From: Escherichia coli
GTDB lineage: Bacteria; Pseudomonadota; Gammaproteobacteria; Enterobacterales; Enterobacteriaceae
Length of the DNA stretch: 64,000 nucleotides
NCBI RefSeq assembly: GCF_050920415.1
Contig: NZ_CP169309.1
Reading direction: 5' to 3' (one strand)
In this document: one piece after another, positions 1 to 64,000 of the stretch
How positions within the stretch are numbered: position 1 is the first letter of the stretch
Layout of the letters: every line of letters starts with the position of its first letter
Position numbers and translations under genes: made by a program
The notes under the pieces: model-generated
The model's database searches: none
Seen by the model: only the letters and a program-made list of their open reading frames with translations
Told to the model about the DNA's origin: nothing

Positions 1-1
1 A

Positions 2-823
2 ATTGCCTCCGGTAGCGCGATGATTGTTGATCTGAATACCAACAAAGTGATCTATTCGAACCACCCGGATCTGGTGCGTCCGATTGCGTCTATCAGCAAA
101 TTAATGACCGCGATGGTTGTGCTGGATGCACGATTGCCGCTGGATGAAAAACTGAAAGTGGATATCAGCCAGACGCCGGAGATGAAAGGGGTCTATTCGC
201 GCGTACGACTGAACAGCGAAATCAGCCGTAAAGAGATGCTGTTGCTGGCGCTGATGTCTTCAGAAAACCGCGCGGCGGCAAGCCTTGCGCACCATTATCC
301 CGGTGGTTACAAAGCCTTTATTAAGGCGATGAATGCGAAAGCGAAATCGCTCGGAATGAACAACACGCGCTTTGTTGAACCGACCGGATTGTCGGTGCAT
401 AACGTTTCAACCGCTCGTGATTTAACCAAACTGCTTATTGCCAGCAAACAATATCCATTGATCGGGCAGTTAAGTACTACCCGGGAAGATATGGCAACCT
501 TCTCTAACCCGACGTATACGCTGCCGTTCCGCAATACTAACCATCTGGTGTATCGCGATAACTGGAATATTCAGTTAACCAAAACCGGTTTTACCAATGC
601 GGCGGGCCATTGTCTGGTGATGCGCACGGTTATCAATAATAAACCGGTGGCGCTGGTAGTGATGGATGCGTTTGGCAAATATACCCATTTTGCCGATGCC
701 AGCCGCCTGCGTACCTGGATTGAAACCGGTAAAGTGATGCCTGTTCCGGCAGCAGCGTTGAGCTATAAAAAACAAAAAGCCGCCCAGATGGCGGCGGCGG
801 GGCAGACGGCGCAGAACGATTAA
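2..823 (+). CDS. pbpG: D-alanyl-D-alanine endopeptidase PBP7; 5' end lies upstream of the window
   Basis: ORF track 20..823; reading frame continues from base 2 ([11 protein letters not shown]...); translation matches recalled E. coli PbpG including SxxK active-site motif (SISK); stop TAA 821-823. Confidence 0.9.
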
Positions 824-825
824 GG

Positions 826-1108
826 GTAGGCAGGATAAGGCGTTTACGCCGCATCAGGCATTCGGAGCACAATGCCTGATGCGATGCTTGCGCATCTTAT
901 CAGGCCTACAAACGTGACGCGTCCGTAGGCAGGATAAGGCGTTCACGCCGCATCCGGCATTCGGAGCACAATGCCTGATGCGATGCTTGCGCATCTTATC
1001 AGGCCTACAAACGTGACGCGTCCGTAGGCAGGATAAGGCGTTCACGCCGCATCCGGCATTCGGTGCACGATGCCTGATGCGATGCTTCTATTTGCATCAG
1101 GCATCCAG
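826..1108. repeat. BIME/REP cluster: three tandem ~99-bp units of REP-type palindromes
   Basis: Unit gtaggcaggataaggcgtt(t/c)acgccgcatc(a/c)ggcattcgg...gcctgatgcgatgcttgcgcatcttatcaggcctac begins at 826, 925 and 1024; lies between convergent pbpG and dld. Confidence 0.85.
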
Positions 1109-1114
1109 CCGTAT

Positions 1115-2830
1115 TTACTCCACTTCCTGCCAGTTTTTACGCTTACTGGTTTTACCGATCCCCGGATTCATGCTGTTGGTCGGATCGTTCTCGCGATAGA
1201 ACTTCTGCAACGTCTCCGGTGCTTTATACAAATGACCGACGTTATGCTCGGCAGGGTATTGCGCGCCGCGCTGCTGTAGCAGTTCCAGCATCTGTTCTTT
1301 CAACGCATGTACATCCACGCCTTTTTTAACGATGTAATCCTGATGGAAGACATAGCACATAAAATGGCCGTAATAGAGCTTGTGCACCAACTGACTGTCG
1401 ATCTCCGGCGGTAAATGCTCATACCACTCGGTGTCGTTACGCCGCAGAGCGATATCCAGCGCCAGAATATCTTCGACTTCATCGGAATGCACCGCCTGAT
1501 AACGAATTGCTGCGCCCGCAGCGGCGAAACGGTGTAAAAACGCTTTGCTGCCTTCCTCCGGCGTACAGACAAAGAAATCGCCCTCGGCCTGTTTGAAATA
1601 ATCCACCAGCCACGATTTTGCTTCACCGACGCCATCGCCCGCCATTTTTAACAGCAGATGATGTTCATATTTATCGCGCCAGCTTTTCATGCGCGGTGGT
1701 AAATGGCTGGGGAACAGGTGACCGAATTTTTGCATCGCACGGTCGGTAAAATGCGGACGGAAGAATTTCACTTTCTCCAGCATCGCATCGGTACGTCCCT
1801 TGAGATTAAAGAAGAACGGCATCTTGTCGGTGCCTAACTTATCAATCATCAGGAAGGTGTCTTTGCCGTATTTTTCCGCAATATCGTAGATATCCCGGTG
1901 CATATATTCCCCGGCAACCGGCAGATTTTCGAAATTAGCCAGAATATGACGGCGGATTTCGGTCAGTACTTCCGGCTGGTTGGTGCCGATATAAAACACC
2001 TGCTGATTTTTTTCTGCTTCGAAGGTATCAAGACGTACCGCAAAGACGGCCAGCTTCCCGGCGCAACCAGAAGATTCAAATAACCGATCCGGATCGGCGT
2101 TATAACGTGCGGGCGTGTCGGCTTCAATATCACGAACGCGGTGGACATAGTCATAATCGTGGGCGTGACGACCATCGTGGCGCACATCGTCATCTTTGAT
2201 GCGATCGTCATCCAGCTTGCTAAGGATCTGCTCCGGCGTTTCGCCCAGATCAATCCCCAGATGGTTCACCAGCGTCAGTTTTCCATCTTCATTTATACGC
2301 GCGAATAACGACATTTCGGTATACGCCGGGCCACGCTGCACCAGCGAGCCGCCGGAGTTGTTACAAATACCGCCGATGACCGATGCGCCTATACACGATG
2401 AGCCAATCACCGAGTGCGGTTCGCGTCCCAGCGGTTTGAGGGCTTTTTCCAGCGAATAAAGCGTGGTGCCCGGATAGGCCAGCACCTGTTCGCCCTTGCC
2501 AAGAACGTGCAGCTTGTCGAGACGCAGGGTGCTGATGATCACGATATCGCGATCATAGTCGTTACCGTTTGGCGTCGAGCCTTCGGTCAGACCTGTATTG
2601 GCAGCCTGCATCAGAATAATTTTGTCGGCGGTGACGCAGGCTTTCAGCACCCGCCACAATTCCAGTAGTGAGCCAGGGAAAACGACAGCCAGCGCGTCGC
2701 CCTGACCAGAACGGAAGCCCTTGCGATAGCGGGCCGTTTTTGCGGGATCGGTGAGCAGGTGTGAATGACCGACCAGACGGGCAAGTTCATTCAAAAAGGC
2801 TTTATTATCAGTTGTTGTCATGGAAGACAT
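1115..2830 (-). CDS. dld: FAD-dependent D-lactate dehydrogenase
   Basis: ORF 1115..2863; start moved to internal ATG at 2830 (MSSMTTTDNKAFL...), giving 571 aa as recalled for K-12 Dld. Confidence 0.9.
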   Translation of the reverse strand: MSSMTTTDNKAFLNELARLVGHSHLLTDPAKTARYRKGFRSGQGDALAVVFPGSLLELWRVLKACVTADKIILMQAANTGLTEGSTPNGNDYDRDIVIISTLRLDKLHVLGKGEQVLAYPGTTLYSLEKALKPLGREPHSVIGSSCIGASVIGGICNNSGGSLVQRGPAYTEMSLFARINEDGKLTLVNHLGIDLGETPEQILSKLDDDRIKDDDVRHDGRHAHDYDYVHRVRDIEADTPARYNADPDRLFESSGCAGKLAVFAVRLDTFEAEKNQQVFYIGTNQPEVLTEIRRHILANFENLPVAGEYMHRDIYDIAEKYGKDTFLMIDKLGTDKMPFFFNLKGRTDAMLEKVKFFRPHFTDRAMQKFGHLFPSHLPPRMKSWRDKYEHHLLLKMAGDGVGEAKSWLVDYFKQAEGDFFVCTPEEGSKAFLHRFAAAGAAIRYQAVHSDEVEDILALDIALRRNDTEWYEHLPPEIDSQLVHKLYYGHFMCYVFHQDYIVKKGVDVHALKEQMLELLQQRGAQYPAEHNVGHLYKAPETLQKFYRENDPTNSMNPGIGKTSKRKNWQEVE

Positions 2831-3025
2831 TTTCCACTCCTTGTGGTGGCGAAAAAATATCACAAACTAGCATAGCGCCTTGTATGACAATTCAGCGAGT
2901 GAATATTTTGAAAATTCAGACAATAAACTGAGCATTCTTTTTCTCTCTCCATCATGCTTATGGCAAACTACGGTTTTTGCACCATTTTCGCTGCCTCGTC
3001 GGGCAACAGAGGAAGAATAATCCAT

Positions 3026-5323
3026 ATGAAATGGCTATGTTCAGTAGGTATCGCGGTGAGTCTGGCCCTGCAACCAGCACTGGCGGATGATTTATTCGGT
3101 AACCATCCATTAACGCCTGAAGCGCGTGATGCGTTCGTCACCGAACTGCTCAAGAAAATGACAGTTGATGAGAAAATTGGCCAGCTGCGCTTAATCAGCG
3201 TCGGCCCGGATAATCCGAAAGAGGCGATCCGCGAGATGATCAAAGACGGGCAGGTTGGGGCGATTTTCAACACCGTAACCCGTCAGGATATCCGCGCCAT
3301 GCAGGATCAGGTGATGGAACTGAGCCGCCTGAAAATTCCTCTCTTCTTTGCTTACGATGTGCTGCACGGTCAACGCACGGTTTTCCCGATTAGCCTCGGT
3401 CTGGCCTCGTCTTTTAACCTCGATGCGGTGAAAACGGTCGGGCGTGTCTCTGCTTATGAAGCCGCAGATGATGGCCTGAACATGACCTGGGCACCGATGG
3501 TCGATGTCTCGCGCGATCCGCGCTGGGGACGTGCTTCCGAAGGTTTTGGCGAAGATACGTATCTCACTTCGATTATGGGTAAGACCATGGTGGAAGCGAT
3601 GCAGGGTAAAAGCCCGGCAGATCGCTACTCGGTGATGACCAGCGTCAAACACTTTGCCGCTTACGGCGCGGTAGAAGGTGGTAAAGAGTACAACACCGTC
3701 GATATGAGTCCGCAGCGCCTGTTTAACGACTATATGCCGCCGTACAAAGCGGGGCTGGATGCAGGCAGCGGTGCGGTAATGGTGGCGCTGAACTCGCTGA
3801 ATGGCACGCCAGCCACCTCCGACTCCTGGCTGCTGAAAGATGTGCTGCGCGATCAGTGGGGCTTTAAAGGCATTACCGTTTCCGATCATGGCGCAATCAA
3901 AGAGCTGATTAAACATGGCACGGCGGCAGACCCGGAAGATGCGGTGCGCGTGGCACTGAAATCCGGCATCAACATGAGTATGAGCGACGAGTATTACTCG
4001 AAGTATCTGCCTGGGTTGATCAAATCCGGCAAAGTGACGATGGAAGAGCTGGATGACGCTGCCCGTCATGTACTGAACGTGAAATATGATATGGGGTTGT
4101 TTAACGACCCGTACAGCCATCTCGGTCCGAAAGAGTCTGACCCGGTGGATACCAATGCCGAAAGCCGCCTGCACCGCAAAGAAGCGCGTGAAGTGGCACG
4201 CGAAAGCCTGGTGTTGCTGAAAAACCGCCTTGAAACGCTGCCGCTGAAAAAAACGGCAACCATTGCGGTGGTAGGGCCACTGGCGGACAGCAAACGTGAC
4301 GTGATGGGCAGCTGGTCCGCAGCCGGTGTTGCCGATCAATCCGTGACCGTACTGACCGGGATTAAAAATGCCGTCGGTGAAAACGGTAAAGTGCTGTACG
4401 CCAAAGGGGCGAACGTTACCAGTGACAAAGGCATTATCGATTTCCTGAATCAGTATGAAGAGGCGGTCAAAGTCGATCCGCGTTCGCCCCAAGAGATGAT
4501 TGATGAAGCGGTGCAAACCGCGAAACAATCTGATGTGGTGGTGGCTGTGGTCGGTGAAGCTCAGGGGATGGCGCACGAGGCTTCCAGCCGTACCGATATT
4601 ACTATTCCGCAAAGCCAACGTGACTTGATTGCGGCGCTGAAAGCCACCGGTAAACCGCTGGTGCTGGTGCTGATGAACGGGCGTCCGCTGGCGCTGGTGA
4701 AAGAAGATCAGCAGGCTGATGCGATTCTGGAAACCTGGTTTGCGGGGACTGAAGGCGGTAATGCGATTGCCGATGTGTTGTTTGGCGATTACAACCCGTC
4801 GGGCAAGCTGCCGATGTCCTTCCCGCGTTCTGTCGGGCAGATCCCGGTGTACTACAGCCATCTGAATACCGGGCGTCCGTATAATGCCGACAAGCCGAAC
4901 AAATACACTTCGCGTTATTTTGATGAAGCTAACGGGGCGCTGTATCCGTTCGGCTATGGTCTGAGCTATACCACCTTCACCGTCTCTGATGTGAAACTTT
5001 CTGCGCCGACCATGAAGCGTGACGGCAAAGTGACCGCCAGTGTGCAGGTGACGAACACCGGTAAGCGCGAAGGGGCGACGGTAGTGCAGATGTACTTGCA
5101 GGATGTGACGGCTTCCATGAGTCGCCCGGTGAAGCAGCTGAAAGGCTTTGAGAAAATCACCCTGAAACCGGGCGAAACTCAGACTGTTAGCTTCCCGATC
5201 GATATTGAGGCGCTGAAGTTCTGGAATCAACAGATGAAATATGACGCCGAGCCTGGCAAATTCAATGTCTTCATCGGCACTGATTCCGCGCGCGTTAAGA
5301 AAGGCGAGTTTGAGTTGCTGTAA
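3026..5323 (+). CDS. bglX: periplasmic beta-glucosidase (GH3)
   Basis: ORF 2954..5323; start at ATG 3026 (MKWLCSVGIAVSLALQPALA signal peptide), 765 aa. Confidence 0.9.
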   Translation: MKWLCSVGIAVSLALQPALADDLFGNHPLTPEARDAFVTELLKKMTVDEKIGQLRLISVGPDNPKEAIREMIKDGQVGAIFNTVTRQDIRAMQDQVMELSRLKIPLFFAYDVLHGQRTVFPISLGLASSFNLDAVKTVGRVSAYEAADDGLNMTWAPMVDVSRDPRWGRASEGFGEDTYLTSIMGKTMVEAMQGKSPADRYSVMTSVKHFAAYGAVEGGKEYNTVDMSPQRLFNDYMPPYKAGLDAGSGAVMVALNSLNGTPATSDSWLLKDVLRDQWGFKGITVSDHGAIKELIKHGTAADPEDAVRVALKSGINMSMSDEYYSKYLPGLIKSGKVTMEELDDAARHVLNVKYDMGLFNDPYSHLGPKESDPVDTNAESRLHRKEAREVARESLVLLKNRLETLPLKKTATIAVVGPLADSKRDVMGSWSAAGVADQSVTVLTGIKNAVGENGKVLYAKGANVTSDKGIIDFLNQYEEAVKVDPRSPQEMIDEAVQTAKQSDVVVAVVGEAQGMAHEASSRTDITIPQSQRDLIAALKATGKPLVLVLMNGRPLALVKEDQQADAILETWFAGTEGGNAIADVLFGDYNPSGKLPMSFPRSVGQIPVYYSHLNTGRPYNADKPNKYTSRYFDEANGALYPFGYGLSYTTFTVSDVKLSAPTMKRDGKVTASVQVTNTGKREGATVVQMYLQDVTASMSRPVKQLKGFEKITLKPGETQTVSFPIDIEALKFWNQQMKYDAEPGKFNVFIGTDSARVKKGEFELL

Positions 5324-5332
5324 TGCTTTAGT

Positions 5333-5365
5333 AAGGGCGCGACGTCTGCGCCCTTTAAGTATTTC
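5333..5365 (+). terminator. bglX rho-independent terminator
   Basis: GC stem aagggcgc / gcgccctt with 7-nt loop, followed by a T-rich tract. Confidence 0.6.
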
Positions 5366-5471
5366 TCTGATTCTGCAATTGAATCCCTCCGCTCAGGCTA
5401 ACCCCGCCATTATCAACTATGCTTTTCTCTTAATTCGCTGAAAACAACAGTAAAAGAATGAGGAAAGCATC

Positions 5472-6389
5472 ATGCCACTCTCAAAGCTCTGGGCAGGTTC
5501 ACTGGTTTTGTTGGCAGCCGTGAGCCTGCCGCTACAGGCGGCTTCTGCCGTTAAAGTCGGTTCAAAAATCGATACCGAAGGCGCGCTACTCGGCAACATT
5601 ATTTTGCAAGTGCTGGAAAGCCACGGCGTACCGACGGTGAATAAAGTCCAGTTGGGAACCACGCCGGTGGTGCGCGGCGCGATCACTTCTGGCGAGCTGG
5701 ATATCTATCCGGAATATACCGGTAATGGCGCTTTCTTCTTTAAAGATGAAAATGATGCGGCGTGGAAAAATGCCGGACAAGGCTACGAGAAAGTCAAAAA
5801 GCTCGATGCAGAGCAAAACAAGTTAATCTGGCTAACGCCCGCGCCTGCAAATAACACCTGGACCATCGCCGTGCGTCAGGATGTGGCAGAGAAAAATAAA
5901 CTCACTTCGCTTGCCGACCTGAGTCGTTATCTGAAAGAGGGTGGCACCTTCAAACTGGCAGCCTCGGCTGAGTTTATCGAACGCGCCGATGCCTTACCCG
6001 CTTTTGAAAAAGCCTACGACTTTAAACTCGGTCAGGATCAGTTGCTGTCACTGGCCGGTGGCGACACGGCGGTGACAATCAAAGCTGCTGCCCAGCAAAC
6101 ATCCGGCGTTAATGCGGCGATGGCTTACGGCACCGACGGCCCGGTCGCGGCGCTGGGGCTGCAAACCTTAAGCGATCCGCAAGGCGTGCAACCTATCTAC
6201 GCGCCTGCACCAGTGGTGCGTGAATCGGTGTTGAAGGAGTATCCGCAAATGGCACAGTGGCTACAGCCAGTCTTCGCCAGCCTCGATGCAAAAACATTGC
6301 AGCAACTGAATGCCAGCATTGCTGTGGAAGGACTGGATGCCAAAAAAGTGGCTGCCGACTACCTGAAACAAAAAGGGTGGACGAAGTAA
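5472..6389 (+). CDS. osmF: ABC transporter periplasmic glycine-betaine-binding protein
   Basis: 305 aa with signal peptide; first gene of four co-directional ABC-transporter genes matching K-12 osmF-yehYXW. Confidence 0.9.
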   Translation: MPLSKLWAGSLVLLAAVSLPLQAASAVKVGSKIDTEGALLGNIILQVLESHGVPTVNKVQLGTTPVVRGAITSGELDIYPEYTGNGAFFFKDENDAAWKNAGQGYEKVKKLDAEQNKLIWLTPAPANNTWTIAVRQDVAEKNKLTSLADLSRYLKEGGTFKLAASAEFIERADALPAFEKAYDFKLGQDQLLSLAGGDTAVTIKAAAQQTSGVNAAMAYGTDGPVAALGLQTLSDPQGVQPIYAPAPVVRESVLKEYPQMAQWLQPVFASLDAKTLQQLNASIAVEGLDAKKVAADYLKQKGWTK

Positions 6390-6395
6390 TTTCCC

Positions 6396-7553
6396 GTGAC
6401 TTATTTCCGTATTAATCCTGTTCTGGCGCTGCTGCTGTTGCTGACGGCAATCGCAGCGGCGCTGCCGTTTATCAGTTACGCGCCTAATCGTTTAGTCTCG
6501 GGTGAGGGGCGTCATCTCTGGCAGCTGTGGCCGCAAACGATCTGGATGCTGGTGGGCGTTGGTTGCGCCTGGCTGACCGCCTGTTTTATTCCCGGTAAAA
6601 AAGGCAGCATTTTTGCACTCATTCTGGCGCAATTCGTCTTCATATTGCTGGTGTGGGGCGCGGGAAAGGCGGCGACACAACTGGCGCAAAATGGCAGTGC
6701 GCTGGCGCGTACCAGCCTCGGCAGTGGTTTCTGGCTGGCTGCGGCGCTGGCACTGCTGGCCTGTAGCGATGCCATCCGCCGAATCTCCACGCATCCGCTG
6801 TGGCGCTGGTTGTTGCATATGCAGATTGCCATTATTCCGCTGTGGTTGCTGTATTCCGGCGCGCTTAACGATCTCTCGCTAATGAAAGAATACGCCAACC
6901 GTCAGGATGTGTTTAATGACGCGCTGGCGCAACATCTGACGTTGCTGTTTGGTGCGGTGCTGCCTGCGTTAGTGATTGGTGTGCCGCTGGGCGTCTGGTG
7001 CTACTTTTCCACTGCGCGGCAGGGGGCGATTTTTTCTCTGCTGAATGTCATTCAGACCGTGCCTTCGGTGGCGCTCTTTGGCCTGTTGATTGCGCCGCTT
7101 GCCGCGCTGGTTACGGCCTTTCCGTGGCTGGGAACGCTCGGCGTAGCAGGAACCGGAATGACACCCGCACTGATTGCCCTGGTGCTCTATGCCTTGCTGC
7201 CGCTGGTGCGCGGTGTGGTAGTCGGCTTGAACCAGATCCCGCGCGATGTGCTGGAGAGCGCCAGAGCGATGGGCATGAGCGGGGCGCAGCGATTCCTGCA
7301 TGTTCAGTTACCGCTGGCGTTACCGGTATTTCTGCGCAGCCTGCGGGTGGTGATGGTGCAAACCGTCGGCATGGCGGTGATTGCGGCGTTAATCGGCGCA
7401 GGTGGTTTTGGTGCGCTGGTTTTCCAGGGGCTGCTAAGCAGTGCCATTGATTTAGTGTTGCTGGGGGTGATCCCGGTAATCGTACTGGCGGTGCTGATCG
7501 ACGCACTGTTCGATCTGGTTATCGCACTGCTGAAGGTGAAAAGTAATGATTGA
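6396..7553 (+). CDS. yehY: ABC transporter permease
   Basis: 385 aa, multi-TM; GTG start at 6396; stop overlaps yehX start. Confidence 0.85.
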
Positions 7554-8472
7554 ATTTAGCCATGTCAGCAAACTGTTCGGCACACAAAAAGCCGTTAACG
7601 ATCTCAACCTCAATTTTCAGGAAGGGAGTTTCTCGGTGCTGATTGGTACATCAGGCTCCGGTAAATCCACCACATTGAAAATGATCAACCGTCTGGTAGA
7701 GCATGACAGCGGAGTGATCCGCTTTGCCGGAGAAGAAATTCGCTCGCTGCCAGTGCTGGAGTTACGCCGCCGGATGGGCTATGCCATTCAATCTATTGGC
7801 CTGTTTCCCCACTGGAGCGTGGCGCAAAACATTGCTACTGTGCCGCAATTACAAAAATGGTCGCGGGCGCGGATCGACGACCGTATCGACGAATTAATGG
7901 CGCTACTGGGGCTGGAGCCAAATTTGCGTGAGCGTTATCCGCATCAGCTTTCCGGTGGTCAGCAGCAACGTGTGGGAGTGGCCCGCGCGTTGGCTGCCGA
8001 TCCGCAAGTCTTACTGATGGATGAACCTTTTGGCGCACTGGACCCGGTAACGCGTGGTGCGTTGCAACAAGAGATGACGCGTATTCACCGTTTGTTAGGG
8101 CGCACCATTGTGCTGGTCACTCATGATATTGATGAGGCGCTACGGTTGGCAGAACATCTGGTATTGATGGATCACGGTGAAGTGGTGCAGCAGGGCAATC
8201 CTCTGGCGATGCTGACTCGTCCGGCGAATGATTTCGTCCGCCAGTTTTTTGGCCGTAGTGAACTGGGGGTCCGCCTGCTTTCGTTACGTAGCGTGGCGGA
8301 TTATGTGCGCCGCGAAGAACGGGCAGAAGGTGAGGCACTGGCAGAAGAGATGACGCTACGCGATGCGCTCTCCCTGTTTGTCGCGCGGGGATGCGAAGTG
8401 CTGCCGGTGGTGAACACGCAGGGCCAGCCTTGCGGCACGCTGCATTTTCAGGATCTGCTGGTGGAGGCGTAA
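7546..8472 (+). CDS. yehX: ABC transporter ATP-binding protein
   Basis: Walker [13 protein letters not shown] signature LSGGQQQRV, Walker B LLMDEP. Confidence 0.9.
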
Positions 8473-8476
8473 GCGT

Positions 8477-9208
8477 ATGAAGATGTTGCGCGATCCGCTG
8501 TTCTGGCTCATTGCTCTGTTTGTGGCACTGATTTTCTGGCTGCCTTACAGCCAGCCGCTGTTTTCTGCCTTGTTCCCACAACTGCCACGCCCCGTTTATC
8601 AGCAAGAAAGTTTTGCTGCTCTGGCACTGGCTCATTTCTGGCTGGTGGGAATTTCGAGTTTGTTTGCGGTGATCATTGGCACAGGTGCCGGAATTATTGT
8701 TACTCGCCCGTGGGGCGCGGAATTTCGCCCACTGGTGGAAACTATTGCCGCCGTTGGGCAGACTTTTCCGCCCGTTGCGGTGCTGGCGATTGCCGTTCCG
8801 GTGATTGGGTTTGGTCTGCAACCGGCGATTATCGCCTTGATCCTGTACGGTGTGCTGCCCGTCCTGCAGGCGACACTTGCCGGGCTGGGAGCGATTGATG
8901 TCAGCGTGACAGAAGTTGCGAAAGGTATGGGAATGAGCCGTGGTCAGCAACTGCGTAAGGTCGAGCTACCGCTGGCGGCTCCGGTGATTCTGGCGGGCGT
9001 GCGAACTTCGGTGATTATCAACATTGGTACGGCGACGATCGCCTCAACGGTAGGGGCCAGCACGCTGGGTACGCCCATCATCATCGGGCTTAGCGGATTT
9101 AATACCGCGTATGTGATCCAGGGGGCGTTACTGGTGGCACTGGCGGCGATCATCGCAGACCGCCTGTTTGAAAGGCTGGTGCAGGCGCTTAGCCAGCACG
9201 CAAAATAA
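8477..9208 (+). CDS. yehW: ABC transporter permease
   Basis: 243 aa hydrophobic protein, last gene of the osmF-yehYXW operon. Confidence 0.85.
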
Positions 9209-9296
9209 AGGTATAACCTGCGAGCATGACGCCACCAATTCCGCCTAACGCCATAAAAAGGAACAGGGCGATGACCCCAATTTTAGCTATGCGCAT
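9189..9296 (-). CDS. yohO: small membrane protein, 35 aa (below the ORF-track size cutoff)
   Basis: Minus-strand ATG at 9296, stop at 9189-9191; translation [35 protein letters not shown] matches recalled K-12 YohO; 3' end overlaps the yehW 3' end antisense. Confidence 0.75.
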
Positions 9297-9355
9297 AATG
9301 CACTCCTTATGTTAACGAAAGGATTGTACAGTAAAGCGCATTTGTTAACGAATCA

Positions 9356-10087
9356 TTAAATGCCGAGTGGGAAAATATCATGGCCTTGTTCCTGCCAACT
9401 GGTAAGTTGCTGCTGTTGGGCAGAGGTTCGATTTTCACCGCACCACACCAGCAATGTACGGCCTTCGAACAGTTCTGGGCGTAGTTGATTGAGCGAGTGG
9501 GCGAGGACATCAATGCGCCATCCTTGTTGACTGGCAATCCAGCCCTCTAGCCACAGACGGGTGGTATCCTGAATATTCCAGCCAACCACTAGCGCATCTT
9601 TACCCTGTTTTTTACGTGCCGAAGCCAGACAAATGGCGATGTAGTTGATCAGTACGCCGTCGAGGATCGCCAGCAGCGCCTGGAGAGTCGGTTGTTGGCA
9701 CTGAAGCCGTCGGCGCAGAGGAATAAACAGGTGCGTGGTGAGTGTCTGGGCGGGGTAATCCTGACCGCGCTCTTTGATCCACGTTCGCAGGCTATGCAGA
9801 TTGCCGCTTTGCAGGTAAGTCAGTAATGTTTCTTGCTGATCGCGCCAGCCGTTCTGCACATCAACATTTTCATTACTGAGCAGCATTTTAACTTTGCTGA
9901 CCTGCACGCCGTTGTCGATCCAGCGTTTGATCTCGCGGATCCGGTCAATATCGGCATCATTGAACAGCCGATGACCGCCGTCTGTCCGTTGCGGTTTCAG
10001 CAATCCGTAACGCCTCTGCCACGCGCGTAACGTGACAGGGTTAATATCACAAAGCAACGCCACTTCACCAATTGTGTAAAGCGCCAT
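9356..10087 (-). CDS. mlrA: MerR-family transcriptional regulator (activator of csgD)
   Basis: 243 aa; N-terminal MerR HTH (MALYTIGEVALLCDINPVTLRAWQRRYGLL). Confidence 0.9.
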   Translation of the reverse strand: MALYTIGEVALLCDINPVTLRAWQRRYGLLKPQRTDGGHRLFNDADIDRIREIKRWIDNGVQVSKVKMLLSNENVDVQNGWRDQQETLLTYLQSGNLHSLRTWIKERGQDYPAQTLTTHLFIPLRRRLQCQQPTLQALLAILDGVLINYIAICLASARKKQGKDALVVGWNIQDTTRLWLEGWIASQQGWRIDVLAHSLNQLRPELFEGRTLLVWCGENRTSAQQQQLTSWQEQGHDIFPLGI

Positions 10088-10308
10088 CGTCTCACCCTTG
10101 CTCGCGAGGTCCCAGTTTAACTTTAGACGCAGTTTTGCGAACCAGGTAGTTTTGCCCGTTTTTTGTTCATCTATAGGGTGATTTTATTTTTGCCAGGCGA
10201 TTTTGAGTGATCGTACTCACGAATTCTCATTTTTCTGCAAGAGTTCAAAGAAAGTTAAAGGCAGGCAATGTATGTTACGCGTTTTAAAGGGAAGTGTGGT
10301 TTGCGGGT

Positions 10309-11994
10309 ATGTACGATTTTAATCTGGTGTTGCTGCTGCTTCAGCAGATGTGCGTTTTTTTAGTCATTGCGTGGTTAATGAGTAAAACGCCATTATTCAT
10401 ACCGTTAATGCAGGTCACGGTTCGTCTGCCGCATAAATTTCTCTGCTACATCGTCTTTTCCATCTTCTGCATCATGGGCACCTGGTTTGGGCTGCACATT
10501 GACGATTCTATTGCCAATACCCGTGCGATTGGTGCGGTAATGGGCGGCTTACTCGGCGGTCCGGTCGTCGGTGGGCTGGTTGGTCTGACCGGCGGGTTAC
10601 ATCGATATTCGATGGGGGGCATGACCGCGCTAAGTTGCATGATCTCGACCATCGTTGAAGGATTGCTCGGCGGCCTGGTACACAGCATCCTGATCCGTCG
10701 CGGGCGTACTGATAAAGTCTTTAATCCCATTACCGCGGGTGCCGTCACGTTCGTCGCTGAAATGGTGCAAATGCTGATCATCCTGGCGATCGCCCGACCT
10801 TATGAAGATGCGGTGCGTCTGGTGAGTAATATTGCTGCGCCAATGATGGTCACCAATACCGTCGGCGCGGCGCTGTTTATGCGTATATTGCTCGATAAAC
10901 GCGCGATGTTTGAAAAATACACTTCGGCTTTTTCTGCTACTGCGCTGAAAGTGGCTGCCTCGACGGAAGGCATTTTGCGCCAGGGGTTTAACGAAGTGAA
11001 CAGCATGAAAGTGGCACAGGTGCTGTATCAGGAGCTGGATATTGGTGCAGTCGCGATTACCGATCGAGAGAAATTGCTGGCTTTTACCGGAATTGGTGAC
11101 GACCACCATTTACCCGGCAAACCGATTTCTTCGACTTACACCTTAAAAGCGATTGAAACCGGTGAAGTGGTCTACGCCGATGGCAACGAAGTGCCTTACC
11201 GTTGCTCGTTGCATCCGCAATGCAAACTGGGTTCGACGCTGGTGATTCCGTTGCGTGGTGAAAATCAGCGGGTGATGGGCACCATCAAATTGTATGAAGC
11301 CAAAAACCGTTTGTTCAGTTCAATCAATCGCACGCTGGGCGAGGGGATTGCGCAACTGCTTTCGGCGCAGATCCTCGCCGGGCAATATGAGCGGCAAAAA
11401 GCGATGCTCACCCAGTCAGAGATCAAACTGCTTCACGCCCAGGTGAACCCCCATTTTTTGTTTAATGCGCTTAACACCATTAAAGCGGTGATCCGCCGCG
11501 ACAGCGAACAGGCCAGCCAGCTGGTGCAGTATCTTTCCACTTTTTTCCGTAAAAACTTAAAGCGGCCTTCGGAGTTTGTTACTCTCGCCGACGAAATTGA
11601 ACATGTGAATGCTTATCTGCAAATTGAAAAGGCGCGCTTCCAGTCGCGGTTGCAGGTCAACATTGCTATTCCGCAAGAATTATCCCAGCAGCAATTGCCC
11701 GCGTTTACCCTGCAACCGATAGTGGAAAACGCTATTAAACATGGGACATCACAACTGCTCGATACAGGGCGAGTGGAAATCAGCGCCCGACGTGAGGGGC
11801 AACATTTGATGCTGGAGATCGAAGACAATGCCGGTTTGTATCAACCGGTAACCAATGCCAGTGGGCTGGGGATGAATCTGGTGGATAAGCGTTTACGTGA
11901 ACGGTTTGGCGATGACTATGGGATAAGCGTCGCCTGTGAGCCTGATAGTTACACCCGAATAACGTTACGACTACCATGGAGGGACGAGGCATGA
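10309..11994 (+). CDS. btsS: sensor histidine kinase (LytS type, 5TM-GAF-HK)
   Basis: ORF 10294..11994; start at ATG 10309 ([13 protein letters not shown]...), 561 aa; stop overlaps btsR start (ATGA). Confidence 0.9.
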
Positions 11995-12710
11995 TTAAAG
12001 TCTTAATTGTCGATGATGAGCCGTTAGCACGGGAGAACCTGCGCGTATTTTTGCAGGAGCAGAGCGATATTGAAATCGTTGGTGAGTGTTCAAACGCCGT
12101 AGAAGGGATCGGCGCGGTGCATAAACTGCGCCCGGACGTGCTGTTTCTCGATATCCAGATGCCGCGTATTAGCGGTCTGGAAATGGTGGGGATGCTCGAC
12201 CCGGAACATCGTCCGTATATCGTTTTTCTCACCGCGTTTGACGAATACGCCATTAAAGCCTTTGAAGAACATGCATTTGATTATCTCCTGAAGCCAATTG
12301 ATGAAGCGCGGCTGGAGAAAACGCTGGCGCGTTTGCGTCAGGAGCGCAGCAAGCAGGATGTTTCGCTGTTACCGGAAAATCAACAGGCGCTGAAATTTAT
12401 CCCTTGTACGGGGCATAGTCGGATTTATTTGCTGCAAATGAGAGATGTAGCATTTGTCAGCAGTCGGATGAGCGGTGTCTACGTTACCAGCCACGAAGGG
12501 AAAGAAGGTTTTACCGAACTGACATTACGTACCCTGGAGAGTCGTACACCACTACTACGCTGCCATCGTCAGTATCTGGTTAACCTCGCGCATTTACAGG
12601 AGATTCGTCTGGAAGATAACGGCCAGGCCGAGTTGATTTTACGTAATGGCTTAACTGTTCCGGTCAGCCGCCGCTATCTGAAAAGTTTAAAAGAGGCGAT
12701 TGGCCTGTAA
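11991..12710 (+). CDS. btsR: LytTR-family response regulator
   Basis: ORF 11976..12710; start at ATG 11991 ([16 protein letters not shown]...), 239 aa, receiver domain plus LytTR. Confidence 0.9.
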
Positions 12711-12756
12711 AAGACTGCTAAAATGGTTTTTTGCCTCATCAACACCTGAAGGCCTC

Positions 12757-13227
12757 ATGCTAAGTAACGATATTCTGCGCAGCGTGCGCTACATTTTGAA
12801 AGCCAATAATAACGACCTGGTGCGCATTCTGGCGCTGGGTAATGTCGAAGCCACTGCGGAACAGATCGCCGTCTGGCTACGCAAAGAAGACGAAGAAGGG
12901 TTTCAGCGTTGTCCGGACATTGTTCTGTCTTCATTCCTGAATGGCCTGATTTATGAAAAACGTGGCAAGGATGAGTCAGCTCCGGCACTGGAGCCGGAAC
13001 GTCGCATTAATAACAACATCGTGCTGAAAAAATTACGTATCGCGTTTTCGCTGAAAACTGATGATATTCTGGCGATCCTTACTGAACAGCAGTTCCGCGT
13101 TTCGATGCCGGAAATTACGGCGATGATGCGTGCACCGGATCATAAAAACTTTCGTGAATGCGGCGATCAATTCATGCGTTATTTTCTGCGTGGGCTGGCA
13201 GCGCGCCAGCATGTGAAGAAAAGCTAA
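12757..13227 (+). CDS. yehS: DUF1456-family protein
   Basis: ORF 12700..13227; start at ATG 12757 (MLSNDILRSVRYIL...), 156 aa. Confidence 0.8.
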   Translation: MLSNDILRSVRYILKANNNDLVRILALGNVEATAEQIAVWLRKEDEEGFQRCPDIVLSSFLNGLIYEKRGKDESAPALEPERRINNNIVLKKLRIAFSLKTDDILAILTEQQFRVSMPEITAMMRAPDHKNFRECGDQFMRYFLRGLAARQHVKKS

Positions 13228-13236
13228 GGCGGGTAT

Positions 13237-13263
13237 GGCGGCCATGCGAAGAACATGGCCGCC
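13237..13263. terminator. stem-loop between convergent yehS and yehR
   Basis: 10-bp perfect stem ggcggccatg / catggccgcc with 7-nt loop; no strong U-tract on either side. Confidence 0.45.
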
Positions 13264-13269
13264 GACAGA

Positions 13270-13731
13270 TTATTTCACTTCTTTAAAACCAGCGGCTTTC
13301 ATCACCAGTTCCATTTGCGCCATAGTGATACCTTTTTTGGCATCTTCAGCAGAAACGTTGATACCTGAAATACCCTGCAGGGCTTTAAAATCAACTTTTT
13401 CCATATCGATAGTCACGTTTTCCTGAGCATAGGTATCGGTAAAGGTTAATTTTTCTTCAACGCCAGGGATGTTTTTATATTTGGCACTTAACGGCTCAAG
13501 TGTCTTGGCAGCATCTTCTTTGGTGGTTGCACCAATGGAGGCAAATTGAATTTTGGTTTCAGAAGATTGCTTAAGAACCTTGTCACCTTTGTAGACATAG
13601 GTAATAGCAATTTCAGTACCGTTCAGATTAGCGCTAAATTTCTTCGATTCTTCTTTGTCACCGCAGCCAGCAAGAGAGAAAACCAGAACAGATGCAACAA
13701 CAAGGGAAAACAGCTTATTGAAAGCCTTCAT
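13270..13731 (-). CDS. yehR: lipoprotein (DUF1307)
   Basis: ORF 13270..13743; start at ATG 13731 (MKAFNKLFSLVVASVLVFSLAGC, lipobox LAGC), 153 aa. Confidence 0.85.
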   Translation of the reverse strand: MKAFNKLFSLVVASVLVFSLAGCGDKEESKKFSANLNGTEIAITYVYKGDKVLKQSSETKIQFASIGATTKEDAAKTLEPLSAKYKNIPGVEEKLTFTDTYAQENVTIDMEKVDFKALQGISGINVSAEDAKKGITMAQMELVMKAAGFKEVK

Positions 13732-13862
13732 GTAAAACTCCATTTTATTTAATCAAGGAACTGGTGACCACACCAGGGGCCATATAGGATATGCCTAATA
13801 CCTTGGCGTGAGCAGTCCGGAACTGGAGTAGAACTCTTTGTAAAAAGCACTATTTGTCCTTG

Positions 13863-15854
13863 TTACTCAAGCAAGGTTAATAATTGTTCGCAAAGCAAAA
13901 CGCAGTTATTCATTGCTTCTCCCCGTGCCTCGCCTTCTGTATTACGAAATTGTCCCAACACATGTGCCAGCCGATAAAAACCCATCGCGGTGAGTTCATT
14001 GACCAGCAACTCTGACTGACTAATGGCACTCTGTTCCTGATAGCGCCAGCCATTATGGAGCAGTTGAATAAGCAACGCCTGACAGCGCATCAGTAACTGA
14101 TGAGTGGTAGACGGTACAGGCAGAACGCTGGCAGAAGGTAGCGGTGCCACAGGCGCAGTTTCTGCGTCCAGTGCCCAGGCGCGGGTTTTTGTCATCATCA
14201 CCCGTGGTTCCAGTGTCAATTGCCCCTCAGCAAAATTGATAAACCCAGAAACCAGACTAACGGGATCTTCTGTTTGTTGTAACAGAGCTGCCATGCGTTC
14301 AACAGCAAAGGGCGCACTGGCTGAAGCTGGCAGTGATAACGTCAGCACATTATCTTCACCTTCGCCACTGATTACCTGCGCATCCAGTGTCTGCCGACTG
14401 CTGTCCCAACCGAGTGAAATGCACTCTTCTACTGGCAGAATAAATAAGTTATCGACCTGGTTAAGCGGTCGTATGGCGGCTGGCGGACGTTGGCGTAAAT
14501 ATTCCCGCAAAGCCACAATGCCCGGCTGGCGCAGTGGTGCGCTCAACATTTGCCAGGCATCAGGCGACAGCGGAACAACACTGCTTAAGCGGTTGCGGGT
14601 AGCTAACAGCAACTCGCCATCGGCACTGCGTTTTGCTGCTTGTGAAACAATTTGCCCACCCGCCAGCGCGCCAGCCTGAAAACTAAACAGCCGCCGTTTT
14701 GCCGCTGGAGAGTTATCCTGTTCACTTCTCGGCCAACTGCGCGAAAGATGCAAAATACTGCCGGTGTCGGGATCGGTGAACCAGATGCGTAAACCATACC
14801 GCTCATTATCCTGCCAGCAACGCATACCTAGTGACACCAGCCGCAAATGATCAAGCTTTGCTTCGCCAGCAATGCCTGCGCCAACGACCGTGCGCCACGG
14901 TATGGGCGGTACTTCACCGACACTGTCACGTCGCGCTATCTCTTGTGCACTGTTCAAGCGACTGGTTAACGCCGCAAGCTGGCACAAGCATTTTCCGGCA
15001 TGATAGTGGCTGGCGCGGGCGTGGAAGGCATCAACGCTTGCCCGTAGCTGTCGTAGTGATTCACTTACCCAACGCCAGTTGCAGCGTTCCGCCGCTTGCT
15101 GCGCGCGGCTGAAAGCGGCCTCGTAGTGGATTGACGGTTGGCTGATCCCGCCCAGCCATAATGCCTGACTTAATTGCTGAACATATTGACGACATGCTTT
15201 ACCTTCGTCGCTGGAAAACGGATCGTCAGATGATGTGACGTGTTCACTGTGCATCTGCCAGATCAAATGAGTAAATTCCGCTTGTTGATTTTTGGCCTCG
15301 ACGAAGGCCTGCACAGCCAGTGCTACGTGTTCACACAGCGTTCCTTCAATACAATCACAACGGGCGAAACGAATGCTGCTGCGGGAATAAAAACGCACAT
15401 CGCTCATCGGTAAGCGGGCAGAGGGAATTTCGCCCGGTGTGCAGAACAACTCAATGGTGATGCCTTTAGCGACCAGCGCCTGCGCGCGTTTACGCGTGGT
15501 ATTGGGCAGGGTAGCCAGTTCTTCCTGCCAGATTGCCGGATCCCACTCTTCTTCTTTTTCCGTAGGCTGGGCGGTGGCACAAAGTCGTTGATAACTTAAC
15601 ACCAGCATCACGCGATGACGGCACATGCCGCTGGCCCCGCAGCTACATTGAGCCTCTTTCAGTGCCTGACTGTTCGCCAGCCGGGTACGGACACCGTCAC
15701 TGAAGGTGGCGATTAAAGCGCCGTTCTCATGGCAGATTTCCGGGACATTGCCATTTTCCAGTTCCTTAAGGCTGCGCTTCACAAAACCAGCATTGCTTAA
15801 CGCCGTCAGGGCCTGCGGTGTCAGTTCTAATAATTCCGGACGTAGTGAATTCAT
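13863..15854 (-). CDS. yehQ: SWIM zinc-finger protein, function unknown
   Basis: ORF 13863..15959; start chosen at ATG 15854, which overlaps the yehP stop (ATGA); two CxC...CxH SWIM-like motifs (CSCGASGMCRH and CDCIEGTLCEH); exact start uncertain. Confidence 0.75.
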   Translation of the reverse strand: MNSLRPELLELTPQALTALSNAGFVKRSLKELENGNVPEICHENGALIATFSDGVRTRLANSQALKEAQCSCGASGMCRHRVMLVLSYQRLCATAQPTEKEEEWDPAIWQEELATLPNTTRKRAQALVAKGITIELFCTPGEIPSARLPMSDVRFYSRSSIRFARCDCIEGTLCEHVALAVQAFVEAKNQQAEFTHLIWQMHSEHVTSSDDPFSSDEGKACRQYVQQLSQALWLGGISQPSIHYEAAFSRAQQAAERCNWRWVSESLRQLRASVDAFHARASHYHAGKCLCQLAALTSRLNSAQEIARRDSVGEVPPIPWRTVVGAGIAGEAKLDHLRLVSLGMRCWQDNERYGLRIWFTDPDTGSILHLSRSWPRSEQDNSPAAKRRLFSFQAGALAGGQIVSQAAKRSADGELLLATRNRLSSVVPLSPDAWQMLSAPLRQPGIVALREYLRQRPPAAIRPLNQVDNLFILPVEECISLGWDSSRQTLDAQVISGEGEDNVLTLSLPASASAPFAVERMAALLQQTEDPVSLVSGFINFAEGQLTLEPRVMMTKTRAWALDAETAPVAPLPSASVLPVPSTTHQLLMRCQALLIQLLHNGWRYQEQSAISQSELLVNELTAMGFYRLAHVLGQFRNTEGEARGEAMNNCVLLCEQLLTLLE

Positions 15855-16987
15855 GACTGAAGATTCTCCGCAAGCCAGGTAGCCAGTTCGCCTGGCGTCA
15901 TCGCGGCTATTTGTGCGCCGACATTTACCAGCGCCTGGGCTGTATCGCGGTCGTAGCAAGGTGTTGCGGTGCTATCGAGCGCTGCCAGTCCCAGCACTTT
16001 GATGCCGCTCTGGACACACTTTTTCACCTGATGCGTCAGCAAAGATGATGAACCCCCTTCATAAAAATCGCTCACGAGTATGATGACGCTTTTCGCTGGT
16101 TGTTCAATAAGTTGCCGACCATATTCCACGGCACTGGCGATATTGGTCCCGCCGCCCAATTGTACTTTCATTAATAACTCTACCGGATCGGCAACGTCGG
16201 CAGTGAGATCGACGACGTTAGTGTCAAAAGCGACCAGATGGGTACGAATGCCGGGTAACTGCCATAAACAGGCCGCCATCACCGCTGAGTGGATCACCGA
16301 GTCAACCATCGATCCGCTTTGATCAACCAGTAACACCAGCTGCCATTGTTCGCTATGGCGCTTAATGCGACTGTTAAAGCGGGGGGATTCGATATACAAC
16401 TTGCCGTGTTGCGGGTGCCAGTGTTGCAGGTTGGCGCGCAGAGTACTTTTGAAATCGAAATTACGCGCCAGTGGAATAAATGAGCGGCGACGGCGATCGC
16501 GGACACCAGAAAAAGCCTGACGAACTTCCTTTGCCAGTCGCGCCATAATTTCTTCAACAACCTGGCGCACTATCCGGCGGGCGGCAGCCAGCACTTCGGG
16601 ATTCATCAGATGTTTGGTGTGCAAAACGGCGCGTAACAGGCTTTCAGAGGGCTGCATACGTTCCAGCACGTCGAGATTTGTCACTACATCTTCAATGCCA
16701 TAGCGCAGTACAGCATCGCTTTCCAGCCGCTCAATCACCTGTTGCGGAAACAGCGTGTGAATACTGTTGATCCAATCAGGGGTGGTGAGATTTGAGCCAC
16801 CTAATCCACCGGAGCGTTCACCACGCTGGAGCCGTTCAGGATCGCGCCCGTACAGCCACTCCAGCGCGTGGTCCATCCGCCGGGCGTTGTCATCCAGCCC
16901 ACAAAGCGTCGTTTCTGCCGCTTCGCCAAGAATTAATCGCCAGCGTTGTAGCTCACGAGTGGTCAGAAGATCGTTCAGTTCAGACAT
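15851..16987 (-). CDS. yehP: von Willebrand factor A (VWA) domain protein
   Basis: ORF 15851..17215; start at ATG 16987 (MSELNDLLTTREL...), 378 aa; MIDAS-like DQSGS motif; start overlaps the yehM stop. Confidence 0.85.
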   Translation of the reverse strand: MSELNDLLTTRELQRWRLILGEAAETTLCGLDDNARRMDHALEWLYGRDPERLQRGERSGGLGGSNLTTPDWINSIHTLFPQQVIERLESDAVLRYGIEDVVTNLDVLERMQPSESLLRAVLHTKHLMNPEVLAAARRIVRQVVEEIMARLAKEVRQAFSGVRDRRRRSFIPLARNFDFKSTLRANLQHWHPQHGKLYIESPRFNSRIKRHSEQWQLVLLVDQSGSMVDSVIHSAVMAACLWQLPGIRTHLVAFDTNVVDLTADVADPVELLMKVQLGGGTNIASAVEYGRQLIEQPAKSVIILVSDFYEGGSSSLLTHQVKKCVQSGIKVLGLAALDSTATPCYDRDTAQALVNVGAQIAAMTPGELATWLAENLQS

Positions 16988-19259
16988 GGAAAACTCCCCA
17001 GTGTTGCAGTGATGCCAGTGCCTGCTGTTCGAGCTGTTGATGATGTGCAATGGCTTGCGGTGGGCAATGCAACGGCATTTGCAGCGCCGAAACGGGAAGC
17101 TGAGCGAGCTGGTAATGCTCAAGCACCTGATGCGCCAGCGTCCCGCGTTCTCGTGGCGGTAGCCAGGCCATCGCCGCGCGCAAATCGGGCAGGGCGTTAA
17201 TAAAATCGGCGTCACTCAGTTGATTCAAATGGCTGCTGAAACCGGCGATAAATGCAGGCTGACTGGCCAGTTGATGGCGGGCTAATGCCAGCAAACCGTG
17301 CAGCGCCTCGCCAGATTGTGCCGGGGATAATTGTGCCAGCATCGTCAGCGCCGCTTCGGCACTGGCGTTGGGATGTTCCAGACGCATCAGCGCGCCAAGG
17401 GCCGCACCGCGATCCAGCGCTGGGGCATGAATCGCCTGACTGCGACGTTCCAGTAAGGCTACCGCCGCAGAAAGCGAAACGCCGGGTAAATTAACGCCGC
17501 TATTTAGATCGCGCAGGATATGGCAAAGCGCCTGCCAGCTATGCAGGTGAGCGTGAAACTCCTTCTCATCCGGCCTGCCGTTGGATTCACATAGCCACAG
17601 TGTGCGATCGATAGCCGCGTATAACGTCGTCTGTAATATCTGCGCGCCTTGCATACCGCTGATTTCATCGAGCTGCCACAAGGCGTAAAGCACTTCCAGC
17701 GCCTGGCCCATTTCGGCAAACTGATTTTCCTGGGCGATTAATAATGTGAGTTGTTCCAGTAATTGCTGACTGAAGGACGCCAGACCCGCTAACGCTGCCT
17801 GGCTAAGACATGTGGTGATGCCGCTGATTCCACCCGCGTCCAGCATATCGGCTTCTAATTTATTGCGTGCGGCCTCCTGGAGGGTGGCACCAAAGCAGGC
17901 GGCTTCAATCAATGCCGCATGTTGGCTAAGTGGCTGGGTTAATGTCCAGCGTTCTTCACCGTTGCCCGCCAGCGTCAGTGTACTTCCGTGCTGGCGCACA
18001 ATGCCGGGAATCTCCAGTATTGCCAACCGATGTAGCACCTGACTTTGCGCCAGTCCATCGGGGGGAAAGCGATTTAAGGTAAGCTCCGCCGGAAGAGAGA
18101 TTCCGGTACGTTCCAGTTCGCAGGTGACATCTTTTGGCAGAGGTGGCTGTGGCGTCGAGGGGGCAAGTTTACCGAATCCGTCACCTGCTAATGTGTCTAT
18201 CAACGTTACCAGTATCGGATCGGTATCGGGATGAATAACGCCGCGATAGCTCCACGGCAACGGCGCGTTCAGGGCTTCTTTGATCAGCGAGCCTGCTATA
18301 GCATCCAGCCAGTCAGTGCGTAACGGTAGTGTATGACCGCGCAACTGTGCCAGTGCCATCGCATGCAGATGAGCGGCAGCCATATCCGCTGTTGAAGCAG
18401 GCAAGTGGTGCTGGCGCAAACGGGTAAGAACCGTTTTTAGTAGTTGTTCACCTGCCTGCTGCAAGCCCCACCGCCAGCACCAGTTTTGCCAGACCGGGGC
18501 AGGCATTCCTGAAAGGTATCCTGCCAGCACATCAAGGCGCTTTTCACTGTATGGCGTGAGATAGCAACCTGTAACGGCATCTGCCAGCGAAGGCAATTCT
18601 GGCTTGTTCATTTCTTGCAAACATTCGCGCCACATTTTTGCCAGTGCCGGAGCGTGCCAGCCACCACAGACGACTAACACGCCGCCATTGTTTTGCTGCA
18701 TCGCCCATGCAATCCAGTGGGCCATAAAGGCTTCGCGCTGACGATTGAGCGCATCGCCGGGGTAGTCGCCCCGCAGTTGGGCAAAATAGTGCGCCAGTGC
18801 ATAGGGTAATATAGTTTGCTGGCTTTCATCTTCGAACAGGTGATCCCACAGGGTGTCGCTGTTATCCATACGAGTGGCACGCAGCAACAAAGCCTGGCTT
18901 TCCTCTTGCGTACCGGGTGACTCGTCCTCTTCTTCACTCTGCGCCCAGCAAGGCAAATCAATAAAGTAAGTTTGTGCCTGAATATGACGTGCGGTTTGTA
19001 GCGCCTGCCACTCCGGCGAAAATTCAGCAAATGGCGTCCAGGCGCCACGTCCGGGGGCAGCACCGTCCTGATACTGGCAATAACTGTAAATCGCCACCGG
19101 AAGCTGGTGGGCTAAAAACAGTTCGTCTATCCGGTCATTAAAATCCGCCGGGCCTTCAATCAACACGTATCGCGGCCGCTGGTTTTCGATTAACGATTTC
19201 ACCAGTCGGGCGCAGGCCGGGCTATGATGCCGGATGCCGACAATTAACGGCTCGCTCAT
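16980..19259 (-). CDS. yehM: large uncharacterized protein (YehM family)
   Basis: ORF 16980..19400; start at ATG 19259 (MSEPLIVGIRHH...), 759 aa; 10 nt downstream of the yehL stop. Confidence 0.8.
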   Translation of the reverse strand: MSEPLIVGIRHHSPACARLVKSLIENQRPRYVLIEGPADFNDRIDELFLAHQLPVAIYSYCQYQDGAAPGRGAWTPFAEFSPEWQALQTARHIQAQTYFIDLPCWAQSEEEDESPGTQEESQALLLRATRMDNSDTLWDHLFEDESQQTILPYALAHYFAQLRGDYPGDALNRQREAFMAHWIAWAMQQNNGGVLVVCGGWHAPALAKMWRECLQEMNKPELPSLADAVTGCYLTPYSEKRLDVLAGYLSGMPAPVWQNWCWRWGLQQAGEQLLKTVLTRLRQHHLPASTADMAAAHLHAMALAQLRGHTLPLRTDWLDAIAGSLIKEALNAPLPWSYRGVIHPDTDPILVTLIDTLAGDGFGKLAPSTPQPPLPKDVTCELERTGISLPAELTLNRFPPDGLAQSQVLHRLAILEIPGIVRQHGSTLTLAGNGEERWTLTQPLSQHAALIEAACFGATLQEAARNKLEADMLDAGGISGITTCLSQAALAGLASFSQQLLEQLTLLIAQENQFAEMGQALEVLYALWQLDEISGMQGAQILQTTLYAAIDRTLWLCESNGRPDEKEFHAHLHSWQALCHILRDLNSGVNLPGVSLSAAVALLERRSQAIHAPALDRGAALGALMRLEHPNASAEAALTMLAQLSPAQSGEALHGLLALARHQLASQPAFIAGFSSHLNQLSDADFINALPDLRAAMAWLPPRERGTLAHQVLEHYQLAQLPVSALQMPLHCPPQAIAHHQQLEQQALASLQHWGVFHV

Positions 19260-19269
19260 GCATCTTTCC

Positions 19270-20358
19270 TCACGGCAGGCGGTGGCGAGCTTGATAATAA
19301 GCCTGCCAGTGAGCTTCTTTATGTGTAGCGACACGTTGTTCGAAGTAACGGCGCAGACGTGCGCGATCTTCTTCGTTATCTTTGACGATGGTTCCGGCAA
19401 TACAGTCCACCAGGTCGGCTGGCTCCCCCGCGCGATTCGCTAAAAACCAGGCGCGGACGCCCACAGCGTGGGCCACGTTCACGGCTTCAGCGGTGGACAT
19501 AATCGCTGTCAGTGTATCCATTGACGTTTTCTTTTCGCCGTTGGCACGCAGATCGCGGAAGGTGCGTACCAGTAACTCAAGTACCGCGTCAGGCACTTTA
19601 TGCGGAATACCGCTATGGGCCAACAAACGCGCCGAAGCACTGGCGACCAGTTCCAGCTCCTGAGCAAAATCCATAATCGGAAAGACAGTTTCAAAGTCGA
19701 ATCGGCGTTTTAGTGCCGCGCTCATTTCATTAACGCCGCGATCGCGGGTATTGGCGGTGGCAATAATATTAAAGCCTTCCCGCGCATAGAGCTGACTGGC
19801 TTCACCAGTGAGTTCCGGCACCGTCATAACCCTGTCAGAAAGCATACCTAACAGACAGTCTTGTACTTCCAGTGGTGTACGCGTTATCTCTTCAAAACGG
19901 ACAATTTTGCCGTCGCGCATTCCTTGGTAGAGCGGGGCAGGGACCAGCGCTTCCGTTGACGGACCATGATTAATAAGCAGGGCGTAGTTCCAGCCGTACT
20001 TGATTTGATCTTCGGTGGTAGATGCGCCGCCCTGGATAGTTAACCCAGCATCGCCGCTAATAGCGGTTGCCAGTAATTCAGACAGGAGAGATTTTGCGGT
20101 GCCAGGTTCCCCCACCAACATCAAACCGCGCCCGGTAGCAAGAGTGACTAACATGCGTTCGACAGCGGAGGGACTAATCACGACTTTACGGCTGATATTT
20201 TGCGCGCTATCGCCAAGAATAAAAGAACGGGCCGCAGGCAAACTTAACTGCCAACCGGGCGGGCAAGGTGCGTTATCATTTTGCTTTAATTTTGCCAGTT
20301 CATCGGCGTATAACACAGCGGCAGGCGGACGCTGCAGATGATTATTCTGCGGTGACAT
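19270..20358 (-). CDS. yehL: MoxR-like AAA+ ATPase
   Basis: 362 aa; Walker A GEPGTAKS; first gene of the yehLMPQ operon. Confidence 0.85.
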   Translation of the reverse strand: MSPQNNHLQRPPAAVLYADELAKLKQNDNAPCPPGWQLSLPAARSFILGDSAQNISRKVVISPSAVERMLVTLATGRGLMLVGEPGTAKSLLSELLATAISGDAGLTIQGGASTTEDQIKYGWNYALLINHGPSTEALVPAPLYQGMRDGKIVRFEEITRTPLEVQDCLLGMLSDRVMTVPELTGEASQLYAREGFNIIATANTRDRGVNEMSAALKRRFDFETVFPIMDFAQELELVASASARLLAHSGIPHKVPDAVLELLVRTFRDLRANGEKKTSMDTLTAIMSTAEAVNVAHAVGVRAWFLANRAGEPADLVDCIAGTIVKDNEEDRARLRRYFEQRVATHKEAHWQAYYQARHRLP

Positions 20359-20464
20359 ATATTCATCCCTGAAATGTATTAATCAAATAAACGATATTTT
20401 ACGCGCAATAAATGTTTGGCGCATTAGTTGTTTGAGCGGAAAATATCTGGAAAGCAATCACAGT

Positions 20465-20551
20465 AAATAAAAAAACCTGCTGGTGAGGCAGGTTCTTTTA
20501 TTTACTACTTTCAGGCCTAACACCACGGCCTGTGCAACATCGTGTTCCAAC
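20465..20551 (-). ncRNA. orzO: candidate OrzO-like antitoxin sRNA (type I TA)
   Basis: Minus-strand sigma70-like promoter (TTGCAA-N17-TATAAT, -10 at 20563..20558) and minus-strand intrinsic terminator (stem 20474..20494 followed by a U-run in the RNA); the transcript 5' region is complementary (19 of 20 nt) to the zorO 5' UTR at 20699..20718; ends are predicted, not mapped. Confidence 0.45.
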
Positions 20552-20557
20552 GAACGA

Positions 20558-20608
20558 ATTATAACCATCGGTGGACCCCGTTGCAATTAAGATAATGAGA
20601 TTTATAAT
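20558..20608. promoter_or_regulatory. divergent overlapping sigma70 promoters sharing one palindromic -35 hexamer
   Basis: Plus strand: TTGCAA (20581-20586) N16 TATAAT (20603-20608), predicted TSS near 20615 giving a ~175-nt leader to the zorO ATG; minus strand: the same TTGCAA read in reverse, N17, TATAAT (20563..20558). Confidence 0.5.
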
Positions 20609-20789
20609 CCTGACTGTTGGGACGTTGCGCCGGATCGAACCCATTTCAAGTCCTGGCTACCGGACGGGTGGTGCCGCAGGTAGTGCCCTGATCCGGAGTG
20701 CAACATCGTGGTCCAACATACGTAAACCAGTATCGACAGGCAGTGTAAGGGTAAGATGCTGGTGTTGCGCTCCTTAATAAGGAGAGCGG

Positions 20790-20879
20790 ATGGACACGCT
20801 GACACAAAAGTTAACCGTGCTCATTGCCGTACTGGAGTTATTAGTGGCTCTGTTACGGCTGATTGATTTGTTGAAGTAA
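20790..20879 (+). CDS. zorO: type I toxin, 29-aa hydrophobic peptide (ZorO-like)
   Basis: ATG 20790 preceded by GGAGAG SD; translation MDTLTQKLTVLIAVLELLVALLRLIDLLK; stop TAA 20877-20879; missed by the ORF track because shorter than 60 aa; matches my recollection of ZorO from E. coli O157:H7. Confidence 0.7.
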   Translation: MDTLTQKLTVLIAVLELLVALLRLIDLLK

Positions 20880-21138
20880 CGGGCAAATTGAAACGCATCT
20901 AAGGGGGAATACCGTCTCCCTCTTTAATAAAGCTATACTCGTCATAATTCAAGTTGCATGTGCTGCGACTGCGTGTTATTCGGCCCATCCATGGACCTCA
21001 CCCCTTACGGGGCCGCTGCAAGTAGCGTTCAAATCCGCTCCATGCGGATTTGTCGTTCACCCCAGTCACTTACTTTAGTAAGCTCCTGGGGATTCACTCG
21101 CTTATCGCCTTCCTGCAACTTGAATTATTTAGAGTATA

Positions 21139-21456
21139 TTATTCTATTTCTTGGTTGAATATATTCTGTAGTTCACGATTAAAAATAGCGATTACAGTTT
21201 CAGGTGATTCACCTCGTAATTTTCGCTCATCAATAAATTCATCTCTTATATAAATCAACGCATCATTTATTAGCGGGTCGGCATCATCTCTATCACGTTG
21301 ATGAAATGTTGGACGTAGCCGGAATCGTTCCTGTCGATAGACGGAACCTGTAAATAATTCAGAGCATTTATGGATCTCAAGTCTGAAGGAAAACGGATCT
21401 TCAGGTACAGGGACTTCATAATCATAAGTAGCGACCAGCTCTTTTTGCACGATCAT
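21139..21456 (-). CDS. yehK: small uncharacterized protein, 105 aa
   Basis: ORF 21139..21456, 60 nt downstream of yehI on the same strand; size and position match K-12 yehK. Confidence 0.7.
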   Translation of the reverse strand: MIVQKELVATYDYEVPVPEDPFSFRLEIHKCSELFTGSVYRQERFRLRPTFHQRDRDDADPLINDALIYIRDEFIDERKLRGESPETVIAIFNRELQNIFNQEIE

Positions 21457-21516
21457 CGCTTTTCCCGGTGGTAAGTCGTGTTGATAACGGGCAGTCGCAT
21501 CACTGCCCGCTGTGTT

Positions 21517-24500
21517 TTAATGGAAAATGACGTCAGGTGCGCTTAACGCTTCACTCAAATCAAACGTATCGAGTTCGGCAAAAGTGACAGATTTATTGTC
21601 ACGGTACACTCGAAGAGAACGGAAGCTCATTAGCGCTTTGCTATCAGCACTGTAGTGGTTAAAACCGGGTGAAAACTTAAGGACCAGCCGATACTCGCCC
21701 AGGTCATAGACACATGCGTCCTCAAAACCTGACTCCCAGCCTTTGTATCGCATTCCCATAAGTTGCCCAACGGTTGCGGATTTACCTTCCCAGCGAGTCA
21801 GGCTGTTACTGGCTGACTCGTCAGGTGTGAGCAGCACTGTGCGCCGCATCAACTGGCGAAAAGGCTGCATAATTTCGTAATCGGCAAAAACCTGTGCAAA
21901 TTCACTGCGCATTTCTGCTGTCATTTCTAACGGGTGGGCAATGCCAATCAGAGCATCCGCAGGCAGGTCAATTGGCTCATCTTGTGCGTTGCAGAACTCC
22001 CCCTCAGCGGCCACACGAAAGGCGTTGAGTAAACGACGCGGTTCATTTGCCGGATAAACCGCCCATATTAATCGCTGAGTAACCAGGCGAGTAAAGGGAT
22101 GATTAACAAACAGAGAATGAAAATCTGCCAGCGACCAGCGTCGGGTGGTGCGTAGGGCAGTTTCAAGACGCGGGAGCAGGTTTTTGCTCACCTGAGTGGC
22201 ATCTTTTTTTAGCCCTTTTAGTCGGGCCAGTGCCTCGGGCGCTTTCAGTTGATCGTCATCGGCGCGCAACCGGGGAACACTTTTCTGGCGAACGTTTTGC
22301 TGATCAAAGATAACCGGGTTGAGGTTTTCATCGAAGCGAACGGTAAACTGCCGGGGACCAAAATCAAATATCAACGCCTGCGGATCATCCAGGCCCAGTG
22401 TTGGGACTAATCTGTCCGCTAACTCTTCCTGGCTTAGTCCACGATTTTCTGCGACCACCTGAAGAAATTCCGCCGCGTTATCACGTAAGGGACGGGATTT
22501 CGCCCGTTGCGATATATGATGCAGCTGTATCAGTGCCATATCATTATTCATCTGAGTAAGTATATTCAGACCACTGACAGCACGGGCAGATTTGCCCTCT
22601 TGAGGCCAGGCAAGGATCTGTGTCGTCAGATTCCGAGCCGTGCTTTCGTCACCAAAGAGACTTAACGCCAAAAAAGCCCAGTTGTCTTTTGCGGGGGCGC
22701 CAGCCTGTTGCCAGGCGGTGAAGAGATCCCAGGCAAAAGCGGCCAGCGTTTGTGGCTGGCAGAACGTTTTCAGTTGTTCCAGCCCGCAATAAAAACGTCC
22801 GCCCTGGGTAAAGCGCAGCATTTCGCCAATAATTTCCAGAGCGTCATCAGTAACAGGTTGATTATTCGTGATAAGTCTCGGCCTGGACCACATTGCCGGA
22901 TGCCAGAAATCAGGGGCTTTGGGAATGCGTGCCGGGTAAATCTCTATTGGACTCTGTTTAAGTAATTGCTCCAGGGCAGGCCATACATCTGTACGCTGCC
23001 AACGATTGGCTACAGTTTGTAGCAATTCGCCATGTCCTTGTTCATACAGTAAACGCAGAGCATTGAGTGCCGCTTCGCTGTTATCGCCAGACCTGGCAAA
23101 GATTAATGGGATCAGCGCCGTAGCCGTATGCTCCGGCCATTGTAAAATCCACTGGCGAGCCAGATTACGCTGGCCCGCAAAACGATGCCAGACGCGGGCA
23201 ACGGGCAGCGCCAGTTCTGTTGCGCCAAAATGAATCAGCAGCGGAAATATCTCTTTGGGATGTCGGGCAAAGGCGGTGATTAATCCGGGCAAAGCATCGG
23301 TACCCAGCACACTTAACAGATATTCCACCCCGGTGTAATGAAAATCAGCCGCGACAATTTGTTGCCAGCACGATACTGCCATTTCGCGCGGCATTTGCGC
23401 GATAAGGTACAGATTCCACACTCCCCAACGCTTTTCATCAGTGTAATTAAATTTGCGTTGGAAAGTTCGCCACCCCTCCATCAACGCAACGCTATCTTGT
23501 GCCAGTAATGCGCTGGCGGCCTCTTCCCGGTAGTGTTTATTTTCAGTCTGTTTTGCCTGATAATTGAGCAATCTTCCTAATGAAGTATGTGTCTCTAGTT
23601 GATCGGTATCCAGAGCATCCAACTGTCCTGTGAGAATAAACTCATTAAACTTCCACCTGTGATCTTCAAAACCTAATTCCCGCAAGAAGGTATCGGTTCC
23701 TCTGCTAGCGAGACGTTCGTCAAAAGGCATGGCGCTAAAATGGCTGATTGTAGTTTGTTGTTCCTGCGTCCAGTGTTCCTGGGACGACCTGTACGCTTGC
23801 GGTACAAGCGTAAGTTCAGGTAGCGAAAAGTGAGTTATGGAAGTCTTTTTTCTGCCACGCCACGGTGGCGAAACGAGGATTTCAGGCAGACTGCTGTTAT
23901 CGGTGCTATCAATAACCGGTTTTGGCGAAGCCGATAAATAACTATTCACCACTGCCCGGGCTTGAGTACTTAACCACGGCATCACCTCTTCTGCCAGTTG
24001 TGGCTGCGATGCCATCAGCGTTTGTAACAGCGTATGCCAGTATTCATCACGTGCTTTTTGCTGTGCAGGCAGCTTTTTGTCTTCGATGATAGGATAACCA
24101 GGGCGCGCAGGGGGTTCTTTTAACGCCAGTAGTTCTGCCAGTGCGGCGAGCGTCGCATGGGGAAAGTTTTTACTGTATTTAGCCACACGTTGCAGGCTGG
24201 GTTTGTTTTTATCGGCAACTAACAGCAAGATGCGAATAACTTGCGGATGGTTAATTTGTACCAGCAGGCTACCGCAATCTTCTTTATGGGCATACATCGC
24301 GAGGCGTGGAACGGCTGCAATTCCCTGTTCGCGCAAAAGGGCGGCGCAGGCCGCGTAGCCGAAGTGGTTTTCATGCGACATGTAGCTGGCTTCGCGATCG
24401 CTAAATATATCCTGGCTCCAGTAGCGTTCGAGTTTTCTCACCGCTCTGGGGTCATTAGCAACAACTTTTAACCACTCCTTAGAATGAAAATGAGTCCGCG

Positions 24501-25167
24501 GGCATTCAAGGCCTACCAACTCATTGGCGATTTCTGGTTTCTCCGGGAGGATGAGTGCAATAAAAGGACGGCGAACTTTGGGTATTCCTGGCAGTGCGGC
24601 AATGAGTTTGTCGGCGCAACGCTGCCAGCAGCTTTCCTCTGCCAGAGAGAGATGCTTACGCAGTCGGAGATCGAATTCGTTATAGGTTTCTGAGCGATAA
24701 CCATAGCCATAACCATCGTCCTCGTTCTGATACTGCAATGTTACTACCAGAGGATCACTCTCATAACACCGTACAATAAACTGGCGTGCAATCACCACTT
24801 CAGTCGCATATTCCAGTCCCTCTTGTTGGACGATTTCATCGAGCAACTGTTGGCTATCATTTTGCGCGATACAGGCTAGCGCCGCCATTGTCCGGGCCGG
24901 AATTGAGGGGTTGTGCTCGCCTATCAAGTTGATGGCTTGCGTAATGGCCGACTGCCACTCCAGTGAAAAATTTTCATAACGCCAGACGATGTTTTTTTTC
25001 TTCTCAGCAATGTGTAGCAATTTATCACCCAGTGTCTGGATGAGGCTTTCAGTGATAACAGGCACCGGTTCGCCCGGCCAATTGCGATGGCTGAGTGGTG
25101 TTTTGCCTTTTTTATATTTCAGTTCCAGTTGGGCGTTATCCGCTAGCCACGGTAATTCCTTGTCCAT
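21517..25167 (-). CDS. yehI: large MolR/YehI-family protein (DUF4132-type), without the N-terminal WGR domain
   Basis: 1216-aa ORF; central and C-terminal regions share blocks with the two upstream paralogs (e.g. DFGPRQFTVxFDExL, HPLxxxLTxRLIW); starts 9 nt after the upstream paralog stop. Confidence 0.85.
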   Translation of the reverse strand: MDKELPWLADNAQLELKYKKGKTPLSHRNWPGEPVPVITESLIQTLGDKLLHIAEKKKNIVWRYENFSLEWQSAITQAINLIGEHNPSIPARTMAALACIAQNDSQQLLDEIVQQEGLEYATEVVIARQFIVRCYESDPLVVTLQYQNEDDGYGYGYRSETYNEFDLRLRKHLSLAEESCWQRCADKLIAALPGIPKVRRPFIALILPEKPEIANELVGLECPRTHFHSKEWLKVVANDPRAVRKLERYWSQDIFSDREASYMSHENHFGYAACAALLREQGIAAVPRLAMYAHKEDCGSLLVQINHPQVIRILLLVADKNKPSLQRVAKYSKNFPHATLAALAELLALKEPPARPGYPIIEDKKLPAQQKARDEYWHTLLQTLMASQPQLAEEVMPWLSTQARAVVNSYLSASPKPVIDSTDNSSLPEILVSPPWRGRKKTSITHFSLPELTLVPQAYRSSQEHWTQEQQTTISHFSAMPFDERLASRGTDTFLRELGFEDHRWKFNEFILTGQLDALDTDQLETHTSLGRLLNYQAKQTENKHYREEAASALLAQDSVALMEGWRTFQRKFNYTDEKRWGVWNLYLIAQMPREMAVSCWQQIVAADFHYTGVEYLLSVLGTDALPGLITAFARHPKEIFPLLIHFGATELALPVARVWHRFAGQRNLARQWILQWPEHTATALIPLIFARSGDNSEAALNALRLLYEQGHGELLQTVANRWQRTDVWPALEQLLKQSPIEIYPARIPKAPDFWHPAMWSRPRLITNNQPVTDDALEIIGEMLRFTQGGRFYCGLEQLKTFCQPQTLAAFAWDLFTAWQQAGAPAKDNWAFLALSLFGDESTARNLTTQILAWPQEGKSARAVSGLNILTQMNNDMALIQLHHISQRAKSRPLRDNAAEFLQVVAENRGLSQEELADRLVPTLGLDDPQALIFDFGPRQFTVRFDENLNPVIFDQQNVRQKSVPRLRADDDQLKAPEALARLKGLKKDATQVSKNLLPRLETALRTTRRWSLADFHSLFVNHPFTRLVTQRLIWAVYPANEPRRLLNAFRVAAEGEFCNAQDEPIDLPADALIGIAHPLEMTAEMRSEFAQVFADYEIMQPFRQLMRRTVLLTPDESASNSLTRWEGKSATVGQLMGMRYKGWESGFEDACVYDLGEYRLVLKFSPGFNHYSADSKALMSFRSLRVYRDNKSVTFAELDTFDLSEALSAPDVIFH

Positions 25168-25176
25168 GCTCTTTCC

Positions 25177-28100
25177 TTATTCAAACAGGGCTTCAATATC
25201 GTTAATCAACTCGCTGGCGGTGATGTCATCGAGTGCGGAGAACTGCGCTTCCTGTGTTGAATGACTCCCCCAGCCATAGCTTTCTGCTTTGCCTTCCCAT
25301 AGCCACAGCTTGCTTAAGAGTTGCTCGGCACTGAGTTCGGCTGGCGACATACCAACTGCAAATCCTTCATCGATTTCCATGATTAATGACCAGCGGCCCA
25401 GAGGTTTGATCATCCAGCCGATCCAGCCACCGTCCTGCGGTTCACCACGCATCCAGCCTTTATTCGCCAGCCCCATTACCCGACCGCTCGGGCATTTTCT
25501 GCCTGCCCAGCGGGTCAATTCGCTGGCATTGCGCTCGGTTTCTGTCAGGGCATAACTGTTGCGGTCGAGCTGGCGGAACGGCGGTAACAGCTCGTAGTCG
25601 GCAAAAAGCTGACCAAAGGCGGCGGCATCCGTCGGTGATATTTCCAGAACGTGAGGAATACCAATAGAGATATCGCCTTCCGGCAGGGTGAAAAGATCAT
25701 CGTCAGCGGTGCTGTAGCTGTTATCTTCCGCCACACGGAAGCACGCCAGTAACTGGTTGTCTGCGCTATAAATGCCCCAAATCAGACGGCGGGTTAAGTG
25801 GCAGACCAGCGGATGCTCAACCAGAAAGAGCTGAAAGTTTTCCGGCGACCAGCGGCGGCGCAGGCACATGGCGGATTCCAGCCTTGCCACCTGCTGGGCG
25901 GCAACGGTACGCGCATCTTTTTTCAGCAGTTTGTAGCGGTTAACTGCATCGTTCGCTTGGGTTTCATCATCGCTTTTGTTCGGTTTAGGCAAGTCTTTCA
26001 GGCGGCTGCCGGAAACATCGCGCACAAACGGTTTTAAGGTTTCATCAAAGCTGACGGTGAACTGCCGTGGGCCAAAATCCAGCAGCAGCGAACCGTTATC
26101 ATCCAGACCGAGATCCGGTGCTAACCGGTCTTCAAGCTCCGCCACCGTGAGTTCGCGGCTCTCGGCAATGTCGGCAATTTTTTCTTTTGCCCGCTCCTGT
26201 AATGCTTTGAATTTCAGTTTCTGGGCGATGCCGTTAAGCTGCATCAGGGCGATATCACTACCGATAGCAGCGAGGATATCCAGCCCGACGGTGGCGCGTT
26301 TATGCTGGGATTCACCAGGCCAGGCGCGGATTAATGGCGTCAGTTTGCGGGCGGTGTCATCGTTGCCAAGAACACCTAATGCAGTGAACGCCCAGCTCTC
26401 TTTCGACGGCGCGCCAGCGGTCTCCCAGGCGGTAAACAGATCCCAGGCAAACTCAGCCAGTGAGTCGGCAGTACAGGCGTCTTTCACCTGTAATAACCCC
26501 GGATACAGCGTATCTTCCTGAGGGAAGCGAAGCATTTCACCGAGGTGGAAGAGGGCGCTATCTGGCAGTGATTGGGCGTTTGCTTTTAATACCGGGCGCG
26601 TCCAGAGCGATGGCTGATAAAAGGCCGGAAGAGTGGGGATTTTTGTCGGGTGATTATCTAAGGGATCGAGCGCTAGCAGAGCGTTCACCGCGTCTGTTAC
26701 TTCCGGCTGGTTATAACGCCGGGCGATTTCTTGCAATAATGGCTGATGACCGTTTTCTGTAAGCATACGCAAGGCAGCGCGGGCGTTGTCCTGCGCTTCA
26801 CCGGCTTTGCCGAGCGCCGCGGGCAGCAGGCCGGTAATGGCGTGTTCCGGGTATTTCAGCAGCCAGCTACGGGCGTCTTGTCGTAGGGTTTTGAGTTTGT
26901 TGAAGGCGCGGGCGACGGCAGGAGCCAGCTCACTCGCTGCGAAGTAATTCGTTATGGGCAAGGCTTCCTGTGGATAGCGTGCAAGTGAGTTTACTAACCC
27001 AGGTAATCCTTTGAGTCCAAAATGTAACATGGCGTATTCGGTATCGGTATGCGGAGATACAGTAAGGGCATTCCATGCTCTTATTGCTTTCTCCAGCGGC
27101 AATGTTGTCAAAATCCCCAAATGCCAATAATGCCCGGTAGGTGAATGAAACACCTTAAATTCACTTATTAAGGTTGCATAATCTTCATTTAGCCATGCCT
27201 CAACTACCGCTTCGGGAGCTTTAATATATGTACCAGCGATCCGTCGTTGAAAACCCATCCTTGCCAACAGATTGGCAGTACTTTCTTCATGACTAACCGT
27301 GATGTGTTTTGAATACCAGATATATTTCGCCAAAAGTTGATTACTGATTTCTTCTGTCAGATAACTGATTGGCTCAATGCCTAATGGTGCTAAATCAAGC
27401 ACCGGAATCGACGATTTTTTCTTTTTCGAAAGCCATGGTGGGGAGACTACTATGGCCGGCAGTAGATCGGTGCTGGCATGGTTTGAGGGCTGTGTCAGTT
27501 GTTGCTGGCATGATTTCAGCACTGCAGCTGCGGGTGTCGAAAGCCAGGGAATGACCTGTTCTGCCAGTGCTGGTTGCGAGATAAGCATCGTCATTAGCAT
27601 AATGCGCCAACTATTCTCTTCTTTTTGCACTAGAAGTTCCGCCAGTGCTGCCAGTGCTGCGTGTGGGAACGCAGCGCAGGCTTTCGTCATTCGATCGTGA
27701 CAGCGTTTAGTATGCCCGGCTACACGTATAAGCAGTGTTAATGCGAACGGATGATTGATATGACGCAACACATCGGCGCAGTAGTCACTTGCGGCATAGG
27801 GAGCAAATCGGGGCAGGGCTGCAACACCTTGCTCCTGTAATACGGTGGCTGACCATATCGCACCACAATAGTAATCATCAAAAATGGCATATGGCTCGTG
27901 ATATTTTTCTAATGAGGCAAGAATGTGCTCATCAGTCGCCACTATTTTTAGCCACTCAAGCGAGGGTAATTTTTTTTTCCCCAGTAGACGCTGGGCAATT
28001 TCATGTGCAATTTCTGGTTTTTCGGGTAATAACATAGCAATTAATGGTTGCCGCCATTCTGGAATATGTGGAATTGCGGCAATAAGTTTTTGTGCACATT

Positions 28101-28971
28101 TTTGCCAGAGAGACTCTTCCGCCAGTGATAAATGTTTCCGTAGGCGTAATTCAAAACTGGAATATTGCTGCAAGTTATCAGGTGCAATGCCAGACGGCAG
28201 AATAATAATGATATTATTCGCATAATTCCATTCAATATCAATCTGTTGAAGGTGTATTATTACATCAGTAGCATATTCCAGACCGCCTTCCTGAATGATC
28301 TGATCCATAACATCCTCACGCACTTTATATCTTGTGCATTTCATTTCAAGTGCCGTGAGTACAGCCATTACTGGTGATGGTAACTGTGTTGTTTTCAGGC
28401 AGTCGATCTGACTGATCGCCTGGGCGACGGTGTTTTGCCATACTAAAGAACAGGCGCTGAAGTCAAATGTGGCTGTTTTATTATCCCGTTGCGACACGCT
28501 ACAGGCTAAGCGACGTAACTGGGTCAAGTTGTCTGCTTGCTGAACAGGAACTCCGGGAAAGCGGCGATGGCTTAACGTGGTGTGTACAACTTCGGGCGGA
28601 AAAACGACAGCAATATCTTTCGCCAGCCACGGTAAAACATCATCTGTATTTTTGTCAGCCACACGGGCTTCTGCTACGCAAAAGGGTTGTTCCTGAATAA
28701 TGGTGGATAAGGCCGCTACCTTGAGAGAATCCGTTACCGTTTGGGAAGGTTGCAAAGAATTATCCTTCGCTTGCTCCACATACCCCTTCTTCACCTTCTC
28801 CGCAATCAGCCTCAGTTCCGCTTTTTCCGCCGCCGCAGCATCAGCAAAGCTTTTTACCTGGCTTTGCCCGTTGGTACTGACTTTGCCCCAACTAATATGC
28901 AGCTCGTTTCCCTGTTGCTCCACTGCCCAGAATTTATGTGATTTTTCGTCCTGATAAATATAGGTTTTCAT
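25177..28971 (-). CDS. molR: MolR-family protein with N-terminal WGR-like domain (intact; recalled as a pseudogene in K-12)
   Basis: 1264-aa ORF; N-terminus MKTYIYQDEKSHKFWAVEQQGNELHISWGKV; 12 nt downstream of the upstream paralog. Confidence 0.8.
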   Translation of the reverse strand: MKTYIYQDEKSHKFWAVEQQGNELHISWGKVSTNGQSQVKSFADAAAAEKAELRLIAEKVKKGYVEQAKDNSLQPSQTVTDSLKVAALSTIIQEQPFCVAEARVADKNTDDVLPWLAKDIAVVFPPEVVHTTLSHRRFPGVPVQQADNLTQLRRLACSVSQRDNKTATFDFSACSLVWQNTVAQAISQIDCLKTTQLPSPVMAVLTALEMKCTRYKVREDVMDQIIQEGGLEYATDVIIHLQQIDIEWNYANNIIIILPSGIAPDNLQQYSSFELRLRKHLSLAEESLWQKCAQKLIAAIPHIPEWRQPLIAMLLPEKPEIAHEIAQRLLGKKKLPSLEWLKIVATDEHILASLEKYHEPYAIFDDYYCGAIWSATVLQEQGVAALPRFAPYAASDYCADVLRHINHPFALTLLIRVAGHTKRCHDRMTKACAAFPHAALAALAELLVQKEENSWRIMLMTMLISQPALAEQVIPWLSTPAAAVLKSCQQQLTQPSNHASTDLLPAIVVSPPWLSKKKKSSIPVLDLAPLGIEPISYLTEEISNQLLAKYIWYSKHITVSHEESTANLLARMGFQRRIAGTYIKAPEAVVEAWLNEDYATLISEFKVFHSPTGHYWHLGILTTLPLEKAIRAWNALTVSPHTDTEYAMLHFGLKGLPGLVNSLARYPQEALPITNYFAASELAPAVARAFNKLKTLRQDARSWLLKYPEHAITGLLPAALGKAGEAQDNARAALRMLTENGHQPLLQEIARRYNQPEVTDAVNALLALDPLDNHPTKIPTLPAFYQPSLWTRPVLKANAQSLPDSALFHLGEMLRFPQEDTLYPGLLQVKDACTADSLAEFAWDLFTAWETAGAPSKESWAFTALGVLGNDDTARKLTPLIRAWPGESQHKRATVGLDILAAIGSDIALMQLNGIAQKLKFKALQERAKEKIADIAESRELTVAELEDRLAPDLGLDDNGSLLLDFGPRQFTVSFDETLKPFVRDVSGSRLKDLPKPNKSDDETQANDAVNRYKLLKKDARTVAAQQVARLESAMCLRRRWSPENFQLFLVEHPLVCHLTRRLIWGIYSADNQLLACFRVAEDNSYSTADDDLFTLPEGDISIGIPHVLEISPTDAAAFGQLFADYELLPPFRQLDRNSYALTETERNASELTRWAGRKCPSGRVMGLANKGWMRGEPQDGGWIGWMIKPLGRWSLIMEIDEGFAVGMSPAELSAEQLLSKLWLWEGKAESYGWGSHSTQEAQFSALDDITASELINDIEALFE

Positions 28972-28983
28972 TGCTAAATCCTT

Positions 28984-31900
28984 TTAATCAAACAATGATT
29001 CAATGTCGTTAATCAGCTCGCTGGCGGTGATGTCGTCGAGCATGGAAAAAGTAAGTAAAGGTTGTTTACCGTAGCGATCATCTGGCGAGGTGATTTTTAC
29101 GCTTTCAACAGGTAACAGGTCGCCATAACCTGTTTCACCATAAATTAATGAAAAATGTTCTGTTTCAAGTTCGAGATCGCCATAAGGGGTAGATTTGCGC
29201 ATCGCATAGACGCTGCCGCTTTCTTCCAGACGTTGCCAGCCTCGGCGCTCTAGCCCGACAATACGTCCGGCCTGACAGAGCTGTCCTTGCCAGCGTGTCA
29301 GGTCGTGGGTATTCCGTTCATTATCAGCAAGACGATAACTACCACGATCGAGCTGTTGGAAGGGGGGAAGCAGTTCGTAATCAGCGTAAATTTGCCTGAA
29401 TGCAGCGGCAGATTCAGGGGGGATCTCCAGCACATGCGGTATACCGATGTTTCCTGCTGGCAGCGTGAATAACTCATCCTGCGCATCGCTGTAAGTGCTG
29501 TCTTCTGCGACCCGGAAGCAGGCAATCAGCGTGTTTTCCTCAGTATATACTCCCCATAACAGCCGTCGGGTTAAGTGACGTACCAGCGGATGCTCCACCA
29601 GAAACAGGCGGAACTGTTCTGCCGTCCAGCGTCTGCGCTGGCACATAGCCTGCTCCAGACGATCAATCTGCTGACTGGCAATGGCGCGCACATCTTTCTT
29701 CAATTGTTTGAAGAGGTTAACGGCGTCAGTTGCCAGTGTTTTATCATCGCTCTGATTTGGTTTGGGTAAATCTTTCAGGACTTTGCCGTTTGCATCGCGC
29801 ACTACAGGTTTTAAGGTTTCGTCAAAAACAACGGTGAATTGACGTGGGCCGAAATCCAGTATCAGCGAGCCACTGCTATCAAGCCCTAAATCTGGAGCCA
29901 GGCGGTCTTCCAGTTCAGCCATAGTCAGCCCACGGTTTTCAGCAACTATGTTGATTTTCTCGCGGGCATGTTCCTGTAATGCAACGAATTTAATCTTTTT
30001 CGCAATGCCATTAAGCAGCATTAGCGCAACATCGCTGCCAATATCAGCTAATACATCCAACCCGGACACCGCCCGTTTATGCTGTGATTCCCCAGGCCAG
30101 GCACGGATAAGCGGGGTTAATTTACGCGCGGTGTCGTCATTGCCTAAAATCCCCAGCGAAGTAAATGCCCAGTTTTCTTTTGCGGGTGCGCCAGCTTCTG
30201 TCCAGGCGGTATACAGATCCCAGCCAAAGTCAGCCAGTGATTCGCGAGTGAAGGTTTCTTTGATGATCTCCAGCCCAGCGTAGGCGGTAATGTCGCGAGG
30301 AAAGCTCAGCATAGTGCCCAGGTGGCGCATAGCGTCATCTGGTAGAGGCAGGTTGTTACTTTTAAGCCGTGGTCTGCGCCATAAGGTGAACTGATAAAAG
30401 CCGGGCAGTGGGGCGATTTTTGCGGGATATTCTTCCAGAGGATCGCTATCAAATAATGTTGCCAGCGCAGCTAAAACATCAGGTTGATTATATCCTTGCG
30501 CGATTTTCTCAATCGTTTCTCGCTGGTTTAATTTCACTAGCAGTCGGAGCGCCTGGCGGGCATATTCCCGATTTTGGCACGGTTTGCCCAGCGCCAAAGG
30601 CAGTAGCCCGGCGGCGGCATGGCGCGGGTTATTTGCCAGCCAATTAACGGCATCCTTGTAAGCCATTTTTTTCTGTAACCGCTGCGCCATTGGTAAGGCT
30701 AGTTCACTGGCCCCAATAAAGAGGGTGAATATCCACAGTCGTTGATGATCTCGTTGCAAGCAGGTCATAAACGCAGGAATGGCCGTACTACCAAAAACTG
30801 CCAGAATCTCTTTCTCACCTGAATATCGCTCCTCAATGATTATTTGGTTGAGAAATGAAATCGCCTGTTGTCCCGGTAAGTAACAAAGCGCAGATAAATT
30901 CCAGCTTTTGTTGGCATTGTTGTGATATTTCGCAAACTCAGCTTTTAGTGCTGGAAAATCAAAGCGCAACAAGGCATCAACAGCGCTTTGCGGTATGTGT
31001 TTTTTTTCATGTAAGTCATCTTCGCAATGCAGCCATTCATTAAAACCTAATTGCCAAAGGATTTGTTGTTCTGGTGTAAAAGGAATGAAAGATGTCTCCC
31101 AGCTTTCTTTTTCAATTAGTGGTAGGTCGGTAAATAAGGTTTGCTGTGATGCCTGATATTTCGCGATTTCACTGAATCTGGATATGTCAGTGTGACTGAT
31201 TAACTCTGTAATTCCAGGTGTGATGTCAGTGACGGAAGGGATGGGAAGTACCGGTAAATCAAATACGGGTATTACATTCTTTTTCTTATTTATTGCCCAC
31301 GGTGGAGCGACAAGCAGCTCTGGCAACATATCCGCAGTGGCATACTCATATTCTTCAGCTACTGACTGAGGACGACATTCAGATAAGATGCCTGCCGCTT
31401 TAGCATTAACCCAGGGAATGACGTCGCGTACTAATTCTGGCGTGACGGTAATCAGTTTGACAAGCGCTTTACGCCACTCTTTGTCTTCATGTATTGCCAG
31501 CAAAGTAGCATAAGCGGCAATAGCCGCAGCGGGATGTTTTTGGCAGGCTTTGCTTAAGTATTCCAGGTGCTTTTTCTTGCCATTTACACCGAGGATCAGA
31601 ATTTGAATCGCATCCGGGTGATTCGTTTTCCATAGCCATTTGACAAGATCTTCAGTCTCGCTGATGCGCTCGAAGAGATAAGTGGGATTGTCAGAATGCT
31701 CTTCCACAAACTCAGTAAGTATCCGGCTTACACCGCGCCCCCCATTATTTGCCAGCAACATTGCCAGATAAGCGCGAAAATCACGATACAACGGTGGGAA
31801 GTCGTATTTTTCTGCTGTAGTCAGAGCTATATCATCGGTTACTACCAGTCTTAACCAGGTTATCGCCGGAACGTTTTGGTCTGCATAATGTAGCGCCATA

Positions 31901-32781
31901 GCATTGGCAATATCCGGGCGTTCAGGGAGCAGTAACGCGGCAAAAGGTTGCCGTGCTGGGGATAGCGTCGGAATAGCAGTAAGCACTTTATCCACACAGC
32001 GTTGCCACTCATCTTCTGAAGCGAGTGAAAGATGATGACATAGACGTTGATGCCAACTCGGTAGCGATTCTGCTTCGTGATTAGGTGGAATGATGGTGGT
32101 TACTGCGCCTTTTACTGGTTTATATTTGAGTTGAAGAGCGAGAAGGGCGATTTCAACGGCACTTTCCAGACCACAGCGAATGACTAAGTCATCGACCAGT
32201 TCATCTTGAGAGTAAGAGTTCCAAAAGCCCCAGAGCAATGCTGCATCAGATTGCGCACTCCCTGTCGGTTGATTACCCTGAACTCGCATTTGTAACTCAG
32301 CAAAAGCCTGCTGCCAGTTTTCTGGATAAGAGCGGTAATTATTGTCGGGGTCATATGCCCTCGTGTTATTCGCGATGCGCTTCCATATTTGGCCATCTTT
32401 GTGCAGATAATTGATATCTCTGGGGCGAGAGCGATGTGGAAAAGCAAATCGGTTAATATCGTCGGTTAGCGGAATGGCTGCATCATCAGCCAGCCATGGG
32501 CGTTTGTTTTTACTCTCAGGTGAAGTTTCAACGTCAGGAGTGACTTTGGTGACGGGGGGGATATGCACGTTTGCCGAAGCGTCTTCCACATAGCCTTTTT
32601 TCGTTTTCTCAGCGATAAGCTTCAGTTCCGCTTTTTCCGCCGCCGCAGCATCCGCAAAGCTTTTTATCTGGCTTTGCCCTTGGGTGCCAACTTTTCCCCA
32701 ACTGATATGCAACTCGTTACCTTGCTGCTCCACCGCCCAGAATTTATGTGATTTTTCGTCCTGATAGATATAACTCTTCAT
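28984..32781 (-). CDS. second MolR-family paralog with N-terminal WGR-like domain
   Basis: 1265-aa ORF; first ~65 aa and last ~25 aa nearly identical to the 25177..28971 paralog, central region diverged. Confidence 0.8.
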   Translation of the reverse strand: MKSYIYQDEKSHKFWAVEQQGNELHISWGKVGTQGQSQIKSFADAAAAEKAELKLIAEKTKKGYVEDASANVHIPPVTKVTPDVETSPESKNKRPWLADDAAIPLTDDINRFAFPHRSRPRDINYLHKDGQIWKRIANNTRAYDPDNNYRSYPENWQQAFAELQMRVQGNQPTGSAQSDAALLWGFWNSYSQDELVDDLVIRCGLESAVEIALLALQLKYKPVKGAVTTIIPPNHEAESLPSWHQRLCHHLSLASEDEWQRCVDKVLTAIPTLSPARQPFAALLLPERPDIANAMALHYADQNVPAITWLRLVVTDDIALTTAEKYDFPPLYRDFRAYLAMLLANNGGRGVSRILTEFVEEHSDNPTYLFERISETEDLVKWLWKTNHPDAIQILILGVNGKKKHLEYLSKACQKHPAAAIAAYATLLAIHEDKEWRKALVKLITVTPELVRDVIPWVNAKAAGILSECRPQSVAEEYEYATADMLPELLVAPPWAINKKKNVIPVFDLPVLPIPSVTDITPGITELISHTDISRFSEIAKYQASQQTLFTDLPLIEKESWETSFIPFTPEQQILWQLGFNEWLHCEDDLHEKKHIPQSAVDALLRFDFPALKAEFAKYHNNANKSWNLSALCYLPGQQAISFLNQIIIEERYSGEKEILAVFGSTAIPAFMTCLQRDHQRLWIFTLFIGASELALPMAQRLQKKMAYKDAVNWLANNPRHAAAGLLPLALGKPCQNREYARQALRLLVKLNQRETIEKIAQGYNQPDVLAALATLFDSDPLEEYPAKIAPLPGFYQFTLWRRPRLKSNNLPLPDDAMRHLGTMLSFPRDITAYAGLEIIKETFTRESLADFGWDLYTAWTEAGAPAKENWAFTSLGILGNDDTARKLTPLIRAWPGESQHKRAVSGLDVLADIGSDVALMLLNGIAKKIKFVALQEHAREKINIVAENRGLTMAELEDRLAPDLGLDSSGSLILDFGPRQFTVVFDETLKPVVRDANGKVLKDLPKPNQSDDKTLATDAVNLFKQLKKDVRAIASQQIDRLEQAMCQRRRWTAEQFRLFLVEHPLVRHLTRRLLWGVYTEENTLIACFRVAEDSTYSDAQDELFTLPAGNIGIPHVLEIPPESAAAFRQIYADYELLPPFQQLDRGSYRLADNERNTHDLTRWQGQLCQAGRIVGLERRGWQRLEESGSVYAMRKSTPYGDLELETEHFSLIYGETGYGDLLPVESVKITSPDDRYGKQPLLTFSMLDDITASELINDIESLFD

Positions 32782-32877
32782 CCGCGTTCCCTGTATTTAT
32801 ATCCAGTTATAAGCGGATGCTAGCAGTTAATGAAAAAAATTAAGAGCGTTGAACAAACAAGAAAACAACTTTAGGAA

Positions 32878-32912
32878 TTCATAAAGAAAAGGCGCTGTCG
32901 ATGCAGCGCCTT
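32878..32912 (-). terminator. metG rho-independent terminator
   Basis: Stem aaggcgctg / cagcgcctt with 7-nt loop; U-rich tract in the minus-strand RNA immediately 3' of the stem. Confidence 0.6.
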
Positions 32913-32921
32913 GAAGGGGGA

Positions 32922-34955
32922 TTATTTCACCTGATGGCCCGGTTTAGCACCGGCATCCGGGCTTAGCAGGAAGATATCTTTCCCGCCAGGACCGGCAGCC
33001 ATCACCATGCCTTCGGAGATACCGAAGCGCATTTTACGTGGTGCCAGGTTAGCCACCATAATGGTGTGACGACCAATCAATGCCTGCGGATCCGGGTAAG
33101 CAGAACGAATGCCGGAGAAGACATTGCGTTTTTCACCGCCGAGATCCAGCGTCAGGCGCAGCAGTTTGTCAGAACCTTCAACAAACTCTGCGTTTTCGAT
33201 CAACGCCACGCGCAGGTCAACTTTGGCGAAGTCGTCAAAGGTGATGGTTTCCTGAATCGGATCATCTGCCAGCGGGCCAGTAACTGGTGCGGCAGTGGCT
33301 TTCACTTCTTCTTTAGATGCTTCCACCAGTGCTTCAACCTGCTTCATGTCAATACGGTTATACAGCGCCTTGAACGGATTCACTTTGTGGCCCAGCAGCG
33401 GTTGCTGGATACCATCCCAAGTCAGTTCCGTATTGAGGAATGCTTCTGCACGCTCGGTCAGTTTTGGCAGTACCGGTTTCAGGTAGGTCATCAGCACGCG
33501 GAACAGGTTAATGCCCATAGAGCAAATCGCCTGCAGGTCAGCATCGCGACCTTCCTGTTTTGCGACTACCCACGGAGCCTGTTCATCGACATAGCGGTTA
33601 GCCAGGTCAGCCAGTGCCATGATTTCGCGCACTGCTTTACCAAATTCACGGCTTTCCCACGCTTCGCCAATCACTTCAGCGGCATCCGTGAAGGTTTTGT
33701 ACAACTGCGGGTCAGCCAGTTCGCTTGCCAACACGCCGTCAAAACGCTTGTTGATAAAGCCCGCGTTACGGGATGCCAGGTTTACAACCTTATTAACGAT
33801 ATCGGCATTCACGCGCTGGACGAAATCCTCGAGGTTGAGATCGATATCATCAATGCGCGAAGAGAGTTTCGCAGTGTAGTAGTAACGCAGGCTGTCAGCG
33901 TCAAAATGATTCAGCCAGGTGCTGGCTTTAATAAAGGTGCCGCGAGACTTGGACATCTTCGCGCCGTTCACCGTTACATAGCCGTGAACAAACAGGTTGG
34001 TCGGCTTGCGGAAGTTGCTACCTTCCAACATGGCAGGCCAGAACAGGCTGTGGAAGTAAACAATATCTTTACCGATGAAGTGGTACAGCTCGGCGGTGGA
34101 GTCTTTCTTCCAGTATTCATCGAAGCTTACGCTGTCGCCGCGCTTGTCACACAGATTCTTGAAAGAACCCATGTAGCCAATCGGTGCGTCCAGCCAGACG
34201 TAGAAATATTTGCCCGGCGCGTTCGGAATTTCAAAACCGAAGTAAGGGGCGTCGCGGGAGATATCCCATTGTTGCAGGCCAGATTCAAACCACTCCTGCA
34301 TTTTGTTTGCCACCTGCTCCTGCAACGCACCGCTGCGGGTCCATGCCTGCAGCATTTCGCTGAAAGAGGGCAGATCAAAGAAGAAGTGTTCAGAATCACG
34401 CATTACCGGGGTAGCGCCAGAAACCACCGATTTCGGCTCGATCAGTTCAGTCGGGCTGTAGGTCGCGCCGCAGACTTCGCAGTTATCGCCGTATTGATCC
34501 GGGGATTTACATTTCGGGCAGGTGCCTTTTACAAAACGGTCCGGCAGGAACATGCCTTTTTCCGGATCGTACAGTTGAGAGATGGTGCGGTTTTTAATAA
34601 AACCGTTTTCCTTCAGGCGAGTATAGATAAGTTCTGACAACTGTCGGTTCTCTTCACTGTGCGTCGAGTGATAGTTGTCATAGCTGATGTTAAAGCCTGC
34701 GAAATCAGTCTGATGCTCCTGACTCATTTCGCCAATCATCTGCTCCGGAGTGATACCAAGCTGCTGAGCTTTCAGCATGATTGGTGTACCGTGGGCATCG
34801 TCGGCGCAGATGAAGTTGACCTCGTGGCCGCGCATTCGCTGGTAACGGACCCAGACATCAGCCTGGATGTGCTCCAGCATATGGCCGAGGTGGATTGAGC
34901 CGTTAGCGTACGGCAGTGCGCACGTCACCAGAATTTTCTTCGCGACTTGAGTCAT
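32922..34955 (-). CDS. metG: methionyl-tRNA synthetase
   Basis: ORF 32922..34964; start at ATG 34955 ([26 protein letters not shown]...), 677 aa; class I HIGH motif and KMSKS present. Confidence 0.95.
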
Positions 34956-35086
34956 AGTAGGCATTACTTCTTAATAGTGAAAAGGGGTTAGATAGTACCA
35001 AATGGGAAAATGTTAAGTAAGTACTTCTCTATATTCTTCAGGTAAACTATCAGCTGATGGTTTATCTATACAAAAAAGGAGTCGGG

Positions 35087-36196
35087 ATGAACGAACAATC
35101 CCAGGCCAAATCACCAGAAGCCTTGCGCGCAATGGTCGCCGGGACACTGGCCAATTTTCAGCACCCAACCCTGAAGCATAACCTCACCACGCTGAAAGCG
35201 TTGCACCATGTCGCCTGGATGGACGACACGTTGCATGTGGAACTGGTTATGCCATTCGTCTGGCATAGCGCGTTCGAAGAGTTAAAAGAGCAATGTAGCG
35301 CTGAACTGCTGCGCATCACCGGGGCGAAAGCTATCGACTGGAAACTGTCGCACAATATCGCCACCTTAAAACGCGTGAAGAATCAGCCGGGAATTAACGG
35401 CGTGAAGAACATCATTGCGGTCAGCTCCGGTAAAGGCGGCGTGGGTAAATCCTCCACGGCGGTAAATCTGGCGCTGGCACTGGCGGCGGAAGGGGCGAAA
35501 GTCGGCATTCTGGACGCCGATATCTACGGCCCATCAATACCCACCATGCTGGGCGCAGAAAATCAGCGTCCAACTTCGCCGGACGGTACCCATATGGCAC
35601 CGATTATGTCTCATGGACTGGCAACCAATTCAATTGGTTATCTGGTCACTGACGACAATGCGATGGTGTGGCGTGGTCCGATGGCGAGCAAGGCGTTAAT
35701 GCAGATGTTGCAGGAAACCTTGTGGCCGGATCTCGACTATCTGGTGCTTGATATGCCGCCAGGCACCGGTGACATTCAATTGACACTGGCACAAAACATT
35801 CCAGTAACTGGCGCGGTAGTGGTCACCACCCCGCAGGACATTGCGTTGATCGATGCGAAAAAAGGCATTGTGATGTTCGAGAAAGTCGAGGTTCCGGTGC
35901 TCGGTATTGTCGAGAACATGAGCGTGCATATTTGCAGTAACTGTGGTCACCATGAACCGATTTTCGGTACCGGTGGTGCAGAGAAACTGGCCGAGAAATA
36001 CCACACGCAGTTGCTGGGGCAGATGCCGTTACACATCTCCTTACGTGAAGATCTCGATAAAGGCACGCCAACGGTTATCAGCCGTCCGGAGAGCGAATTT
36101 ACCGCTATCTACCGCCAGCTGGCTGACCGCGTTGCAGCCCAGCTTTATTGGCAGGGAGAAGTCATTCCTGGCGAGATTTCCTTCCGCGCGGTCTGA
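35087..36196 (+). CDS. apbC: Fe-S cluster carrier ATPase (Mrp/ApbC)
   Basis: ORF 35057..36196; start at ATG 35087 with AGGAG SD; 369 aa; P-loop GKGGVGKS; divergent from metG. Confidence 0.9.
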   Translation: MNEQSQAKSPEALRAMVAGTLANFQHPTLKHNLTTLKALHHVAWMDDTLHVELVMPFVWHSAFEELKEQCSAELLRITGAKAIDWKLSHNIATLKRVKNQPGINGVKNIIAVSSGKGGVGKSSTAVNLALALAAEGAKVGILDADIYGPSIPTMLGAENQRPTSPDGTHMAPIMSHGLATNSIGYLVTDDNAMVWRGPMASKALMQMLQETLWPDLDYLVLDMPPGTGDIQLTLAQNIPVTGAVVVTTPQDIALIDAKKGIVMFEKVEVPVLGIVENMSVHICSNCGHHEPIFGTGGAEKLAEKYHTQLLGQMPLHISLREDLDKGTPTVISRPESEFTAIYRQLADRVAAQLYWQGEVIPGEISFRAV

Positions 36197-36225
36197 CGCG
36201 TATTAACCTTTTTGGTTGTTTTTCG

Positions 36226-36268
36226 TACACCGCAGAGATGTTACATTGATGCGGTGTATTTGTTTTTG
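36226..36268 (+). terminator. apbC terminator
   Basis: Stem tacaccgca / tgcggtgta followed by tttgtttttg. Confidence 0.55.
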
Positions 36269-36458
36269 CCGCATTAATGAACACTTATTTAATGCTGCGA
36301 ATATTCTGCGGACCTTCGTCCGAAACTCTATAAAGTCGATTGATCGTACAGGCAATGCTTCATTATCATCCTTCGTGGCTGTGTAGTGGATGTACAGCTA
36401 TAGTTTGTTATGCACTCATTCTATCCAGGCATAACCTTTACTACAGGGATAACGTTCA

Positions 36459-36740
36459 ATGAATAAGTACTGGCTGTCAGGAATTATTTTTCTTGCCTAT
36501 GGAATGGCTTCTCCCGCGTTCTCTTCACAGACTGCCACATTAACGATTAATGGCAGGATCAGTCCCCCAACATGCAGTATGGCTATGGTTAATGGTCAAC
36601 CTCAACAGCATTGTGGTCAGTTAACGTATGATGTTGATACCCGTCATCAGGTTTCTTCGCCAGTCAAAGGTGTGACGACAGAAGTGGTTGTTGCAGGTAG
36701 CGATAGCAAACGTCGAATCGTGTTAAATCGCTACGATTAA
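36459..36740 (+). CDS. yehE: small secreted protein (DUF2574)
   Basis: 93 aa with signal peptide; position upstream of the yeh fimbrial operon as in K-12. Confidence 0.75.
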   Translation: MNKYWLSGIIFLAYGMASPAFSSQTATLTINGRISPPTCSMAMVNGQPQQHCGQLTYDVDTRHQVSSPVKGVTTEVVVAGSDSKRRIVLNRYD

Positions 36741-36771
36741 TTTGCCACCCTAGTTCTTTAAGCGGATTTAG

Positions 36772-36814
36772 AAAGCTGAAATCATTCGCGTGAATGATTT
36801 CAGCTTTTTTATTG
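36772..36814 (+). terminator. yehE rho-independent terminator
   Basis: 16-bp stem aaagctgaaatcattc / gaatgatttcagcttt followed by ttttttatt. Confidence 0.7.
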
Positions 36815-37035
36815 ATATTAATAATACCATTTAAAAAAATCTGCATTAATTAATAGATGTGATAAATATTTAATATGCTTAAGTATTTGTTGTATTTATA
36901 TTGCAATGGTTAATTTGTTTTAAATCAATAAAACAATATGTTTACATTGCGGCAACTTTTTTGATGTGAGAAATTTGTTTCCAAGAGATACAGACTCTTA
37001 ACAACCAAAAAATAAATTTTATTAAGGAACATATT

Positions 37036-37578
37036 ATGAAACGTTCAATTATTGCTGCCGCTGTCTTTTCTTCTTTTTTTATGAGCGCTGGGGTATTTGC
37101 CGCAGACGTTGATACCGGAACATTAACCATTAAAGGGAATATTGCAGAATCTCCGTGTAAATTCGAAGCGGGTGGCGATTCAGTAAGTATTAATATGCCA
37201 ACTGTACCAACCACTGTCTTTGAAGGTAAAGCTAAATACTCGACCTATGATGATGCAGTCGGTGTAACCAGCAGCATGTTAAAAATTAGCTGTCCGAAAG
37301 AAGTTGCTGGTGTAAAACTCTCGTTGATTACCAACGATAAAATAACCGGAAACGATAAGGCGATAGCCAGTAGCAACGATACCGTGGGGTACTATCTCTA
37401 TTTAGGTGATAACAGCGATGTCCTGGATGTTTCTGCACCTTTTAACATTGAAAGTTATAAAACAGCGGAAGGTCAATATGCCATTCCGTTTAAAGCGAAA
37501 TATCTGAAACTGACAGATAACTCAGTGCAATCAGCTGATGTGTTATCTTCTCTGGTTATGCGTGTGGCGCAGGATTAA
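37036..37578 (+). CDS. yehD: fimbrial major subunit (chaperone-usher)
   Basis: 180 aa, signal peptide, fimbrillin-like size; first gene of yehDCBA. Confidence 0.85.
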   Translation: MKRSIIAAAVFSSFFMSAGVFAADVDTGTLTIKGNIAESPCKFEAGGDSVSINMPTVPTTVFEGKAKYSTYDDAVGVTSSMLKISCPKEVAGVKLSLITNDKITGNDKAIASSNDTVGYYLYLGDNSDVLDVSAPFNIESYKTAEGQYAIPFKAKYLKLTDNSVQSADVLSSLVMRVAQD

Positions 37579-37614
37579 TAAATAAAATTTCAAATTTCCC
37601 CAGGTAATAAACAT

Positions 37615-37640
37615 GGCCGCTATCCCCATGGCGGCCTTTT
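37615..37640 (+). terminator. intra-operon attenuator hairpin between major subunit and chaperone
   Basis: Stem ggccgc / gcggcc with 10-nt loop followed by tttt; a common arrangement after fimbrial major-subunit genes. Confidence 0.35.
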
Positions 37641-37658
37641 AATTTAAGAGGCATTAAG

Positions 37659-38333
37659 ATGAAAGGATTATTAGCTTTACTTATTTCTTCTATGGTCCTT
37701 CCTGCGCATGCCGGAATTGTTATCTACGGGACGCGCATTATTTACCCGGCAGAAAATAAAGAAGTGATGGTGCAGTTGATGAACCAGGGAAACCGTTCTT
37801 CGCTGCTGCAGGCGTGGATTGATGATGGCGATACGTCGTTACCACCAGAAAAAATTCAGGTTCCTTTCATGTTAACGCCACCAGTGGCAAAAATAGGGGC
37901 AAATTCCGGGCAGCAAGTAAAAATCAAAATTATGTCGAATAAACTGCCCACTAATAAAGAGAGCATTTTTTATCTGAATGTTCTGGATATTCCACCAAAT
38001 AGTCCAGAGCAAGAGGGCAAGAATGCACTGAAATTTGCAATGCAAAACAGAATCAAATTGTTTTACCGGCCTGCGGGTATTGCACCGGTAAATAAAGCGA
38101 CATTTAAAAAGTTACTGGTAAATCGCAGTGGCAATGGATTGGTGATAAAAAATGACTCAGCAAATTGGGTAACGATTTCGGATGTCAAAGCTAATAATGT
38201 TAAAGTCAATTATGAAACTATCATGATTGCACCATTGGAAAGTCAGAGTGTTAATGTCAAAACTAATAATGCGAATAGCTGGCATCTGACCATTATCGAT
38301 GACCATGGCAACTATATTAGTGACAAAATTTAA
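37659..38333 (+). CDS. yehC: periplasmic fimbrial chaperone
   Basis: 224 aa; signal peptide MKGLLALLISSMVLPAHA; no in-frame start upstream (stop at 37608). Confidence 0.85.
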   Translation: MKGLLALLISSMVLPAHAGIVIYGTRIIYPAENKEVMVQLMNQGNRSSLLQAWIDDGDTSLPPEKIQVPFMLTPPVAKIGANSGQQVKIKIMSNKLPTNKESIFYLNVLDIPPNSPEQEGKNALKFAMQNRIKLFYRPAGIAPVNKATFKKLLVNRSGNGLVIKNDSANWVTISDVKANNVKVNYETIMIAPLESQSVNVKTNNANSWHLTIIDDHGNYISDKI

Positions 38334-38348
38334 TTGCAGGAGCTACCT

Positions 38349-40829
38349 ATGTTGAGAATGACCCCACTTGCATCAGCAATCGTAGCGTTATTGCTTGGCA
38401 TTGAAGCTTATGCAGCTGAAGAAACTTTTGATACTCATTTTATGATAGGTGGAATGAAAGACCAGCAGGTTGCAAATATTCGTCTTGATGATAATCAACC
38501 CTTGCCAGGGCAGTATGAAATCGATATTTATGTCAATAAGCAATGGCGAGGGAAATACGAGGTTATCGTTAAAGATAATCACGAAGAAACATGCCTGGAA
38601 AGGGAAATTATAAAGCGATTGGGTATTAATACCGATAACTTTGCCAGCGGTAAGCAATGTTTAACATTTGAGCAACTTGTTCACGGTGGGAGCTATACCT
38701 GGGATATCGGAGTTTTTCGTCTCGATTTCAGTGTACCGCAGGCGTGGGTGGAAGAACTGGAAAGTGGCTATGTTCCACCGGAAAACTGGGAGCGGGGTAT
38801 TAATGCGTTTTATACCTCTTATTATGTGAGTCAGTATTACAGCGACTATAAAGCGTCGGGTAATAGCAAGAGTACATATGTACGTTTTAACAGCGGGTTA
38901 AACTTACTGGGGTGGCAACTGCATTCTGATGCCAGTTTAAGTAAAACAAATAGCAATCCAGGGGTGTGGAAAAGCAATACCCTGTATCTGGAACGTGGAT
39001 TTGCCCAACTTCTCGGCACGCTTCGCGTGGGTGATATGTACACATCAAGCGATATTTTTGATTCTGTTCGCTTCAGCGGTGTGCGGTTGTTTCGTGATAT
39101 GCAGATGTTGCCTAACTCGAAACAAAATTTTACTCCACGGGTGCAGGGGATTGCTCAGAGTAACGCGCTGGTAACTATTGAACAGAACGGTTTTGTGGTT
39201 TATCAGAAAGAGGTTCCTCCTGGCCCGTTTGCGATTACAGATTTGCAGTTGGCCGGTGGTGGAGCAGATCTTGATGTCAGCGTGAAAGAGGCGGACGGTT
39301 CGGTAACCACCTATCTGGTGCCTTATGCAGCAGTGCCGAATATGCTGCAACCCGGCGTGTCGAAATATGATTTTGCGGCAGGTCGTAGCCATATTGAAGG
39401 GGCGAGCAAACAAAGTGATTTTGTTCAGGCGGGTTATCAGTATGGTTTTAATAACTTATTGACGCTGTATGGCGGATCGATGGTCGCGAATAATTATTAC
39501 GCGTTCACTTTGGGGACTGGCTGGAATACACGCATTGGTGCCATTTCCGTCGATGCCACGAAGTCGCATAGTAAACAAGACAACGGCGATGTGTTTGACG
39601 GGCAAAGTTATCAAATTGCCTACAACAAATTTGTGAGCCAAACGTCGACGCGTTTTGGTCTGGCGGCCTGGCGTTATTCGTCGCGTGATTACCGGACATT
39701 TAACGATCACGTTTGGGCAAACAATAAAGATAATTATCGCCGTGATGAAAACGATATCTATGACATTGCCGATTATTACCAGAACGATTTTGGCCGTAAA
39801 AATAGCTTTTCTGCCAATATGAGCCAGTCATTGCCAGAAGGCTGGGGTTCTGTGTCCTTAAGTACGTTATGGCGAGATTACTGGGGGCGTAGCGGCAGCA
39901 GTAAGGATTATCAGTTGAGTTATTCCAACAACCTGCGACGGATAAGCTATACCCTCGCGGCAAGCCAGGCTTATGACGAGAATCATCATGAAGAGAAACG
40001 TTTTAATATTTTTATATCGATTCCCTTTGATTGGGGTGATGACGTTACGACGCCTCGTCGGCAAATATATATGTCTAACTCAACGACGTTTGATGATCAG
40101 GGTTTTGCCTCAAATAATACGGGATTATCGGGAACCGTTGGAAGCCGGGATCAATTTAACTATGGGGTCAACTTAAGTCATCAGCATCAGGGAAATGAAA
40201 CGACAGCTGGAGCGAATTTAACCTGGAACGCGCCGGTGGCAACGGTGAATGGCAGTTATAGTCAGTCGAGTACTTATCGACAGGCTGGAGCCAGTCTTTC
40301 AGGGGGCATTGTCGCCTGGTCGGGTGGCGTTAATCTGGCGAACCGTCTTTCCGAAACGTTTGCTGTGATGAATGCGCCAGGAATTAAAGATGCTTATGTC
40401 AATGGGCAAAAATATCGCACAACAAACCGTAATGGAGTGGTGGTATACGATGGAATGACACCTTATCGGGAAAATCACCTGATGCTGGATGTGTCGCAAA
40501 GCGATAGCGAAGCAGAATTACGTGGCAACCGGAACATTGCCGCCCCTTTTCGCGGCGCGGTTGTACTGGTTAATTTTGATACCGATCAGCGCAAGCCCTG
40601 GTTTATAAAAGCGTTAAGAACGGATGGGCAACCATTAACGTTTGGTTATGAAGTCAATGATATCCACGGTCACAATATTGGCGTTGTCGGCCAGGGAAGC
40701 CAGTTATTTATTCGCACCAATGAAGTACCGCCATCGGTTAATGTAGCAATTGATAAGCAACAAGGGCTTTCATGCACAATCACCTTCGGTAAAGAGATTG
40801 ATGAAAGTAGAAATTATATTTGCCAGTAA
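38349..40829 (+). CDS. yehB: outer-membrane fimbrial usher
   Basis: ORF 38334..40829; start at ATG 38349 with AGGAG SD (MLRMTPLASAIVALLLG...), 826 aa. Confidence 0.9.
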   Translation: MLRMTPLASAIVALLLGIEAYAAEETFDTHFMIGGMKDQQVANIRLDDNQPLPGQYEIDIYVNKQWRGKYEVIVKDNHEETCLEREIIKRLGINTDNFASGKQCLTFEQLVHGGSYTWDIGVFRLDFSVPQAWVEELESGYVPPENWERGINAFYTSYYVSQYYSDYKASGNSKSTYVRFNSGLNLLGWQLHSDASLSKTNSNPGVWKSNTLYLERGFAQLLGTLRVGDMYTSSDIFDSVRFSGVRLFRDMQMLPNSKQNFTPRVQGIAQSNALVTIEQNGFVVYQKEVPPGPFAITDLQLAGGGADLDVSVKEADGSVTTYLVPYAAVPNMLQPGVSKYDFAAGRSHIEGASKQSDFVQAGYQYGFNNLLTLYGGSMVANNYYAFTLGTGWNTRIGAISVDATKSHSKQDNGDVFDGQSYQIAYNKFVSQTSTRFGLAAWRYSSRDYRTFNDHVWANNKDNYRRDENDIYDIADYYQNDFGRKNSFSANMSQSLPEGWGSVSLSTLWRDYWGRSGSSKDYQLSYSNNLRRISYTLAASQAYDENHHEEKRFNIFISIPFDWGDDVTTPRRQIYMSNSTTFDDQGFASNNTGLSGTVGSRDQFNYGVNLSHQHQGNETTAGANLTWNAPVATVNGSYSQSSTYRQAGASLSGGIVAWSGGVNLANRLSETFAVMNAPGIKDAYVNGQKYRTTNRNGVVVYDGMTPYRENHLMLDVSQSDSEAELRGNRNIAAPFRGAVVLVNFDTDQRKPWFIKALRTDGQPLTFGYEVNDIHGHNIGVVGQGSQLFIRTNEVPPSVNVAIDKQQGLSCTITFGKEIDESRNYICQ

Positions 40830-40844
40830 TAGTCAGGTGGTTCT

Positions 40845-41879
40845 ATGAAAATTCGCATAATGCTATTTATATTAACGATGATGGTTATGCCTGTGAGCTA
40901 TGCAGCATGTTATAGTGAGTTATCTGTTCAGCACAATTTGATTGTTCAGGGGGATTTTGCACTTACTCAAACACAAACGGCGACATATGAGCATAATTTC
41001 AACGATTCATCATGTGTGAGTACAAATACCATCACTCCCATGAATTCATCGGATATTATTGTTGGGCTGTATAACGATACAATTAAATTAAATTTACATT
41101 TTGAATGGACCAATAAAAACAACATCACGTTGTCAAATAATCAGACCAGTTTCACTAATGGTTATTCGGTAACGGTGACACCTGCGGCCAGTAATGCAAA
41201 AGTGAATGTTTCTGCGGGGGGCGGCGGTTCAGTGATGATTAATGGTGTTGCGACATTATCCAGTGCTTCATCATCGACACGCGGGAGTGCTGCAGTACAA
41301 TTTTTACTGTGTTTATTCGGTGGCAAGTCATGGGATGCATGTGTAAATAGCTACAGAAATGCATTGGCACAAAATGCAGGTGTCTATTCCTTTAATCTGA
41401 CATTGTCATACAACCCGATAACCACAACCTGCAAACCGGACGATTTATTAATTACTTTAGAGAGTATTCCCGTTTCACAATTACCAGCTACAGGTAACAA
41501 AGCAACAATAAATAGTAACAAAGGGGATATTGTTCTGCGTTGTAAAAACTTATTAGGTCAACAAAATCAAACATCACGGAAAATGCAGGTGTATTTATCA
41601 AGTTCTGACTTGTTAACCAACAGCAACACAATACTGAAAGGTGCGGAAGATAATGGCGTAGGATTTATTCTTGAAAGTAATGGTTCTCCAGTCACACTTT
41701 TAAATATCACTAACAGCAGTAAAGAATACACAAATTTAAAAGAAATTGCGGCAAAGTCAAAACTTACAGATACAACGGTTTCAATTCCGATAACTGCCAG
41801 TTACTACGTCTACGATACAAATAAAATTAAATCTGGCGCACTGGAGGCAACCGCATTAATCAACGTGAAATACGACTAA
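40845..41879 (+). CDS. yehA: fimbrial tip adhesin-like subunit
   Basis: 344 aa with signal peptide; last gene of the fimbrial operon. Confidence 0.85.
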   Translation: MKIRIMLFILTMMVMPVSYAACYSELSVQHNLIVQGDFALTQTQTATYEHNFNDSSCVSTNTITPMNSSDIIVGLYNDTIKLNLHFEWTNKNNITLSNNQTSFTNGYSVTVTPAASNAKVNVSAGGGGSVMINGVATLSSASSSTRGSAAVQFLLCLFGGKSWDACVNSYRNALAQNAGVYSFNLTLSYNPITTTCKPDDLLITLESIPVSQLPATGNKATINSNKGDIVLRCKNLLGQQNQTSRKMQVYLSSSDLLTNSNTILKGAEDNGVGFILESNGSPVTLLNITNSSKEYTNLKEIAAKSKLTDTTVSIPITASYYVYDTNKIKSGALEATALINVKYD

Positions 41880-41935
41880 TAACAAGCAAGACGAGCAAGT
41901 GGCTAATAATAAAAAATAACAAGGTGTCTGCATTT

Positions 41936-41962
41936 CCCCCTCATGATGAGGGGGCTTTTTTT
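41936..41962 (+). terminator. yeh fimbrial operon terminator
   Basis: Stem ccccctca / tgaggggg followed by cttttttt. Confidence 0.7.
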
Positions 41963-42299
41963 AGCGATGATAAAAAATCTCACCATCGTAGGCTTTAATG
42001 ATTTTACCGTCGGTGTCGCTGATCAACACGTACGCGCCACCCATATAGGTCCAGTGCGTCCCGGCATCAGGCGCGGGCAGGTTACGTAACTGCCACTGCT
42101 TAATGTTGTACTCATCGGTGCGGTACATCTCTGGGACGGTATCGCCTGGTTTGAAATGCTTAAAGTCAGCAATGAAACTGCTTAACTCATACTTAGAAAT
42201 TCCCGAGGTATTGGTCGAACCCGCGGTGGCTGGTGCGGCCCAGGCGGCACTGGTAACCAGCAAAAGCACACCCAGCAACATCTTATTTTTAATGGTCAT
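41961..42299 (-). CDS. rcnB: periplasmic modulator of Ni/Co efflux
   Basis: ORF 41961..42479; start at ATG 42299 (MTIKNKMLLGVLLLVTSAAWA...), 112 aa; downstream of rcnA. Confidence 0.85.
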   Translation of the reverse strand: MTIKNKMLLGVLLLVTSAAWAAPATAGSTNTSGISKYELSSFIADFKHFKPGDTVPEMYRTDEYNIKQWQLRNLPAPDAGTHWTYMGGAYVLISDTDGKIIKAYDGEIFYHR

Positions 42300-42503
42300 A
42301 AACTCTCCACTTTGGGGATCTGTAATATCAGTCGCATATCTTTCCTGCCATACAATATAACTGACAAGCGATATTTTGTTAGTGATCCCATGATTTCGTA
42401 AAAAGTGTAAATGAAAGGATGCCCTAAAAGCATCCTTAGCGAGCAGAGAGCCAGCGGAAATAGCTGATTTAAGAATCATCCTGGGCTGAAGATAACATGC
42501 AGC

Positions 42504-43325
42504 CTATCGCATAATGCCCATAAAGCCATGCACGCCCATATACACCCCAACTAAGCCAATCAACAGACTGGAAAAATAGGGGGCACGTTTAGCGAGAGTG
42601 TTAAATCCGCTCCAGCGTTTTGCGACCTGCTGAACGCTGATTGCTGCGCCAACGCCTACGGTGACTAGCGTTAACGCCAGGCCAATGCTGAAACTGACGA
42701 CCAGTGTTGCGCCTAGTGTCAGGGCTTTCAACTGAATACAAATCAACAGCACGGTAATTGCTGCCGGGCAGGGGATCAGTCCACCTGTTAACCCAAACAA
42801 TAAAATTTGCCAGTTGGTCACTTCTCTGCCATTGAAGCGTCGTTTGATGTCATTGGCATGGGCTCGTGCATGAGCATCCTGATACTCCCCATGTTCGTGA
42901 TGGTGATGATGTCCATGGTCGTGGTGATCTTCGTGATCGTGATGATACTCATGATCATGCCCGTGCATATTCTCCAGCCAGTTGCGTTCGCCGCGCCAGG
43001 TACGCCAGAACATCCAGAACGCGGTGCCAATAATGATCACCGCGGAAATCAACTGGAGCCACGGTTCTGCAGATTGAGCAGTAAAACGTTTGCTGATCAC
43101 CATCCCGCCAAAGGCAATCAACCAGACCACCGCGGTATGCGAAATGGTTGCTGCCAGTCCGAGCATCACCGCCTGTTTAATGGTGCCTTTGATGGCGATG
43201 ATAAACGCCGCCATCATCGTTTTTGAGTGCCCTGGTTCCAGGCCATGAAGCGCACCAAGTAAGATGGCGCTGGGAATGAAGAACCAGGCGTTTCCTTGCT
43301 GAAGAAGAGTGGTAAATTCGGTCAT
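42504..43325 (-). CDS. rcnA: nickel/cobalt efflux permease
   Basis: 273 aa membrane protein with histidine-rich loop (HGHDHEYHHDHEDHHDHGHHHHHEHGEY). Confidence 0.9.
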   Translation of the reverse strand: MTEFTTLLQQGNAWFFIPSAILLGALHGLEPGHSKTMMAAFIIAIKGTIKQAVMLGLAATISHTAVVWLIAFGGMVISKRFTAQSAEPWLQLISAVIIIGTAFWMFWRTWRGERNWLENMHGHDHEYHHDHEDHHDHGHHHHHEHGEYQDAHARAHANDIKRRFNGREVTNWQILLFGLTGGLIPCPAAITVLLICIQLKALTLGATLVVSFSIGLALTLVTVGVGAAISVQQVAKRWSGFNTLAKRAPYFSSLLIGLVGVYMGVHGFMGIMR

Positions 43326-43372
43326 GATAATAATTCTTAGTATTAATTCGGCAATCCGATTCTACTCCCCCC

Positions 43373-43407
43373 CAGTACCTGATACTACCCCCCAGTAGAA
43401 TAATAGT
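43373..43407. promoter_or_regulatory. tandem RcnR operator sites in the rcnA-rcnR divergent promoter region
   Basis: TACT-C7-AGTA at 43373..43387 and TACT-A-C6-AGTA at 43393..43407, matching the known TACT-G6-N-AGTA RcnR site (reverse strand). Confidence 0.75.
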
Positions 43408-43445
43408 GCTATGATTTTTCATGTTCTTGTTAACCAGGTGTTGCC

Positions 43446-43718
43446 ATGTCTCATACAATCCGTGATAAACAGAAACTGAAAGCGCGTGCCAGTAAGATTC
43501 AGGGTCAGGTCGTGGCGCTCAAGAAAATGCTCGACGAGCCGCACGAATGCGCAGCTGTTCTACAACAGATTGCTGCTATCCGTGGCGCGGTAAACGGCCT
43601 GATGCGCGAAGTGATTAAGGGGCATCTGACGGAACACATCGTTCACCAGGGGGATGAGCTAAAACGTGAAGAAGATCTGGATGTCGTTCTGAAGGTGTTG
43701 GATTCATATATCAAATAA
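43446..43718 (+). CDS. rcnR: Ni/Co-responsive repressor (CsoR/RcnR family)
   Basis: 90 aa; divergent from rcnA. Confidence 0.9.
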
Positions 43719-43804
43719 TTTCACAACGTTATTGTAATACCGCCGTTTTTCCTCGTTTACAACGTGTGCGCGGGACATTACCATCCATCTCTGCGATTCA
43801 TCAT

Positions 43805-43940
43805 CGCAACCAAACGACTCGGGGTGCCCTTCTGCGTGAAGGCTGAGAAATACCCGTATCACCTGATCTGGATAATGCCAGCGTAGGGAAGTCACAGACC
43901 ACCAGGTCATTGCTTCTTCACGTTATGGCAGGAGCAAACT
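43805..43940 (+). promoter_or_regulatory. TPP (THI-box) riboswitch in the thiM leader
   Basis: Aptamer ctcggggtgcccttctgcgtgaaggctgagaaatacccgtatcacctgatctggataatgccagcgtagggaag at 43818..43891, with conserved CUGAGA and ACCUGAUCUGGAUAAUGCCAGCG elements; sits directly upstream of the thiM SD and ATG. Confidence 0.9.
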
Positions 43941-44729
43941 ATGCAAGTCGACCTGCTGAGTTCCGCGCAATCAGCGCACGCGTTAAACCTCTTTTACCAA
44001 CACTCTCCTCTTGTGCATTGCATGACCAATGATGTGGTGCAAACCTTTACTGCCAATACTTTACTGGTGCTCGGTGCATCGCCAGCGATGGTTATCGAAG
44101 CAGAAGAGGCCAGTCAATTTGCGGCTATCGCCAGTGCCTTGCTAATTAACGTTGGCACGCTGACGCAGCCACGCGCACAGGCAATGCGTGCTGCCGTTGA
44201 ACAGGCAACACACTCCCAAACGCCCTGGACGCTTGATCCGGTCGCGGTTGGCGCACTCGATTATCGTCGCCGTTTTTGTCATGAACTTTTATCTTTTAAA
44301 CCGGCAGCGATACGTGGTAATGCTTCGGAAATCATGGCATTAGCTGGCGTTGCTAATGGTGGACGGGGAGTGGATACCACTGACGCCGCGGCTAACGCGA
44401 TACCTGCTGCACAAACACTGGCACGGGAAACTGGCGCAATCGTCGTGGTCACTGGCGAGGTGGATTATATTACCGATGGTCGTCGCACCGTTGGCATTCA
44501 CGGCGGCGATCCGTTAATGACCAAAGTGGTAGGAACTGGCTGTGCATTATCGGCAGTTGTCGCTGCCTGTTGTGCATTACCAGGCGATATGCTGGAAAAT
44601 ATCGCATCTGCCTGTCACTGGATGAAACAAGCCGGAGAACGCGCCGTCGCCAGAAGTGAAGGGCCTGGCAGTTTTGTTCCCCATTTTCTTGATGCGCTCT
44701 GGCAATTGACGCAGGAGGTGCAGGCGTGA
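43941..44729 (+). CDS. thiM: hydroxyethylthiazole kinase
   Basis: 262 aa; translation matches recalled ThiM; stop overlaps thiD start. Confidence 0.9.
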
Positions 44730-45526
44730 AACGAATTAACGCTCTGACGATTGCCGGTACTGATCCGAGTGGTGGTGCGGGGATTCAGGCCGATCTTAAA
44801 ACCTTCTCGGCACTTGGCGCTTATGGTTGTTCAGTAATAACCGCCCTGGTAGCGCAAAACACCCGAGGCGTGCAATCGGTGTATCGCATAGATCCTGATT
44901 TTGTCGCCGCGCAGTTGGATTCGGTGTTCACTGATGTGCGAATCGACACCACTAAAATCGGTATGTTGGCGGAAACCGATATTGTTGAAGCGGTGGCAGA
45001 ACGGTTGCAACGTTATCAGATCCAAAACGTGGTACTCGACACCGTTATGCTGGCAAAAAGCGGCGACCCGCTGCTTTCACCTTCGGCAGTTGCCACGCTA
45101 CGCAGTCGATTATTGCCATATGTTTCATTAATAACGCCAAACTTGCCCGAAGCAGCCGCCTTGCTCGACGCGCCACACGCGCGCACCGAACAGGAAATGC
45201 TGGAACAAGGGCGATCGCTGTTGGCGATGGGCTGTGGCGCAGTGCTAATGAAAGGTGGTCATCTGGATGATGAGCAAAGCCCGGACTGGCTGTTTACCCG
45301 CGAGGGTGAACAACGGTTTACCGCACCGCGCATTATGACCAAAAACACTCACGGCACTGGTTGTACGCTCTCTGCGGCGTTGGCTGCACTGCGCCCGCGC
45401 CATACAAACTGGGCTGACACCGTACAGGAGGCAAAAAGCTGGCTTTCATCGGCATTAGCCCAAGCCGACACGCTGGAAGTTGGTCACGGTATTGGTCCGG
45501 TTCACCACTTCCACGCCTGGTGGTGA
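44726..45526 (+). CDS. thiD: hydroxymethylpyrimidine / phosphomethylpyrimidine kinase
   Basis: 266 aa; PfkB-like ribokinase-fold kinase. Confidence 0.9.
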
Positions 45527-45581
45527 GCACCGTACTATAGCTGCTTTGGTTATTGTCAGCCTTTGGCGCTGACATTCAGGG

Positions 45582-46409
45582 ATGAAACCAATGCAGCTTA
45601 GCATCACCAGTCGAAAAAAATTCACCGCTTTATTATGCGCTCTTGGGCTAATTTCCATCGTTGCAATTTATCCGCGTCAGACGGTGAATTTTTTCTATTC
45701 GACAGCTATTCAGATTAAAGACTACATCCACTTCTACGGTTATCGCCCGGTTAAATCTTTCGCTATTCGCATTCCTGCCAGTTACACCATTCACGGAATA
45801 GATGTTTCGCGCTGGCAGGAGCGGATCGACTGGCAGCGGGTGGCTAAAATGCGCGATAACGGTATTCGTTTGCAATTTGCCTTTATCAAGGCGACGGAAG
45901 GCGAAAAGCTGGTGGACCCGTATTTTTCGCGTAACTGGCAACTAAGCCGCGAAAATGGCCTGTTGCGTGGGGCGTATCATTATTTTTCCCCGTCGGTATC
46001 CGCCTCAGTTCAGGCGCGATTATTTCTGCAAACGGTGGATTTCTCACAAGGCGATCTACCTGCCGTGCTGGACGTAGAAGAACGGGGAAAATTATCGGCA
46101 AAAGAATTACGCAAGCGGGTAAGTCAGTGGCTAAAAATGGTCGAAAAACGCACGGGAAAAAAGCCGATTATTTACTCAGGAGCCGTTTTTTATCACACCA
46201 ATCTGGCGGGCTATTTCAATGAATATCCGTGGTGGGTGGCTCACTATTATCAACGTCGTCCGGACAATGACGGCATGGCCTGGCGCTTCTGGCAACATTC
46301 CGACCGTGGCCAGGTGGATGGCATTAATGGCCTGGTGGATTTTAATGTGTTTAATGGCACGGTGGAGGAGCTGCAGGGATTCGTTGATGGGATTAAAGAA
46401 ACGCCTTAA
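45582..46409 (+). CDS. yegX: GH25 lysozyme-like muramidase with N-terminal membrane anchor
   Basis: 275 aa; N-terminal hydrophobic segment; position matches K-12 yegX. Confidence 0.75.
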   Translation: MKPMQLSITSRKKFTALLCALGLISIVAIYPRQTVNFFYSTAIQIKDYIHFYGYRPVKSFAIRIPASYTIHGIDVSRWQERIDWQRVAKMRDNGIRLQFAFIKATEGEKLVDPYFSRNWQLSRENGLLRGAYHYFSPSVSASVQARLFLQTVDFSQGDLPAVLDVEERGKLSAKELRKRVSQWLKMVEKRTGKKPIIYSGAVFYHTNLAGYFNEYPWWVAHYYQRRPDNDGMAWRFWQHSDRGQVDGINGLVDFNVFNGTVEELQGFVDGIKETP

Positions 46410-46460
46410 ATAAGAAGCAGTGATATACTCCCTCCAGACTCATCGCCTGGAAAAAGACAA

Positions 46461-47207
46461 ATGGAACAAGCGCATACCCAGCTGATTGCCCAACTGAACG
46501 AACGTATTTTAGCAGCGGATAACACGCCGCTTTATATTAAGTTTGCCGAAACGGTGAAAAATGCCGTGCGCAGCGGGGTGCTGGAACATGGCAATATTTT
46601 ACCCGGCGAGCGCGATTTAAGTCAGTTAACCGGCGTTTCGCGTATTACGGTGCGCAAGGCGATGCAGGCGCTGGAAGAAGAGGGCGTGGTGACACGTTCG
46701 CGCGGCTACGGCACGCAGATTAATAACATCTTTGAATACTCGTTAAAAGAAGCGCGAGGATTTTCTCAGCAGGTGGTGTTGCGCGGGAAAAAGCCCGATA
46801 CGCTATGGGTTAACAAGCGAGTGGTTAAATGCCCTGAAGAGGTGGCGCAGCAATTGGCGGTCGAAGCGGGTAGTGATGTCTTTTTGCTTAAGCGTATTCG
46901 CTATGTTGATGAAGAAGCGGTCTCTATTGAGGAGTCGTGGGTTCCGGCGCATTTAATTCATGATGTTGATGCCATCGGAATCTCTCTTTATGACTACTTC
47001 CGCAGTCAGCATATTTTTCCAAAGCGTACCCGTTCCCGCGTTAGCGCCCGGATGCCGGATGCCGAGTTTCAGTCACATATTCAATTAGATAGTAAAATAC
47101 CGGTGCTGGTGATCAAGCAAGTGGCGCTTGACCAACAGCAACGGCCTATTGAGTACAGCATCAGCCACTGTCGCAGTGATCTATACGTTTTTGTGTGTGA
47201 GGAGTAG
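46461..47207 (+). CDS. yegW: GntR/HutC-family transcriptional regulator
   Basis: 248 aa; N-terminal GntR-type HTH and C-terminal UTRA-like region. Confidence 0.8.
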   Translation: MEQAHTQLIAQLNERILAADNTPLYIKFAETVKNAVRSGVLEHGNILPGERDLSQLTGVSRITVRKAMQALEEEGVVTRSRGYGTQINNIFEYSLKEARGFSQQVVLRGKKPDTLWVNKRVVKCPEEVAQQLAVEAGSDVFLLKRIRYVDEEAVSIEESWVPAHLIHDVDAIGISLYDYFRSQHIFPKRTRSRVSARMPDAEFQSHIQLDSKIPVLVIKQVALDQQQRPIEYSISHCRSDLYVFVCEE

Positions 47208-48146
47208 TTCCTCGCGGGTTGGCGCGCAATCACCGCCGCGATGCCCGACAACCCACGACGCCACTGCATTGCCCAGCAATACGGCATCCGCCAGTGGCAA
47301 ACCAGAGGCCAGTCCAGCTAATACGCCACCTGCATGACTGTCGCCCGCCCCAATGGTGTCTACAACTTGCGTTGGAAATGCCGGGATGCAGCCAGAAGCG
47401 TTATTGCTGAAATACCATGCGCCTTCTTTATCCAGACGAACGATCAACGGCGCGGCAAATTTCTCCTGCCATTGCTTGCCAAGTGTTGTTATCTCTGCTG
47501 ATAAAGCAAAACGTTCGGCGGCAATCTCAACCTCCTGACGATTGAGTGACACTAAAGGTCGACAGGCCATGATTCGCGCCAGTAATGCATCCGGGATATC
47601 GCCAATACGTGGGCCAAAATCGATGAACGGCGTCACGTCTTGCAGACTCTCCAGCCATTCCACTAACAATTCACCGCAGGGCGAGGCCAGTTGATAACCG
47701 GAAAAATAGAGCAGGCTGCCAGGCGCAACGGTTAATCGCGCCAACCATTCGCGATTCCACTGATTTTCCACACCACTGAACGACATAAACGTGCGTTCAC
47801 CATCAGGCTCAACCAGCGCCAGACACCAGCCGTTATCGCCTTCGGCGTTATCGATGAGGCTGATTAATCCTTCTTTCGCCATCCGGTTACGAATAATTTC
47901 CGCCCACACACCCTGGCCGAGCGGCAGGGCATTACCCGCTTCGATACCGAGGCGATTTAACGCCACGGCAATATTCAGTGCACAGCCGCCAACGTTAACG
48001 CTCTGCTGTTTCAGTTCGATATCGCACCCACGCCAGGGTAGGGCATAAGCGTCGGCGATCACATCAATGACCGCCGCGCCGACGACCATCACCGGCTGAC
48101 GCGTGGTTAATTCAGGCAGCAGCGTGTGTAATCGAGCGCCGCTCAT
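47181..48146 (-). CDS. yegV: PfkB-family carbohydrate/nucleoside kinase
   Basis: 321 aa; ribokinase-like motifs (GG dipeptide, DTxGAGD); 3' end overlaps the yegW 3' end convergently. Confidence 0.8.
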   Translation of the reverse strand: MSGARLHTLLPELTTRQPVMVVGAAVIDVIADAYALPWRGCDIELKQQSVNVGGCALNIAVALNRLGIEAGNALPLGQGVWAEIIRNRMAKEGLISLIDNAEGDNGWCLALVEPDGERTFMSFSGVENQWNREWLARLTVAPGSLLYFSGYQLASPCGELLVEWLESLQDVTPFIDFGPRIGDIPDALLARIMACRPLVSLNRQEVEIAAERFALSAEITTLGKQWQEKFAAPLIVRLDKEGAWYFSNNASGCIPAFPTQVVDTIGAGDSHAGGVLAGLASGLPLADAVLLGNAVASWVVGHRGGDCAPTREELLLTHKNV

Positions 48147-49147
48147 ACCGCCTCCCGTTGTTGGCGATACTTTGCCAGCGCCGTGGCATAATGATTAAAA
48201 TCAAGCTGATTTACCGCATCCAGCTCCGTCTTAAACGCAGGATCGATAGCGTTAACGCCATGCAATGCGCCGCAAATCGCCGTCGCCATAGCGCCGATGG
48301 TGTCTGTGTCGCCGCCAAGGTTAGCGCACAGGATGGCGCAACGGTTCGGGTCGGTTTGTGCCAGTTCAACCAGCGCAATGGCGCACGGAACGGACTCAAT
48401 AGTACTGGTACCTGCCCCAACCACCTGATACAGCTGTTCGCTGGCGGATTCGGTGCCGTCGGCATTGCGCACAATTTTCAGCGCAATCTCCAGACGTGCT
48501 GCCAGTGAGGCGCTGAAGGTAGTGATGCGTTTTTGCTGTGCATGTCGCGCAATCGAGGGTAGAGAATCAACAATCGCTGACCAGCTTTCTCCGTCAATGG
48601 CACGGGAAATCGCCCATGCGATGACTACTGCACCTGCCACCGCCAGATCGGATTTATGGGTCGGGCTGGACGCCAGCGCCACATCATCAATAAAGGAATC
48701 AACATCGCGCGCCGGAAGCAAACAACCTAATGGCGAGACGCGCATCGCTGCGCCGTTGGTCACGCCATTGTTTTCCAGTTCAGCAACGGGTTTACCGTCG
48801 CGAATGGCGTTAAGCGCAATCTTCGAAGTTGGGCCAAGCACGTTTTTGTTAAAGGCGTTGAAACGCAGCGCCCAGTCGAGAATATTACGCCCAATCAGAT
48901 CCGGATCAATCTCGCCTTCACGTTCCAGTAACGCATCAGCCAGGCAAAGAGCCATTGAGGTATCGTCGGTAAATTCGGCGCGGTTAAAATAACAGGCCGC
49001 GTTATTCTCCTTTGGTCCAGGCAGAAAACGGTCAATCCAGCCAAAGTGTGCTTTAACGCGGCTGCGTGGCCAAAGCTCGGAGGGCATCCCCATCGCATCC
49101 CCTAACGCCTGCCCATAAAGAGCACCGAGAATACGTTCTGTTTTCAT
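48143..49147 (-). CDS. yegU: ADP-ribosylglycohydrolase-family protein
   Basis: 334 aa; start overlaps yegT stop, stop overlaps yegV start. Confidence 0.8.
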   Translation of the reverse strand: MKTERILGALYGQALGDAMGMPSELWPRSRVKAHFGWIDRFLPGPKENNAACYFNRAEFTDDTSMALCLADALLEREGEIDPDLIGRNILDWALRFNAFNKNVLGPTSKIALNAIRDGKPVAELENNGVTNGAAMRVSPLGCLLPARDVDSFIDDVALASSPTHKSDLAVAGAVVIAWAISRAIDGESWSAIVDSLPSIARHAQQKRITTFSASLAARLEIALKIVRNADGTESASEQLYQVVGAGTSTIESVPCAIALVELAQTDPNRCAILCANLGGDTDTIGAMATAICGALHGVNAIDPAFKTELDAVNQLDFNHYATALAKYRQQREAV

Positions 49148-50421
49148 TTAACTTCCCCTTGTGTCAACGCAATATCGCGATCATCGACCTTGATAGCCGT
49201 AATTTCGTTGTCGGATTCGCGGAAAAAAATCATGAACAGCACGGCGATAATGGCAATCATCACCGCGCCGAAAGTCCACATCCCGGACCAGTTGAAAGTC
49301 AGTCCGTTTACCGGTTCCGGATAAGCGAACATCTTTTCCATCATCACACCGCCAAGACGATAGCCGAGCAAACTGCCGAATCCCTGGCAGCAGAGCGTGA
49401 TCAGCCCCTGCGCAGCGGTACGCATATGCACGGGGGCTTTTTTATCGACATAGATGTAAGCGGTAACGTAGTAAAAATCGTAACTTACTCCATGCAGCAA
49501 AATGCCGAGGAACAGTAACGCGTAGGTGAAATATTCATCCGCACTACCGTAAATAAAGAAGCCATAGCGGATCGCAGCGGTGACCAGACCAAGTAATAAT
49601 ACCTTTTTGATACCAAAGCGTTTGGTAAAAAACGGCAATGCCAGCATAAAGAAGATTTCAGAGAACTGGCCGAGCGTCATCCAGCCGGTGGCGTTTTTCA
49701 TGCCGACTTCTGTCAGATAACCGTTGGCAAAGATGTAATAGAACGCCAGTGGCATCGCAAACAGGAATGAACAGAAGAAAAAGACGAGGAAGTTTTTATC
49801 GCGTAGCAGGATCAGCGCATCCAGGCCGAGCATGACTTTAATGTCCATTTTGCCGGTGCTTTTTGGCGGCGTGTCGGGCAGGAAAAACGCAAACACACCG
49901 AGCAGAGCAGAACTTCCGGCGGTAATCAGCAGCGGGATGTTAGTCGGAGAGATATCGGCATAACCCAGCATTTGCGGCAAAAATCCACATGCCAGACCGG
50001 AGGCAATCCAGCCGATAGTGCCCATCACACGAATGCGTGGGAAATCACGCTCCACATCCGGCACGTTGGCAAAAGCGATACTGTTAGTCAGCGCAATGGT
50101 CGGCATATAGGTTAGCGAGTAGGCCAGCAGTAACGGGAAGAACCCGGCAAAAGTGGTCTGTTGCGCAGCGAAATACATCAGCGCCGCACCAGCGAACATC
50201 AATACCGCCAGCACTTTCTGCGCCGAGAAAAAGCGGTCAGTGATGGAGCCAACCAGAATTGGCGACAGGATCGCCGCAATGGCGGTACAGGCATACGACC
50301 AGCCAATTTCTCCGGCACTAAAACCGCTTTTACTTAACCACAACCACAATGGCACAAACCACGCGCCCCAGATAAACCATTCAACAAACATCATGAACGA
50401 CAGCTTTGCTGTTGTTTTCAT
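49144..50421 (-). CDS. yegT: MFS nucleoside:H+ symporter-family transporter
   Basis: 425 aa, multi-TM; first gene of yegTUV. Confidence 0.8.
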   Translation of the reverse strand: MKTTAKLSFMMFVEWFIWGAWFVPLWLWLSKSGFSAGEIGWSYACTAIAAILSPILVGSITDRFFSAQKVLAVLMFAGAALMYFAAQQTTFAGFFPLLLAYSLTYMPTIALTNSIAFANVPDVERDFPRIRVMGTIGWIASGLACGFLPQMLGYADISPTNIPLLITAGSSALLGVFAFFLPDTPPKSTGKMDIKVMLGLDALILLRDKNFLVFFFCSFLFAMPLAFYYIFANGYLTEVGMKNATGWMTLGQFSEIFFMLALPFFTKRFGIKKVLLLGLVTAAIRYGFFIYGSADEYFTYALLFLGILLHGVSYDFYYVTAYIYVDKKAPVHMRTAAQGLITLCCQGFGSLLGYRLGGVMMEKMFAYPEPVNGLTFNWSGMWTFGAVMIAIIAVLFMIFFRESDNEITAIKVDDRDIALTQGEVK

Positions 50422-50677
50422 CTTTTAATTCCTTCATGACAGGTAATGTAAGGTACGCGATGACAATACCATTTAATAATACCTTTTAAATACCTTTGCG
50501 GTGAAAACTTGACCGCGGTAACATTTTTTCTGATGAATCGAGCCAACAGAAAACGCTGAAAAAACATCCAAAAGATGGAAAAACTCGCCTGTAACGACCA
50601 GGATTATGATTGCCCGCAAAAGGCGGGCCAGGACAATCCATAGCCGATATCCAATCGGAATTTACGGGAGCATAGTA

Positions 50678-51730
50678 ATGACAGATATTGCGCAGTTGCT
50701 TGGCAAAGACGCCGACAACCTTTTACAGCACCGTTGTATGACTATTCCTTCTGACCAGCTTTATCTCCCCGGACATGACTACGTAGACCGCGTGATGATT
50801 GACAATAATCGCCCGCCAGCGGTGTTACGTAATATGCAGACGTTGTACAACACTGGGCGTCTGGCTGGCACAGGATATCTTTCTATTCTGCCGGTTGACC
50901 AGGGCGTTGAGCACTCTGCCGGAGCTTCATTTGCCGCTAACCCGCTCTACTTTGACCCGAAAAACATTGTTGAACTGGCGATCGAAGCGGGCTGTAACTG
51001 TGTGGCGTCAACTTACGGCGTGCTGGCATCGGTATCGCGGCGTTACGCGCATCGCATTCCATTCCTTGTCAAACTTAATCACAACGAGACGCTAAGTTAC
51101 CCGAACACTTACGATCAAACGCTGTATGCCAGCGTGGAGCAGGCGTTCAACATGGGCGCGGTGGCGGTTGGCGCGACCATCTATTTTGGCTCGGAAGAGT
51201 CACGTCGCCAGATTGAAGAAATTTCTGCGGCTTTTGAACGTGCGCACGAGCTGGGCATGGTGACCGTGCTGTGGGCCTATTTGCGTAACTCCGCCTTTAA
51301 GAAAGATGGCGTCGATTATCACGTTTCGGCTGACCTGACCGGCCAGGCTAACCATCTGGCGGCAACCATAGGCGCAGATATCGTCAAACAAAAAATGGCG
51401 GAAAATAACGGCGGCTATAAAGCGATTAATTACGGTTATACCGACGATCGCGTGTACAGCAAGTTGACCAGCGAAAACCCGATTGATCTGGTGCGTTATC
51501 AGTTAGCTAACTGCTATATGGGCCGGGCAGGGTTGATAAACTCCGGCGGTGCTGCAGGCGGTGAAACTGACCTCAGCGATGCAGTGCGTACTGCGGTCAT
51601 CAACAAACGCGCTGGCGGAATGGGGCTGATTCTTGGACGTAAGGCGTTCAAGAAATCGATGGCTGACGGCGTGAAACTGATTAACGCCGTGCAGGACGTT
51701 TATCTCGATAGCAAAATTACTATCGCCTGA
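50678..51730 (+). CDS. fbaB: class I fructose-bisphosphate aldolase
   Basis: ORF 50606..51730; start at ATG 50678 ([16 protein letters not shown]...), 350 aa. Confidence 0.9.
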
Positions 51731-51749
51731 TACGCCTCATACGAACAGC

Positions 51750-51885
51750 ACTACCCCGTAGGGCGGATAAGGCGTTCACACCGCATCCGGCAACCTATGC
51801 CTGATGCGACGCTGAAGCGTCTTATCATGCCTACACAGCGCTGCCCCGTAGGCCGGATAAGGCGTTCGCGCCGCATCTGACATAA
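51750..51885. repeat. REP/BIME elements
   Basis: Two copies of the gccggataaggcgttc(a/g)c(a/g)ccgcatc palindrome family between fbaB and gatY. Confidence 0.8.
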
Positions 51886-52035
51886 AACAACGTGCACTTT
51901 GTTACGGCTTCCCCCGGGAGGCCGTTTTTATTGCCTGTCATTCTGGATTGATTTTCATATTGTCTTTTTTGTGATCGATATCGCGACATTTGGAAACAAA
52001 AAATTTCATTATATTTTGAAATCGAAAATAAATAA

Positions 52036-54193
<2,158 letters not shown>

Positions 54194-54202
54194 GGACGGT
54201 AT

Positions 54203-54655
54203 ATGACTAACCTGTTTGTTCGTAGCGGAATTTCTTTTGTCGATCGTAGCGAAGTTTTAACCCATATCGGTAATGAGATGATCGTGAAAGGTGTGGTTCA
54301 TGAAACCTGGCCACAGGCATTAATTGCCAGAGAAGCAGAATTCCCCACCGGGATAATGCTTGAACAGCACGCCATTGCAATACCGCATTGTGAGGCGATT
54401 CATGCTAAGTCGTCAGCCATTTATCTGTTAAGGCCAACAAATAAAGTTCATTTTCAGCAAGCGGATGATGATAGCGACGTGGCGGTATCGTTGGTTATTG
54501 CGTTGATTGTGGAAAATCCGCAGCAGCAATTGAAACTTTTACGCTGTTTATTTGGCAAGTTACAACAGCCCGAGATCGTCGAGACACTAATCACTCTTCC
54601 TGAAACCCAGTTAAAGGAATATTTCACAAAGTATGTTTTAGATTCAGACGAATAA
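54203..54655 (+). CDS. gatA: galactitol PTS EIIA
   Basis: 150 aa. Confidence 0.9.
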   Translation: MTNLFVRSGISFVDRSEVLTHIGNEMIVKGVVHETWPQALIAREAEFPTGIMLEQHAIAIPHCEAIHAKSSAIYLLRPTNKVHFQQADDDSDVAVSLVIALIVENPQQQLKLLRCLFGKLQQPEIVETLITLPETQLKEYFTKYVLDSDE

Positions 54656-54685
54656 ATCCCTCTGTAACAATAAAAAGGACTATTT

Positions 54686-54970
54686 ATGAAACGCAAGATT
54701 ATTGTCGCTTGCGGAGGCGCGGTTGCGACCTCTACGATGGCGGCGGAAGAAATTAAAGAGTTGTGTCATAGCCATAATATCCCCGTTGAATTAATCCAGT
54801 GTCGGGTTAATGAAATAGAAACCTATATGGATGGTGTACATCTTATTTGTACTACCGCCAGAGTTGACCGCAGTTTTGGCGATATTCCGTTAGTTCACGG
54901 CATGCCTTTTGTTTCTGGTGTCGGTATCGAAGCATTACAAAATAAAATTCTGACTATCTTACAGGGGTGA
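54686..54970 (+). CDS. gatB: galactitol PTS EIIB
   Basis: 94 aa; N-terminal Cys ([12 protein letters not shown]). Confidence 0.9.
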
Positions 54971-54973
54971 CCT

Positions 54974-56329
54974 ATGTTTTCAGAAGTCATGCGTTATATT
55001 CTCGACCTCGGCCCTACGGTCATGTTGCCGATTGTCATCATTATTTTTTCTAAGATATTAGGCATGAAGGCAGGCGATTGCTTTAAAGCGGGTCTGCATA
55101 TCGGGATTGGCTTTGTTGGCATTGGCCTTGTGATTGGCTTAATGCTGGATTCCATTGGTCCGGCGGCGAAAGCGATGGCGGAAAATTTCGACCTGAATCT
55201 GCATGTGGTCGATGTCGGCTGGCCGGGCTCTTCACCAATGACCTGGGCGTCGCAAATTGCGCTGGTGGCGATTCCGATTGCGATTCTGGTTAACGTGGCG
55301 ATGCTACTGACCCGTATGACGCGGGTGGTAAATGTTGATATATGGAATATCTGGCATATGACCTTCACCGGCGCATTGCTGCATCTGGCAACCGGTTCAT
55401 GGATGATAGGGATGGCGGGTGTGGTAATTCACGCGGTGTTTGTTTATAAGCTCGGCGACTGGTTTGCCCGCGATACCCGAAATTTCTTTGAGCTGGAAGG
55501 CATTGCTATTCCGCACGGTACGTCGGCGTATCTGGGGCCAATTGCGGTGCTGGTGGATGCTATCATCGAGAAAATCCCAGGCGTTAACCGTATTAAATTT
55601 AGCGCCGACGATATTCAGCGCAAATTTGGCCCATTTGGCGAACCTGTCACCGTGGGCTTTGTGATGGGGCTGATTATCGGCATCCTCGCGGGTTACGATG
55701 TCAAAGGTGTATTGCAGCTGGCGGTAAAAACGGCGGCAGTTATGCTGCTGATGCCACGGGTGATTAAACCCATCATGGATGGTTTAACGCCCATCGCTAA
55801 GCAGGCCCGTAGTCGTTTACAGGCGAAGTTCGGCGGTCAGGAGTTCCTGATTGGCCTTGATCCGGCGTTGCTGCTGGGGCATACGGCGGTGGTATCGGCA
55901 AGCCTGATTTTTATCCCGCTCACCATTTTAATTGCTGTTTGTGTTCCGGGTAATCAGGTACTGCCGTTTGGCGACCTTGCCACCATCGGCTTCTTTGTTG
56001 CGATGGCAGTTGCCGTGCATCGTGGAAATCTGTTCCGCACCTTAATCTCGGGTGTCATCATTATGAGCATCACCCTGTGGATCGCGACGCAAACTATTGG
56101 TTTGCACACCCAACTGGCGGCTAATGCTGGGGCGTTAAAAGCCGGGGGCATGGTGGCTTCAATGGATCAGGGCGGTTCTCCCATTACCTGGTTACTGATT
56201 CAGGTTTTCTCCCCGCAAAATATTCCCGGTTTCATTATTATCGGTGCCATTTATCTTACCGGTATTTTCATGACCTGGCGTAGAGCGCGCGGCTTTATTA
56301 AACAAGAGAAAGCCGTTCTCGCAGAATAA
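54974..56329 (+). CDS. gatC: galactitol PTS EIIC permease
   Basis: 451 aa polytopic membrane protein. Confidence 0.9.
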   Translation: MFSEVMRYILDLGPTVMLPIVIIIFSKILGMKAGDCFKAGLHIGIGFVGIGLVIGLMLDSIGPAAKAMAENFDLNLHVVDVGWPGSSPMTWASQIALVAIPIAILVNVAMLLTRMTRVVNVDIWNIWHMTFTGALLHLATGSWMIGMAGVVIHAVFVYKLGDWFARDTRNFFELEGIAIPHGTSAYLGPIAVLVDAIIEKIPGVNRIKFSADDIQRKFGPFGEPVTVGFVMGLIIGILAGYDVKGVLQLAVKTAAVMLLMPRVIKPIMDGLTPIAKQARSRLQAKFGGQEFLIGLDPALLLGHTAVVSASLIFIPLTILIAVCVPGNQVLPFGDLATIGFFVAMAVAVHRGNLFRTLISGVIIMSITLWIATQTIGLHTQLAANAGALKAGGMVASMDQGGSPITWLLIQVFSPQNIPGFIIIGAIYLTGIFMTWRRARGFIKQEKAVLAE

Positions 56330-56376
56330 TTTTTACCTGAGGGGGAGTTTATCCCCCTTAATAATCAGGAGTTTTT

Positions 56377-57417
56377 ATGAAATCAGTGGTGAATGATACT
56401 GATGGTATCGTACGCGTTGCCCAACGAGTCATTCCTGAAATTAAACATCAGGATGAGGTGCGGGTAAAAATTGCCAGCTCGGGATTATGTGGTTCCGATT
56501 TACCCAGAATTTTTAAAAATGGTGCACATTATTATCCAATAACGTTAGGCCATGAATTTAGCGGCTATATTGATGCTGTGGGATCCGGTGTTGATGATTT
56601 ACATCCTGGCGATGCGGTTGCCTGTGTGCCGTTATTACCCTGTTTTACTTGTCCAGAGTGTCTGAAAGGGTTTTATTCCCAGTGCGCAAAATATGATTTT
56701 ATTGGCTCACGGCGGGATGGTGGGTTTGCCGAATATATTGTCGTTAAGCGGAAAAATGTCTTTGCTCTACCTGCGCATATGCCTATTGAGGATGGGGCTT
56801 TTATTGAACCGATTACCGTTGGCCTGCATGCTTTCCATTTAGCGCAAGGTTGTGAGAATAAAAACGTTATTATTATTGGTGCCGGAACCATTGGCCTGCT
56901 GGCCATTCAGTGCGCTGTCGCGCTGGGAGCAAAGAGTGTGACGGCTATCGACATTAGCTCAGAAAAACTGGCACTGGCAAAATCTTTCGGTGCGATGCAA
57001 ACATTTAACAGCCTTGAAATGAGCGCGCCGCAAATGCAGGGCGTTTTACGCGAGCTGCGCTTTAATCAGCTTATCCTCGAGACGGCTGGCGTCCCGCAAA
57101 CCGTCGAACTGGCGGTAGAGATTGCCGGGCCTCATGCCCAGCTGGCGCTGGTGGGCACGTTGCATCAGGATCTGCATATAACATCGACAACGTTTGGCAA
57201 AATATTACGTAAAGAGCTGACGGTTATCGGCAGTTGGATGAACTACTCCAGCCCTTGGCCGGGGCAGGAGTGGGAAACGGCGAGCCGGTTGCTGACAGAA
57301 CGTAAGTTAAGCCTGGAGCCATTAATCGCTCACCGTGGAAGCTTTGAAAGCTTCGCCCAGGCGGTGCGTGACATCGCTCGTAATGCTATGCCGGGCAAAG
57401 TGTTGCTTATTCCCTGA
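56377..57417 (+). CDS. gatD: galactitol-1-phosphate 5-dehydrogenase (Zn-dependent)
   Basis: 346 aa; MDR-family Zn-ADH motifs (GHEFSG; GAGTIGL). Confidence 0.9.
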   Translation: MKSVVNDTDGIVRVAQRVIPEIKHQDEVRVKIASSGLCGSDLPRIFKNGAHYYPITLGHEFSGYIDAVGSGVDDLHPGDAVACVPLLPCFTCPECLKGFYSQCAKYDFIGSRRDGGFAEYIVVKRKNVFALPAHMPIEDGAFIEPITVGLHAFHLAQGCENKNVIIIGAGTIGLLAIQCAVALGAKSVTAIDISSEKLALAKSFGAMQTFNSLEMSAPQMQGVLRELRFNQLILETAGVPQTVELAVEIAGPHAQLALVGTLHQDLHITSTTFGKILRKELTVIGSWMNYSSPWPGQEWETASRLLTERKLSLEPLIAHRGSFESFAQAVRDIARNAMPGKVLLIP

Positions 57418-57516
57418 AACCGCGGGCCAGCGTGATGCTGGCCCGGTATTGTGCAAAACAGATCATTCACCAATGGTCCCCCTTCGTTTACACTAGCCAC
57501 AATTGAATATGGGTAA

Positions 57517-58296
57517 ATGACGATGAATTCATTCGAGCGAAGGAATAAGATCATCCAATTAGTGAATGAACAGGGAACCGTGCTTGTTCAGGATCTGGCG
57601 GGAGTATTTGCTGCCTCGGAAGCGACAATCCGTGCCGATTTGCGCTTTCTCGAACAAAAAGGCGTGGTTACGCGCTTTCATGGCGGTGCGGCGAAAATAA
57701 TGTCCGGTAATAGTGAAACCGAGACCCAGGAAGTCGGGTTTAAAGAGCGATTTCAGCTCGCCAGCGCGCCGAAAAACAGAATAGCGCAGGCGGCAGTCAA
57801 AATGATCCACGAAGGGATGACCGTTATTCTCGACAGCGGAAGTACGACAATGCTTATCGCCGAAGGTTTAATGACCGCCAAAAATATCACGGTGATTACC
57901 AACAGTCTCCCGGCGGCGTTTGCCCTTTCCGAAAATAAAGACATTACTCTGGTCGTCTGTGGTGGCACGGTCCGTCATAAAACGCGCTCGATGCATGGCT
58001 CCATTGCCGAGCGTTCATTGCAGGATATTAATGCCGATTTAATGTTTGTCGGTGCTGATGGTATTGATGCGGTTAATGGTATTACGACCTTTAATGAAGG
58101 TTATTCGATTAGCGGTGCGATGGTCACAGCCGCTAATAAAGTGATTGCCGTTCTCGATTCATCGAAATTTAACCGTCGCGGTTTTAATCAGGTACTGCCA
58201 ATCGAAAAAATTGATATTATTATTACTGATGATGCCGTGTCAGAGGTGGATAAACTGGCATTGCAGAAAACACGGGTGAAATTAATTACGGTGTAG
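57517..58296 (+). CDS. gatR: DeoR-family repressor of the gat operon (uninterrupted)
   Basis: 259-aa continuous ORF with N-terminal DeoR HTH; no IS sequence within it. Confidence 0.85.
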   Translation: MTMNSFERRNKIIQLVNEQGTVLVQDLAGVFAASEATIRADLRFLEQKGVVTRFHGGAAKIMSGNSETETQEVGFKERFQLASAPKNRIAQAAVKMIHEGMTVILDSGSTTMLIAEGLMTAKNITVITNSLPAAFALSENKDITLVVCGGTVRHKTRSMHGSIAERSLQDINADLMFVGADGIDAVNGITTFNEGYSISGAMVTAANKVIAVLDSSKFNRRGFNQVLPIEKIDIIITDDAVSEVDKLALQKTRVKLITV

Positions 58297-58307
58297 CATT
58301 GTTCTTT

Positions 58308-58342
58308 ATGCCGGATAAGGTGTGTACACCGAATCCGGCATC
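58308..58342. repeat. REP element
   Basis: gccggataaggtgtgtacaccgaatccggca palindrome between gatR and yegS. Confidence 0.7.
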
Positions 58343-58377
58343 ACTGATACTCCCTGAATTAAGAAAGGGAAATTTGA

Positions 58378-59277
58378 TTAACGCAATAATGGACAATCCG
58401 GTGGTAATCGACAGCGCAATGCTGCCGGAAGTATTTCAATATGGAAGTTTTGCCCACTCAACGGTTCGCCATCAAGATTAAAGGTAATTTCGTGTGGCGC
58501 TTGTATATCGAACCACGCCGAAGCACCTTCGATAATATTCGGGTTATCTTCGTCAGATTTTAAGGTTGATACGAGAGCCGGAAGAATTTCATCGCCGGTG
58601 AAAATGCGTAGTTGCAGCAAGCCGTCGTTAATTAATGCGTTCGGGCACAATTGCTGACCGCCACCTGCCTGACGGCCGTTACCAATACCAATGACTAGTG
58701 CGTCACCTTGCCAGTGAAAGTTTTCACCGCGGATTTCACAACGGTCCGGTTGCAGTGTATCCATGCGCATTAAGCCGTGAATGATGTAAGAGACGCCACC
58801 CAGCGCTGCTTTTAATTTTTCCGGCGTTTCTGTGGTAATACGTGTCCCAAACCCACCCGTTGCCATATTAATAAAACAGGTTTGTTTGTTGACCTGCGCC
58901 ATATCAATCGCAATAGCGTCACCAGCAATTGCTAGTTTCAGCGCCTTATCCAGTGCCTCAGGTATACCCACGCTGGTCGCGAAATCGTTCGCTGTACCTA
59001 GTGGCAAAATCCCCAGCGCGGGTATGTCATCGCCCTCACACTGAATCAGCGCCGAGGAAACTTCATTAATAGTGCCATCGCCACCACCGGCAATTACCGT
59101 TGCGACGCCCAGCTTCCGGGCCTCTTCTACAAATCGGGCGGCATCGCCTTTCTCCCAGGTGACCCGCACATGGATCGTCATTCCTTCCTCGCGCAACAGC
59201 ATAATTGCTTCGCGCAAGGGTTGATTGTCAGTACTTTTGCCGTTAAGAATCAGTAAGCTGGCGGGAAATTCTGCCAT
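58378..59277 (-). CDS. yegS: lipid kinase (DAGK catalytic-domain family)
   Basis: 299 aa; translation matches recalled YegS. Confidence 0.85.
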
Positions 59278-59759
59278 AATCGTATGCCTTTATGATTGGT
59301 CTGTAGATAGTGTAGAGCAGAAAAGAAAAGGCGGAGTCAGAACAGGATGAAAATCGGAGGATAAAAAATCAGTTCAAGGATGGGGAATTCAGTGGTTACC
59401 AGTAAGGGGGGCAACGGTACACTCGGTTTTTATCGGCATAAATGATCACTGAAAGCACTTAAGCATTATTTTACTGTGGATTCAGCGTGGCAGCGAACAT
59501 TAACGGTAATCAGGGACAAACTTCAAAAGAGCATATGCATCATATTCAACAAAGCAATGGCATCCTCAATGTACGATTCCAATTATATTAAATAATTCCT
59601 ATGAGGTTATCTGTGATAGGCCTCCATGTCTGTATTTCCTACTTATGTAGGAAATTCTGCACAAAACATTTATTATAATCCTATTCAATAATGACAATGA
59701 TGTCATTATTATATTTCAACACTAGAGAGTGTCGTTGGTGTTTAATGGGGGAAGGTGAG

Positions 59760-60077
59760 ATGAAAAAGACAGCTGCTATATCATTAATTAGTGTTTTTCT
59801 TATGTCTGGTTGTGCTGTGCATAATGATGAGACAAGTATCGGTAAATTCGGTCTTGCCTATAAAAGTAATATCCAGCGTAAACTCGATAACCAATACTAC
59901 ACTGAAGCCGAAGCATCTTTAGCCAGGGGCAGAATATCTGGTGCGGAAAATATAGTGAAAAATGATGCAGCTAATTTCTGTGTTACTCAGGGCAAAAAAA
60001 TGCAGATAGTTAACCTGAAGACTGAAGGGGCAGGATTACATGGCGTCGCGCGTCTGACATTCAAATGTGGAGAGTGA
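59760..60077 (+). CDS. yegR: small lipoprotein, 105 aa
   Basis: ORF 59691..60077; start at ATG 59760 (MKKTAAISLISVFLMSGC, lipobox MSGC). Confidence 0.75.
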   Translation: MKKTAAISLISVFLMSGCAVHNDETSIGKFGLAYKSNIQRKLDNQYYTEAEASLARGRISGAENIVKNDAANFCVTQGKKMQIVNLKTEGAGLHGVARLTFKCGE

Positions 60078-60417
60078 GAATAGATTCAAGACTACCATGG
60101 ACACATCCATTTTTATCTCTGATAAGGTATTCTTCAACACCATTATTGAATGTGAGTAATAATGACAAGCAGATAGATGAAACTACAGCAGAATTTTTAT
60201 TTTATGCGGCTATCAGAAAATGATGGCATAAATATTCCTATGCTTTAGCTTCATTTTTTGTAAGCGTCAAACATGCGCGTTCTGGGTGTGCGTAGCCGGA
60301 CCCTGTGCGAGCACGATGCCGTTAAGTGAAAGGCATCGTGCTATGAAGGGGGATTCTATCGATGTGGTCAATGGAAGACGGTCACCTGGGATCAATCCGT
60401 CTCTATGGTTTATGCAT

Positions 60418-60504
60418 AAAAAATAAGCCCGTGTAAGGGAGATTACACAGGCTAAGGAGGTGGTTCCTGGTACAGCTAGCATTTTATGGGTTATGTTTTT
60501 CAGC
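60418..60504 (-). ncRNA. cyaR: CyaR (RyeE) Hfq-dependent sRNA
   Basis: Reverse complement of 60418..60504 reads gctgaaaaacataacccataaaatgctagctgtaccaggaaccacctccttagcctgtgtaatctcccttacacgggcttatttttt, matching recalled CyaR including its terminator hairpin and U-tail. Confidence 0.85.
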
Positions 60505-60588
60505 GAAACGGATGATAACCTTAATAAATGCAGCTGTATGTGATCGGTTTCTAAGAATTTTCCATCCGGGAAAAATAATCGAAATTAA

Positions 60589-61950
60589 TCACTTACCGTG
60601 GGGGTTACGCGTGGTTTCCCCGGAGAAATTTCGCATCAGCAGCGCGTAATTTAGCTCAAGATCCTGCGGGACCGGGATCCACACAGTATAACCATCGCCA
60701 GGTGCGACCGGCATTGCTTCGCCTTTGGCGTTTTCCATATGCTCAAGGGTAAAGTTAATGTTCCCTTGCGGCGTCATCAGCTCAAGGCTGTCGCCAACGG
60801 AGAATTTATTTTTCACCGCTACCGCCGCGAGGTCGCCCTTGCGCTCACCGGTAAACTCACCAACAAACTGCTGGCGGTCAGAAACTGAATAACCGTATTC
60901 GTAGTTCTGATAATCGTCGTGAGTATGACGACGCAGGAAACCTTCGGTATAGCCACGATGCGCCAGACCTTCCAGAGTTTCCAGCAGGCTGGTATCGAAT
61001 GGTTTTCCCGCAGCTGCGTCATCGATAGCTTTACGGTAAACCTGCGCGGTGCGTGCGCAATAGTAGAAAGATTTTGTACGACCTTCGATTTTCAGCGAAT
61101 GCACGCCCATTTTGGTCAGGCGTTCAACGTGGGCGATAGCGCGCAGATCTTTCGAGTTCATGATGTAAGTGCCGTGCTCATCTTCAAACGCGGTCATATA
61201 CTCGCCCGGACGCTGAGCTTCTTCGATCATAAACACTTTGTCGGTTGGCGCGCCGATACCCAGCGTCGGCTCAACATTTTGCACCGGAATCGGCTCGTAC
61301 TTGTGCACGATGTTGCCAACGTCATCTTCTTTCCCTTCCTGGACGTTGTACTCCCAGCGGCAGGCGTTGGTGCAGGTGCCCTGGTTCGGGTCGCGCTTGT
61401 TGATATAGCCAGAGAGCAGGCAGCGACCGGAGTAGGCCATGCACAGCGCGCCGTGAACGAAGATCTCTACCTCCATATCCGGCACCTGATTGCGGATCTC
61501 TTCAATCTCTTCCAGCGACAGCTCGCGAGAGAGGATCACGCGGGTCAGGCCCATTTGCTGCCAGAATTTCACCGTCGCCCAGTTCACGGCGTTAGCCTGT
61601 ACCGAGAGATGGATCGGCATTTCAGGGAAGTGCTCACGCACCAGCATAATCAGCCCTGGATCGGACATTATTAGCGCATCCGGCCCCATTTCCACCACCG
61701 GTTTCAGGTCACGGATAAAGGTTTTCAGCTTGGCGTTGTGCGGTGCAATGTTGACCACAACATAAAACTTTTTCCCCAGCGCGTGGGCTTCATTAATGCC
61801 GAGCTGAAGATTTTCGTGGTTGAATTCGTTGTTGCGCACACGCAGGGAGTAACGCGGCTGGCCCGCATAAACAGCATCTGCGCCATAAGCGAAAGCGTAA
61901 CGCATATTTTTCAGCGTTCCCGCCGGGGAAAGGAGTTCCGGTTTAAACAT
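60589..61950 (-). CDS. yegQ: U32-family peptidase-like protein (implicated in 23S rRNA C2501 hydroxylation)
   Basis: 453 aa; translation matches recalled YegQ. Confidence 0.85.
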   Translation of the reverse strand: MFKPELLSPAGTLKNMRYAFAYGADAVYAGQPRYSLRVRNNEFNHENLQLGINEAHALGKKFYVVVNIAPHNAKLKTFIRDLKPVVEMGPDALIMSDPGLIMLVREHFPEMPIHLSVQANAVNWATVKFWQQMGLTRVILSRELSLEEIEEIRNQVPDMEVEIFVHGALCMAYSGRCLLSGYINKRDPNQGTCTNACRWEYNVQEGKEDDVGNIVHKYEPIPVQNVEPTLGIGAPTDKVFMIEEAQRPGEYMTAFEDEHGTYIMNSKDLRAIAHVERLTKMGVHSLKIEGRTKSFYYCARTAQVYRKAIDDAAAGKPFDTSLLETLEGLAHRGYTEGFLRRHTHDDYQNYEYGYSVSDRQQFVGEFTGERKGDLAAVAVKNKFSVGDSLELMTPQGNINFTLEHMENAKGEAMPVAPGDGYTVWIPVPQDLELNYALLMRNFSGETTRNPHGK

Positions 61951-62096
61951 AATTCTCTCGTTCTGATGACAGGTCAGATCCGCTTCACCTGATGAAGCGG
62001 TTGGGGGAGTGCCCCCACTTTAAGGGCGGGCATTGTAGCGCTGTGGGGGGATCTGGTAAAGCGCCGGACGCCAACAACCCACGCCCGGCATCGTCA

Positions 62097-62429
62097 TTAC
62101 GTATTGTCTTTCACCGTCTGGCTTGTGCCATTGGCTTTAACGGAGGCAATTCCGGTTTCACGAGATTGCGCGGTGGCGTACATCTGGCTGGAGCCGATAA
62201 TTTGATGATTGGCGGCTTTCAGATTAAAATAGAATTTGCCGTTGCTTGCCGTTTTTTTCTCATAGCGTTCTTCTTGTGGGCTGTTGCTACGCACTGACGC
62301 GATGCCCTTTTCCGCAGAGGCTTTTGAGGTATACAGCTCGCTGGTGAGGATAGTCTCACCATTGCCCGCTTTTAGCACAAACCGGAATTGATTATCACTG
62401 CTCCTACTGAGTTCAAACCAACCAGCCAT
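62097..62429 (-). CDS. yegP: DUF1508 (YegP/UPF0339) protein
   Basis: ORF 62097..62468; start at ATG 62429 (MAGWFELSRSSDNQFRF...), 110 aa; internally duplicated ~50-aa domain. Confidence 0.8.
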   Translation of the reverse strand: MAGWFELSRSSDNQFRFVLKAGNGETILTSELYTSKASAEKGIASVRSNSPQEERYEKKTASNGKFYFNLKAANHQIIGSSQMYATAQSRETGIASVKANGTSQTVKDNT

Positions 62430-62565
62430 AATGACTCCTTGATTGAAATTGCGTATCGAAAACAGCATCTAAAAGGACTGTTTGCCGATTAAAGTATGAG
62501 CGATTTTCAGGTGCTTGCCAGGGCGGAGAGATAATGTCAGATAGCCGAAAATGCGCGGGATAATG

Positions 62566-62603
62566 CTGCCGGATGCGGCGTGAATGCCTTCTCCGGCAGG
62601 TAA
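62566..62603. repeat. REP element
   Basis: gccggatgcggcgtgaatgccttctccggc palindrome between yegP and baeR. Confidence 0.65.
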
Positions 62604-62608
62604 AAATG

Positions 62609-63331
62609 TTAAACGATGCGGCAGGCGTCGGCTTCCCAGCGATAACCGACACCGTAGACGGCGCGGATAAAAGACTGCTCTTCGTCCAGAGCTTCCAGCT
62701 TGCGACGCAGGTTTTTAATGTGGCTGTCGATGGTGCGGTCAGTTACTACGCGGTAGTCGTCATAAAGATGATTGAGCAATTGCTCGCGGGAGAACACTTT
62801 TCCTGGTTCATGAGAGAGTGTTTTCAGCAGACGAAATTCCGCAGGCGTCAGGTCAAGCATTTTACCGCGCCATGAAGCCTGAAAACGACCTTCGTCGATA
62901 ATCAACGGGCTTTCAGCATCCTGTTGCTGCAACTCACGCTGCGGTTTGCAACGGCGCAAAATGGTTTTGACGCGTGCTACCACTTCCCGTGGGCTGTACG
63001 GCTTGCAGATATAATCATCTGCGCCAATCTCTAGCCCGAGCAGGCGGTCGATCTCTTCGATTTTTGCTGTCACCATCACGATCGGAATGTCAGAAAAACG
63101 ACGAATCTCCCGACACAACGTCAGGCCATCGGTGCCAGGGAGCATCAGATCCAACAGGATCAGATCCGGTGGTGTCTGGCGCACATATGGCAGTACCTGA
63201 TCGCCGTGGCTGATAAGCGTCGGCGCATAGCTCGCAGCACGCAGATAATCAATAAGCAACTGCCCCAGCTTCGGTTCATCTTCCACGATCAAAATACGTG
63301 GCGTGTTTTCGTCGATTGGTAACTCGGTCAT
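62609..63331 (-). CDS. baeR: OmpR-family response regulator (envelope stress)
   Basis: 240 aa; receiver domain plus winged-helix; start overlaps baeS stop. Confidence 0.9.
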
Positions 63332-64000
63332 ACTTCTCTCTGTAAATCCCGTTCCAGCGGTAACTCTACTGTAATGCTTACCCCGCCAAAAGGCGAATGA
63401 GCGGCAACAATGCGACCATTATGTGCTTCAACAATGTTAAGACAAATAGCCAGCCCCAGGCCGGAACCGCCGCTGGCACGGTTGCGGGAACCTTCGGTGC
63501 GATAAAAACGCTCAAACAATTTTTGCAGTTGATCGTCACTAACGCCCGGTGCACTGTCGGCAAAGGTCAGGCGCACCGTTTTGTCATGTTGCTCGGCAGA
63601 GATATGCAGGCTGCCGCCGCTGTCGGTATAGCGCAGGCTGTTTTCCAGTAAGTTATTGAACAACTGCATTAAACGATCGCGATCGCCAAATACGGTAATG
63701 CTGTCTGGTAGGGAAAATTGCAGTTTCAGCCCGCGGCTGGCGAAACGCTCACGAAATGCGCCACCCGCGACTTCCAGTAGCGGGATCAGATCCACCGACG
63801 ATTTCTGGTAGGCGAGAGCGCCTTCATCAGACATCGACAATTGATGAAGATCATCCACCAGTTTGGTCAGTGTACCGACCTCTGCCTGTAAAGAAGCCAC
63901 CGTCTCCGGCGTGAATTTACGCACGCCATCCTGAATAGCTTCCAGTTCGCCGCGCAGTACCGCTAAAGGCGTGCGCAGCTCGTGGGAGATATCGGCCATA
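63328..64000 (-). CDS. baeS: sensor histidine kinase, C-terminal part only (5' end beyond window)
   Basis: ORF 63328..63999 reading to the window edge; H-box SHELRTPL and HATPase motifs (GGSGLGLAI). Confidence 0.85.

Follow-up and report, generated by a model that had tools for sequence, protein, structure and literature searches.

The thiMD leader and its gene context

The stretch of DNA analysed here, 64 kb in length and referred to as the window, is part of an E. coli chromosome and shows the gene order rcnR, riboswitch, thiM-thiD. The two thiamine genes and the main elements upstream of them are as follows.

43756-43784, plus strand: promoter-like -35/-10 pair (TTTACA, 17 nt, TACCAT) found by a consensus scan; putative promoter
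43791-43940, plus strand: thiM 5' leader, from the presumed transcription start to the base before the AUG, 148/150 identical to K-12
43815-43894, plus strand: TPP aptamer, P1 to P5, delimited by the RF00059 match, the consensus pairs and the identity to K-12
43941-44729, plus strand: thiM, hydroxyethylthiazole kinase, 262 aa; an ORF with a TIGR00694 score of 330 bits (cut-off 256) and this RefSeq name in a strain identical over 43700-43990
44726-45526, plus strand: thiD, hydroxymethylpyrimidine/phosphomethylpyrimidine kinase (HMP/HMP-P kinase); an ORF with a TIGR00097 score of 360.7 bits (cut-off 205) and RefSeq annotation

The initial annotation had recognized a thiM TPP riboswitch in this region and had proposed an Rfam covariance-model search as a check. 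With the models of Rfam release 15, for which the curated gathering score is the membership threshold, RF00059 (TPP) matches positions 43810-43906 of the plus strand with 71.5 bits, not below but well above the gathering score of 54.3. The E-value of 4.2e-12, calculated for both strands of the 64-kb window, is far beyond chance. The match spans the full model (positions 1-105) without truncation, and it is the only TPP match in the window. The aptamer ends 47 nt 5' of the thiM AUG and therefore lies in the leader of a thiamine-salvage gene. ThiM and ThiD are both NCBIfam equivalogs, and the GTG start codon of thiD overlaps the thiM stop by 4 nt. Family membership, gene context and near-identity to K-12 are established by this analysis. 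The element is the thiM TPP riboswitch of E. coli, which belongs to the type that acts by sequestration of the Shine-Dalgarno (SD) sequence, and its proposed identity is borne out by the covariance model, the RefSeq annotation and the K-12 comparison alike.

A 291-nt query (43700-43990) was matched in 5424 of the 5426 complete E. coli genomes. Only strain MFDS1022581 is 100% identical over this interval, and its RefSeq record gives the order rcnB, rcnA, rcnR, "TPP riboswitch", thiM, thiD, yegX, yegW. The same "TPP riboswitch" annotation is present in the RefSeq record of a K-12 derivative. The statement that annotation does not capture the element is thus correct for an annotation of coding sequences only, but not for the NCBI pipeline, which already marks the riboswitch. 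The thiM TPP riboswitch is a textbook case, one of the founding riboswitches and among the most studied. The initial annotation rightly described it as known biology; the copy in the window, annotated in public genomes like its counterparts, is intact but ordinary. By itself it adds very little, and serves mainly as a positive control for recognition from raw sequence, which here succeeded with nearly correct limits.

When the consensus structure is mapped onto the sequence, helices P1 to P5 can form, and the optional P3a insert is absent. Standard base pairs are found at 21 of the 23 consensus pairs placed, the exceptions being C43815/A43894 and C43829/A43840. P1 is built from 43816-43819 and 43890-43893, with the non-canonical C43815/A43894 in addition. 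The aptamer had been described as intact, which it is, but with limits (43818-43891) that clip the outer two pairs of P1, a helix that reaches 43816/43893. The CTGAGA motif is located at 43843-43848, and the P4/P5 arm, ACCTGATCTGGATAATGCCAGCG, at 43861-43883. Both ligand-sensing motifs, CUGAGA in the pyrimidine-sensor arm and ACCUGAUCUGGAUAAUGCCAGCG...GGGA in the pyrophosphate-sensor arm, are present and identical to those of the K-12 aptamer; we take their role as ligand contacts to be established structural knowledge of the thiM aptamer. The entire segment 43800-43895 is identical to the K-12 aptamer region. On the strength of this identity, the RNA would be expected to bind TPP, as published for the K-12 thiM aptamer (PMC1920254, PMC2018614).

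The window also contains Rfam matches to other RNAs. The OrzO-P antitoxin sRNA is found at 20469-20544 on the minus strand (98.9 bits, gathering score 60), which implies a zor-orz type I toxin-antitoxin locus nearby, and the CyaR sRNA at 60421-60506, also on the minus strand (100.7 bits). Three plus-strand matches to naRNA4 (REP-like repeats) are located at 829-906, 928-1005 and 51761-51831, with 76.9, 81.8 and 60.0 bits, respectively.

Expression platform and two-state folding

The elements between the aptamer and the early part of thiM are listed below.

43876-43894, plus strand: anti-anti-SD, made of aptamer 3' residues (3' strands of P5, P4 and P1, including GGGAAG), which pair with the anti-SD in the free MFE structure
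43896, plus strand: rare A (G in K-12) in the linker between P1 and the platform, recognized by 33-mer counts
43897-43908, plus strand: linker hairpin GACC-ACCA-GGUC, predicted by folding; the same bases pair with ORF positions 43950-43958 in the longer OFF-state fold
43910-43920, plus strand: anti-SD segment with the core CUUC at 43913-43916, which pairs with 43926-43937 when the aptamer is enforced
43930-43934, plus strand: SD sequence AGGAG, assigned from the sequence and equivalent to the RBS mutated as G142C in PMC5499598
43941-43962, plus strand: AUG and first thiM codons, part of the sequestering structure according to the aptamer-enforced fold and PMC5499598
43964-44061, plus strand: counterpart of the K-12 rut site and stem-loop (thiM codons 9-40, nt 174-271), mapped from PMC5499598; putative function

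Published positions were converted with nt = coordinate - 43805 for PMC1920254, as fixed by G100/G101 and the SD at nt 126-129, and with nt = coordinate - 43790 for PMC5499598, as derived from G142C (an SD G, 43932) and U152A (the U of the AUG, 43942). The latter numbering implies a transcription start at 43791, 7 nt past the -10 hexamer of the one promoter-like site in a suitable position, both hexamers of which are identical to K-12.

Folded without constraints, the segment 43805-43960 adopts an MFE structure in which 43876-43894 pairs with 43911-43930. This is the pairing of the published TPP-free model, in which nt 71-86 pair with nt 108-125 (PMC1920254). For the other state, the Rfam aptamer pairs were enforced in the folding as a stand-in for ligand binding. 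In the resulting structure, 43910-43920 pairs with 43926-43937, 43900-43908 with codons 4-6 (43950-43958), and 43938-43940 with 43946-43948. The probability that the SD is unpaired is about 0.54-0.67 in the free ensemble, compared to 0.01 with the aptamer enforced. As isolated duplexes, the anti-anti-SD/anti-SD pairing is worth -18.2 kcal/mol, and the anti-SD/SD pairing -9.5 kcal/mol. The pairing of the anti-SD with the SD and its pairing with the aptamer strand are mutually exclusive, a prediction made by folding in silico only. The computed structures reproduce the published ON and OFF states (PMC1920254, PMC5499598).

The sequence elements named in the initial annotation are all in place: ggaag at 43887-43891, cttcttcacg at 43913-43922, ggcaggag at 43927-43934 and the ATG at 43941-43943. 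Their roles need some correction. The combination ggaag...cttcttcacg had been proposed as the anti-SD. The cttc tract deserves this name, but ggaag is inside the aptamer and is the anti-anti-SD. Similarly, the platform had been described as abutting the SD, in an interval that ended at 43940. It does adjoin the SD, but extends further, including the SD itself, the AUG and about 20 nt of the ORF up to about 43962. This agrees with the K-12 work, in which residues 151-172 (equivalent to 43941-43962) belong to the expression platform and to the stem that sequesters the RBS and AUG (PMC5499598).

Without the aptamer constraint, the predicted structure is more stable by about 13 kcal/mol than with it. 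Switching therefore does not follow from thermodynamics alone, and the energy of ligand binding and tertiary contacts as well as co-transcriptional timing must be invoked. We infer that ligand energy and co-transcriptional timing decide the outcome, in agreement with the co-transcriptional binding invoked in PMC5499598. The stability of the whole leader does not exceed that of shuffled sequences (z = -0.45), an uninformative result, as expected because the RNA has two competing folds. In the unconstrained fold, the 5' strand of P1 (CGACU, 43815-43819) is predicted to pair with AGUCG in thiM codons 2-4 (43946-43950), which mimics the 3' strand of P1.

The predicted pairings suggest the following mechanism. 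At low TPP, the aptamer residues 43876-43894, including GGGAAG, would pair with the anti-SD (43911-43930). The SD (43930-43934) and the AUG (43941) would then be free, so that thiM and the overlapping thiD could be translated. TPP bound to the nascent aptamer (43815-43894) would lock P1, P4 and P5. The locked aptamer would release the anti-SD segment 43910-43920 with its CUUC core, which could then pair with 43926-43937. With 43900-43908 paired to the first codons (43950-43958), the SD and AUG would be buried and initiation blocked. The absence of translation would then, by analogy with K-12, expose a C-rich rut region (codons 9-34) on the mRNA, and termination by Rho would lower the amount of thiMD mRNA. 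Repression in vivo, like TPP binding, the Rho step and promoter use, is carried over from published K-12 experiments or inferred.

In K-12, TPP-dependent repression has been shown with a 6-codon translational fusion, and repressed translation exposes the rut site in thiM codons 9-34, which leads to Rho-dependent termination at nt 231, 237 and 262 (PMC5499598). The initial claim of translational control is supported by the folding and by the K-12 literature, but is not the whole story in view of this Rho layer (PMC5499598). The equivalent region of the window, 43964-44061, keeps its composition, with 30 C and 16 G compared to 33 and 16 in K-12, but differs by 10 substitutions; Rho loading is not reliably predictable from sequence. 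A 10-bp stem-loop in this region is kept, with -11.2 kcal/mol compared to -13.6 kcal/mol in K-12; one of its stem pairs becomes G-U. By analogy, the Rho-dependent second layer is probably retained.

An effect on mRNA could also be expected if control were exerted mainly by an intrinsic terminator and antiterminator instead of SD sequestration, as in many Firmicutes thi-box riboswitches. These share the aptamer family, and TPP lowers thiM mRNA in K-12 (PMC5499598). However, a scan of 43400-44200 for a hairpin with a T-run did not identify an intrinsic terminator, and the sequence 3' of the aptamer complements the SD instead. Moreover, the effect on mRNA in K-12 is Rho-dependent and secondary to blocked translation (PMC5499598). 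We therefore consider control by a terminator highly improbable, and SD sequestration remains the preferred reading.

Conservation of the leader in Escherichia and other Enterobacterales

Compared to K-12, the leader of the window differs at 2 of 150 positions (43799 T>C and 43896 G>A), both outside the aptamer helices, the anti-SD and the SD. The flanking sequences are more diverged, with 11 differences in the 72 nt upstream of the transcription start and 33 in the first 318 nt of thiM (about 10%), 24 of the latter at third codon positions. The contrast between the leader (2/150) and the third codon positions of thiM (24/106) is significant (Fisher p = 1.7e-8). Other Escherichia lineages agree with this pattern, with 96.7-98% identity in the leader and 84-92% in the thiM coding sequence. 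The values for the comparison with the window are 98.0% and 91.8% for E. whittamii, and 96.7% and 83.7% for E. albertii. A divergence from K-12 of 1.3% in the leader, as opposed to about 23% at the neighbouring third codon positions, demonstrates purifying selection on the leader. The clarity of this case is a mildly useful by-product of the analysis.

In principle, conservation of 43791-43940 could stem from a small coding ORF or an antisense gene rather than from RNA structure. The six-frame list does contain two ORFs that overlap the region, 43764-43886 on the plus strand (40 aa) and 43704-43910 on the minus strand (68 aa). Neither is annotated in RefSeq, and the one on the plus strand starts upstream of the presumed transcription start at 43791. 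The covariance model explains the conservation, including the changes on both sides of P3. A coding origin has therefore only a minute probability, and we attribute the conservation to the RNA.

The rare leader allele raises a different question. With the aptamer intact, 43896 G>A and 43799 T>C might have altered or abolished switching, so that thiMD would be constitutively expressed or permanently repressed. Only 8 of 5426 E. coli genomes contain the 33-mer with A at 43896, compared to 5385 for the K-12 33-mer. The position is part of the P1-to-platform linker, where a substitution could influence folding kinetics, and nearby mutations of K-12 G100/G101 (43905-43906) abolish control, but not binding (PMC1920254). 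Against an effect, 43896 is unpaired in both predicted states, and the exchange of A and G changes energies by at most 0.4 kcal/mol and SD accessibility by no more than 0.01. Among Escherichia lineages with an otherwise conserved leader, the position varies naturally between A, G and C, and A is also found in E. whittamii and in E. coli strain E69. Loss or alteration of switching thus appears very unlikely. Folding does not predict a functional effect of 43896 G>A, and we treat the substitution as presumably neutral.

The sequence around the leader is unusually diverged from other E. coli. Over its first 318 nt, thiM shares 89.6% identity with K-12; its identity to two other strains is 93.2%, and identity of at least 99% over the 291-nt query is found in only 7 of the 5424 matching genomes. 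In the rcnR-thiM spacer, 68 of the 72 nt upstream of the transcription start align to E. whittamii, with 68/68 identities. Judging from these identities, the diverged thiM allele and spacer (43719-44729) suggest recombination with a cryptic Escherichia lineage around an integration hotspot.

More distant relatives were collected by a pattern scan of species-representative genomes for GCGTAGGGAA, a gap and a ThiM coding motif, which yielded at least 120 enterobacterial thiM loci. Among the matches listed, 113 distinct leaders from Citrobacter, Klebsiella, Enterobacter, Pantoea, Erwinia and other genera were aligned. The GGGAA and GGAG columns of this alignment are partly fixed by the search pattern and the start-codon filter, whereas CUUC was selected by no filter. 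In these 113 leaders among the matches listed, the aptamer helices are invariant except for P3, which is altered on both sides, and the anti-SD core CUUC varies little or not at all. In 112-113 of the 113, CUUC can pair with both the GGAG of the SD and the GAAG of the aptamer. The capacity for both pairings and its conservation are thus established. The stem columns of the linker hairpin change on both sides among relatives, in a region where the alignment is poor. The core pairs of the platform helices never vary, and the shuffle controls were exceeded for cells, but not for pair counts. Since the core helices are mostly invariant, only conservation is claimed, and not covariation.

When the relatives were folded singly, the SD was more accessible in the free than in the aptamer-masked state in only 80 of 116 among the matches listed. 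In many genera, simple folding predicts a GCCUG-type segment instead of CUUC as the SD partner. As a consequence, the exact geometry of the platform is confined to Escherichia and close genera, and per-sequence folding of the 116 relatives was dropped as support for the switch beyond Escherichia and its close relatives, in view of both the count of 80 and the partners other than CUUC. In Enterobacter, Kosakonia and Cedecea leaders (L006, L016, L031, L040 and many others), GCCUG(N)CC(GG), a segment in the 5' arm of the linker hairpin, complements (CC)GG(N)CAGG, which overlaps the SD. The platform architecture in these genera may, according to the predicted pairing, differ from the one in Escherichia. 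Two further leaders are aberrant. In Kluyvera genomosp. 3 (L058), the ATG that follows the SD and the conserved ThiM HCMTND motif are in different frames, which suggests a frameshift or an indel close to the 5' end of thiM. In Pseudocitrobacter faecalis (L022), the 5' two-thirds of the aptamer are replaced by unrelated sequence (breakpoint AATGCCAGCGTAGGGAAG), whereas the platform and thiM remain. This replacement may be another insertion or deletion event at the thiM aptamer site.

Integrase islands at the aptamer and comparison with known systems

The match to the thiM leader is split in a number of other E. coli genomes. The E. coli strain 503025 carries an island of about 7.8 kb inside the thiM aptamer, between two annotated TPP riboswitches (approximately L125 12299-20000). 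Its cargo includes a 435-aa tyrosine integrase, an HNH endonuclease, HTH proteins and a resolvase-family recombinase. Each end of the island is marked by a copy of an 82-nt perfect direct repeat (L125 12217-12298 and 20001-20082) that is identical to 43807-43888 of the window, that is, to the aptamer without the 3' strand of P1. The right copy forms a complete riboswitch in front of thiM, rebuilt by the integration. The left copy (L125 12220-12315) still scores 61.3 bits with RF00059, above the threshold, and has a degraded P1. It is located 66 nt upstream of the integrase gene (L125 12382-13689), and it is tempting to speculate that it could make integrase expression respond to TPP.

Other genomes add to this picture. 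A 75%-identical integrase, a pseudogene, is present at the same site in another strain. The 5424 matching E. coli genomes contain 5730 matching places, which leaves about 306 extra places; if these reflect such insertions, approximately 300 genomes would carry a second, partial copy of the aptamer. In E. coli 11PC, the thiM-proximal copy has its own P3-loop variant and lies behind an integrase remnant, which suggests that the island brings its own aptamer sequence. The P3 loop CTTCTTAAATGAAGG, together with a C>T exchange at the position of 43859 of the window, is shared by E. coli 11PC, Enterobacteriaceae bacterium RIT691 and Citrobacter sp. R56 (L004 1495-1646, L021 and L045), and aptamer 5' halves of this type may have been brought in by islands. 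A phage origin of the island integrase was considered, and discarded after a tblastn search found no match in 50,697 phage records.

In the window, the aptamer site is unoccupied. Going by the repeats in other strains, we see about even chances that the aptamer DNA at 43807-43888 also acts as an attachment site, here vacant, for a family of tyrosine-integrase islands. If so, the targeting logic known for tRNA and tmRNA genes would apply to a riboswitch. A literature search for thiM, or any riboswitch, as an integration site found no paper, which is not proof that such use is undescribed. The islands that target the thiM aptamer in other strains are a second, mildly useful by-product of this analysis.

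As for the window itself, 43791-43962 is almost certainly the leader of the thiMD operon with the thiM TPP riboswitch, under two-state control of SD and AUG accessibility, with a Rho step by analogy with K-12. Its closest known counterpart is the E. coli K-12 thiM riboswitch, at the same locus, with identical aptamer helices, anti-SD, SD and AUG and the same predicted ON and OFF pairings. The two differ by the two substitutions in the leader, the 11 in the 72 nt upstream, a thiM allele that is about 10% diverged, and one pair of the rut hairpin that is G-U here.

The Firmicutes thi-box riboswitches use the same aptamer family and ligand, and control an intrinsic terminator. Unlike these, the element in the window lacks an intrinsic terminator, and would, as in K-12, act by sequestration of the SD and AUG and then by Rho. 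The E. coli thiC and thiB (tbpA) riboswitches also have the same aptamer family and reportedly follow the same logic, in which translation is repressed and mRNA is affected secondarily (PMC5234074, PMC11487190, PMC10578472). They belong to other loci and have other expression platforms, and neither is present in the window. Finally, the thiM leaders of other Enterobacterales (113 among the matches listed) share the aptamer, the CUUC(U) tract, the GGAG SD and a distance from P1 to the AUG of about 135-143 nt, and differ from the leader in the window in the linker hairpin and in the flanks of the sequestering helix.

Follow-up and report, generated by a model that had tools for sequence, protein, structure and literature searches.

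The yegTUV-yegW locus of Escherichia coli, which lies in the 64,000-nucleotide stretch of DNA analyzed here (the window), may be a tightly repressed cassette for the use of a non-canonical riboside, that is, one beyond uridine, adenosine, cytidine and guanosine. We consider the chance that this reading is correct to be about even. In this pathway, YegT would take up the riboside, YegV would phosphorylate its ribose 5'-OH and thereby trap it in the cell, and YegU, a two-metal hydrolase with the ARH fold, would cut the ribose C1 bond to give ribose-5-phosphate and the free aglycone. We infer the substrate, the order of the steps and the products of the YegU and YegV reactions; the first-pass annotation had described the substrate as not established, which still holds in the searchable literature.

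Organization and conservation of the locus

One E. coli chromosome matches the region with 100% identity, and 5419 of 5426 complete E. coli genomes carry at least 80% of it, with the genes annotated as yegT, yegU, yegV and yegW. It is an ordinary core E. coli locus that had been annotated before. The features of the locus are listed in Table 1. The two 4-nt overlaps within yegTUV and the 27-nt overlap of the yegW and yegV 3' ends on opposite strands, which the first-pass annotation had pointed out, were both confirmed in the sequence. Sequence inspection also identified a purine-rich, Shine-Dalgarno-like stretch 5' of each ATGA (AGGGGA and GGGAGG). The 4-base ATGA overlap is the most frequent operon junction type in bacteria, and the overlaps of yegTUV are genuine yet unremarkable. 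The three genes may be translationally coupled and may have a catabolic role. They are transcribed as one 3.3-kb mRNA (PMC10819704), and yegV-yegW has been listed as an excludon candidate pair from RNA-seq (PMC12288877). A scan of the yegV/yegW junction predicted no intrinsic terminator.

Table 1 Features of the yegTUV-yegW locus, in window coordinates.
Feature	Position	Strand	Size	Status or basis	Description
yegW (ggaR)	46461-47207	+	248 aa	intact ORF	GntR/HutC-type repressor with winged-helix DNA-binding and UTRA effector domains
yegV/yegW tail-to-tail coding overlap	47181-47207	both	27 nt	read from sequence	
yegV	47181-48146	-	321 aa	intact ORF	PfkB-family kinase, distinct subfamily
yegU/yegV overlap	48143-48146	-		read from sequence	ATGA stop/start overlap
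yegU	48143-49147	-	334 aa	intact ORF	homologue of ARH-fold (PF03747) binuclear-metal ribosyl hydrolases
yegT/yegU overlap	49144-49147	-		read from sequence	ATGA stop/start overlap
yegT	49144-50421	-	425 aa	intact ORF	NHS-family (nucleoside:H+ symporter) MFS transporter
O2	49577-49614	-			candidate secondary GgaR operator in yegT, ORF nt 808-845
O1	50457-50494	-		repeat family, motif statistics, conservation	candidate primary GgaR operator
yegT promoter	50476-50505	-		consensus scan alone, 9/12 matches	predicted, sigma-70-like: TTCACC, 18-nt spacer, TATTAT

Among related loci, crude ORF calling gave 27 with the 27-nt convergent overlap, 31 with the -4 junction between yegU and yegV, and 23 with the -4 junction between yegT and yegU. 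The arrangement is also present in gene calls of Salmonella, Citrobacter, Klebsiella and Kluyvera. The arrangement is conserved and not a matter of chance.

YegU and YegV are paired in loci of many phyla

In 64 of 76 loci, no more than two genes separate a YegV-like PfkB gene from the YegU homologue, and a nearby kinase is absent in the other 12. The paired loci span Enterobacterales, Vibrio, Aeromonas, Chromobacterium, Sutterella and Dialister, as well as Lachnospiraceae, Bacillaceae, Lactobacillaceae and others, and the loci of Edwardsiella and Serratia marcescens contain yegU and yegW only. The two proteins are also found fused, both in the U-V order (P0200, P0220, P0223, P0252, P0260 and P0266) and in the V-U order (P0209 and P0228). 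The adjacency and the fusions in both orders suggest that YegU and YegV work jointly. No recurrent aglycone-metabolizing gene was found near the pair in the loci examined.

The pair adjoins an NHS-type transporter in 35 of the 76 loci, an NCS1-like one in 16 and a PnuC one in 11, and 14 loci have no adjoining transporter. In other phyla, PnuC or NCS1 transporters replace the NHS type, and a PnuC member of the cassette reaches 149.6 bits with TIGR01528 (cut-off 42.45). Known substrates of the NCS1 and PnuC families are ribosides and bases, uncharged or cationic, rather than nucleotide sugars, and Pnu-type facilitators (PnuC/NadR) rely on a partner kinase for trapping.

YegT is an NHS-family transporter

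The earlier assignment of YegT as a nucleoside transporter holds, as it matches the NHS nucleoside-permease model with 651.8 bits (cut-off 446.1). It shares with the NHS symporters NupG and XapB this above-cut-off match, the fold and the GxxxD protonation motif (G311xxxD315), and also carries E255. However, it is only ~27% identical to them. The crystal structure of YegT has been solved (8zoj), the uridine-contacting residues of NupG are not conserved in it, and isothermal titration calorimetry (ITC) gave no signal with uridine, adenosine, cytidine or guanosine (PMC11979927). These ITC results, together with the PnuC and NCS1 replacements, strengthen the previous proposal of a modified nucleoside or ribosylated compound as the substrate.

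YegU retains the ARH catalytic site

YegU had been called ADP-ribosylglycohydrolase-like, and a loss of the catalytic residues, which would argue against this, was not found. YegU retains every one of the seven residues given as critical in ARH1/ARH3 (E24, T60, D61, D62, D280, D282 and T283, corresponding to E41, T76, D77, D78, D314, D316 and T317 of ARH3), and these are near-invariant across the YegU family. The AlphaFold model of YegU (pLDDT 97.4) superposes on MJ1187 with TM-scores of 0.82/0.90 and on ARH3 with about 0.77. The residues and the model suggest that YegU may be catalytically competent.

YegU has in common with human ARH3 and ARH1, DraG of Rhodospirillum rubrum and Tri1 an all-alpha fold (TM-score about 0.75-0.78) and the seven metal and catalytic residues, and presumably also the family chemistry, metal-assisted cleavage at ribose C1. 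In contrast, the identity to these enzymes is just 20-26%, and YegU scores far under the equivalog cut-offs of DraG (81 against 337) and Tri1 (72 against 490). In the genome it is accompanied by a kinase and a small-molecule transporter and not by an ADP-ribosyltransferase. In the alignment, the adenine-sandwiching F143 and Y149 of ARH3 are replaced by N126 and V129, so it is not obvious that an ADP moiety would fit as it does in ARH3. The nearest solved relative of YegU by sequence (E = 9e-30) and fold is MJ1187 from Methanocaldococcus jannaschii (PDB 1t5j), a structural-genomics entry with 26% identity and a chain about 30 residues shorter than YegU. As its PDB title and molecule name are 'ribosylglycohydrolase' and 'hypothetical protein', MJ1187 gives no clue to the substrate.

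YegV belongs to a distinct PfkB subfamily

Profile search and family alignment bear out the PfkB-kinase assignment of YegV. Within its subfamily, D28, GG53-54, N58 and GAGD269 are invariant, and two more residues are typical, C55 (62 of 64 members) and H271 (62 of 65). The best NCBIfam match is ribokinase (E = 8e-23), and D16, GG, N46 and D255 of RbsK, the ribose-diol and catalytic residues, are kept in the family. We do not regard YegV as a ribokinase, since it scores 81 bits against an equivalog cut-off of 299.65 and belongs to a separate PfkB subfamily in which N14, K43 and E143 of RbsK, whose roles we assume from the RbsK structure, are replaced by V, C and A. Pseudouridine kinase was also rejected (18 bits, cut-off 540).

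YegW and its candidate operators

The convergent GntR regulator of the first-pass annotation is borne out by HutC-type NCBIfam matches over residues 21-247 of YegW, all under equivalog cut-offs, and by similarity to Bacillus subtilis NagR/YvoA, the nearest solved relative (E = 5e-22). Like NagR/YvoA and DasR, which control amino-sugar use, YegW is a GntR/HutC repressor that acts locally on an operon for transport and catabolism. The phosphate-binding residues in the NagR effector pocket (T90, R133, R135, S165, I166 and Y167) correspond to S102, R145, R147, S175, L176 and Y177 in YegW, and these six positions are conserved in 49 to 62 of 62 YegW-like regulators, whereas the sugar-contacting R211, A224 and Y228 are replaced by Q, S and C. 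By this alignment, YegW may sense a phosphate-bearing ligand.

YegW has been reported as GgaR, which represses yegTUV as its single target and binds at two regions (PMC10819704). Candidate O1 reads GGTATTTAAAAGGTATTATTAAATGGTATTGTCATCGC in the yegT sense, has three direct GGTAT repeats and covers -73 to -36 from the yegT ATG, within the published 190-bp EMSA-positive probe-2 (PMC10819704). About 30 Enterobacterales loci, from several genera, preserve it at a constant distance while the remaining spacer diverges, and the predicted -10 hexamer (50481-50476) falls within it. Candidate O2, which encodes G-I-K-K-V-L-L-L-G, lies within the weaker EMSA-positive probe-5 (ORF nt 571-869; PMC10819704). 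The two 38-mers are identical at 31 of 38 bases, with a maximum of 25 in 200 shuffles. The motif GGTATY-N5-GGTATTA has exactly two matches in the window (0.06 expected; none of 100 shuffles had two), one per published EMSA-positive probe. At O2, 6 of 13 codons are fully identical (background 0.19) and another segment scores 7; this synonymous-site conservation is suggestive and not unique to the site. O2 is decayed in Enterobacter. Unlike a palindromic dre site, the candidate operator consists of direct repeats arranged in tandem and spaced 11 bp apart.

Discussion

The proposed pathway resembles known systems in part. In E. coli pseudouridine catabolism, the PfkB kinase YeiC/PsuK makes the nucleoside 5'-phosphate, which the metal-dependent pseudouridine-5'-phosphate glycosidase YeiN/PsuG converts to ribose-5-phosphate and base. 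The genes are likewise adjacent and sit with a nucleoside transporter, but the glycosidase has the YeiN-type fold and not the ARH fold. PnuC-NadR salvage of nicotinamide riboside also combines a riboside transporter with a trapping cytoplasmic kinase, and PnuC-family genes take the place of yegT in 11 cassettes. However, NadR is not a PfkB kinase, PnuC-NadR has no hydrolase step, and the E. coli cassette uses an NHS transporter. The Bacteroidetes Rus loci, which are proposed to free ribose from diverse ribosylated nutrients, are similar in composition, with ribokinase-type kinases, a permease and, in some species, ADP-ribosylglycohydrolase-family genes (bioRxiv 10.1101/574913), but they are polysaccharide-utilization-type loci with SusC/D-like outer-membrane components.

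Hydrolysis may instead come first, with YegU splitting the riboside into free ribose and aglycone and YegV then phosphorylating ribose, as in the Bacteroides loci; we consider this unlikely, though not far-fetched. Adjacency and fusions are compatible with either order, ribokinase is the best match of YegV with ribose-diol and catalytic residues kept, and Bacteroidetes ribose loci pair ribokinases with ADP-ribosylglycohydrolase-family genes (bioRxiv 10.1101/574913). However, the YegV score is below the ribokinase cut-off, three RbsK residues are replaced, the family has its own Cys and His, and the PnuC-linked cassettes point to a kinase that traps the riboside once it has been transported. 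E. coli also already has RbsK available. The phosphate site of YegW fits a phosphorylated intermediate, although ribose-5-phosphate would fit too.

The published model, in which yegTUV serves as a module for ADP-glucose and glycogen, appears improbable to us. In this model ADP-glucose is the signal for GgaR, the three proteins YegT, YegU and YegV use or supply it, and derepression thereby leads to more glycogen. Its basis is that in EMSA in vitro GgaR comes off the fbaB/yegT spacer with ADP-glucose but not with glucose or ADP, that with yegW deleted yegTUV mRNA is about 30-fold and glycogen 2- to 3-fold higher, and that yegV deletion lowers glycogen, according to separate work related there (PMC10819704). 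Against it, the published work shows no enzymatic link, its authors call the gene-function basis 'somewhat ambiguous', and the EMSA covered few ligands, leaving out ribose phosphates, ADP-ribose and non-ADP nucleotides (PMC10819704). ARH enzymes cut at ribose C1'' (PMC9738213), and the structure of ADP-glucose contains no such bond. PnuC- and NCS1-linked cassettes, whose transporter families are not for nucleotide sugars, occur in many Firmicutes and Betaproteobacteria. The glycogen effect could also be indirect: AMP is the main inhibitor of ADP-glucose pyrophosphorylase (PMC10819704), and a derepressed phosphoriboside hydrolase, for example, might lower AMP. It is very improbable, in our view, that YegU is a true de-ADP-ribosylating enzyme (acting on protein, nucleic acid, O-acetyl-ADP-ribose or alpha-NAD+) only loosely connected with the transporter and kinase. 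Its complete ARH fold and metal site and the response of GgaR to an ADP-sugar (PMC10819704) agree with such a role, but no neighboring ADP-ribosyltransferase gene was found in any locus examined, the partners with which YegU is tightly and anciently linked, also by fusion, are a PfkB kinase and riboside transporters, the DraG and Tri1 cut-offs are far from reached, and the ARH3 adenine contacts are missing.

The riboside pathway has difficulties of its own. Ordinary nucleosides are beta-linked. ARH1 and ARH3 are specific for the alpha anomer, with ADP-ribosyl conjugates as substrates (PMC9738213), so the pathway requires an alpha-riboside substrate or a new stereochemistry. We note that neither the only published effector, ADP-glucose, nor the only published phenotype, the glycogen rise of the yegW mutant, is directly explained by the riboside pathway. 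The repression of yegTUV by YegW/GgaR, known from the literature, would act through tandem GGTATT repeats over the -10 region, and the weaker copy within yegT would also be bound. YegW would be freed by a phosphate-bearing ligand, for which the product of YegV or a similar phosphoribosyl compound is the most plausible candidate, and ADP-glucose may mimic this ligand. Derepressed yegTUV transcription would run antisense into the yegW 3' end via the 27-nt overlap, which could sharpen induction. The GgaR operator candidate in this scheme, GGTATY-N5-GGTATTA, is newly proposed here.

Gene organization and conservation

The open reading frames of the transporter gene yegT, the hydrolase gene yegU (a homologue of ADP-ribosylglycohydrolases, ARH), the PfkB kinase gene yegV and the convergent repressor gene yegW match exactly the positions given in the first-pass annotation, and the two 4-nt overlaps and the 27-nt tail-to-tail overlap that it described are present in the sequence. 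ATGA gene junctions are commonplace. Over its 4.5 kb the region is 100% identical to one E. coli chromosome, and almost its whole length is found in 5419 of the 5426 complete E. coli genomes, where it is annotated yegT, yegU, yegV, yegW and yegX. According to gene calls, Salmonella, Citrobacter, Klebsiella, Kluyvera and one further enterobacterium have the same gene order (fbaB, yegT-yegU-yegV, yegW, thiD-thiM) and likewise the 27-nt overlap. By crude ORF calling in the 85 loci compared here, the 27-nt overlap recurs in 27, the 4-nt yegU/yegV junction in 31 and the 4-nt yegT/yegU junction in 23.

Features of the yegTUV-yegW region and its surroundings (window coordinates)
Feature	Position	Strand	Basis or remark
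thiM-thiD-yegX-yegW	43810-47207	+	co-oriented
TPP riboswitch	43810-43906		5' of thiM; 71.5 bits
yegX	45582-46409	+	glycoside hydrolase family 25, lysozyme-like
yegW	46461-47207	+	ORF call
yegV/yegW overlap, tail to tail	47181-47207	convergent	ORF call; 27 nt
yegV	47181-48146	-	ORF call
yegU/yegV stop/start overlap, ATGA	48143-48146	-	sequence; purine-rich stretch just before
yegU	48143-49147	-	ORF call
yegT/yegU stop/start overlap, ATGA	49144-49147	-	sequence; purine-rich stretch just before
yegT	49144-50421	-	ORF call
O2	49577-49614		yegT ORF nt 808-845; candidate intragenic operator
O1	50457-50494		-73 to -36 from yegT ATG; candidate operator; yegT sense GGTATTTAAAAGGTATTATTAAATGGTATTGTCATCGC
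fbaB leader hairpin	50601-50639	+	GC-rich; GCCCGC-loop-GCGGGC within 17-nt imperfect arms
fbaB, mechanical ORF	50606-51730	+	374 aa
naRNA4	51761-51831	+	Rfam; just 3' of fbaB

The convergent genes yegV and yegW overlap at their 3' ends within coding sequence, the arrangement of an excludon, and no terminator was predicted at their junction. The pair is among the excludon candidates derived from RNA-seq (PMC12288877). The protein level of GgaR, the published name of YegW, is constant in the conditions tested (PMC10819704).

In Escherichia, yegX lies between thiD and yegW. It is missing from this place in Salmonella, Citrobacter, Klebsiella, Kluyvera and the other enterobacterial loci examined, where yegW adjoins thiD on the same strand (gap of ~35-57 nt in other genera), and it looks like a lineage-specific insertion. 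The gaps flanking yegX are 55 and 51 nt, and simple scans of the two gaps found no promoter-like or terminator-like sites. Given these short gaps and the common orientation, yegW might be transcribed partly by read-through from the thiamine-controlled thiMD operon. The adjacency to thiMD was dropped as functional evidence, since it is confined to Enterobacteriaceae and counts as one vertical inheritance.

The fbaB leader hairpin sits 40-78 nt 5' of the conserved fbaB start and has a fold z-score of only -1.84; its CCCGC/GCGGG stem is kept in Salmonella and Citrobacter, with differing loops. Orthologues of fbaB are called at 349-350 aa, and the ATG at 50679 (MTDIAQLL...) agrees with this length; the 24-codon upstream extension of the mechanical ORF is probably not translated. 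The match to naRNA4, a REP-derived nucleoid-associated RNA, is barely above the gathering score (60.0 against 59.5).

Composition of the cassette across bacteria

YegU has 7145 relatives among 1.84 billion representative proteins. Many of them are 600-760 residues long, and BLAST shows that these long relatives are fusions of a YegU-like domain and a YegV-like PfkB domain, in either order. Species-representative genomes were scanned with the YegU family alignment, which gave 80 loci spanning Enterobacterales, Vibrio, Aeromonas, Chromobacterium, Sutterella/Parasutterella, Dialister, Lachnospiraceae, Clostridium, Bacillaceae, Lactobacillaceae, Actinobacteria and others. Five further enterobacterial loci brought the set to 85, of which 76 have a recognisable YegU ORF. 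Among these 76 loci, a YegV-like gene lies at most two genes from YegU in 64 and no kinase is nearby in 12, while a YegW-like regulator is found within four genes in 54. The transporter adjoining YegU belongs to the NHS family in 35 loci, is NCS1-like in 16 and is PnuC in 11 (membership scores above the curated cut-off); 14 loci have none.

The usual operon in operon-level tallies consists of YegU, YegV, a transporter and sometimes YegW. No recurrent gene of aglycone catabolism appears in these tallies; an M20 amidohydrolase-like cluster is present in three loci, and most of the remaining neighbours occur just once. In 18 loci that carry YegU-YegV-PnuC or YegU-NCS1-YegV operons, Rfam scans found no riboswitch 5' of the cassette, the only matches being unrelated SRP RNA, lysine and TPP elements. 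The enzyme pair is constant, and the transporters exchanged around it come from three unrelated riboside or base transporter families. It is chiefly on this ground that we argue for an imported riboside as the substrate, on which kinase and hydrolase act consecutively.

Several loci depart from the usual arrangement. In Leuconostoc holzapfelii (L069), three co-oriented genes (5160-7978) lie directly 5' of YegU-NCS1-YegV. Their products are a Nudix regulator that weakly resembles NrtR (48.5 bits, under the cut-off), an aromatic-acid/H+ family MFS transporter and a bona fide NadC (277.5 bits, cut-off 198.4). This one locus hints at a connection with pyridine-nucleotide metabolism. In four loci of Edwardsiella and Serratia (L034, L037, L038 and L048), the YegU homologue is paired with a YegW-like regulator only, with neither kinase nor transporter. 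As read from the sequences, this pair sits between a two-component regulator/sensor-kinase pair, which by eye we take to be phoP-phoQ, and purB- and hflD-looking genes; it is either a reduced cassette or a different use of the hydrolase. One 692-aa protein (P0160) contains two tandem ARH domains. In L076 and L085, a gene adjoining the YegV-YegU pair encodes an 855-aa protein (cluster c99) whose N-terminal part is ARH-like (DDDS and GWDTDCN motifs) and whose large C-terminal domain has no NCBIfam match.

The hydrolase, the kinase and the transporter

PF03747 is precomputed on YegU orthologues, and the AlphaFold model of YegU (pLDDT 97.4, pTM 0.96) has the ARH fold. Its top Foldseek matches in the PDB are all ARH-fold proteins, namely MJ1187 (TM 0.82/0.90), a Thermus ARH-related protein, DraG and ARH3, the comparison with ARH3 being a fold ranking only. 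MJ1187 is also the closest solved relative by sequence (E = 9e-30), and its PDB entry is named just ribosylglycohydrolase or hypothetical protein; ARH3 comes next (~1e-16). The residues critical in ARH1 and ARH3 are E41, T76, D77, D78, D314, D316 and T317 in ARH3 numbering (PMC9738213). In the alignment, YegU has the binuclear-metal and Glu-flap residues E24, T60, D61, D62, D280, D282 and T283. The first-pass annotation had held that its reading would fall if YegU lacked ARH catalytic residues; it does not fall, because all seven are there. Among 37 diverse family members, D61 and D282 are invariant, T60, D62, D280 and T283 are kept in at least 90%, and E24 in 29. This conservation is evidence that the catalytic machinery of YegU is likely intact.

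YegU matches only ARH-type NCBIfam models, all far below their equivalog cut-offs. The curated cut-offs rule it out as an equivalog of DraG (TIGR02662, 81.2 bits, cut-off 337.05) or Tri1 (NF041672, 71.9 bits, cut-off 490). Adenine contacts were mapped for ARH3, leaving aside Y212 and E121 of DraG and Y263 of ARH1. The aromatic pair that sandwiches adenine in ARH3 (F143/Y149) is replaced by N126/V129 in YegU, and the family has R/K/N/L and T/V/L/E at these positions, so that binding of an ADP moiety in the manner of ARH3 is not supported. A literature search on YegU or YegV found no report of an enzyme activity or assay.

For YegV, PF00294 is precomputed on the orthologues, and an alignment was made of the protein, RbsK of E. 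coli and 64 homologues linked to the cassette. Across 64-65 family members, the PfkB residues D28 (the ribose-diol Asp), G53-G54, N58 and G266-A-G-D269 (with the catalytic Asp) do not vary. With 81.2 bits, YegV stays below the ribokinase equivalog cut-off of 299.65. RbsK residues N14, K43 and E143, which take part in ribose binding in the RbsK structure, are V26, C55 and A154 in YegV, and C55 (62 of 64) and H271 (62 of 65) are signatures of the family. YegV represents a distinct kinase subfamily. By analogy with nucleoside kinases and in view of the RbsK structure, the pattern of kept and replaced residues would fit a ribosyl substrate with a substituent at C1.

YegT belongs to the NHS family (TIGR00889, 651.8 bits, cut-off 446.1) and carries E255 and G311-V-S-Y-D315, the GxxxD motif of TM10 with its protonatable Asp. 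Its sequence matches the solved YegT structure 8zoj (E = 1e-280), determined at 3.1 Å (PMC11979927). According to the same study, isothermal titration calorimetry detected no significant binding of uridine, adenosine, cytidine or guanosine, and the uridine-contacting residues of NupG are not kept in YegT (PMC11979927).

GgaR and its candidate operator

YegW has been characterised and renamed GgaR (PMC10819704). In that study, ChIP-chip found one genomic target, and EMSA placed a stronger site in the 190 bp 5' of yegT and a weaker one in nt 571-869 of the yegT ORF; no operator sequence was defined. The yegTUV operon was transcribed as a single 3.3-kb mRNA, undetectable in the wild type and derepressed ~30-fold when GgaR was absent. 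In vitro, GgaR came off its DNA in response to ADP-glucose but not to glucose or ADP, and the yegW mutant had 2-3 times more glycogen (PMC10819704).

Searching the spacer against yegT for repeats gave a direct repeat of 38 nt with 31 of 38 bases identical (O1 upstream of yegT, O2 inside it), and shuffles of the 190-bp spacer never exceeded 25/38. One copy falls in each EMSA-positive probe of the published mapping. The motif GGTATY-N5-GGTATTA has exactly two matches in the 64 kb, even at one mismatch, against a chance expectation of 0.06. O1 contains three direct GGTAT repeats, spaced 11 and 13 nt. It is almost invariant and at a fixed distance in ~30 Enterobacterales loci, whereas the remaining spacer has diverged; the Vibrio counterpart at this position is GGTATTGTATTGGTATT. 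A palindromic, dre-like operator of the HutC type was rejected for E. coli, as no matching inverted arm was found and only tandem direct GGTATT repeats (11- and 13-bp spacing) are present. We infer from these features that O1 and O2 are candidate operators, which fits the published GgaR mapping. A predicted consensus-level promoter (TTCACC-18-TATTAT) has its -10 element within the O1 repeat, which suggests that GgaR may repress by occlusion.

The O2 sequence is preserved at synonymous positions in Escherichia, Salmonella, Citrobacter, Klebsiella and Kluyvera and has decayed in Enterobacter. Across the six genera, 6 of its 13 codons are fully conserved against a background of 0.19, and another window scored higher. 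Because of that window and the decay in Enterobacter, we regard the synonymous-site constraint as suggestive only.

YegW is a HutC-type regulator, with NCBIfam matches over residues 21-247 comprising an N-terminal winged helix and, at the C-terminus, a chorismate-lyase-like UTRA effector domain; PF00392 and PF07702 are precomputed on its orthologues. It aligns with NagR over the full length. NagR binds phosphate through T90, R133, R135, S165, I166 and Y167 (PMC4333415), and the counterparts in YegW are S102, R145, R147, S175, L176 and Y177, each kept in 49 to 62 of 62 cassette-linked YegW-like regulators. Several sugar-contacting residues of NagR are changed. The kept phosphate site and the altered sugar contacts together predict an effector that bears a phosphate and whose sugar or aglycone part would differ from that of NagR's.

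Discussion

The best-supported reading of yegTUV is a route of riboside import, 5'-phosphorylation by YegV and cleavage by YegU, in which we infer all enzymatic steps. A non-canonical riboside would be imported, YegV would add a 5'-phosphate that traps it in the cell, and YegU would cleave it at C1 in a metal-dependent manner to release ribose-5-phosphate and the aglycone. Bound to the tandem repeat, GgaR would keep the operon off until a phosphate-bearing intermediate induces it. PnuC-type facilitators need a trapping step, as is established for PnuC/NadR, and the cassette resembles this logic. The pseudouridine kinase/glycosidase pair YeiC/YeiN is also parallel in logic to YegV-YegU, although YegU is built on a different fold. 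The cassette is a member of neither system, and its parts fall in known superfamilies (ARH, PfkB, NHS and GntR/HutC).

We put forward tentatively, as a possibility that we still think somewhat unlikely, that YegV and YegU form an undescribed two-step route, a kinase followed by an ARH-type riboside-5'-phosphate glycosidase, acting on a small phosphoriboside and not on an ADP-ribosylated macromolecule. The natural substrate of such a route would be a riboside outside the reach of ordinary nucleoside enzymes. One candidate is a pyridinium riboside (nicotinamide or nicotinate type), which if true would assign a gene to NMN-nucleosidase-type activity; another is an alpha-linked riboside, for example from cobamide lower ligands or poly(ADP-ribose). 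The hints behind them are the PnuC-linked cassettes, the one Leuconostoc locus beside nadC and the fact that ARH1 and ARH3 are specific for the alpha anomer.

The experiments published on the operon show repression, two binding regions, a single transcript and the ADP-glucose effect only (PMC10819704), and rival readings have to be weighed. ARH1 and ARH3 are specific for the alpha anomer and act on ADP-ribosyl conjugates (PMC9738213). This specificity weakens the kinase-then-hydrolase reading. True de-ADP-ribosylation by YegU is one rival, against which stands the replaced adenine sandwich. The 12 loci without a kinase are another weak point. The hydrolase might instead act first, with YegV then serving as a ribokinase; as a plain ribokinase, YegV is ruled out by the curated cut-off and the residue substitutions. 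The glycogen phenotype is likewise left unexplained by phosphorylation followed by cleavage, and together with the release of GgaR by ADP-glucose it speaks for the published ADP-glucose/glycogen module. AMP is the main inhibitor of ADP-glucose pyrophosphorylase (PMC10819704), and a derepressed phosphoriboside hydrolase could lower AMP, reconciling this phenotype with the kinase-then-hydrolase reading.

The locus is conserved, already annotated and characterised in part, and its regulator is known; it is not a discovery. Added here are the candidate operator, the apparently intact catalytic machinery, the distinct kinase subfamily, the Rosetta-stone fusions, the transporter swapping and the predicted phosphorylated effector. 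The practical gain is a testable list, comprising an operator sequence, catalytic residues, a phosphate-bearing effector and a candidate substrate class.

To our knowledge, the genes of E. coli K-12 still without biochemical function include yegT, yegU and yegV, and the yegU-yegV pair is spread across gut and environmental bacteria of several phyla. The interest of the locus, now modest, would rise with proof that an ARH-fold enzyme hydrolyses a phosphoriboside and has a new natural substrate. Should phosphorylation followed by hydrolysis prove true, the ARH fold, which otherwise serves to reverse ADP-ribosylation, would gain a new catalytic role. The glycogen phenotype of the regulator mutant would then have a mechanistic footing, and a ribosylated compound would be recognised as entering a nutrient or salvage pathway that is missing from current metabolic maps.

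Follow-up and report, generated by a model that had tools for sequence, protein, structure and literature searches.

Does a gatR gene that reads through without interruption tell us how its strain regulates galactitol use, and does it tell us whether that strain lies outside the K-12 lineage? The insertion in K-12 gatR has been documented since the 1990s. An initial annotation of the Escherichia coli DNA analyzed here (a single stretch of 64,000 nucleotides, referred to below as the window) had proposed that its gatR is free of any such insertion, implying repressible galactitol catabolism and marking the source as a non-K-12-like lineage. We examined the gene, its presumed targets and its surroundings with both questions in mind.

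The gatR gene and its product

A single open frame of 259 codons with an ATG start occupies positions 57517..58296 on the plus strand, both in the list of open reading frames and by direct reading, as had been described. In the near-identical genomes MFDS1022581 and N96, PGAP places the start of gatR at the second ATG, 57523, six bases after 57517; mapped onto the window, these coordinates give a RefSeq-style coding sequence at 57523..58296 (plus strand, 774 nt, 257 amino acids plus stop). The two fragments of MG1655 gatR also sum to 774 nt, matching the 257-aa form. The SrlR and AgaR family profiles begin to align at residue 3 of the 259-aa form, which favors the second ATG, and a GGG read at 57511-57513 stands 9 nt before 57523 and only 3 nt before 57517, a spacing that would suit the later start better. 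The two in-frame codons ATG ACG at 57517..57522 (plus strand), which supply the first ATG in the list of open frames, are an alternative start that is probably unused. It seems likely that 259 codons represent the maximal open frame and 257 amino acids the protein; the choice of start codon leaves the finding of an intact gatR unaffected.

The product belongs to the DeoR/GlpR family, as both defining Pfam domains are present: in the 259-aa form, HTH_DeoR (PF08220) matches residues 8-60 with 60.5 bits (cut-off 21; E = 1.3e-16), and the DeoRC sensor domain (PF00455) matches residues 85-238 with 174.2 bits (cut-off 31.8; E = 2.5e-51). Two more specific names, those of the best family hits, were tried and rejected, namely AgaR (equivalog NF040755, 232.9 bits, below the cut-off of 260) and SrlR (226.3 bits, below the equivalog cut-off of 350). 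NCBIfam has no model specific to GatR, and the name GatR is therefore taken from the E. coli gene, with which the window gene shares its protein sequence and its synteny. The gene lies directly after gatD (56377-57417) on the same strand and is convergent with yegS (58378-59277, minus strand), and the order gatD-gatR-yegS is common to every E. coli record examined, including HS, WG1, MG1655 and MFDS1022581. Judged by this identity and synteny, we regard the protein as the GatR orthologue.

Comparison with the interrupted K-12 allele

In the RefSeq annotation, MG1655 gatR (b4498) is a pseudogene whose two pieces, 299 and 475 nt long, lie on either side of a 1,258-bp IS3E with insE5 and insF5, which bears out what the initial annotation had said of the laboratory K-12 lineage. 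As the reference for alignment we joined the two pieces, removing IS3E and one copy of the 3-bp GAC duplication, to give a 774-nt frame. Window positions 57523-58296 aligned with this frame at 774/774 positions without gaps, and the alignment revealed no frameshift or internal stop in the window gene, either of which would have overturned the initial annotation. The two differ by 15 substitutions in 774 nt, all at codon position 3 and with 0 amino-acid changes. Since about 23% of the possible single-base changes in gatR are synonymous, the probability that 15/15 random changes would be so is ~3e-10; gatR has therefore been kept under purifying selection.

The MG1655 junction sequences and the fragment lengths of 299 and 475 nt place the target site of IS3E, GAC, at 57819..57821 on the plus strand. 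There GAC occurs once in the window, within GGGATGACCGTTATT. The K-12 insertion point corresponds to window 57821/57822, where the sequence is GGGATGAC before the point and CGTTATT after it. In MG1655, IS3E stands right after the target GAC, following codon 100 of the 257-aa frame, and a second copy of GAC is found beyond the far end of the element. With its target site empty, the window gatR is an allele other than the MG1655-type gatR::IS3E. The absence of IS-like sequence in or near the gene was likewise borne out: a search of all 64 kb for the IS3 terminal repeat, with as many as 3 mismatches allowed, gave 0 matches; a repeat scan found no IS-like terminal inverted repeats flanking gatR; and the annotation of the closest genome, MFDS1022581, shows no transposase across its equivalent 64 kb.

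Expected regulation of galactitol catabolism

At the nucleotide level the window gatR matches that of strain N96 exactly; the N96 product is annotated as WP_001295426.1, which is the same GatR accession as in E. coli HS and K-12 WG1. Compared with GatR of HS, WG1 and the reconstructed MG1655, the window protein has 0/257 amino-acid differences; the gatR genes of HS, WG1 and MG1655 minus the IS are mutually identical at the DNA level. Sousa et al. (2017) replaced the MG1655 pseudogene with HS gatR and thereby restored regulation of the gat operon (PMC5850726). The same study states that the IS-interrupted allele leads to constitutive gat expression, as the initial annotation had it, and reports that fresh IS insertions in gatR arose in mice. 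A 2026 preprint also describes MG1655 gatR as broken by IS3E and gat as constitutive, and found a strong effect of CRISPRi silencing of the intact gatR in LF82 and CFT073, fitting active repression (bioRxiv 10.64898/2026.01.05.697630).

The presumed targets of GatR, gatYZABCD, occupy 52048..57417 on the plus strand and are all full length in the MFDS1022581 annotation: gatY (52048-52902), gatZ (52931-54193), gatA (54203-54655), gatB (54686-54970), gatC (54974-56329) and gatD (56377-57417). Each equals its HS counterpart in length, and none has an internal stop; gatC, a frameshifted pseudogene in MG1655, is intact here. Because GatR is identical to the HS allele that restored regulation, and because the six structural genes are full length, we strongly infer that galactitol catabolism is repressible in the strain from which the window derives. 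Regulated galactitol use is to be expected of this strain, in contrast to MG1655, a difference relevant to gut-colonization experiments; constitutive gat expression is strongly counter-selected in gut colonization (PMC5850726).

The circuit that we envisage is simple. GatR would be produced from a small transcription unit of its own, directly 3' of gatYZABCD, and its HTH domain is predicted to bind the gat promoter region and so hold the galactitol PTS and catabolic operon off. Binding of a galactitol-derived sugar phosphate (presumably the inducer) in the DeoRC domain would release GatR and permit inducible PTS uptake and catabolism of galactitol. Statements about the inducer and the operator of GatR rest on knowledge of the family. 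With the repressor and six structural genes intact, use of galactitol would be inducible, in contrast to the constitutive gat expression of MG1655-type laboratory K-12.

An intact open frame may still be silent or decaying, for instance through lack of transcription or an inactivating missense change. The presumed gatR promoter and leader lie in the gatD-gatR intergenic region (57418..57522, plus strand), and a scan of 57350-58450 for sigma-70 and terminator consensus sequences gave no match upstream of gatR and chance-level sites inside the gene only. The missing promoter consensus would fit a silent gene, as would the nearest genome, MFDS1022581: it has A rather than G at window position 58051, which changes Gly177 in the sensor domain to Ser (G177S, WP_224666194.1), so missense variants of gatR do segregate. 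However, the window carries the consensus Gly177 and encodes a protein identical to that of the allele that was tested functionally, and its upstream region is identical to that of the tested allele (105/105 nt shared with HS and K-12). A silent gatR is, in our judgment, very improbable. We consider the window gatR to be, with high probability, an ordinary functional wild-type gene of a non-laboratory E. coli, in which inducible galactitol use is to be expected.

The gatD-gatR intergenic region also contains a G+C-rich hairpin just after gatD, GGGCCAGC-GTGAT-GCTGGCCC, at 57424-57444.

The gatY promoter region

We also examined the target side of the circuit by means of a four-strain alignment and a repeat scan. 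The promoter-proximal region of gatY (51930..52047, plus strand) includes a CRP-like TGTGA-N6-motif. At 52003-52022 it has an inverted repeat, ATTTCA-N8-TGAAAT, which together with an adjacent AT-rich core is invariant in all 4/4 strains compared. This inverted repeat is the sole candidate for an operator. The upstream regions of gatY and gatR have no k-mer of 7-9 nt in common in either orientation, fewer than in shuffled controls, and therefore provide no sequence evidence for a shared operator or for autoregulation of gatR.

Further upstream, the fbaB-gatY intergenic region (51731-52047) contains REP elements and a match to the Rfam family naRNA4 at 51761-51831. The second REP upstream of gatY is 12 bp longer in the window and N96 than in K-12 and HS.

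In the last ~120 bp before gatY, the window has approximately 10 substitutions relative to HS and K-12, several of them around the CRP-like TGTGA site. Together with the REP difference, these changes mean that the target side of the circuit is not identical to the one tested in HS and K-12. It could be argued from the same substitutions and the 12-bp REP indel that gatR is intact but that regulation is unlike the HS/K-12 type, repression having become tighter, leakier or lost through the diverged gatY promoter. However, the ATTTCA-N8-TGAAAT repeat and its AT-rich core are invariant in the four strains, and the record of 0 amino-acid versus 15 synonymous changes in GatR argues that the repressor is still in use. 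We therefore think such a change in regulation improbable, and retain the reading of ordinary, inducible control. A related proposal, to which we assign a low probability but a slightly less remote one, is that the promoter changes and the complete extra REP, combined with a conserved GatR, might give the strain a set-point for galactitol induction, or a catabolite control, different from that of HS and K-12. If true, the altered set-point would be a case of natural cis-regulatory variation in a circuit on which selection in the gut is known to be strong and fluctuating.

Distribution of intact gatR and the question of lineage

The frequency of the intact state was estimated by comparing a 984-bp query that spans gatR with 5,426 complete E. 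coli genomes. The query was matched in 5,109 of them, with no match in ~317. The region was contiguous, defined as one place covering at least 80% of the query, in 4,756/5,426 genomes (~88%), and the query matches were split in 353. A 95-nt probe across the MG1655 gatR/IS3 junction, counted at coverage of at least 80%, was covered in 357/5,426 genomes, close to the number with split matches. The junction matches listed, all at 100%, are ER1709, an MG1655 record, C600, WCHEC035053S1G0 and ME8067, at least four of these five being laboratory K-12 strains. Intact gatR is the norm for the species, at roughly 88%, and the interrupted gene is essentially a feature of laboratory K-12. The finding of an intact gatR is thus already known and ordinary.

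WG1, an early F+ lambda+ stock of K-12 (PMC9997739), bears directly on what the intact state says about ancestry. Its gatR (NZ_CP099590.1, 29318-30091) is uninterrupted and nucleotide-identical to that of MG1655 minus IS3E, and its gatC is intact too. The segment from gatY to yegS is 1,263 bp shorter in WG1 than in MG1655, which matches the summed lengths of IS3E, the 3-bp duplication and the 2-bp gatC frameshift. Since both genes are intact in WG1, gatR::IS3E and the gatC frameshift arose during laboratory propagation within K-12. The insertion is consequently not a marker of K-12 as such, this early stock being without it, and is better read as indicating the MG1655/W3110 laboratory branch. 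It follows from WG1 that an intact gatR alone cannot exclude K-12 ancestry, and from the 4,756/5,426 genomes with an intact region that gatR integrity discriminates lineage very little.

The initial annotation had taken the uninterrupted gene as the mark of a non-K-12 lineage. As an argument this fails, given WG1 and the census; as a conclusion it stands, on other evidence. Identity between the window and MG1655 is 95.9% over 47242-57821, 93.5% over 57819-59401 and 86-87% around yegR. The PR-X remnant (ogrK/yegZ), present in both MG1655 and WG1, is absent from the window, and just 9 SNPs across the whole 64 kb separate the window from E. coli MFDS1022581, an animal-food isolate from South Korea. 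An intact gatR would also be seen in a K-12 relative free of the insertion from the start, such as the early stock WG1, whose gene is nucleotide-identical to that of MG1655 minus IS3E, and gatR would then be silent as to lineage. However, there are 15 sites in gatR at which the window departs from K-12 and WG1, the flanks diverge by 4-6.5%, the PR-X remnant of those strains is missing, and the sequence is nearly identical to MFDS1022581; the divergence figures rule out an early K-12 relative as the source of the window, and we give that origin practically no weight. From the flank divergence of 4-6.5%, the absence of PR-X and the near-identity to MFDS1022581, the window sequence is clearly non-K-12.

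Neighboring loci and other genomes

Several observations were made on the surroundings of gatR. Between the convergent gatR and yegS lies a REP-like hairpin (58308..58341, no strand assigned), an inverted repeat with 16-nt arms 2 nt apart that reads ATGCCGGATAAGG...CCGAATCCGGCAT. In the 81-bp spacer between gatR and yegS there are 14 substitutions. Nucleotide identity to HS is 98.1% for gatR (0 amino-acid changes), 92.9% for yegS (58378-59277, minus strand) and 93.4% for yegR (59760-60077, plus strand), and this jump in divergence suggests that the 3' end of gatR marks the boundary of a mosaic segment or of a recombination event. Of the 128 aa of the mechanical open frame at 59691-60077 (plus strand), the annotation keeps the last 105 codons, at 59760-60077, and calls the product a yegR-like hypothetical protein; the N-terminal extension is probably spurious. 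A gene for the sRNA CyaR is found at 60421-60506 (minus strand, 100.7 bits). The cryptic prophage remnant PR-X (ogrK, yegZ) adjoins cyaR in MG1655 and WG1; HS is without it, as is the window.

At some distance from gatR, 21517-32781 (minus strand) holds three large tandem paralogous DUF4132 genes of ~1,216-1,265 aa each, all intact, beside yehLMPQ (ATPase, VWA, SWIM). One of the three is a frameshifted pseudogene in K-12 WG1, and the number of DUF4132 gene copies appears to vary among strains. BL21(RP) provides a different kind of gatR break (NZ_CP084683.1, 3908-4549): its gene is without the 5' end, cut at the equivalent of window position 57748 and joined beside a truncated tynA, which indicates a chromosomal rearrangement unrelated to the IS3E event of K-12.

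Comparison with known systems

Among solved structures, sequence search found the C-terminal domain of DeoR (PDB 7l6l) as the sole relative and no structure of GatR itself. The alignment with the sensor domain of GatR covers residues 83-254, with E = 1.9e-11. DeoR, the repressor of the deoxyribose operon, is a distant paralogue of GatR with a different effector and operon. AgaR and SrlR (GutR-type), repressors of other E. coli sugar operons, have a two-domain architecture in common with GatR and align with it over the full length (232.9 and 226.3 bits, respectively); however, neither score reaches its equivalog cut-off (260 and 350, respectively), and both proteins are paralogues that control operons other than that of GatR.

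The closest counterparts are the genes of HS and WG1 (WP_001295426.1), which share with the window the same 257-aa protein, the same position between gatD and a convergent yegS, and the same 105-bp upstream region. They differ from it by the 15 synonymous nucleotide changes, by divergence of 2-7% in neighboring genes and at ~10 positions in the gatY promoter. MG1655 gatR::IS3E (b4498) encodes the same protein as the window once the IS and one GAC are removed. However, MG1655 carries the 1,258-bp IS3E with its GAC duplication, constitutive gat expression and a frameshifted gatC, whereas the window has an empty target site and an intact gatC.

Follow-up and report, generated by a model that had tools for sequence, protein, structure and literature searches.

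The window, i.e. the whole 64-kb stretch of DNA that was analysed, comes from an Escherichia coli genome that is not K-12 and carries, in this order, gatD, an intact gatR, yegS, the gap considered here, yegR, a further 340 bp, cyaR and yegQ/trhP (Table 1). The ogrK–yegZ P2 remnant, which in K-12 lies between yegR and cyaR, is absent from it. At 37.8% GC, compared with 50.1% for the whole window, the gap is equalled in AT-richness by just 2.6% of all 482-bp segments of the 64 kb, and its yegR-proximal 264 bp (59496-59759; 33.7% GC) fall within the lowest 0.7%.

A previous sequence-only reading of this DNA had described a 482-bp AT-rich gap between yegS and yegR without a convincing open reading frame. 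Its coordinates proved exact and the GC values above bear out the composition; the two AT-rich strings that it quoted occur once each (59704-59722 and 59671-59712), and the open reading frames in the gap reach at most 41 aa, none of them conserved. Its further statement that the gap has no assigned feature holds for annotation, as none was found there in the identical RefSeq genome, in MC4100 or in MG1655, but not for the literature, in which binding of EvgA, H-NS and RpoD is reported for the K-12 orthologue.

Table 1. Coordinates of genes, attachment-site remnants and regulatory elements around the yegS–yegR gap
Feature	Position	Strand	Remarks
yegS	58378-59277	-	
yegS/yegR gap	59278-59759		482 bp between divergent genes
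Ancestral cyaR–yegS spacer with native yegS promoter and 5' UTR	59278-59362	-	85 bp, 95% identical to K-12
Putative yegS TSS	~59302	-	25-nt leader, SD AAAGG
Putative yegS -10, TACACT	59309-59314	-	
Probable decayed attL copy of the 27-bp P2/cyaR att core	59363-59389	.	AAAAAATCAGTTCAAGGATGGGGAATT vs AAAAAATAAGCCCGTGTAAGGGAGATT, 18/27
P2-type P' arm remnant	59390-59505	.	adjoins core copy
Cox-binding region equivalent	~59406-59476	.	82% vs P2
int stop-codon equivalent	59466-59468	-	alignment to P2
Last ~10 int codons and degenerate P'-arm Int repeats (TGTGGAtt...cGTGGcAg)	59474-59505		alignment to P2
AT-rich islet DNA, yegR regulatory region	59506-59759	+	H-NS/RNA polymerase binding by K-12 orthology
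EvgA box	59636-59653	+	TTCCTACTTATGTAGGAA, 18-bp inverted repeat, 15/16 to TTCYTACANNTGTARGAA
Candidate yegR -10, TATAAT	59674-59679	+	
Candidate yegR -10, TCCTAT	59679-59684	+	overlaps TATAAT
Predicted yegR TSS	~59686-59692	+	5' UTR ~70 nt, beginning with the 59687-59710 hairpin
5' UTR hairpins	59687-59710; 59717-59735		
yegR RBS, GGAAGGTGAG	59750-59759	+	
yegR	59760-60077	+	105-aa lipoprotein, PF27694, signal MKKTAAISLISVFLMSGC; sole intact gene between two att remnants
P2-type P arm remnant	60359-60417	.	alignment to P2 and to P2-like prophage attR
Int P-arm site equivalent	60359-60386	.	TCGATGTGGTCAATGG..., 24/27 aligned positions, 2 gaps vs P2
IHF site equivalent	~60387-60417	.	4-bp deletion vs P2
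Intact 27-bp P2 att core	60418-60444	.	27/27; 3' half of cyaR terminator
cyaR	60421-60506	-	Rfam CyaR 100.7 bits
yegQ/trhP	60589-61950	-	

The yegS-proximal spacer and the rare haplotype of the window

The segment adjoining yegS (59278-59362) corresponds in alignment to the short stretch between the cyaR terminator and yegS of Escherichia lacking yegR, of C. koseri and of Enterobacter; to the cyaR–yegS spacer of Klebsiella it aligns only weakly. In K-12, a transcription start site (TSS) of yegS has been mapped by 4 reads at 2166709, 27 nt upstream of the ATG, with an upstream sequence ending in ...GCTCTACACTATCTACA (PMC3415461, supplement). The sequence around this site is conserved in the window, and this conservation places a putative -10 element and TSS (Table 1) within the ancestral spacer, so that the K-12 start position would carry over to the allele studied here. 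The native yegS promoter has a poor -35 and is weak. In species that lack yegR, yegS must be served either by a promoter within the ~77-110-bp spacer or by read-through from cyaR.

Conservation across the species differs along the gap. Of 5,426 complete E. coli genomes, nearly all contain the ~124 bp adjoining yegS at ~93% identity, while the full 482-bp form, carried for example by MFDS1022581 and M160133, was recovered by megablast from only 22 of them; the remaining genomes carry gaps of ~405-413 bp that are ~85% identical to that of the window. In alignment with K-12, whose spacer is overall ~84-95% identical, the window has an extra block of ~69 bp (about 59412-59480), absent from most E. 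coli including K-12, plus a further 9 bp. The whole yegS–yegR haplotype of the window is unusually divergent, with a yegS nucleotide identity to K-12 of 92.8%, as against 98.3% between K-12 and strain X14-3.

P2-type attachment-site remnants on both sides of yegR

P2-type sequences lie on the far side of yegR. The cyaR gene is listed among the integration sites of P2-type phages (PMC3032704, Table 2), and the exact 27-bp core occurs once in the window, intact at cyaR as in phage P2 attP, in prophages residing at the cyaR site and in the K-12 cryptic prophage PR-X (ogrK–yegZ), with the P2-type prophages and PR-X also occupying the same chromosomal site. This site corresponds to locI, the classical P2 site. 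The reference used for comparison was P2 AF063097, in which attP is annotated at 24356-24382 and the features listed are the ogr terminator, the Int P-arm site, the IHF site, the core, the Cox-binding region, the int stop and the Int P'-arm site. Identity in global alignment was dropped as a test of significance, given that shuffled sequences reached 72%, and was replaced by local alignment scores compared with those of shuffles. By this measure, the P arm alone scores 33 against P2 (shuffles 13.8 +/- 2.2; 0/1000 reach the observed value; z 8.6).

The other end of the putative element lies within the gap itself. Immediately beyond the ancestral spacer stands a degenerate copy of the core, matching at 18 of 27 positions (binomial P = 3e-5); at least 18/27 is reached at 3 of the 127,948 positions of the window, the true core among them, although without the A6T run the match falls to 11/20 (P 0.009) and is weak taken alone. 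In alignment, the copy occupies the position held by the cyaR terminator and core in genomes without yegR, and its flanks consist of ancestral spacer toward yegS and, on the opposite side, of phage arm and not of the cyaR body. Together with the next 22 nt, the copy reaches a local score of 22 against P2 (shuffles 12.3 +/- 2.2; 4/1000 reach the observed value). Being degenerate, the copy is a relic and not a usable att site.

The adjoining P' side has 82% identity to P2 784-865 and a local score of 83 (shuffles 14.3 +/- 2.1; 0/1000 reach it; z 32). In a blastn search of 28 Gb, the extra block of the window found its match (E 2e-10; 84% over 70 bp) in P2-like prophages, at their int-proximal end and more precisely at the 3' end of a gene annotated as 'site-specific integrase' in 39 other E. 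coli genomes. In strain 50579417, the matching integrase is encoded by a complete P2-like prophage that sits just downstream of yegR, in the order yegR, ~170 bp, core AAAAAATAAGCCCGTGTAAGGGAGATT, P' arm, int stop, C, cox ... D, ogr, core, cyaR. Of the P'-arm Int repeats, for which two copies of TGTGGACA are expected, the window has TGTGGATTCAGCGTGGCAG at 59476-59494, in which the first repeat is matched at 6/8 positions and a 6-bp insertion shifts the second, itself degenerate. The layout held in common with P2 comprises, in this order, the P arm with its Int and IHF sites, the core, the Cox-binding P' arm and the 3' end of int with candidate, degenerate Int arm repeats. On the basis of these homologies, 59363-59505 (~143 bp) is most probably what remains, in non-functional form, of the left att site of a P2-type (Peduovirus) element integrated into the cyaR 3' end.

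The scar can also be followed in other alleles. The K-12 gap scores 22 against P2 (shuffles 13.9 +/- 2.0; 5/1000 reach the observed value), and in alleles of the K-12 type the two sides of the block are both preserved in register with P2: the beginning of the P' arm, next to the core copy, and the closing GCGAA[TC]A.TAACGG. The divergent E. coli-clade strain L012, whose YegR is 91% identical, has a 19/27 version of the core, a different deletion in the arm and a different retained internal piece. As K-12-type, L012 and window alleles keep different but overlapping subsets of the arm, they fit a single ancestral arm followed by separate deletions, i.e. neutral decay. The scar is barely detectable in the reference K-12, which may account for its missing annotation there. 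In addition, two E. coli-clade versions of the core copy agree at only ~14/27 positions, against a difference of less than 10% in their flanks; this much faster divergence of the left core could reflect selection for immobilising the islet or repeated exchange with later P2-like phages.

The relatives of E. coli show the locus in its empty form. Among 57 loci obtained in a YegS scan with one genome per species, ~30 from Enterobacteriaceae have the order yegQ>cyaR>yegS, with cyaR ending 77-110 bp from the yegS ATG and without yegR; these include E. whittamii, 'E. coli E69' and Escherichia sp. E1V33, as well as Klebsiella, Enterobacter, Atlantibacter, C. koseri, Phytobacter and Lelliottia. At this locus, yegR is absent from the yegR-less Escherichia and from all other genera scanned. 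The empty site and the alignment with the cyaR terminator together define 59363-60417 (1,055 bp, 39% GC) as an insertion with an attL-like and an attR-like end.

Comparable islets occupy the same junction elsewhere. E. albertii carries there a 3.46-kb insert with cdtA, cdtB and cdtC, bounded by a second core that lies 87 bp away from the ATG of yegS and, as here, by a P2-like P' arm without int; it differs from the present islet in holding cdtABC instead of yegR, in its better preserved core (25/27) and in another arm breakpoint. In E. cloacae and E. hormaechei, the insert measures ~2 kb, and its second core, equally distant from yegS, matches at 23/27. In K-12, the ~59 bp left of the core are present twice, after yegR and after ogrK, and from this duplication the ogrK–D' piece would represent another, more recent remnant, nested at the intact core. 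The PR-X annotation of K-12 (2167183-2167811) ends at yegZ and includes neither yegR nor the gap.

The islet is unlike a P2 prophage in several respects. Its left core is degraded, and its interior consists of ~870 bp of AT-rich DNA with a single lipoprotein gene, without an integrase or any other phage gene. A tblastn search of 59200-60520 with Int, C, Cox, D and Ogr gave no significant match, and the stretch 59506-59759 has no significant similarity to P2 int (z 1.9). With no integrase, structural or regulatory phage genes between the att sites, the region does not qualify as a functional P2-like prophage. According to the history proposed here, a P2-type element would have integrated at the 3' end of cyaR, splitting the junction between the cyaR terminator and yegS; it would then have lost its phage genes while the attL scar decayed by independent deletions, and the window retains a rare allele with the 69 bp that make the scar recognisable.

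The origin of yegR is a separate matter. Since yegR and its 254 bp of AT-rich upstream DNA lie between the attL scar and the P arm with its core, they would either have been delivered by the P2-type element or have been inserted into it later, and it is this position between the att remnants that points to delivery as cargo inside a P2-like element. Blastn and tblastn searches of 50,697 phage records with the gap and YegR found yegR in no bona fide phage genome; the matches obtained were a 'partial genome' prophage record containing host yegR–yegS–gatR and a chromosomal 'phage TP' fragment. A scan of IMG/VR with YegR yielded 80 loci, all of them E. coli yegR; the gene mostly stood at the edge of the stored locus or close to it, a position that fits host flank included in prophage calls and is hence uninformative on cargo status. 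The YegR family (PF27694) hardly extends beyond E. coli and Shigella. Two remote homologues (48-52% identity) occur in unrelated contexts, one IS-rich and the other chromosomal, which supports mobility of the gene and not a link to P2. We offer only as a tentative possibility that an ancient P2-type element of the E. coli lineage has left yegR as its one remaining passenger, since fixed and wired into the EvgA acid regulon.

The yegR regulatory region

The DNA between the scar and yegR is marked as xenogeneic by its low GC content and by its status as an insertion relative to the outgroups. In K-12, genomic SELEX detected binding of both the RpoD holoenzyme and H-NS in the yegR<>yegS spacer (PMC3946193), and EvgA is reported in a review to bind the yegR promoter (PMC8147483). 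Furthermore, yegR is induced 11.9-fold together with ydeO, yfdX and emrK (PMC5811628), and yegR and yfdE have been placed in one regulatory 'fiber' (PMC8265036).

In the window, a site matching an EvgA box lies upstream of yegR at 59636-59653, and is the only place in the 64 kb with a match of at least 14/16 to TTCYTACANNTGTARGAA, which we take to be the EvgA consensus. When checked on 31 kb of K-12 DNA, the consensus was matched at this level only upstream of emrK/evgA, frc (16/16), yfdX/ypdI, safA, ydeP and yegR. K-12, X14-3 and the divergent L012 all keep the half-sites of the palindrome, while its centre varies; in the window, the central four bases are TTAT and one position is off consensus. 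Exactly 25 nt after the box, a hexamer TC[CT][TCG][ACT]T is found at safA, ydeP, emrK, frc, yfdX and yegR, and this spacing leads to the predicted yegR start and leader given in Table 1.

The yegR promoter therefore resembles those of the known EvgA targets (ydeP, safA-ydeO, yfdX, frc, emrKY) in combining the 18-bp repeat TTCYTACANNTGTARGAA with the downstream hexamer and in lying, like them, in AT-rich DNA that is H-NS-marked in several cases. It differs from them in being located in prophage-derived DNA and in having a perfect TATAAT that overlaps the common hexamer. The promoter predicted by SELEX for K-12 yegR (TAAACA-18-TATATT) was also considered and was set aside, as a substitution and a 9-bp indel leave it unconserved in the window.

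The K-12 TSS list, obtained from standard culture, contains no yegR start (PMC3415461, supplement), which agrees with silencing of the gene under standard conditions. The low GC content, the horizontal origin, the H-NS binding of the K-12 spacer and the missing standard-culture TSS are all features shared with H-NS-silenced xenogeneic DNA, although, unlike such DNA, the gap has no high-affinity H-NS motif; motif counts for IHF, Fis and H-NS in the gap are at or below chance. By analogy with K-12, control by EvgA and H-NS may be carried over to the allele of the window: the xenogeneic yegR-proximal DNA would be silenced by H-NS under standard conditions, and the acid-responsive EvgA would bind at 59636-59653 and switch yegR on from a promoter with a poor -35 and a candidate -10 at 59674-59684.

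With respect to these regulatory features, the sequence-only reading had offered a complex promoter or an H-NS/IHF-bound region, to be checked on TSS maps. The complex promoter is upheld for the K-12 orthologue through RpoD SELEX, the yegS TSS and EvgA binding, with the EvgA box now located in the window. H-NS binding is likewise backed by genomic SELEX of the K-12 spacer, with the missing high-affinity motif counting against it. Binding of IHF is not supported: the gap lacks a consensus site, and the equivalent of the P2 att IHF site is situated in the other arm (~60387-60417). As for the TSS map, the K-12 data return the yegS start 27 nt upstream of the ATG and list none for yegR (PMC3415461). 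Most of the gap would represent the left end of a prophage-derived islet, an aspect that the same reading had missed.

Competing readings and implications

Taken together, the gap is very probably a composite of three pieces with different histories, namely the native yegS promoter, a P2-type attL scar and a yegR regulatory region in acquired DNA. The closest competitor retains the phage homology and alters its timing, proposing that the P2-like block (~59412-59480) was recently imported into a rare haplotype, for instance by a phage that integrated at the degenerate site and was later deleted. Its occurrence in just 22 of 5,426 genomes is in line with such an event, and the divergent yegS–yegR haplotype (yegS 92.8% vs K-12) is compatible with recombination from another lineage. 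Recent import is nevertheless unlikely, because the K-12-type flanks remain in register with P2 and L012 keeps a different piece, as expected of one ancestral arm, because the gap of K-12 itself scores above shuffles against P2 (5/1000), and because the block is 79-84% identical to present phages and not near-identical. AT-rich composition and the SELEX binding of H-NS and RpoD in K-12 would also suit a long native divergent promoter region bound by H-NS, IHF and Fis and without mobile-element history; this is extremely unlikely in view of the outgroup empty site, by which all but ~85 bp of the gap is an insertion, of the significant homology to both P2 att arms, and of nucleoid-protein motifs that do not exceed chance.

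The remaining possibilities concern products encoded in the gap. An unannotated small RNA, which the sequence-only reading had also raised, or a structured cis-regulatory RNA could draw on three hairpins or palindromes upstream of yegR (59634-59655, 59687-59710 and 59717-59735), on the minus-strand fold of the whole gap (z = -1.99) and on a conserved leftward sigma-70-like site, ACGACA-16-TATAAT (59735->59708). It is very unlikely all the same: Rfam 15 at E<=10 gave nothing in the gap on either strand, with CyaR at 60421-60506 serving as positive control; folding is not significant (plus-strand z = -0.92); the gap contains no terminator-like site, the sole one found being that of cyaR; the strongest palindrome is accounted for by the EvgA box and that at 59687-59710 is lost in L012; promoter-like matches are at shuffle level (6 vs 4.7 +/- 2.5); and the middle of the gap is decaying through independent deletions. 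A small RNA is accordingly not supported. The matches that the Rfam scan did return at E<=10 were CyaR and weak REP/naRNA4, both outside the gap. Small open reading frames of 21-39 aa are present, such as 59380-59445, 59476-59595 and 59487-59591 on the plus strand and 59599-59706 on the minus strand, yet a small protein is scarcely credible, as these frames are broken or absent in K-12-type alleles via the 69-bp and 9-bp indels, the 39-aa and 34-aa frames begin inside the scar block missing from most E. coli, and MG1655 NC_000913.3 has no small protein annotated in the gap, though EvgL, YpdK and others are listed.

The three features of the composite gap are all of ordinary kinds, and current understanding is not overturned. 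For K-12, control by EvgA and H-NS and the att site at cyaR are already known; the scar, and the placement of yegR within a P2-type islet that is older than PR-X and lies beyond its annotated extent, appear to be unannotated in the records examined. A blank stretch of genome records is thereby given a concrete annotation, with predicted sites at which EvgA and RNA polymerase would act on yegR, and with a scar portion that is predicted to be neutral and deletable without regulatory effect.

More broadly, the junction between the 3' end of cyaR and yegS emerges as a recurrent landing site for P2-type elements across Escherichia and Enterobacter, and the comparison suggests that the PR-X remnant of K-12 is only the most recent layer, lying beside an older and decayed P2-type islet with yegR. 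Within this setting, yegR, an uncharacterised and E. coli-restricted lipoprotein gene of the EvgA acid regulon, seems to have arrived as cargo of a prophage and not to be a native gene.

Successive P2-type integrations at the cyaR site

The P-arm remnant of a P2-type attachment site (~59 bp), together with part of the 27-bp P2/cyaR core, occurs twice in K-12 MC4100 (L002), with one copy after yegR and one after ogrK, a duplication that demonstrates two successive P2-type integrations at the cyaR site. The annotated ogrK-yegZ remnant of K-12 (PR-X) is the younger of the two.

The decayed core copy in the window matches the core at 18/27 positions, a divergence far above that of its flanks, and the copies in the window and in L012, a divergent genome of the E. 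coli clade, agree with each other at only ~14/27 positions, against less than 10% difference in the flanks. Copies from E. albertii and from E. cloacae, by contrast, depart from the core at the P'-proximal end only.

Insertions at the same junction were also observed in other species. In E. albertii NBRC 107761, the cyaR core and a second core (25/27), located 87 bp before yegS, flank a 3.46-kb islet carrying cdtABC; a P2-like P' arm is present and int is absent. An insert of ~2 kb separates cyaR from yegS in E. cloacae DSM 26481 (L053) and E. hormaechei (L063), with a second core copy (23/27) 78 bp before the yegS ATG. Larger cyaR-yegS gaps, without a clear second core, were likewise seen in C. 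amalonaticus (L017), Citrobacter sp. (L024), S. diarizonae (L030), Kluyvera (L036), and E. mori (L044).

Coordinates of features in the window and in the comparison loci
Sequence	Feature	Coordinates	Remark
Window	gatR	57517-58296	intact, 259 aa
Window	REP-like palindrome	58301-58370	between gatR and yegS
Window	yegS-gap-yegR haplotype	58378-60077	rare, divergent
Window	decayed core copy	59363-59389	
Window	mechanical ORF	59691-60077	
Window	predicted sigma-70-like site	59735->59708	minus strand; ACGACA-16-TATAAT, 10/12
Window	AT-rich segment	60078-60253	176 bp, 32% GC
Window	hairpin	60310-60342	14-bp stem, no T-run
L002	P-arm remnant and partial core, two copies	3729-3899, 4448-4613	
L012	core copy	~3889-3915	
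L016 (E. albertii)	islet	541-4001	
L016	cdtA	1520-2296	
L016	cdtB	2293-3102	
L016	cdtC	3117-3662	
L053, L063	cyaR-yegS insert	~2010-4001	
L067 (Enterobacter sp. BIDMC 29)	distant YegR homologue	5001-5318	
L070	distant YegR homologue	5001-5321	

A divergent yegS-yegR haplotype and its flanks

Nucleotide identity between the window and K-12 is 92.8% for yegS, 93.4% for yegR, and 97.4% for yegQ; for comparison, K-12 and X14-3 share 98.3% in yegS and 97.5% in yegR. The full-length gap was found in 22 of 5,426 genomes, and its carriers include human isolates and APEC O78 strains.

Immediately 3' of the yegR stop, the AT-rich segment is missing in K-12 and in strain 50579417, which has a complete P2-like prophage beside yegR, and is found in 947/5,426 genomes at ~90% identity. 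It has short direct and inverted repeats in common with the region upstream of yegR, including AATAATGACAA, located at 59687 and again at 60158, and the further example TATATTTCAACAC / TATTCTTCAACAC. The hairpin (AGCACGATGCCGTT...AAAGGCATCGTGCT), kept in K-12 and strain 50579417, lies directly left of the P-arm remnant and occupies the place of the ogr terminator in P2 and P2-like prophages.

On the gatR side, K-12 gatR is interrupted by IS3, and the palindrome gives a sub-threshold match to Rfam naRNA4, scoring 33 bits where the gathering score is 59.5.

YegR homologues, yegR start and a leftward promoter-like site

Two distant homologues of YegR, in L067 and L070 with 52% and 48% identity, lie outside the cyaR-yegS context. 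One has an omptin and an MFS transporter as neighbours in an IS3/IS110/Tn3-rich region; the other, a singleton, has a UDG-family gene upstream, dnaG ~4 kb further upstream, and genes for a 2-hydroxyacid dehydrogenase and formate dehydrogenase downstream.

The mechanical ORF is 23 codons longer at its 5' end than yegR and is used by the public 128-aa protein call P0001; a lipoprotein signal and the ribosome-binding site GGAAGGTGAG support a yegR start at 59760. Just upstream of this start lies the predicted sigma-70-like site, which is directed at yegS, is kept in K-12, and adjoins the 'yegS' promoter predicted by Shimada. If active, the site would generate a leader of ~420 nt that runs antisense to the 5' UTR of yegR.

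Follow-up and report, generated by a model that had tools for sequence, protein, structure and literature searches.

The 3′ end of the sRNA gene cyaR carries the complete attachment core of phage P2 in our window, i.e., the whole stretch of 64,000 nucleotides of Escherichia coli DNA analyzed here, and the DNA beside it bears the marks of an earlier integration at the same core. By sequence comparison, positions 60418–60444 are the predicted unoccupied chromosomal attB of P2 and its close relatives. The adjoining block 59363–60417, which includes the gene yegR, is well supported as the putative remnant of an earlier P2-like prophage. We consider this joint reading, an unoccupied attB at 60418–60444 next to an older P2-like prophage remnant at 59363–60417, to be highly probable.

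The locus is arranged as gatD, gatR, yegS (−), yegR (+), a spacer, cyaR (−), yegQ/trhP (−), yegP, baeR and baeS, which is the yegQ-cyaR-yegR-yegS neighbourhood of K-12 in reversed orientation. Host flanks are the lipid kinase gene yegS on the left (58378–59277, minus strand) and yegQ/trhP on the right (60589–61950, minus strand). From the yegR stop codon, which ends at 60077, to the cyaR 3′ end at 60418 the spacer measures 340 bp (60078–60417). It holds only short mechanical open reading frames, and blastn and tblastx against P2 found no P2 gene similarity in it outside the att-arm relic described below. Left of yegS, the DeoR-family repressor gene gatR (57517–58296) is a complete 259-aa open reading frame; K-12 gatR is annotated as incomplete, with its N-terminus missing. 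Elsewhere in the window, Rfam matches above the gathering score were an OrzO-P antitoxin RNA (20469–20544, minus strand, 98.9 bits), three copies of naRNA4 (829–1005 and 51761–51831, plus strand) and a TPP riboswitch (43810–43906, plus strand), the latter upstream of thiM by comparison with the L006 annotation.

cyaR is a CRP-dependent sRNA gene. The first-pass annotation of this DNA had called it intact on the minus strand at 60418–60504, and both lines of evidence agree: these 87 nt are identical base for base to the K-12 gene, and the Rfam family CyaR_RyeE (RF00112) matched 60421–60506 on the minus strand at 100.7 bits (gathering score 47) over the full length of the covariance model, positions 1–85 of 85. 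As expected for a member of this family, the gene has a conserved position downstream of yegQ and an intrinsic terminator. yegQ lies on the same strand as cyaR, and the yegQ-cyaR synteny is found in 120 species loci, which we obtained from a scan for the conserved part of cyaR in a single genome of each species. The terminator consists of a stem-loop (60453–60426) and a U tail and was the sole terminator-like site that a terminator scan found in 59200–60700. With a sequence identical to that of the studied K-12 gene, CRP-dependent expression and Hfq-dependent target regulation are predicted for the cyaR of the window. We also observed a G-U wobble in the terminator (60426–60453) of E. coli and many other species, with GCCTGTGT as the 5′ half and ACACGGGC as the 3′ half. 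A few lineages among loci L010–L129 have a perfect complement, e.g., ACACAGGC in L038. Speculatively, this G-U pair could date from past replacement by phage-borne sequence, because the phage core supplies the 3′ half upon integration.

The P2 record NC_001895 annotates attP at 24356–24382 as AAAAAATAAGCCCGTGTAAGGGAGATT. Window positions 60418–60444, the last 27 nt of cyaR, match this core at 27 of 27 positions, and it spans the terminator loop, the 3′ half of the stem and the U tail. This was the single exact occurrence of the 27-mer in the window; with up to three mismatches allowed, no second site was found, nor any match in 100 shuffles. The annotated attP core thus coincides with the cyaR 3′ end, in line with the first-pass annotation, which named the terminator region as an integration site of P2-family phages. 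We take the cyaR site to be the ‘locI’ of Barreiro & Haggard-Ljungquist 1992; for E. coli C, locI would also be that of Yu et al. 1989. The window shares with E. coli C locI the locus between yegQ and yegR at the cyaR 3′ end and a 27-bp core equal to attP; nothing essential differs, the window strain having a rare, more divergent flanking allele.

Following established P2 biology, the phage Int protein, a tyrosine recombinase, would assemble together with IHF on the arms of phage attP, and the complex would capture the 27-bp core, with strand exchange within it. cyaR would keep a complete terminator after integration, because the phage brings its own copy of the core. The integrated prophage would then sit between yegR and cyaR, with int beside yegR and ogr beside cyaR. 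The principle is the same for phages at the 3′ ends of other tRNA, tmRNA and sRNA genes (P2-like phages at rybB; ryeB in Salmonella; PMC3603311), where the att core duplicates the 3′ end and the gene is restored on integration. cyaR, among the few sRNA genes known to be targeted, likewise has its terminator hairpin inside the core.

We surveyed 5,426 complete E. coli genomes for the state of this site, counting with specific attL and K-12 junction queries and with yegR-yegQ contiguity. A P2-type prophage, recognized from a B arm-core-P′-int junction in one piece, occupied the site in 814 genomes (15%). The K-12-type junction of B arm, partial core and D′ was present in 356 (6.6%). yegR and yegQ were contiguous in 4,554 genomes (84%), a figure that includes the K-12 type, which leaves about 4,200 genomes (about 77%) unoccupied like the window. 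A 181-bp junction query for counting empty sites failed, since the P2 P arm resembles the B arm too closely and attR of occupied genomes also scores 84% coverage.

The occupied state is well exemplified by strain 98224, where int, C, cox, replication genes and P2-family capsid genes follow directly after B arm and core. The phage record ON470606 is likewise a prophage at the cyaR junction, in the order B arm-core-P′-int, deposited together with its gatR-yegS-yegR host flank. In these two and in the 814 genomes, the P2-type prophages proposed as a check of other strains are found at exactly the cyaR junction. K-12 carries a 641-bp segment between yegR and cyaR that is 96.7% identical to P2 and contains D′ (the 3′ end of D), ogrK, the P arm and the core; an 18-bp partial core borders it towards yegR, and the full core borders it towards cyaR. 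This is the cryptic ogrK remnant that had been expected between cyaR and yegR, and Barreiro and Haggard-Ljungquist reportedly described it as well in 1992. An alignment of 60078–60504 to K-12 and to the attP core places the core at the cyaR 3′ end and the K-12 remnant between yegR and cyaR. The window itself has neither a prophage nor the K-12 remnant at this position, and the first impression of an empty site holds to that extent. Published work has established cyaR/ryeE as an integration site of P2, found empty, occupied or with a remnant depending on the strain. Bobay et al. (PMC3603311) cite Wassarman et al. 2001 for ryeE as a phage target known earlier in E. coli, and Table 2 of the E. 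coli W paper (PMC3032704) lists for the insertion site ‘cyaR RNA’ Wphi2 (P2) in W, ogr-D′ in K-12, P2*B in B and none in Crooks.

The flank of the core is an uncommon allele. Queried with 59600–60700, the window was 100% identical to E. coli MFDS1022581, and its identity to most other E. coli genomes was only about 93%; at least 99% identity over 60330–60510 was found in 69 of 5,425 records. The core could be conserved solely as the cyaR terminator and be unable to act as attB here, e.g., if the divergent B arm blocked it. The rarity of the interval allele and its divergence of about 7% from most E. coli would fit such a block, but strain 98224 carries its P2-type prophage at a B arm of the window's own allele, including a 12-bp stretch that other alleles lack. 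Moreover, P2 secondary sites work with only 17–20 of 27 core matches and with unrelated flanks. We regard a disabled site as extremely unlikely and retain 60418–60444 as the predicted attB.

We also noted that the cyaR-yegQ part (60418–60700) is about 98% identical to other strains, unlike the divergent 59278–60417. This difference suggests that the yegS-cyaR interval of the window may be an old haplotype or an introgression from another Escherichia clade. Within the spacer, the allele alignment delimits an AT-rich segment of 171 bp (60083–60253, 33% GC), which is present in the window, in LF82 and in the host of prophage 720R8 and absent from K-12, O157, Res13 and 98224.

For recent occupancy, then, the spacer is empty as first described. 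For older occupancy it is not, for its last 59 bp (60359–60417), the B arm of today's attB, are a decayed P2 P arm. The 15-mer TCGATGTGGTCAATG at 60359–60373 is identical to the start of the annotated P-arm site of P2 Int, and blastn aligned 60359–60444 with P2 24293–24382 at 76.9% identity over 91 positions (E 2e-10). Without the core, the P-arm relic reached a local score of 33 compared with 14.3 ± 2.2 for shuffled sequences, none of 2000 shuffles attaining 33 (z about 8.6). A control on the other side of the core, B′ against P′, gave no similarity. In K-12, LF82 and O157, the 12-bp stretch 60392–60403 of the P-arm relic is deleted. When the spacer (60078–60417) was searched with blastn against 50,697 phage records, it matched only records that include E. 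coli flank (ON470606, AY639599).

A matching left end is found on the yegS side. Positions 59363–59389, AAAAAATCAGTTCAAGGATGGGGAATT, are identical to the core at 18 of 27 positions in an ungapped alignment and are in register with flanking homologies on both sides; we read them as a decayed core copy, the putative attL of the fossil, and they are kept in all seven aligned E. coli alleles. Next to them, 59390–59480 are a relic of a P2-like P′ arm, comprising the Cox-site region and the first Int arm repeat, ACTGTGGA. The blastn alignment of 59362–59480 with P2 24355–24476 had 75.4% identity over 122 positions (E 9e-16), and the local score of the P′ relic was 87 compared with 15.3 ± 2.2 for shuffles (z about 33). 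About 70–77 bp of it are deleted in K-12, LF82, O157 and others. No phage was found by blastn of the P′ relic region (59340–59530) against the 50,697 phage records; the longest exact word shared with P2, judged by eye, is 10 nt, below the 11-nt seed. Positions 59278–59362, between this left end and yegS, are by colinearity with Escherichia lineages the ancestral cyaR-yegS spacer, now parted from cyaR by the fossil.

The block between these ends, 59363–60417, comprises 1,055 bp with 39% GC compared with 50% for the window, and it is bounded by direct repeats of the core (59363–59389, 18/27; 60418–60444, 27/27). P2-like stretches in 59278–60460 were two only, and they stand as core-P′ ... P-core, i.e., in prophage order and orientation. 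When cyaR was joined in silico to position 59362 and below, the junction was colinear with the Escherichia locus L046, 236 of 250 positions being identical, and 226 of 250 were identical in each of L064 and E. whittamii L096. Removal of the block thus restores the cyaR-85 nt-yegS arrangement of these three Escherichia lineages. Together, the precise empty site and the core duplication mark 59363–60417 as DNA inserted at the cyaR core, the pattern expected of an integrated P2-like element.

Core repeats, arm placement and a precise empty site are present, and recognizable phage genes are not. Searches of the fossil interior with blastn and tblastx against the whole P2 genome and the 98224 prophage revealed no phage gene remnants, and no int relic at 59500–59760. 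The case for a prophage is consequently made by the att arms and by comparison with the empty site. As the arm relics are only 67–77% identical to P2, the donor was not P2 itself.

Could there have been no older prophage at all, the P-arm likeness stemming from phage capture of host DNA downstream of cyaR, or from chance or convergence? yegR and the spacer would then be ordinary host DNA. It is true that integrative elements bring along the 3′ end of the RNA gene they target, that similarity to P2 is modest (67–77%) and that no phage gene is left inside the block. The similar segments, though, extend beyond cyaR-adjacent sequence and include an Int arm-type site and the Cox-site region; a second segment, P′-like and accompanied by a decayed core, is found at a distance of 1 kb, just where attL is expected; the empty site is precise in lineages that lack the block; and the B′/P′ control shows no similarity. 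We judge host capture or coincidence to be very unlikely and prefer the remnant of a P2-like prophage.

On this P2-like prophage reading, the history of the locus could have run as follows. After integration, the attL copy of the core, freed from cyaR, would have decayed to 18 of 27 positions, and the attR copy, still the 3′ end of cyaR, would have stayed intact, so that today's attB would be the fossil attR. Every recognizable phage gene would have been lost, with both att arms still legible. The D′-ogrK remnant of K-12 would represent a second, later integration at the same core. That remnant (yegZ/D′-ogrK) is what truncation has left of a P2-type prophage, its attR-proximal end. It shares the core with the fossil of the window but is young (96.7% identity to P2), keeps ogr and is absent from the window; the fossil, in contrast, is older and keeps only the att arms and yegR. 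All seven E. coli alleles that we aligned, i.e., K-12, LF82, O157, Res13, 98224, the 720R8 host and the window, contain the fossil, and the window has the least eroded version among the alleles compared. Erosion in K-12 probably explains why the fossil is not obvious there. Searches of the searchable literature for yegR with prophage and for ogrK/yegZ returned no description of it.

yegR (59760–60077, plus strand) is the only gene in the fossil block. It encodes a protein of 105 aa that belongs to Pfam PF27694 and is predicted to be a lipoprotein from a lipobox LMSGC seen in the sequence. YegR is almost confined to E. coli and Shigella, and other genera lack it at their cyaR locus. Compared with six other E. 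coli alleles, the window allele had a dN/dS of 0.06–0.15 at a dS of about 0.2; by this measure, yegR is under purifying selection. Two distant YegR homologues lie in non-P2 contexts, an IS-rich island and the chromosomal mug-fdh locus. No homologues were found in bona fide phages, the phage tblastn and PHROG matches being host flank of prophage-derived records. YegR does match phrog_21109 at 6e-70, but this family is probably built from host flanks, and we rejected YegR as a phage protein. yegR might have come as phage cargo or arrived later. The cargo idea is plausible, as some P2-like prophages at cyaR in other genera carry variable open reading frames between ogr and the P arm.

Repeats flank yegR at 59676–59711 and 60141–60168, inverted and direct, as TAATCCTATTCAATAATG / CATTATTGAATGTGAGTA and as AATAATGACAA, the latter twice; the right-hand copy lies within the 171-bp segment missing from K-12, O157, Res13 and 98224. 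A perfect 10-bp palindrome, AATAATGACA-N4-TGTCATTATT, is located upstream of yegR at 59687–59710. In such AT-rich DNA these repeats could have arisen by chance; they could also be an operator or the ends of a small mobile cassette.

Downstream of yegR, the spacer contains a perfect hairpin at 60310–60342 with a stem of 11 bp (60310–60320/60332–60342) and a loop of 11 nt. The first-pass annotation had described it as a 10-bp stem at 60311–60341 lacking a U-tract; the hairpin is real and the U-tract is indeed missing, but the stem is one pair longer. Its folding energy is −28.4 kcal/mol (z = −6.6). The distance to the P-arm relic is 16 nt, which puts the hairpin at about the place of the ogr/F-operon terminator in P2 and its relatives; it has no sequence similarity to these terminators. 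As an intrinsic terminator the hairpin was rejected: there is no U tract on either strand, and the terminator scan found only that of cyaR. In phage collections, the hairpin occurred only within the host flank of prophage-derived records. An IMG/VR scan found it in 86 contigs, where readable within a few hundred bases of the contig end, i.e., in host flank. We noted for the ‘viral’ IMG/VR contigs (L137–L216) that the hairpin is often 381–413 nt from the contig end, so that the prophage call starts at yegR; with this flank pattern, phrog_21109 is probably host flank and not a phage protein.

The hairpin most likely began as a phage terminator that has since decayed, or else it forms a 3′ stem-loop on the yegR transcript. 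We cautiously entertain the possibility that it is a working element, which ends or stabilizes the yegR transcript as a 3′ stem-loop or serves as a protein-binding palindrome; this would be compatible with the attB and the fossil prophage as explained above. Such a role would agree with its high stability (z = −6.6), with its retention in all E. coli alleles examined while neighbouring sequence lost stretches, and with its position about 60 nt past the yegR stop in K-12-type alleles. Two of the three substitutions in L103, judged by eye, would keep G-U pairs on the yegR-sense strand. Against a working element stand the lack of a U tract on either strand, the absence of an Rfam family match for 60310–60342 and the pattern of changes: the hairpin is conserved in E. 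coli, but the changes in LF82 and L103 are non-compensatory, that in LF82 being a mismatch at the top of the stem.

Beyond E. coli, most genera of Enterobacteriaceae have yegS 75–110 nt past the cyaR 3′ end, without yegR. Of 119 species-level loci, at least 13 have a P2-type arm motif no more than 110 nt from the cyaR 3′ end, often with ogr nearby, and at each such P2-type locus the core matches the cyaR terminator of its own host. P2-like phages therefore target the 3′ end of cyaR generally in Enterobacteriaceae, beyond E. coli. P2-like P arms, often with ogr, were seen right after cyaR in Citrobacter, Enterobacter, Buttiauxella and, decayed, Salmonella diarizonae; by eye, Trabulsiella and E. 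albertii also have them. Between ogr and P arm, Citrobacter youngae (L023) has an open reading frame of 201 aa, and Enterobacter (L078) has two, which we read as secreted from their signal peptides. At one further locus, L081, on a contig labelled ‘MAG: Collinsella sp.’, the cyaR 3′ end and P2 core are exactly those of E. coli, and the encoded Ogr shows 100% identity to P2 Ogr; here an E. coli or P2 contig has almost certainly been mis-binned into an actinobacterial MAG.

The empty attB as first noted re-identifies a classical phage site and adds little new knowledge. The fossil is a further instance of a familiar phenomenon, not a new kind of system, and its value is modest: it would explain where the orphan yegR and the entire yegS-cyaR interval of E. 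coli came from. It also carries a warning, since prophage predictors and families of the phrog_21109 type absorb yegR and the spacer as ‘phage’ through flank overrun. Tentatively, and with some doubt on our part, P2's preferred E. coli site may itself be an ancient prophage attR and yegR domesticated cargo from between ogr and attP, in a nested-fossil architecture that would be undescribed before. P2 might prefer the cyaR site partly because the fossil P arm retains an Int arm-type site. For E. coli, one sRNA 3′ end would have been used repeatedly by P2-like phages, as the ancient fossil, as the K-12 remnant and as live prophages in about 15% of genomes, where the core copy overlapping a functional gene is preserved and the other copy decays.
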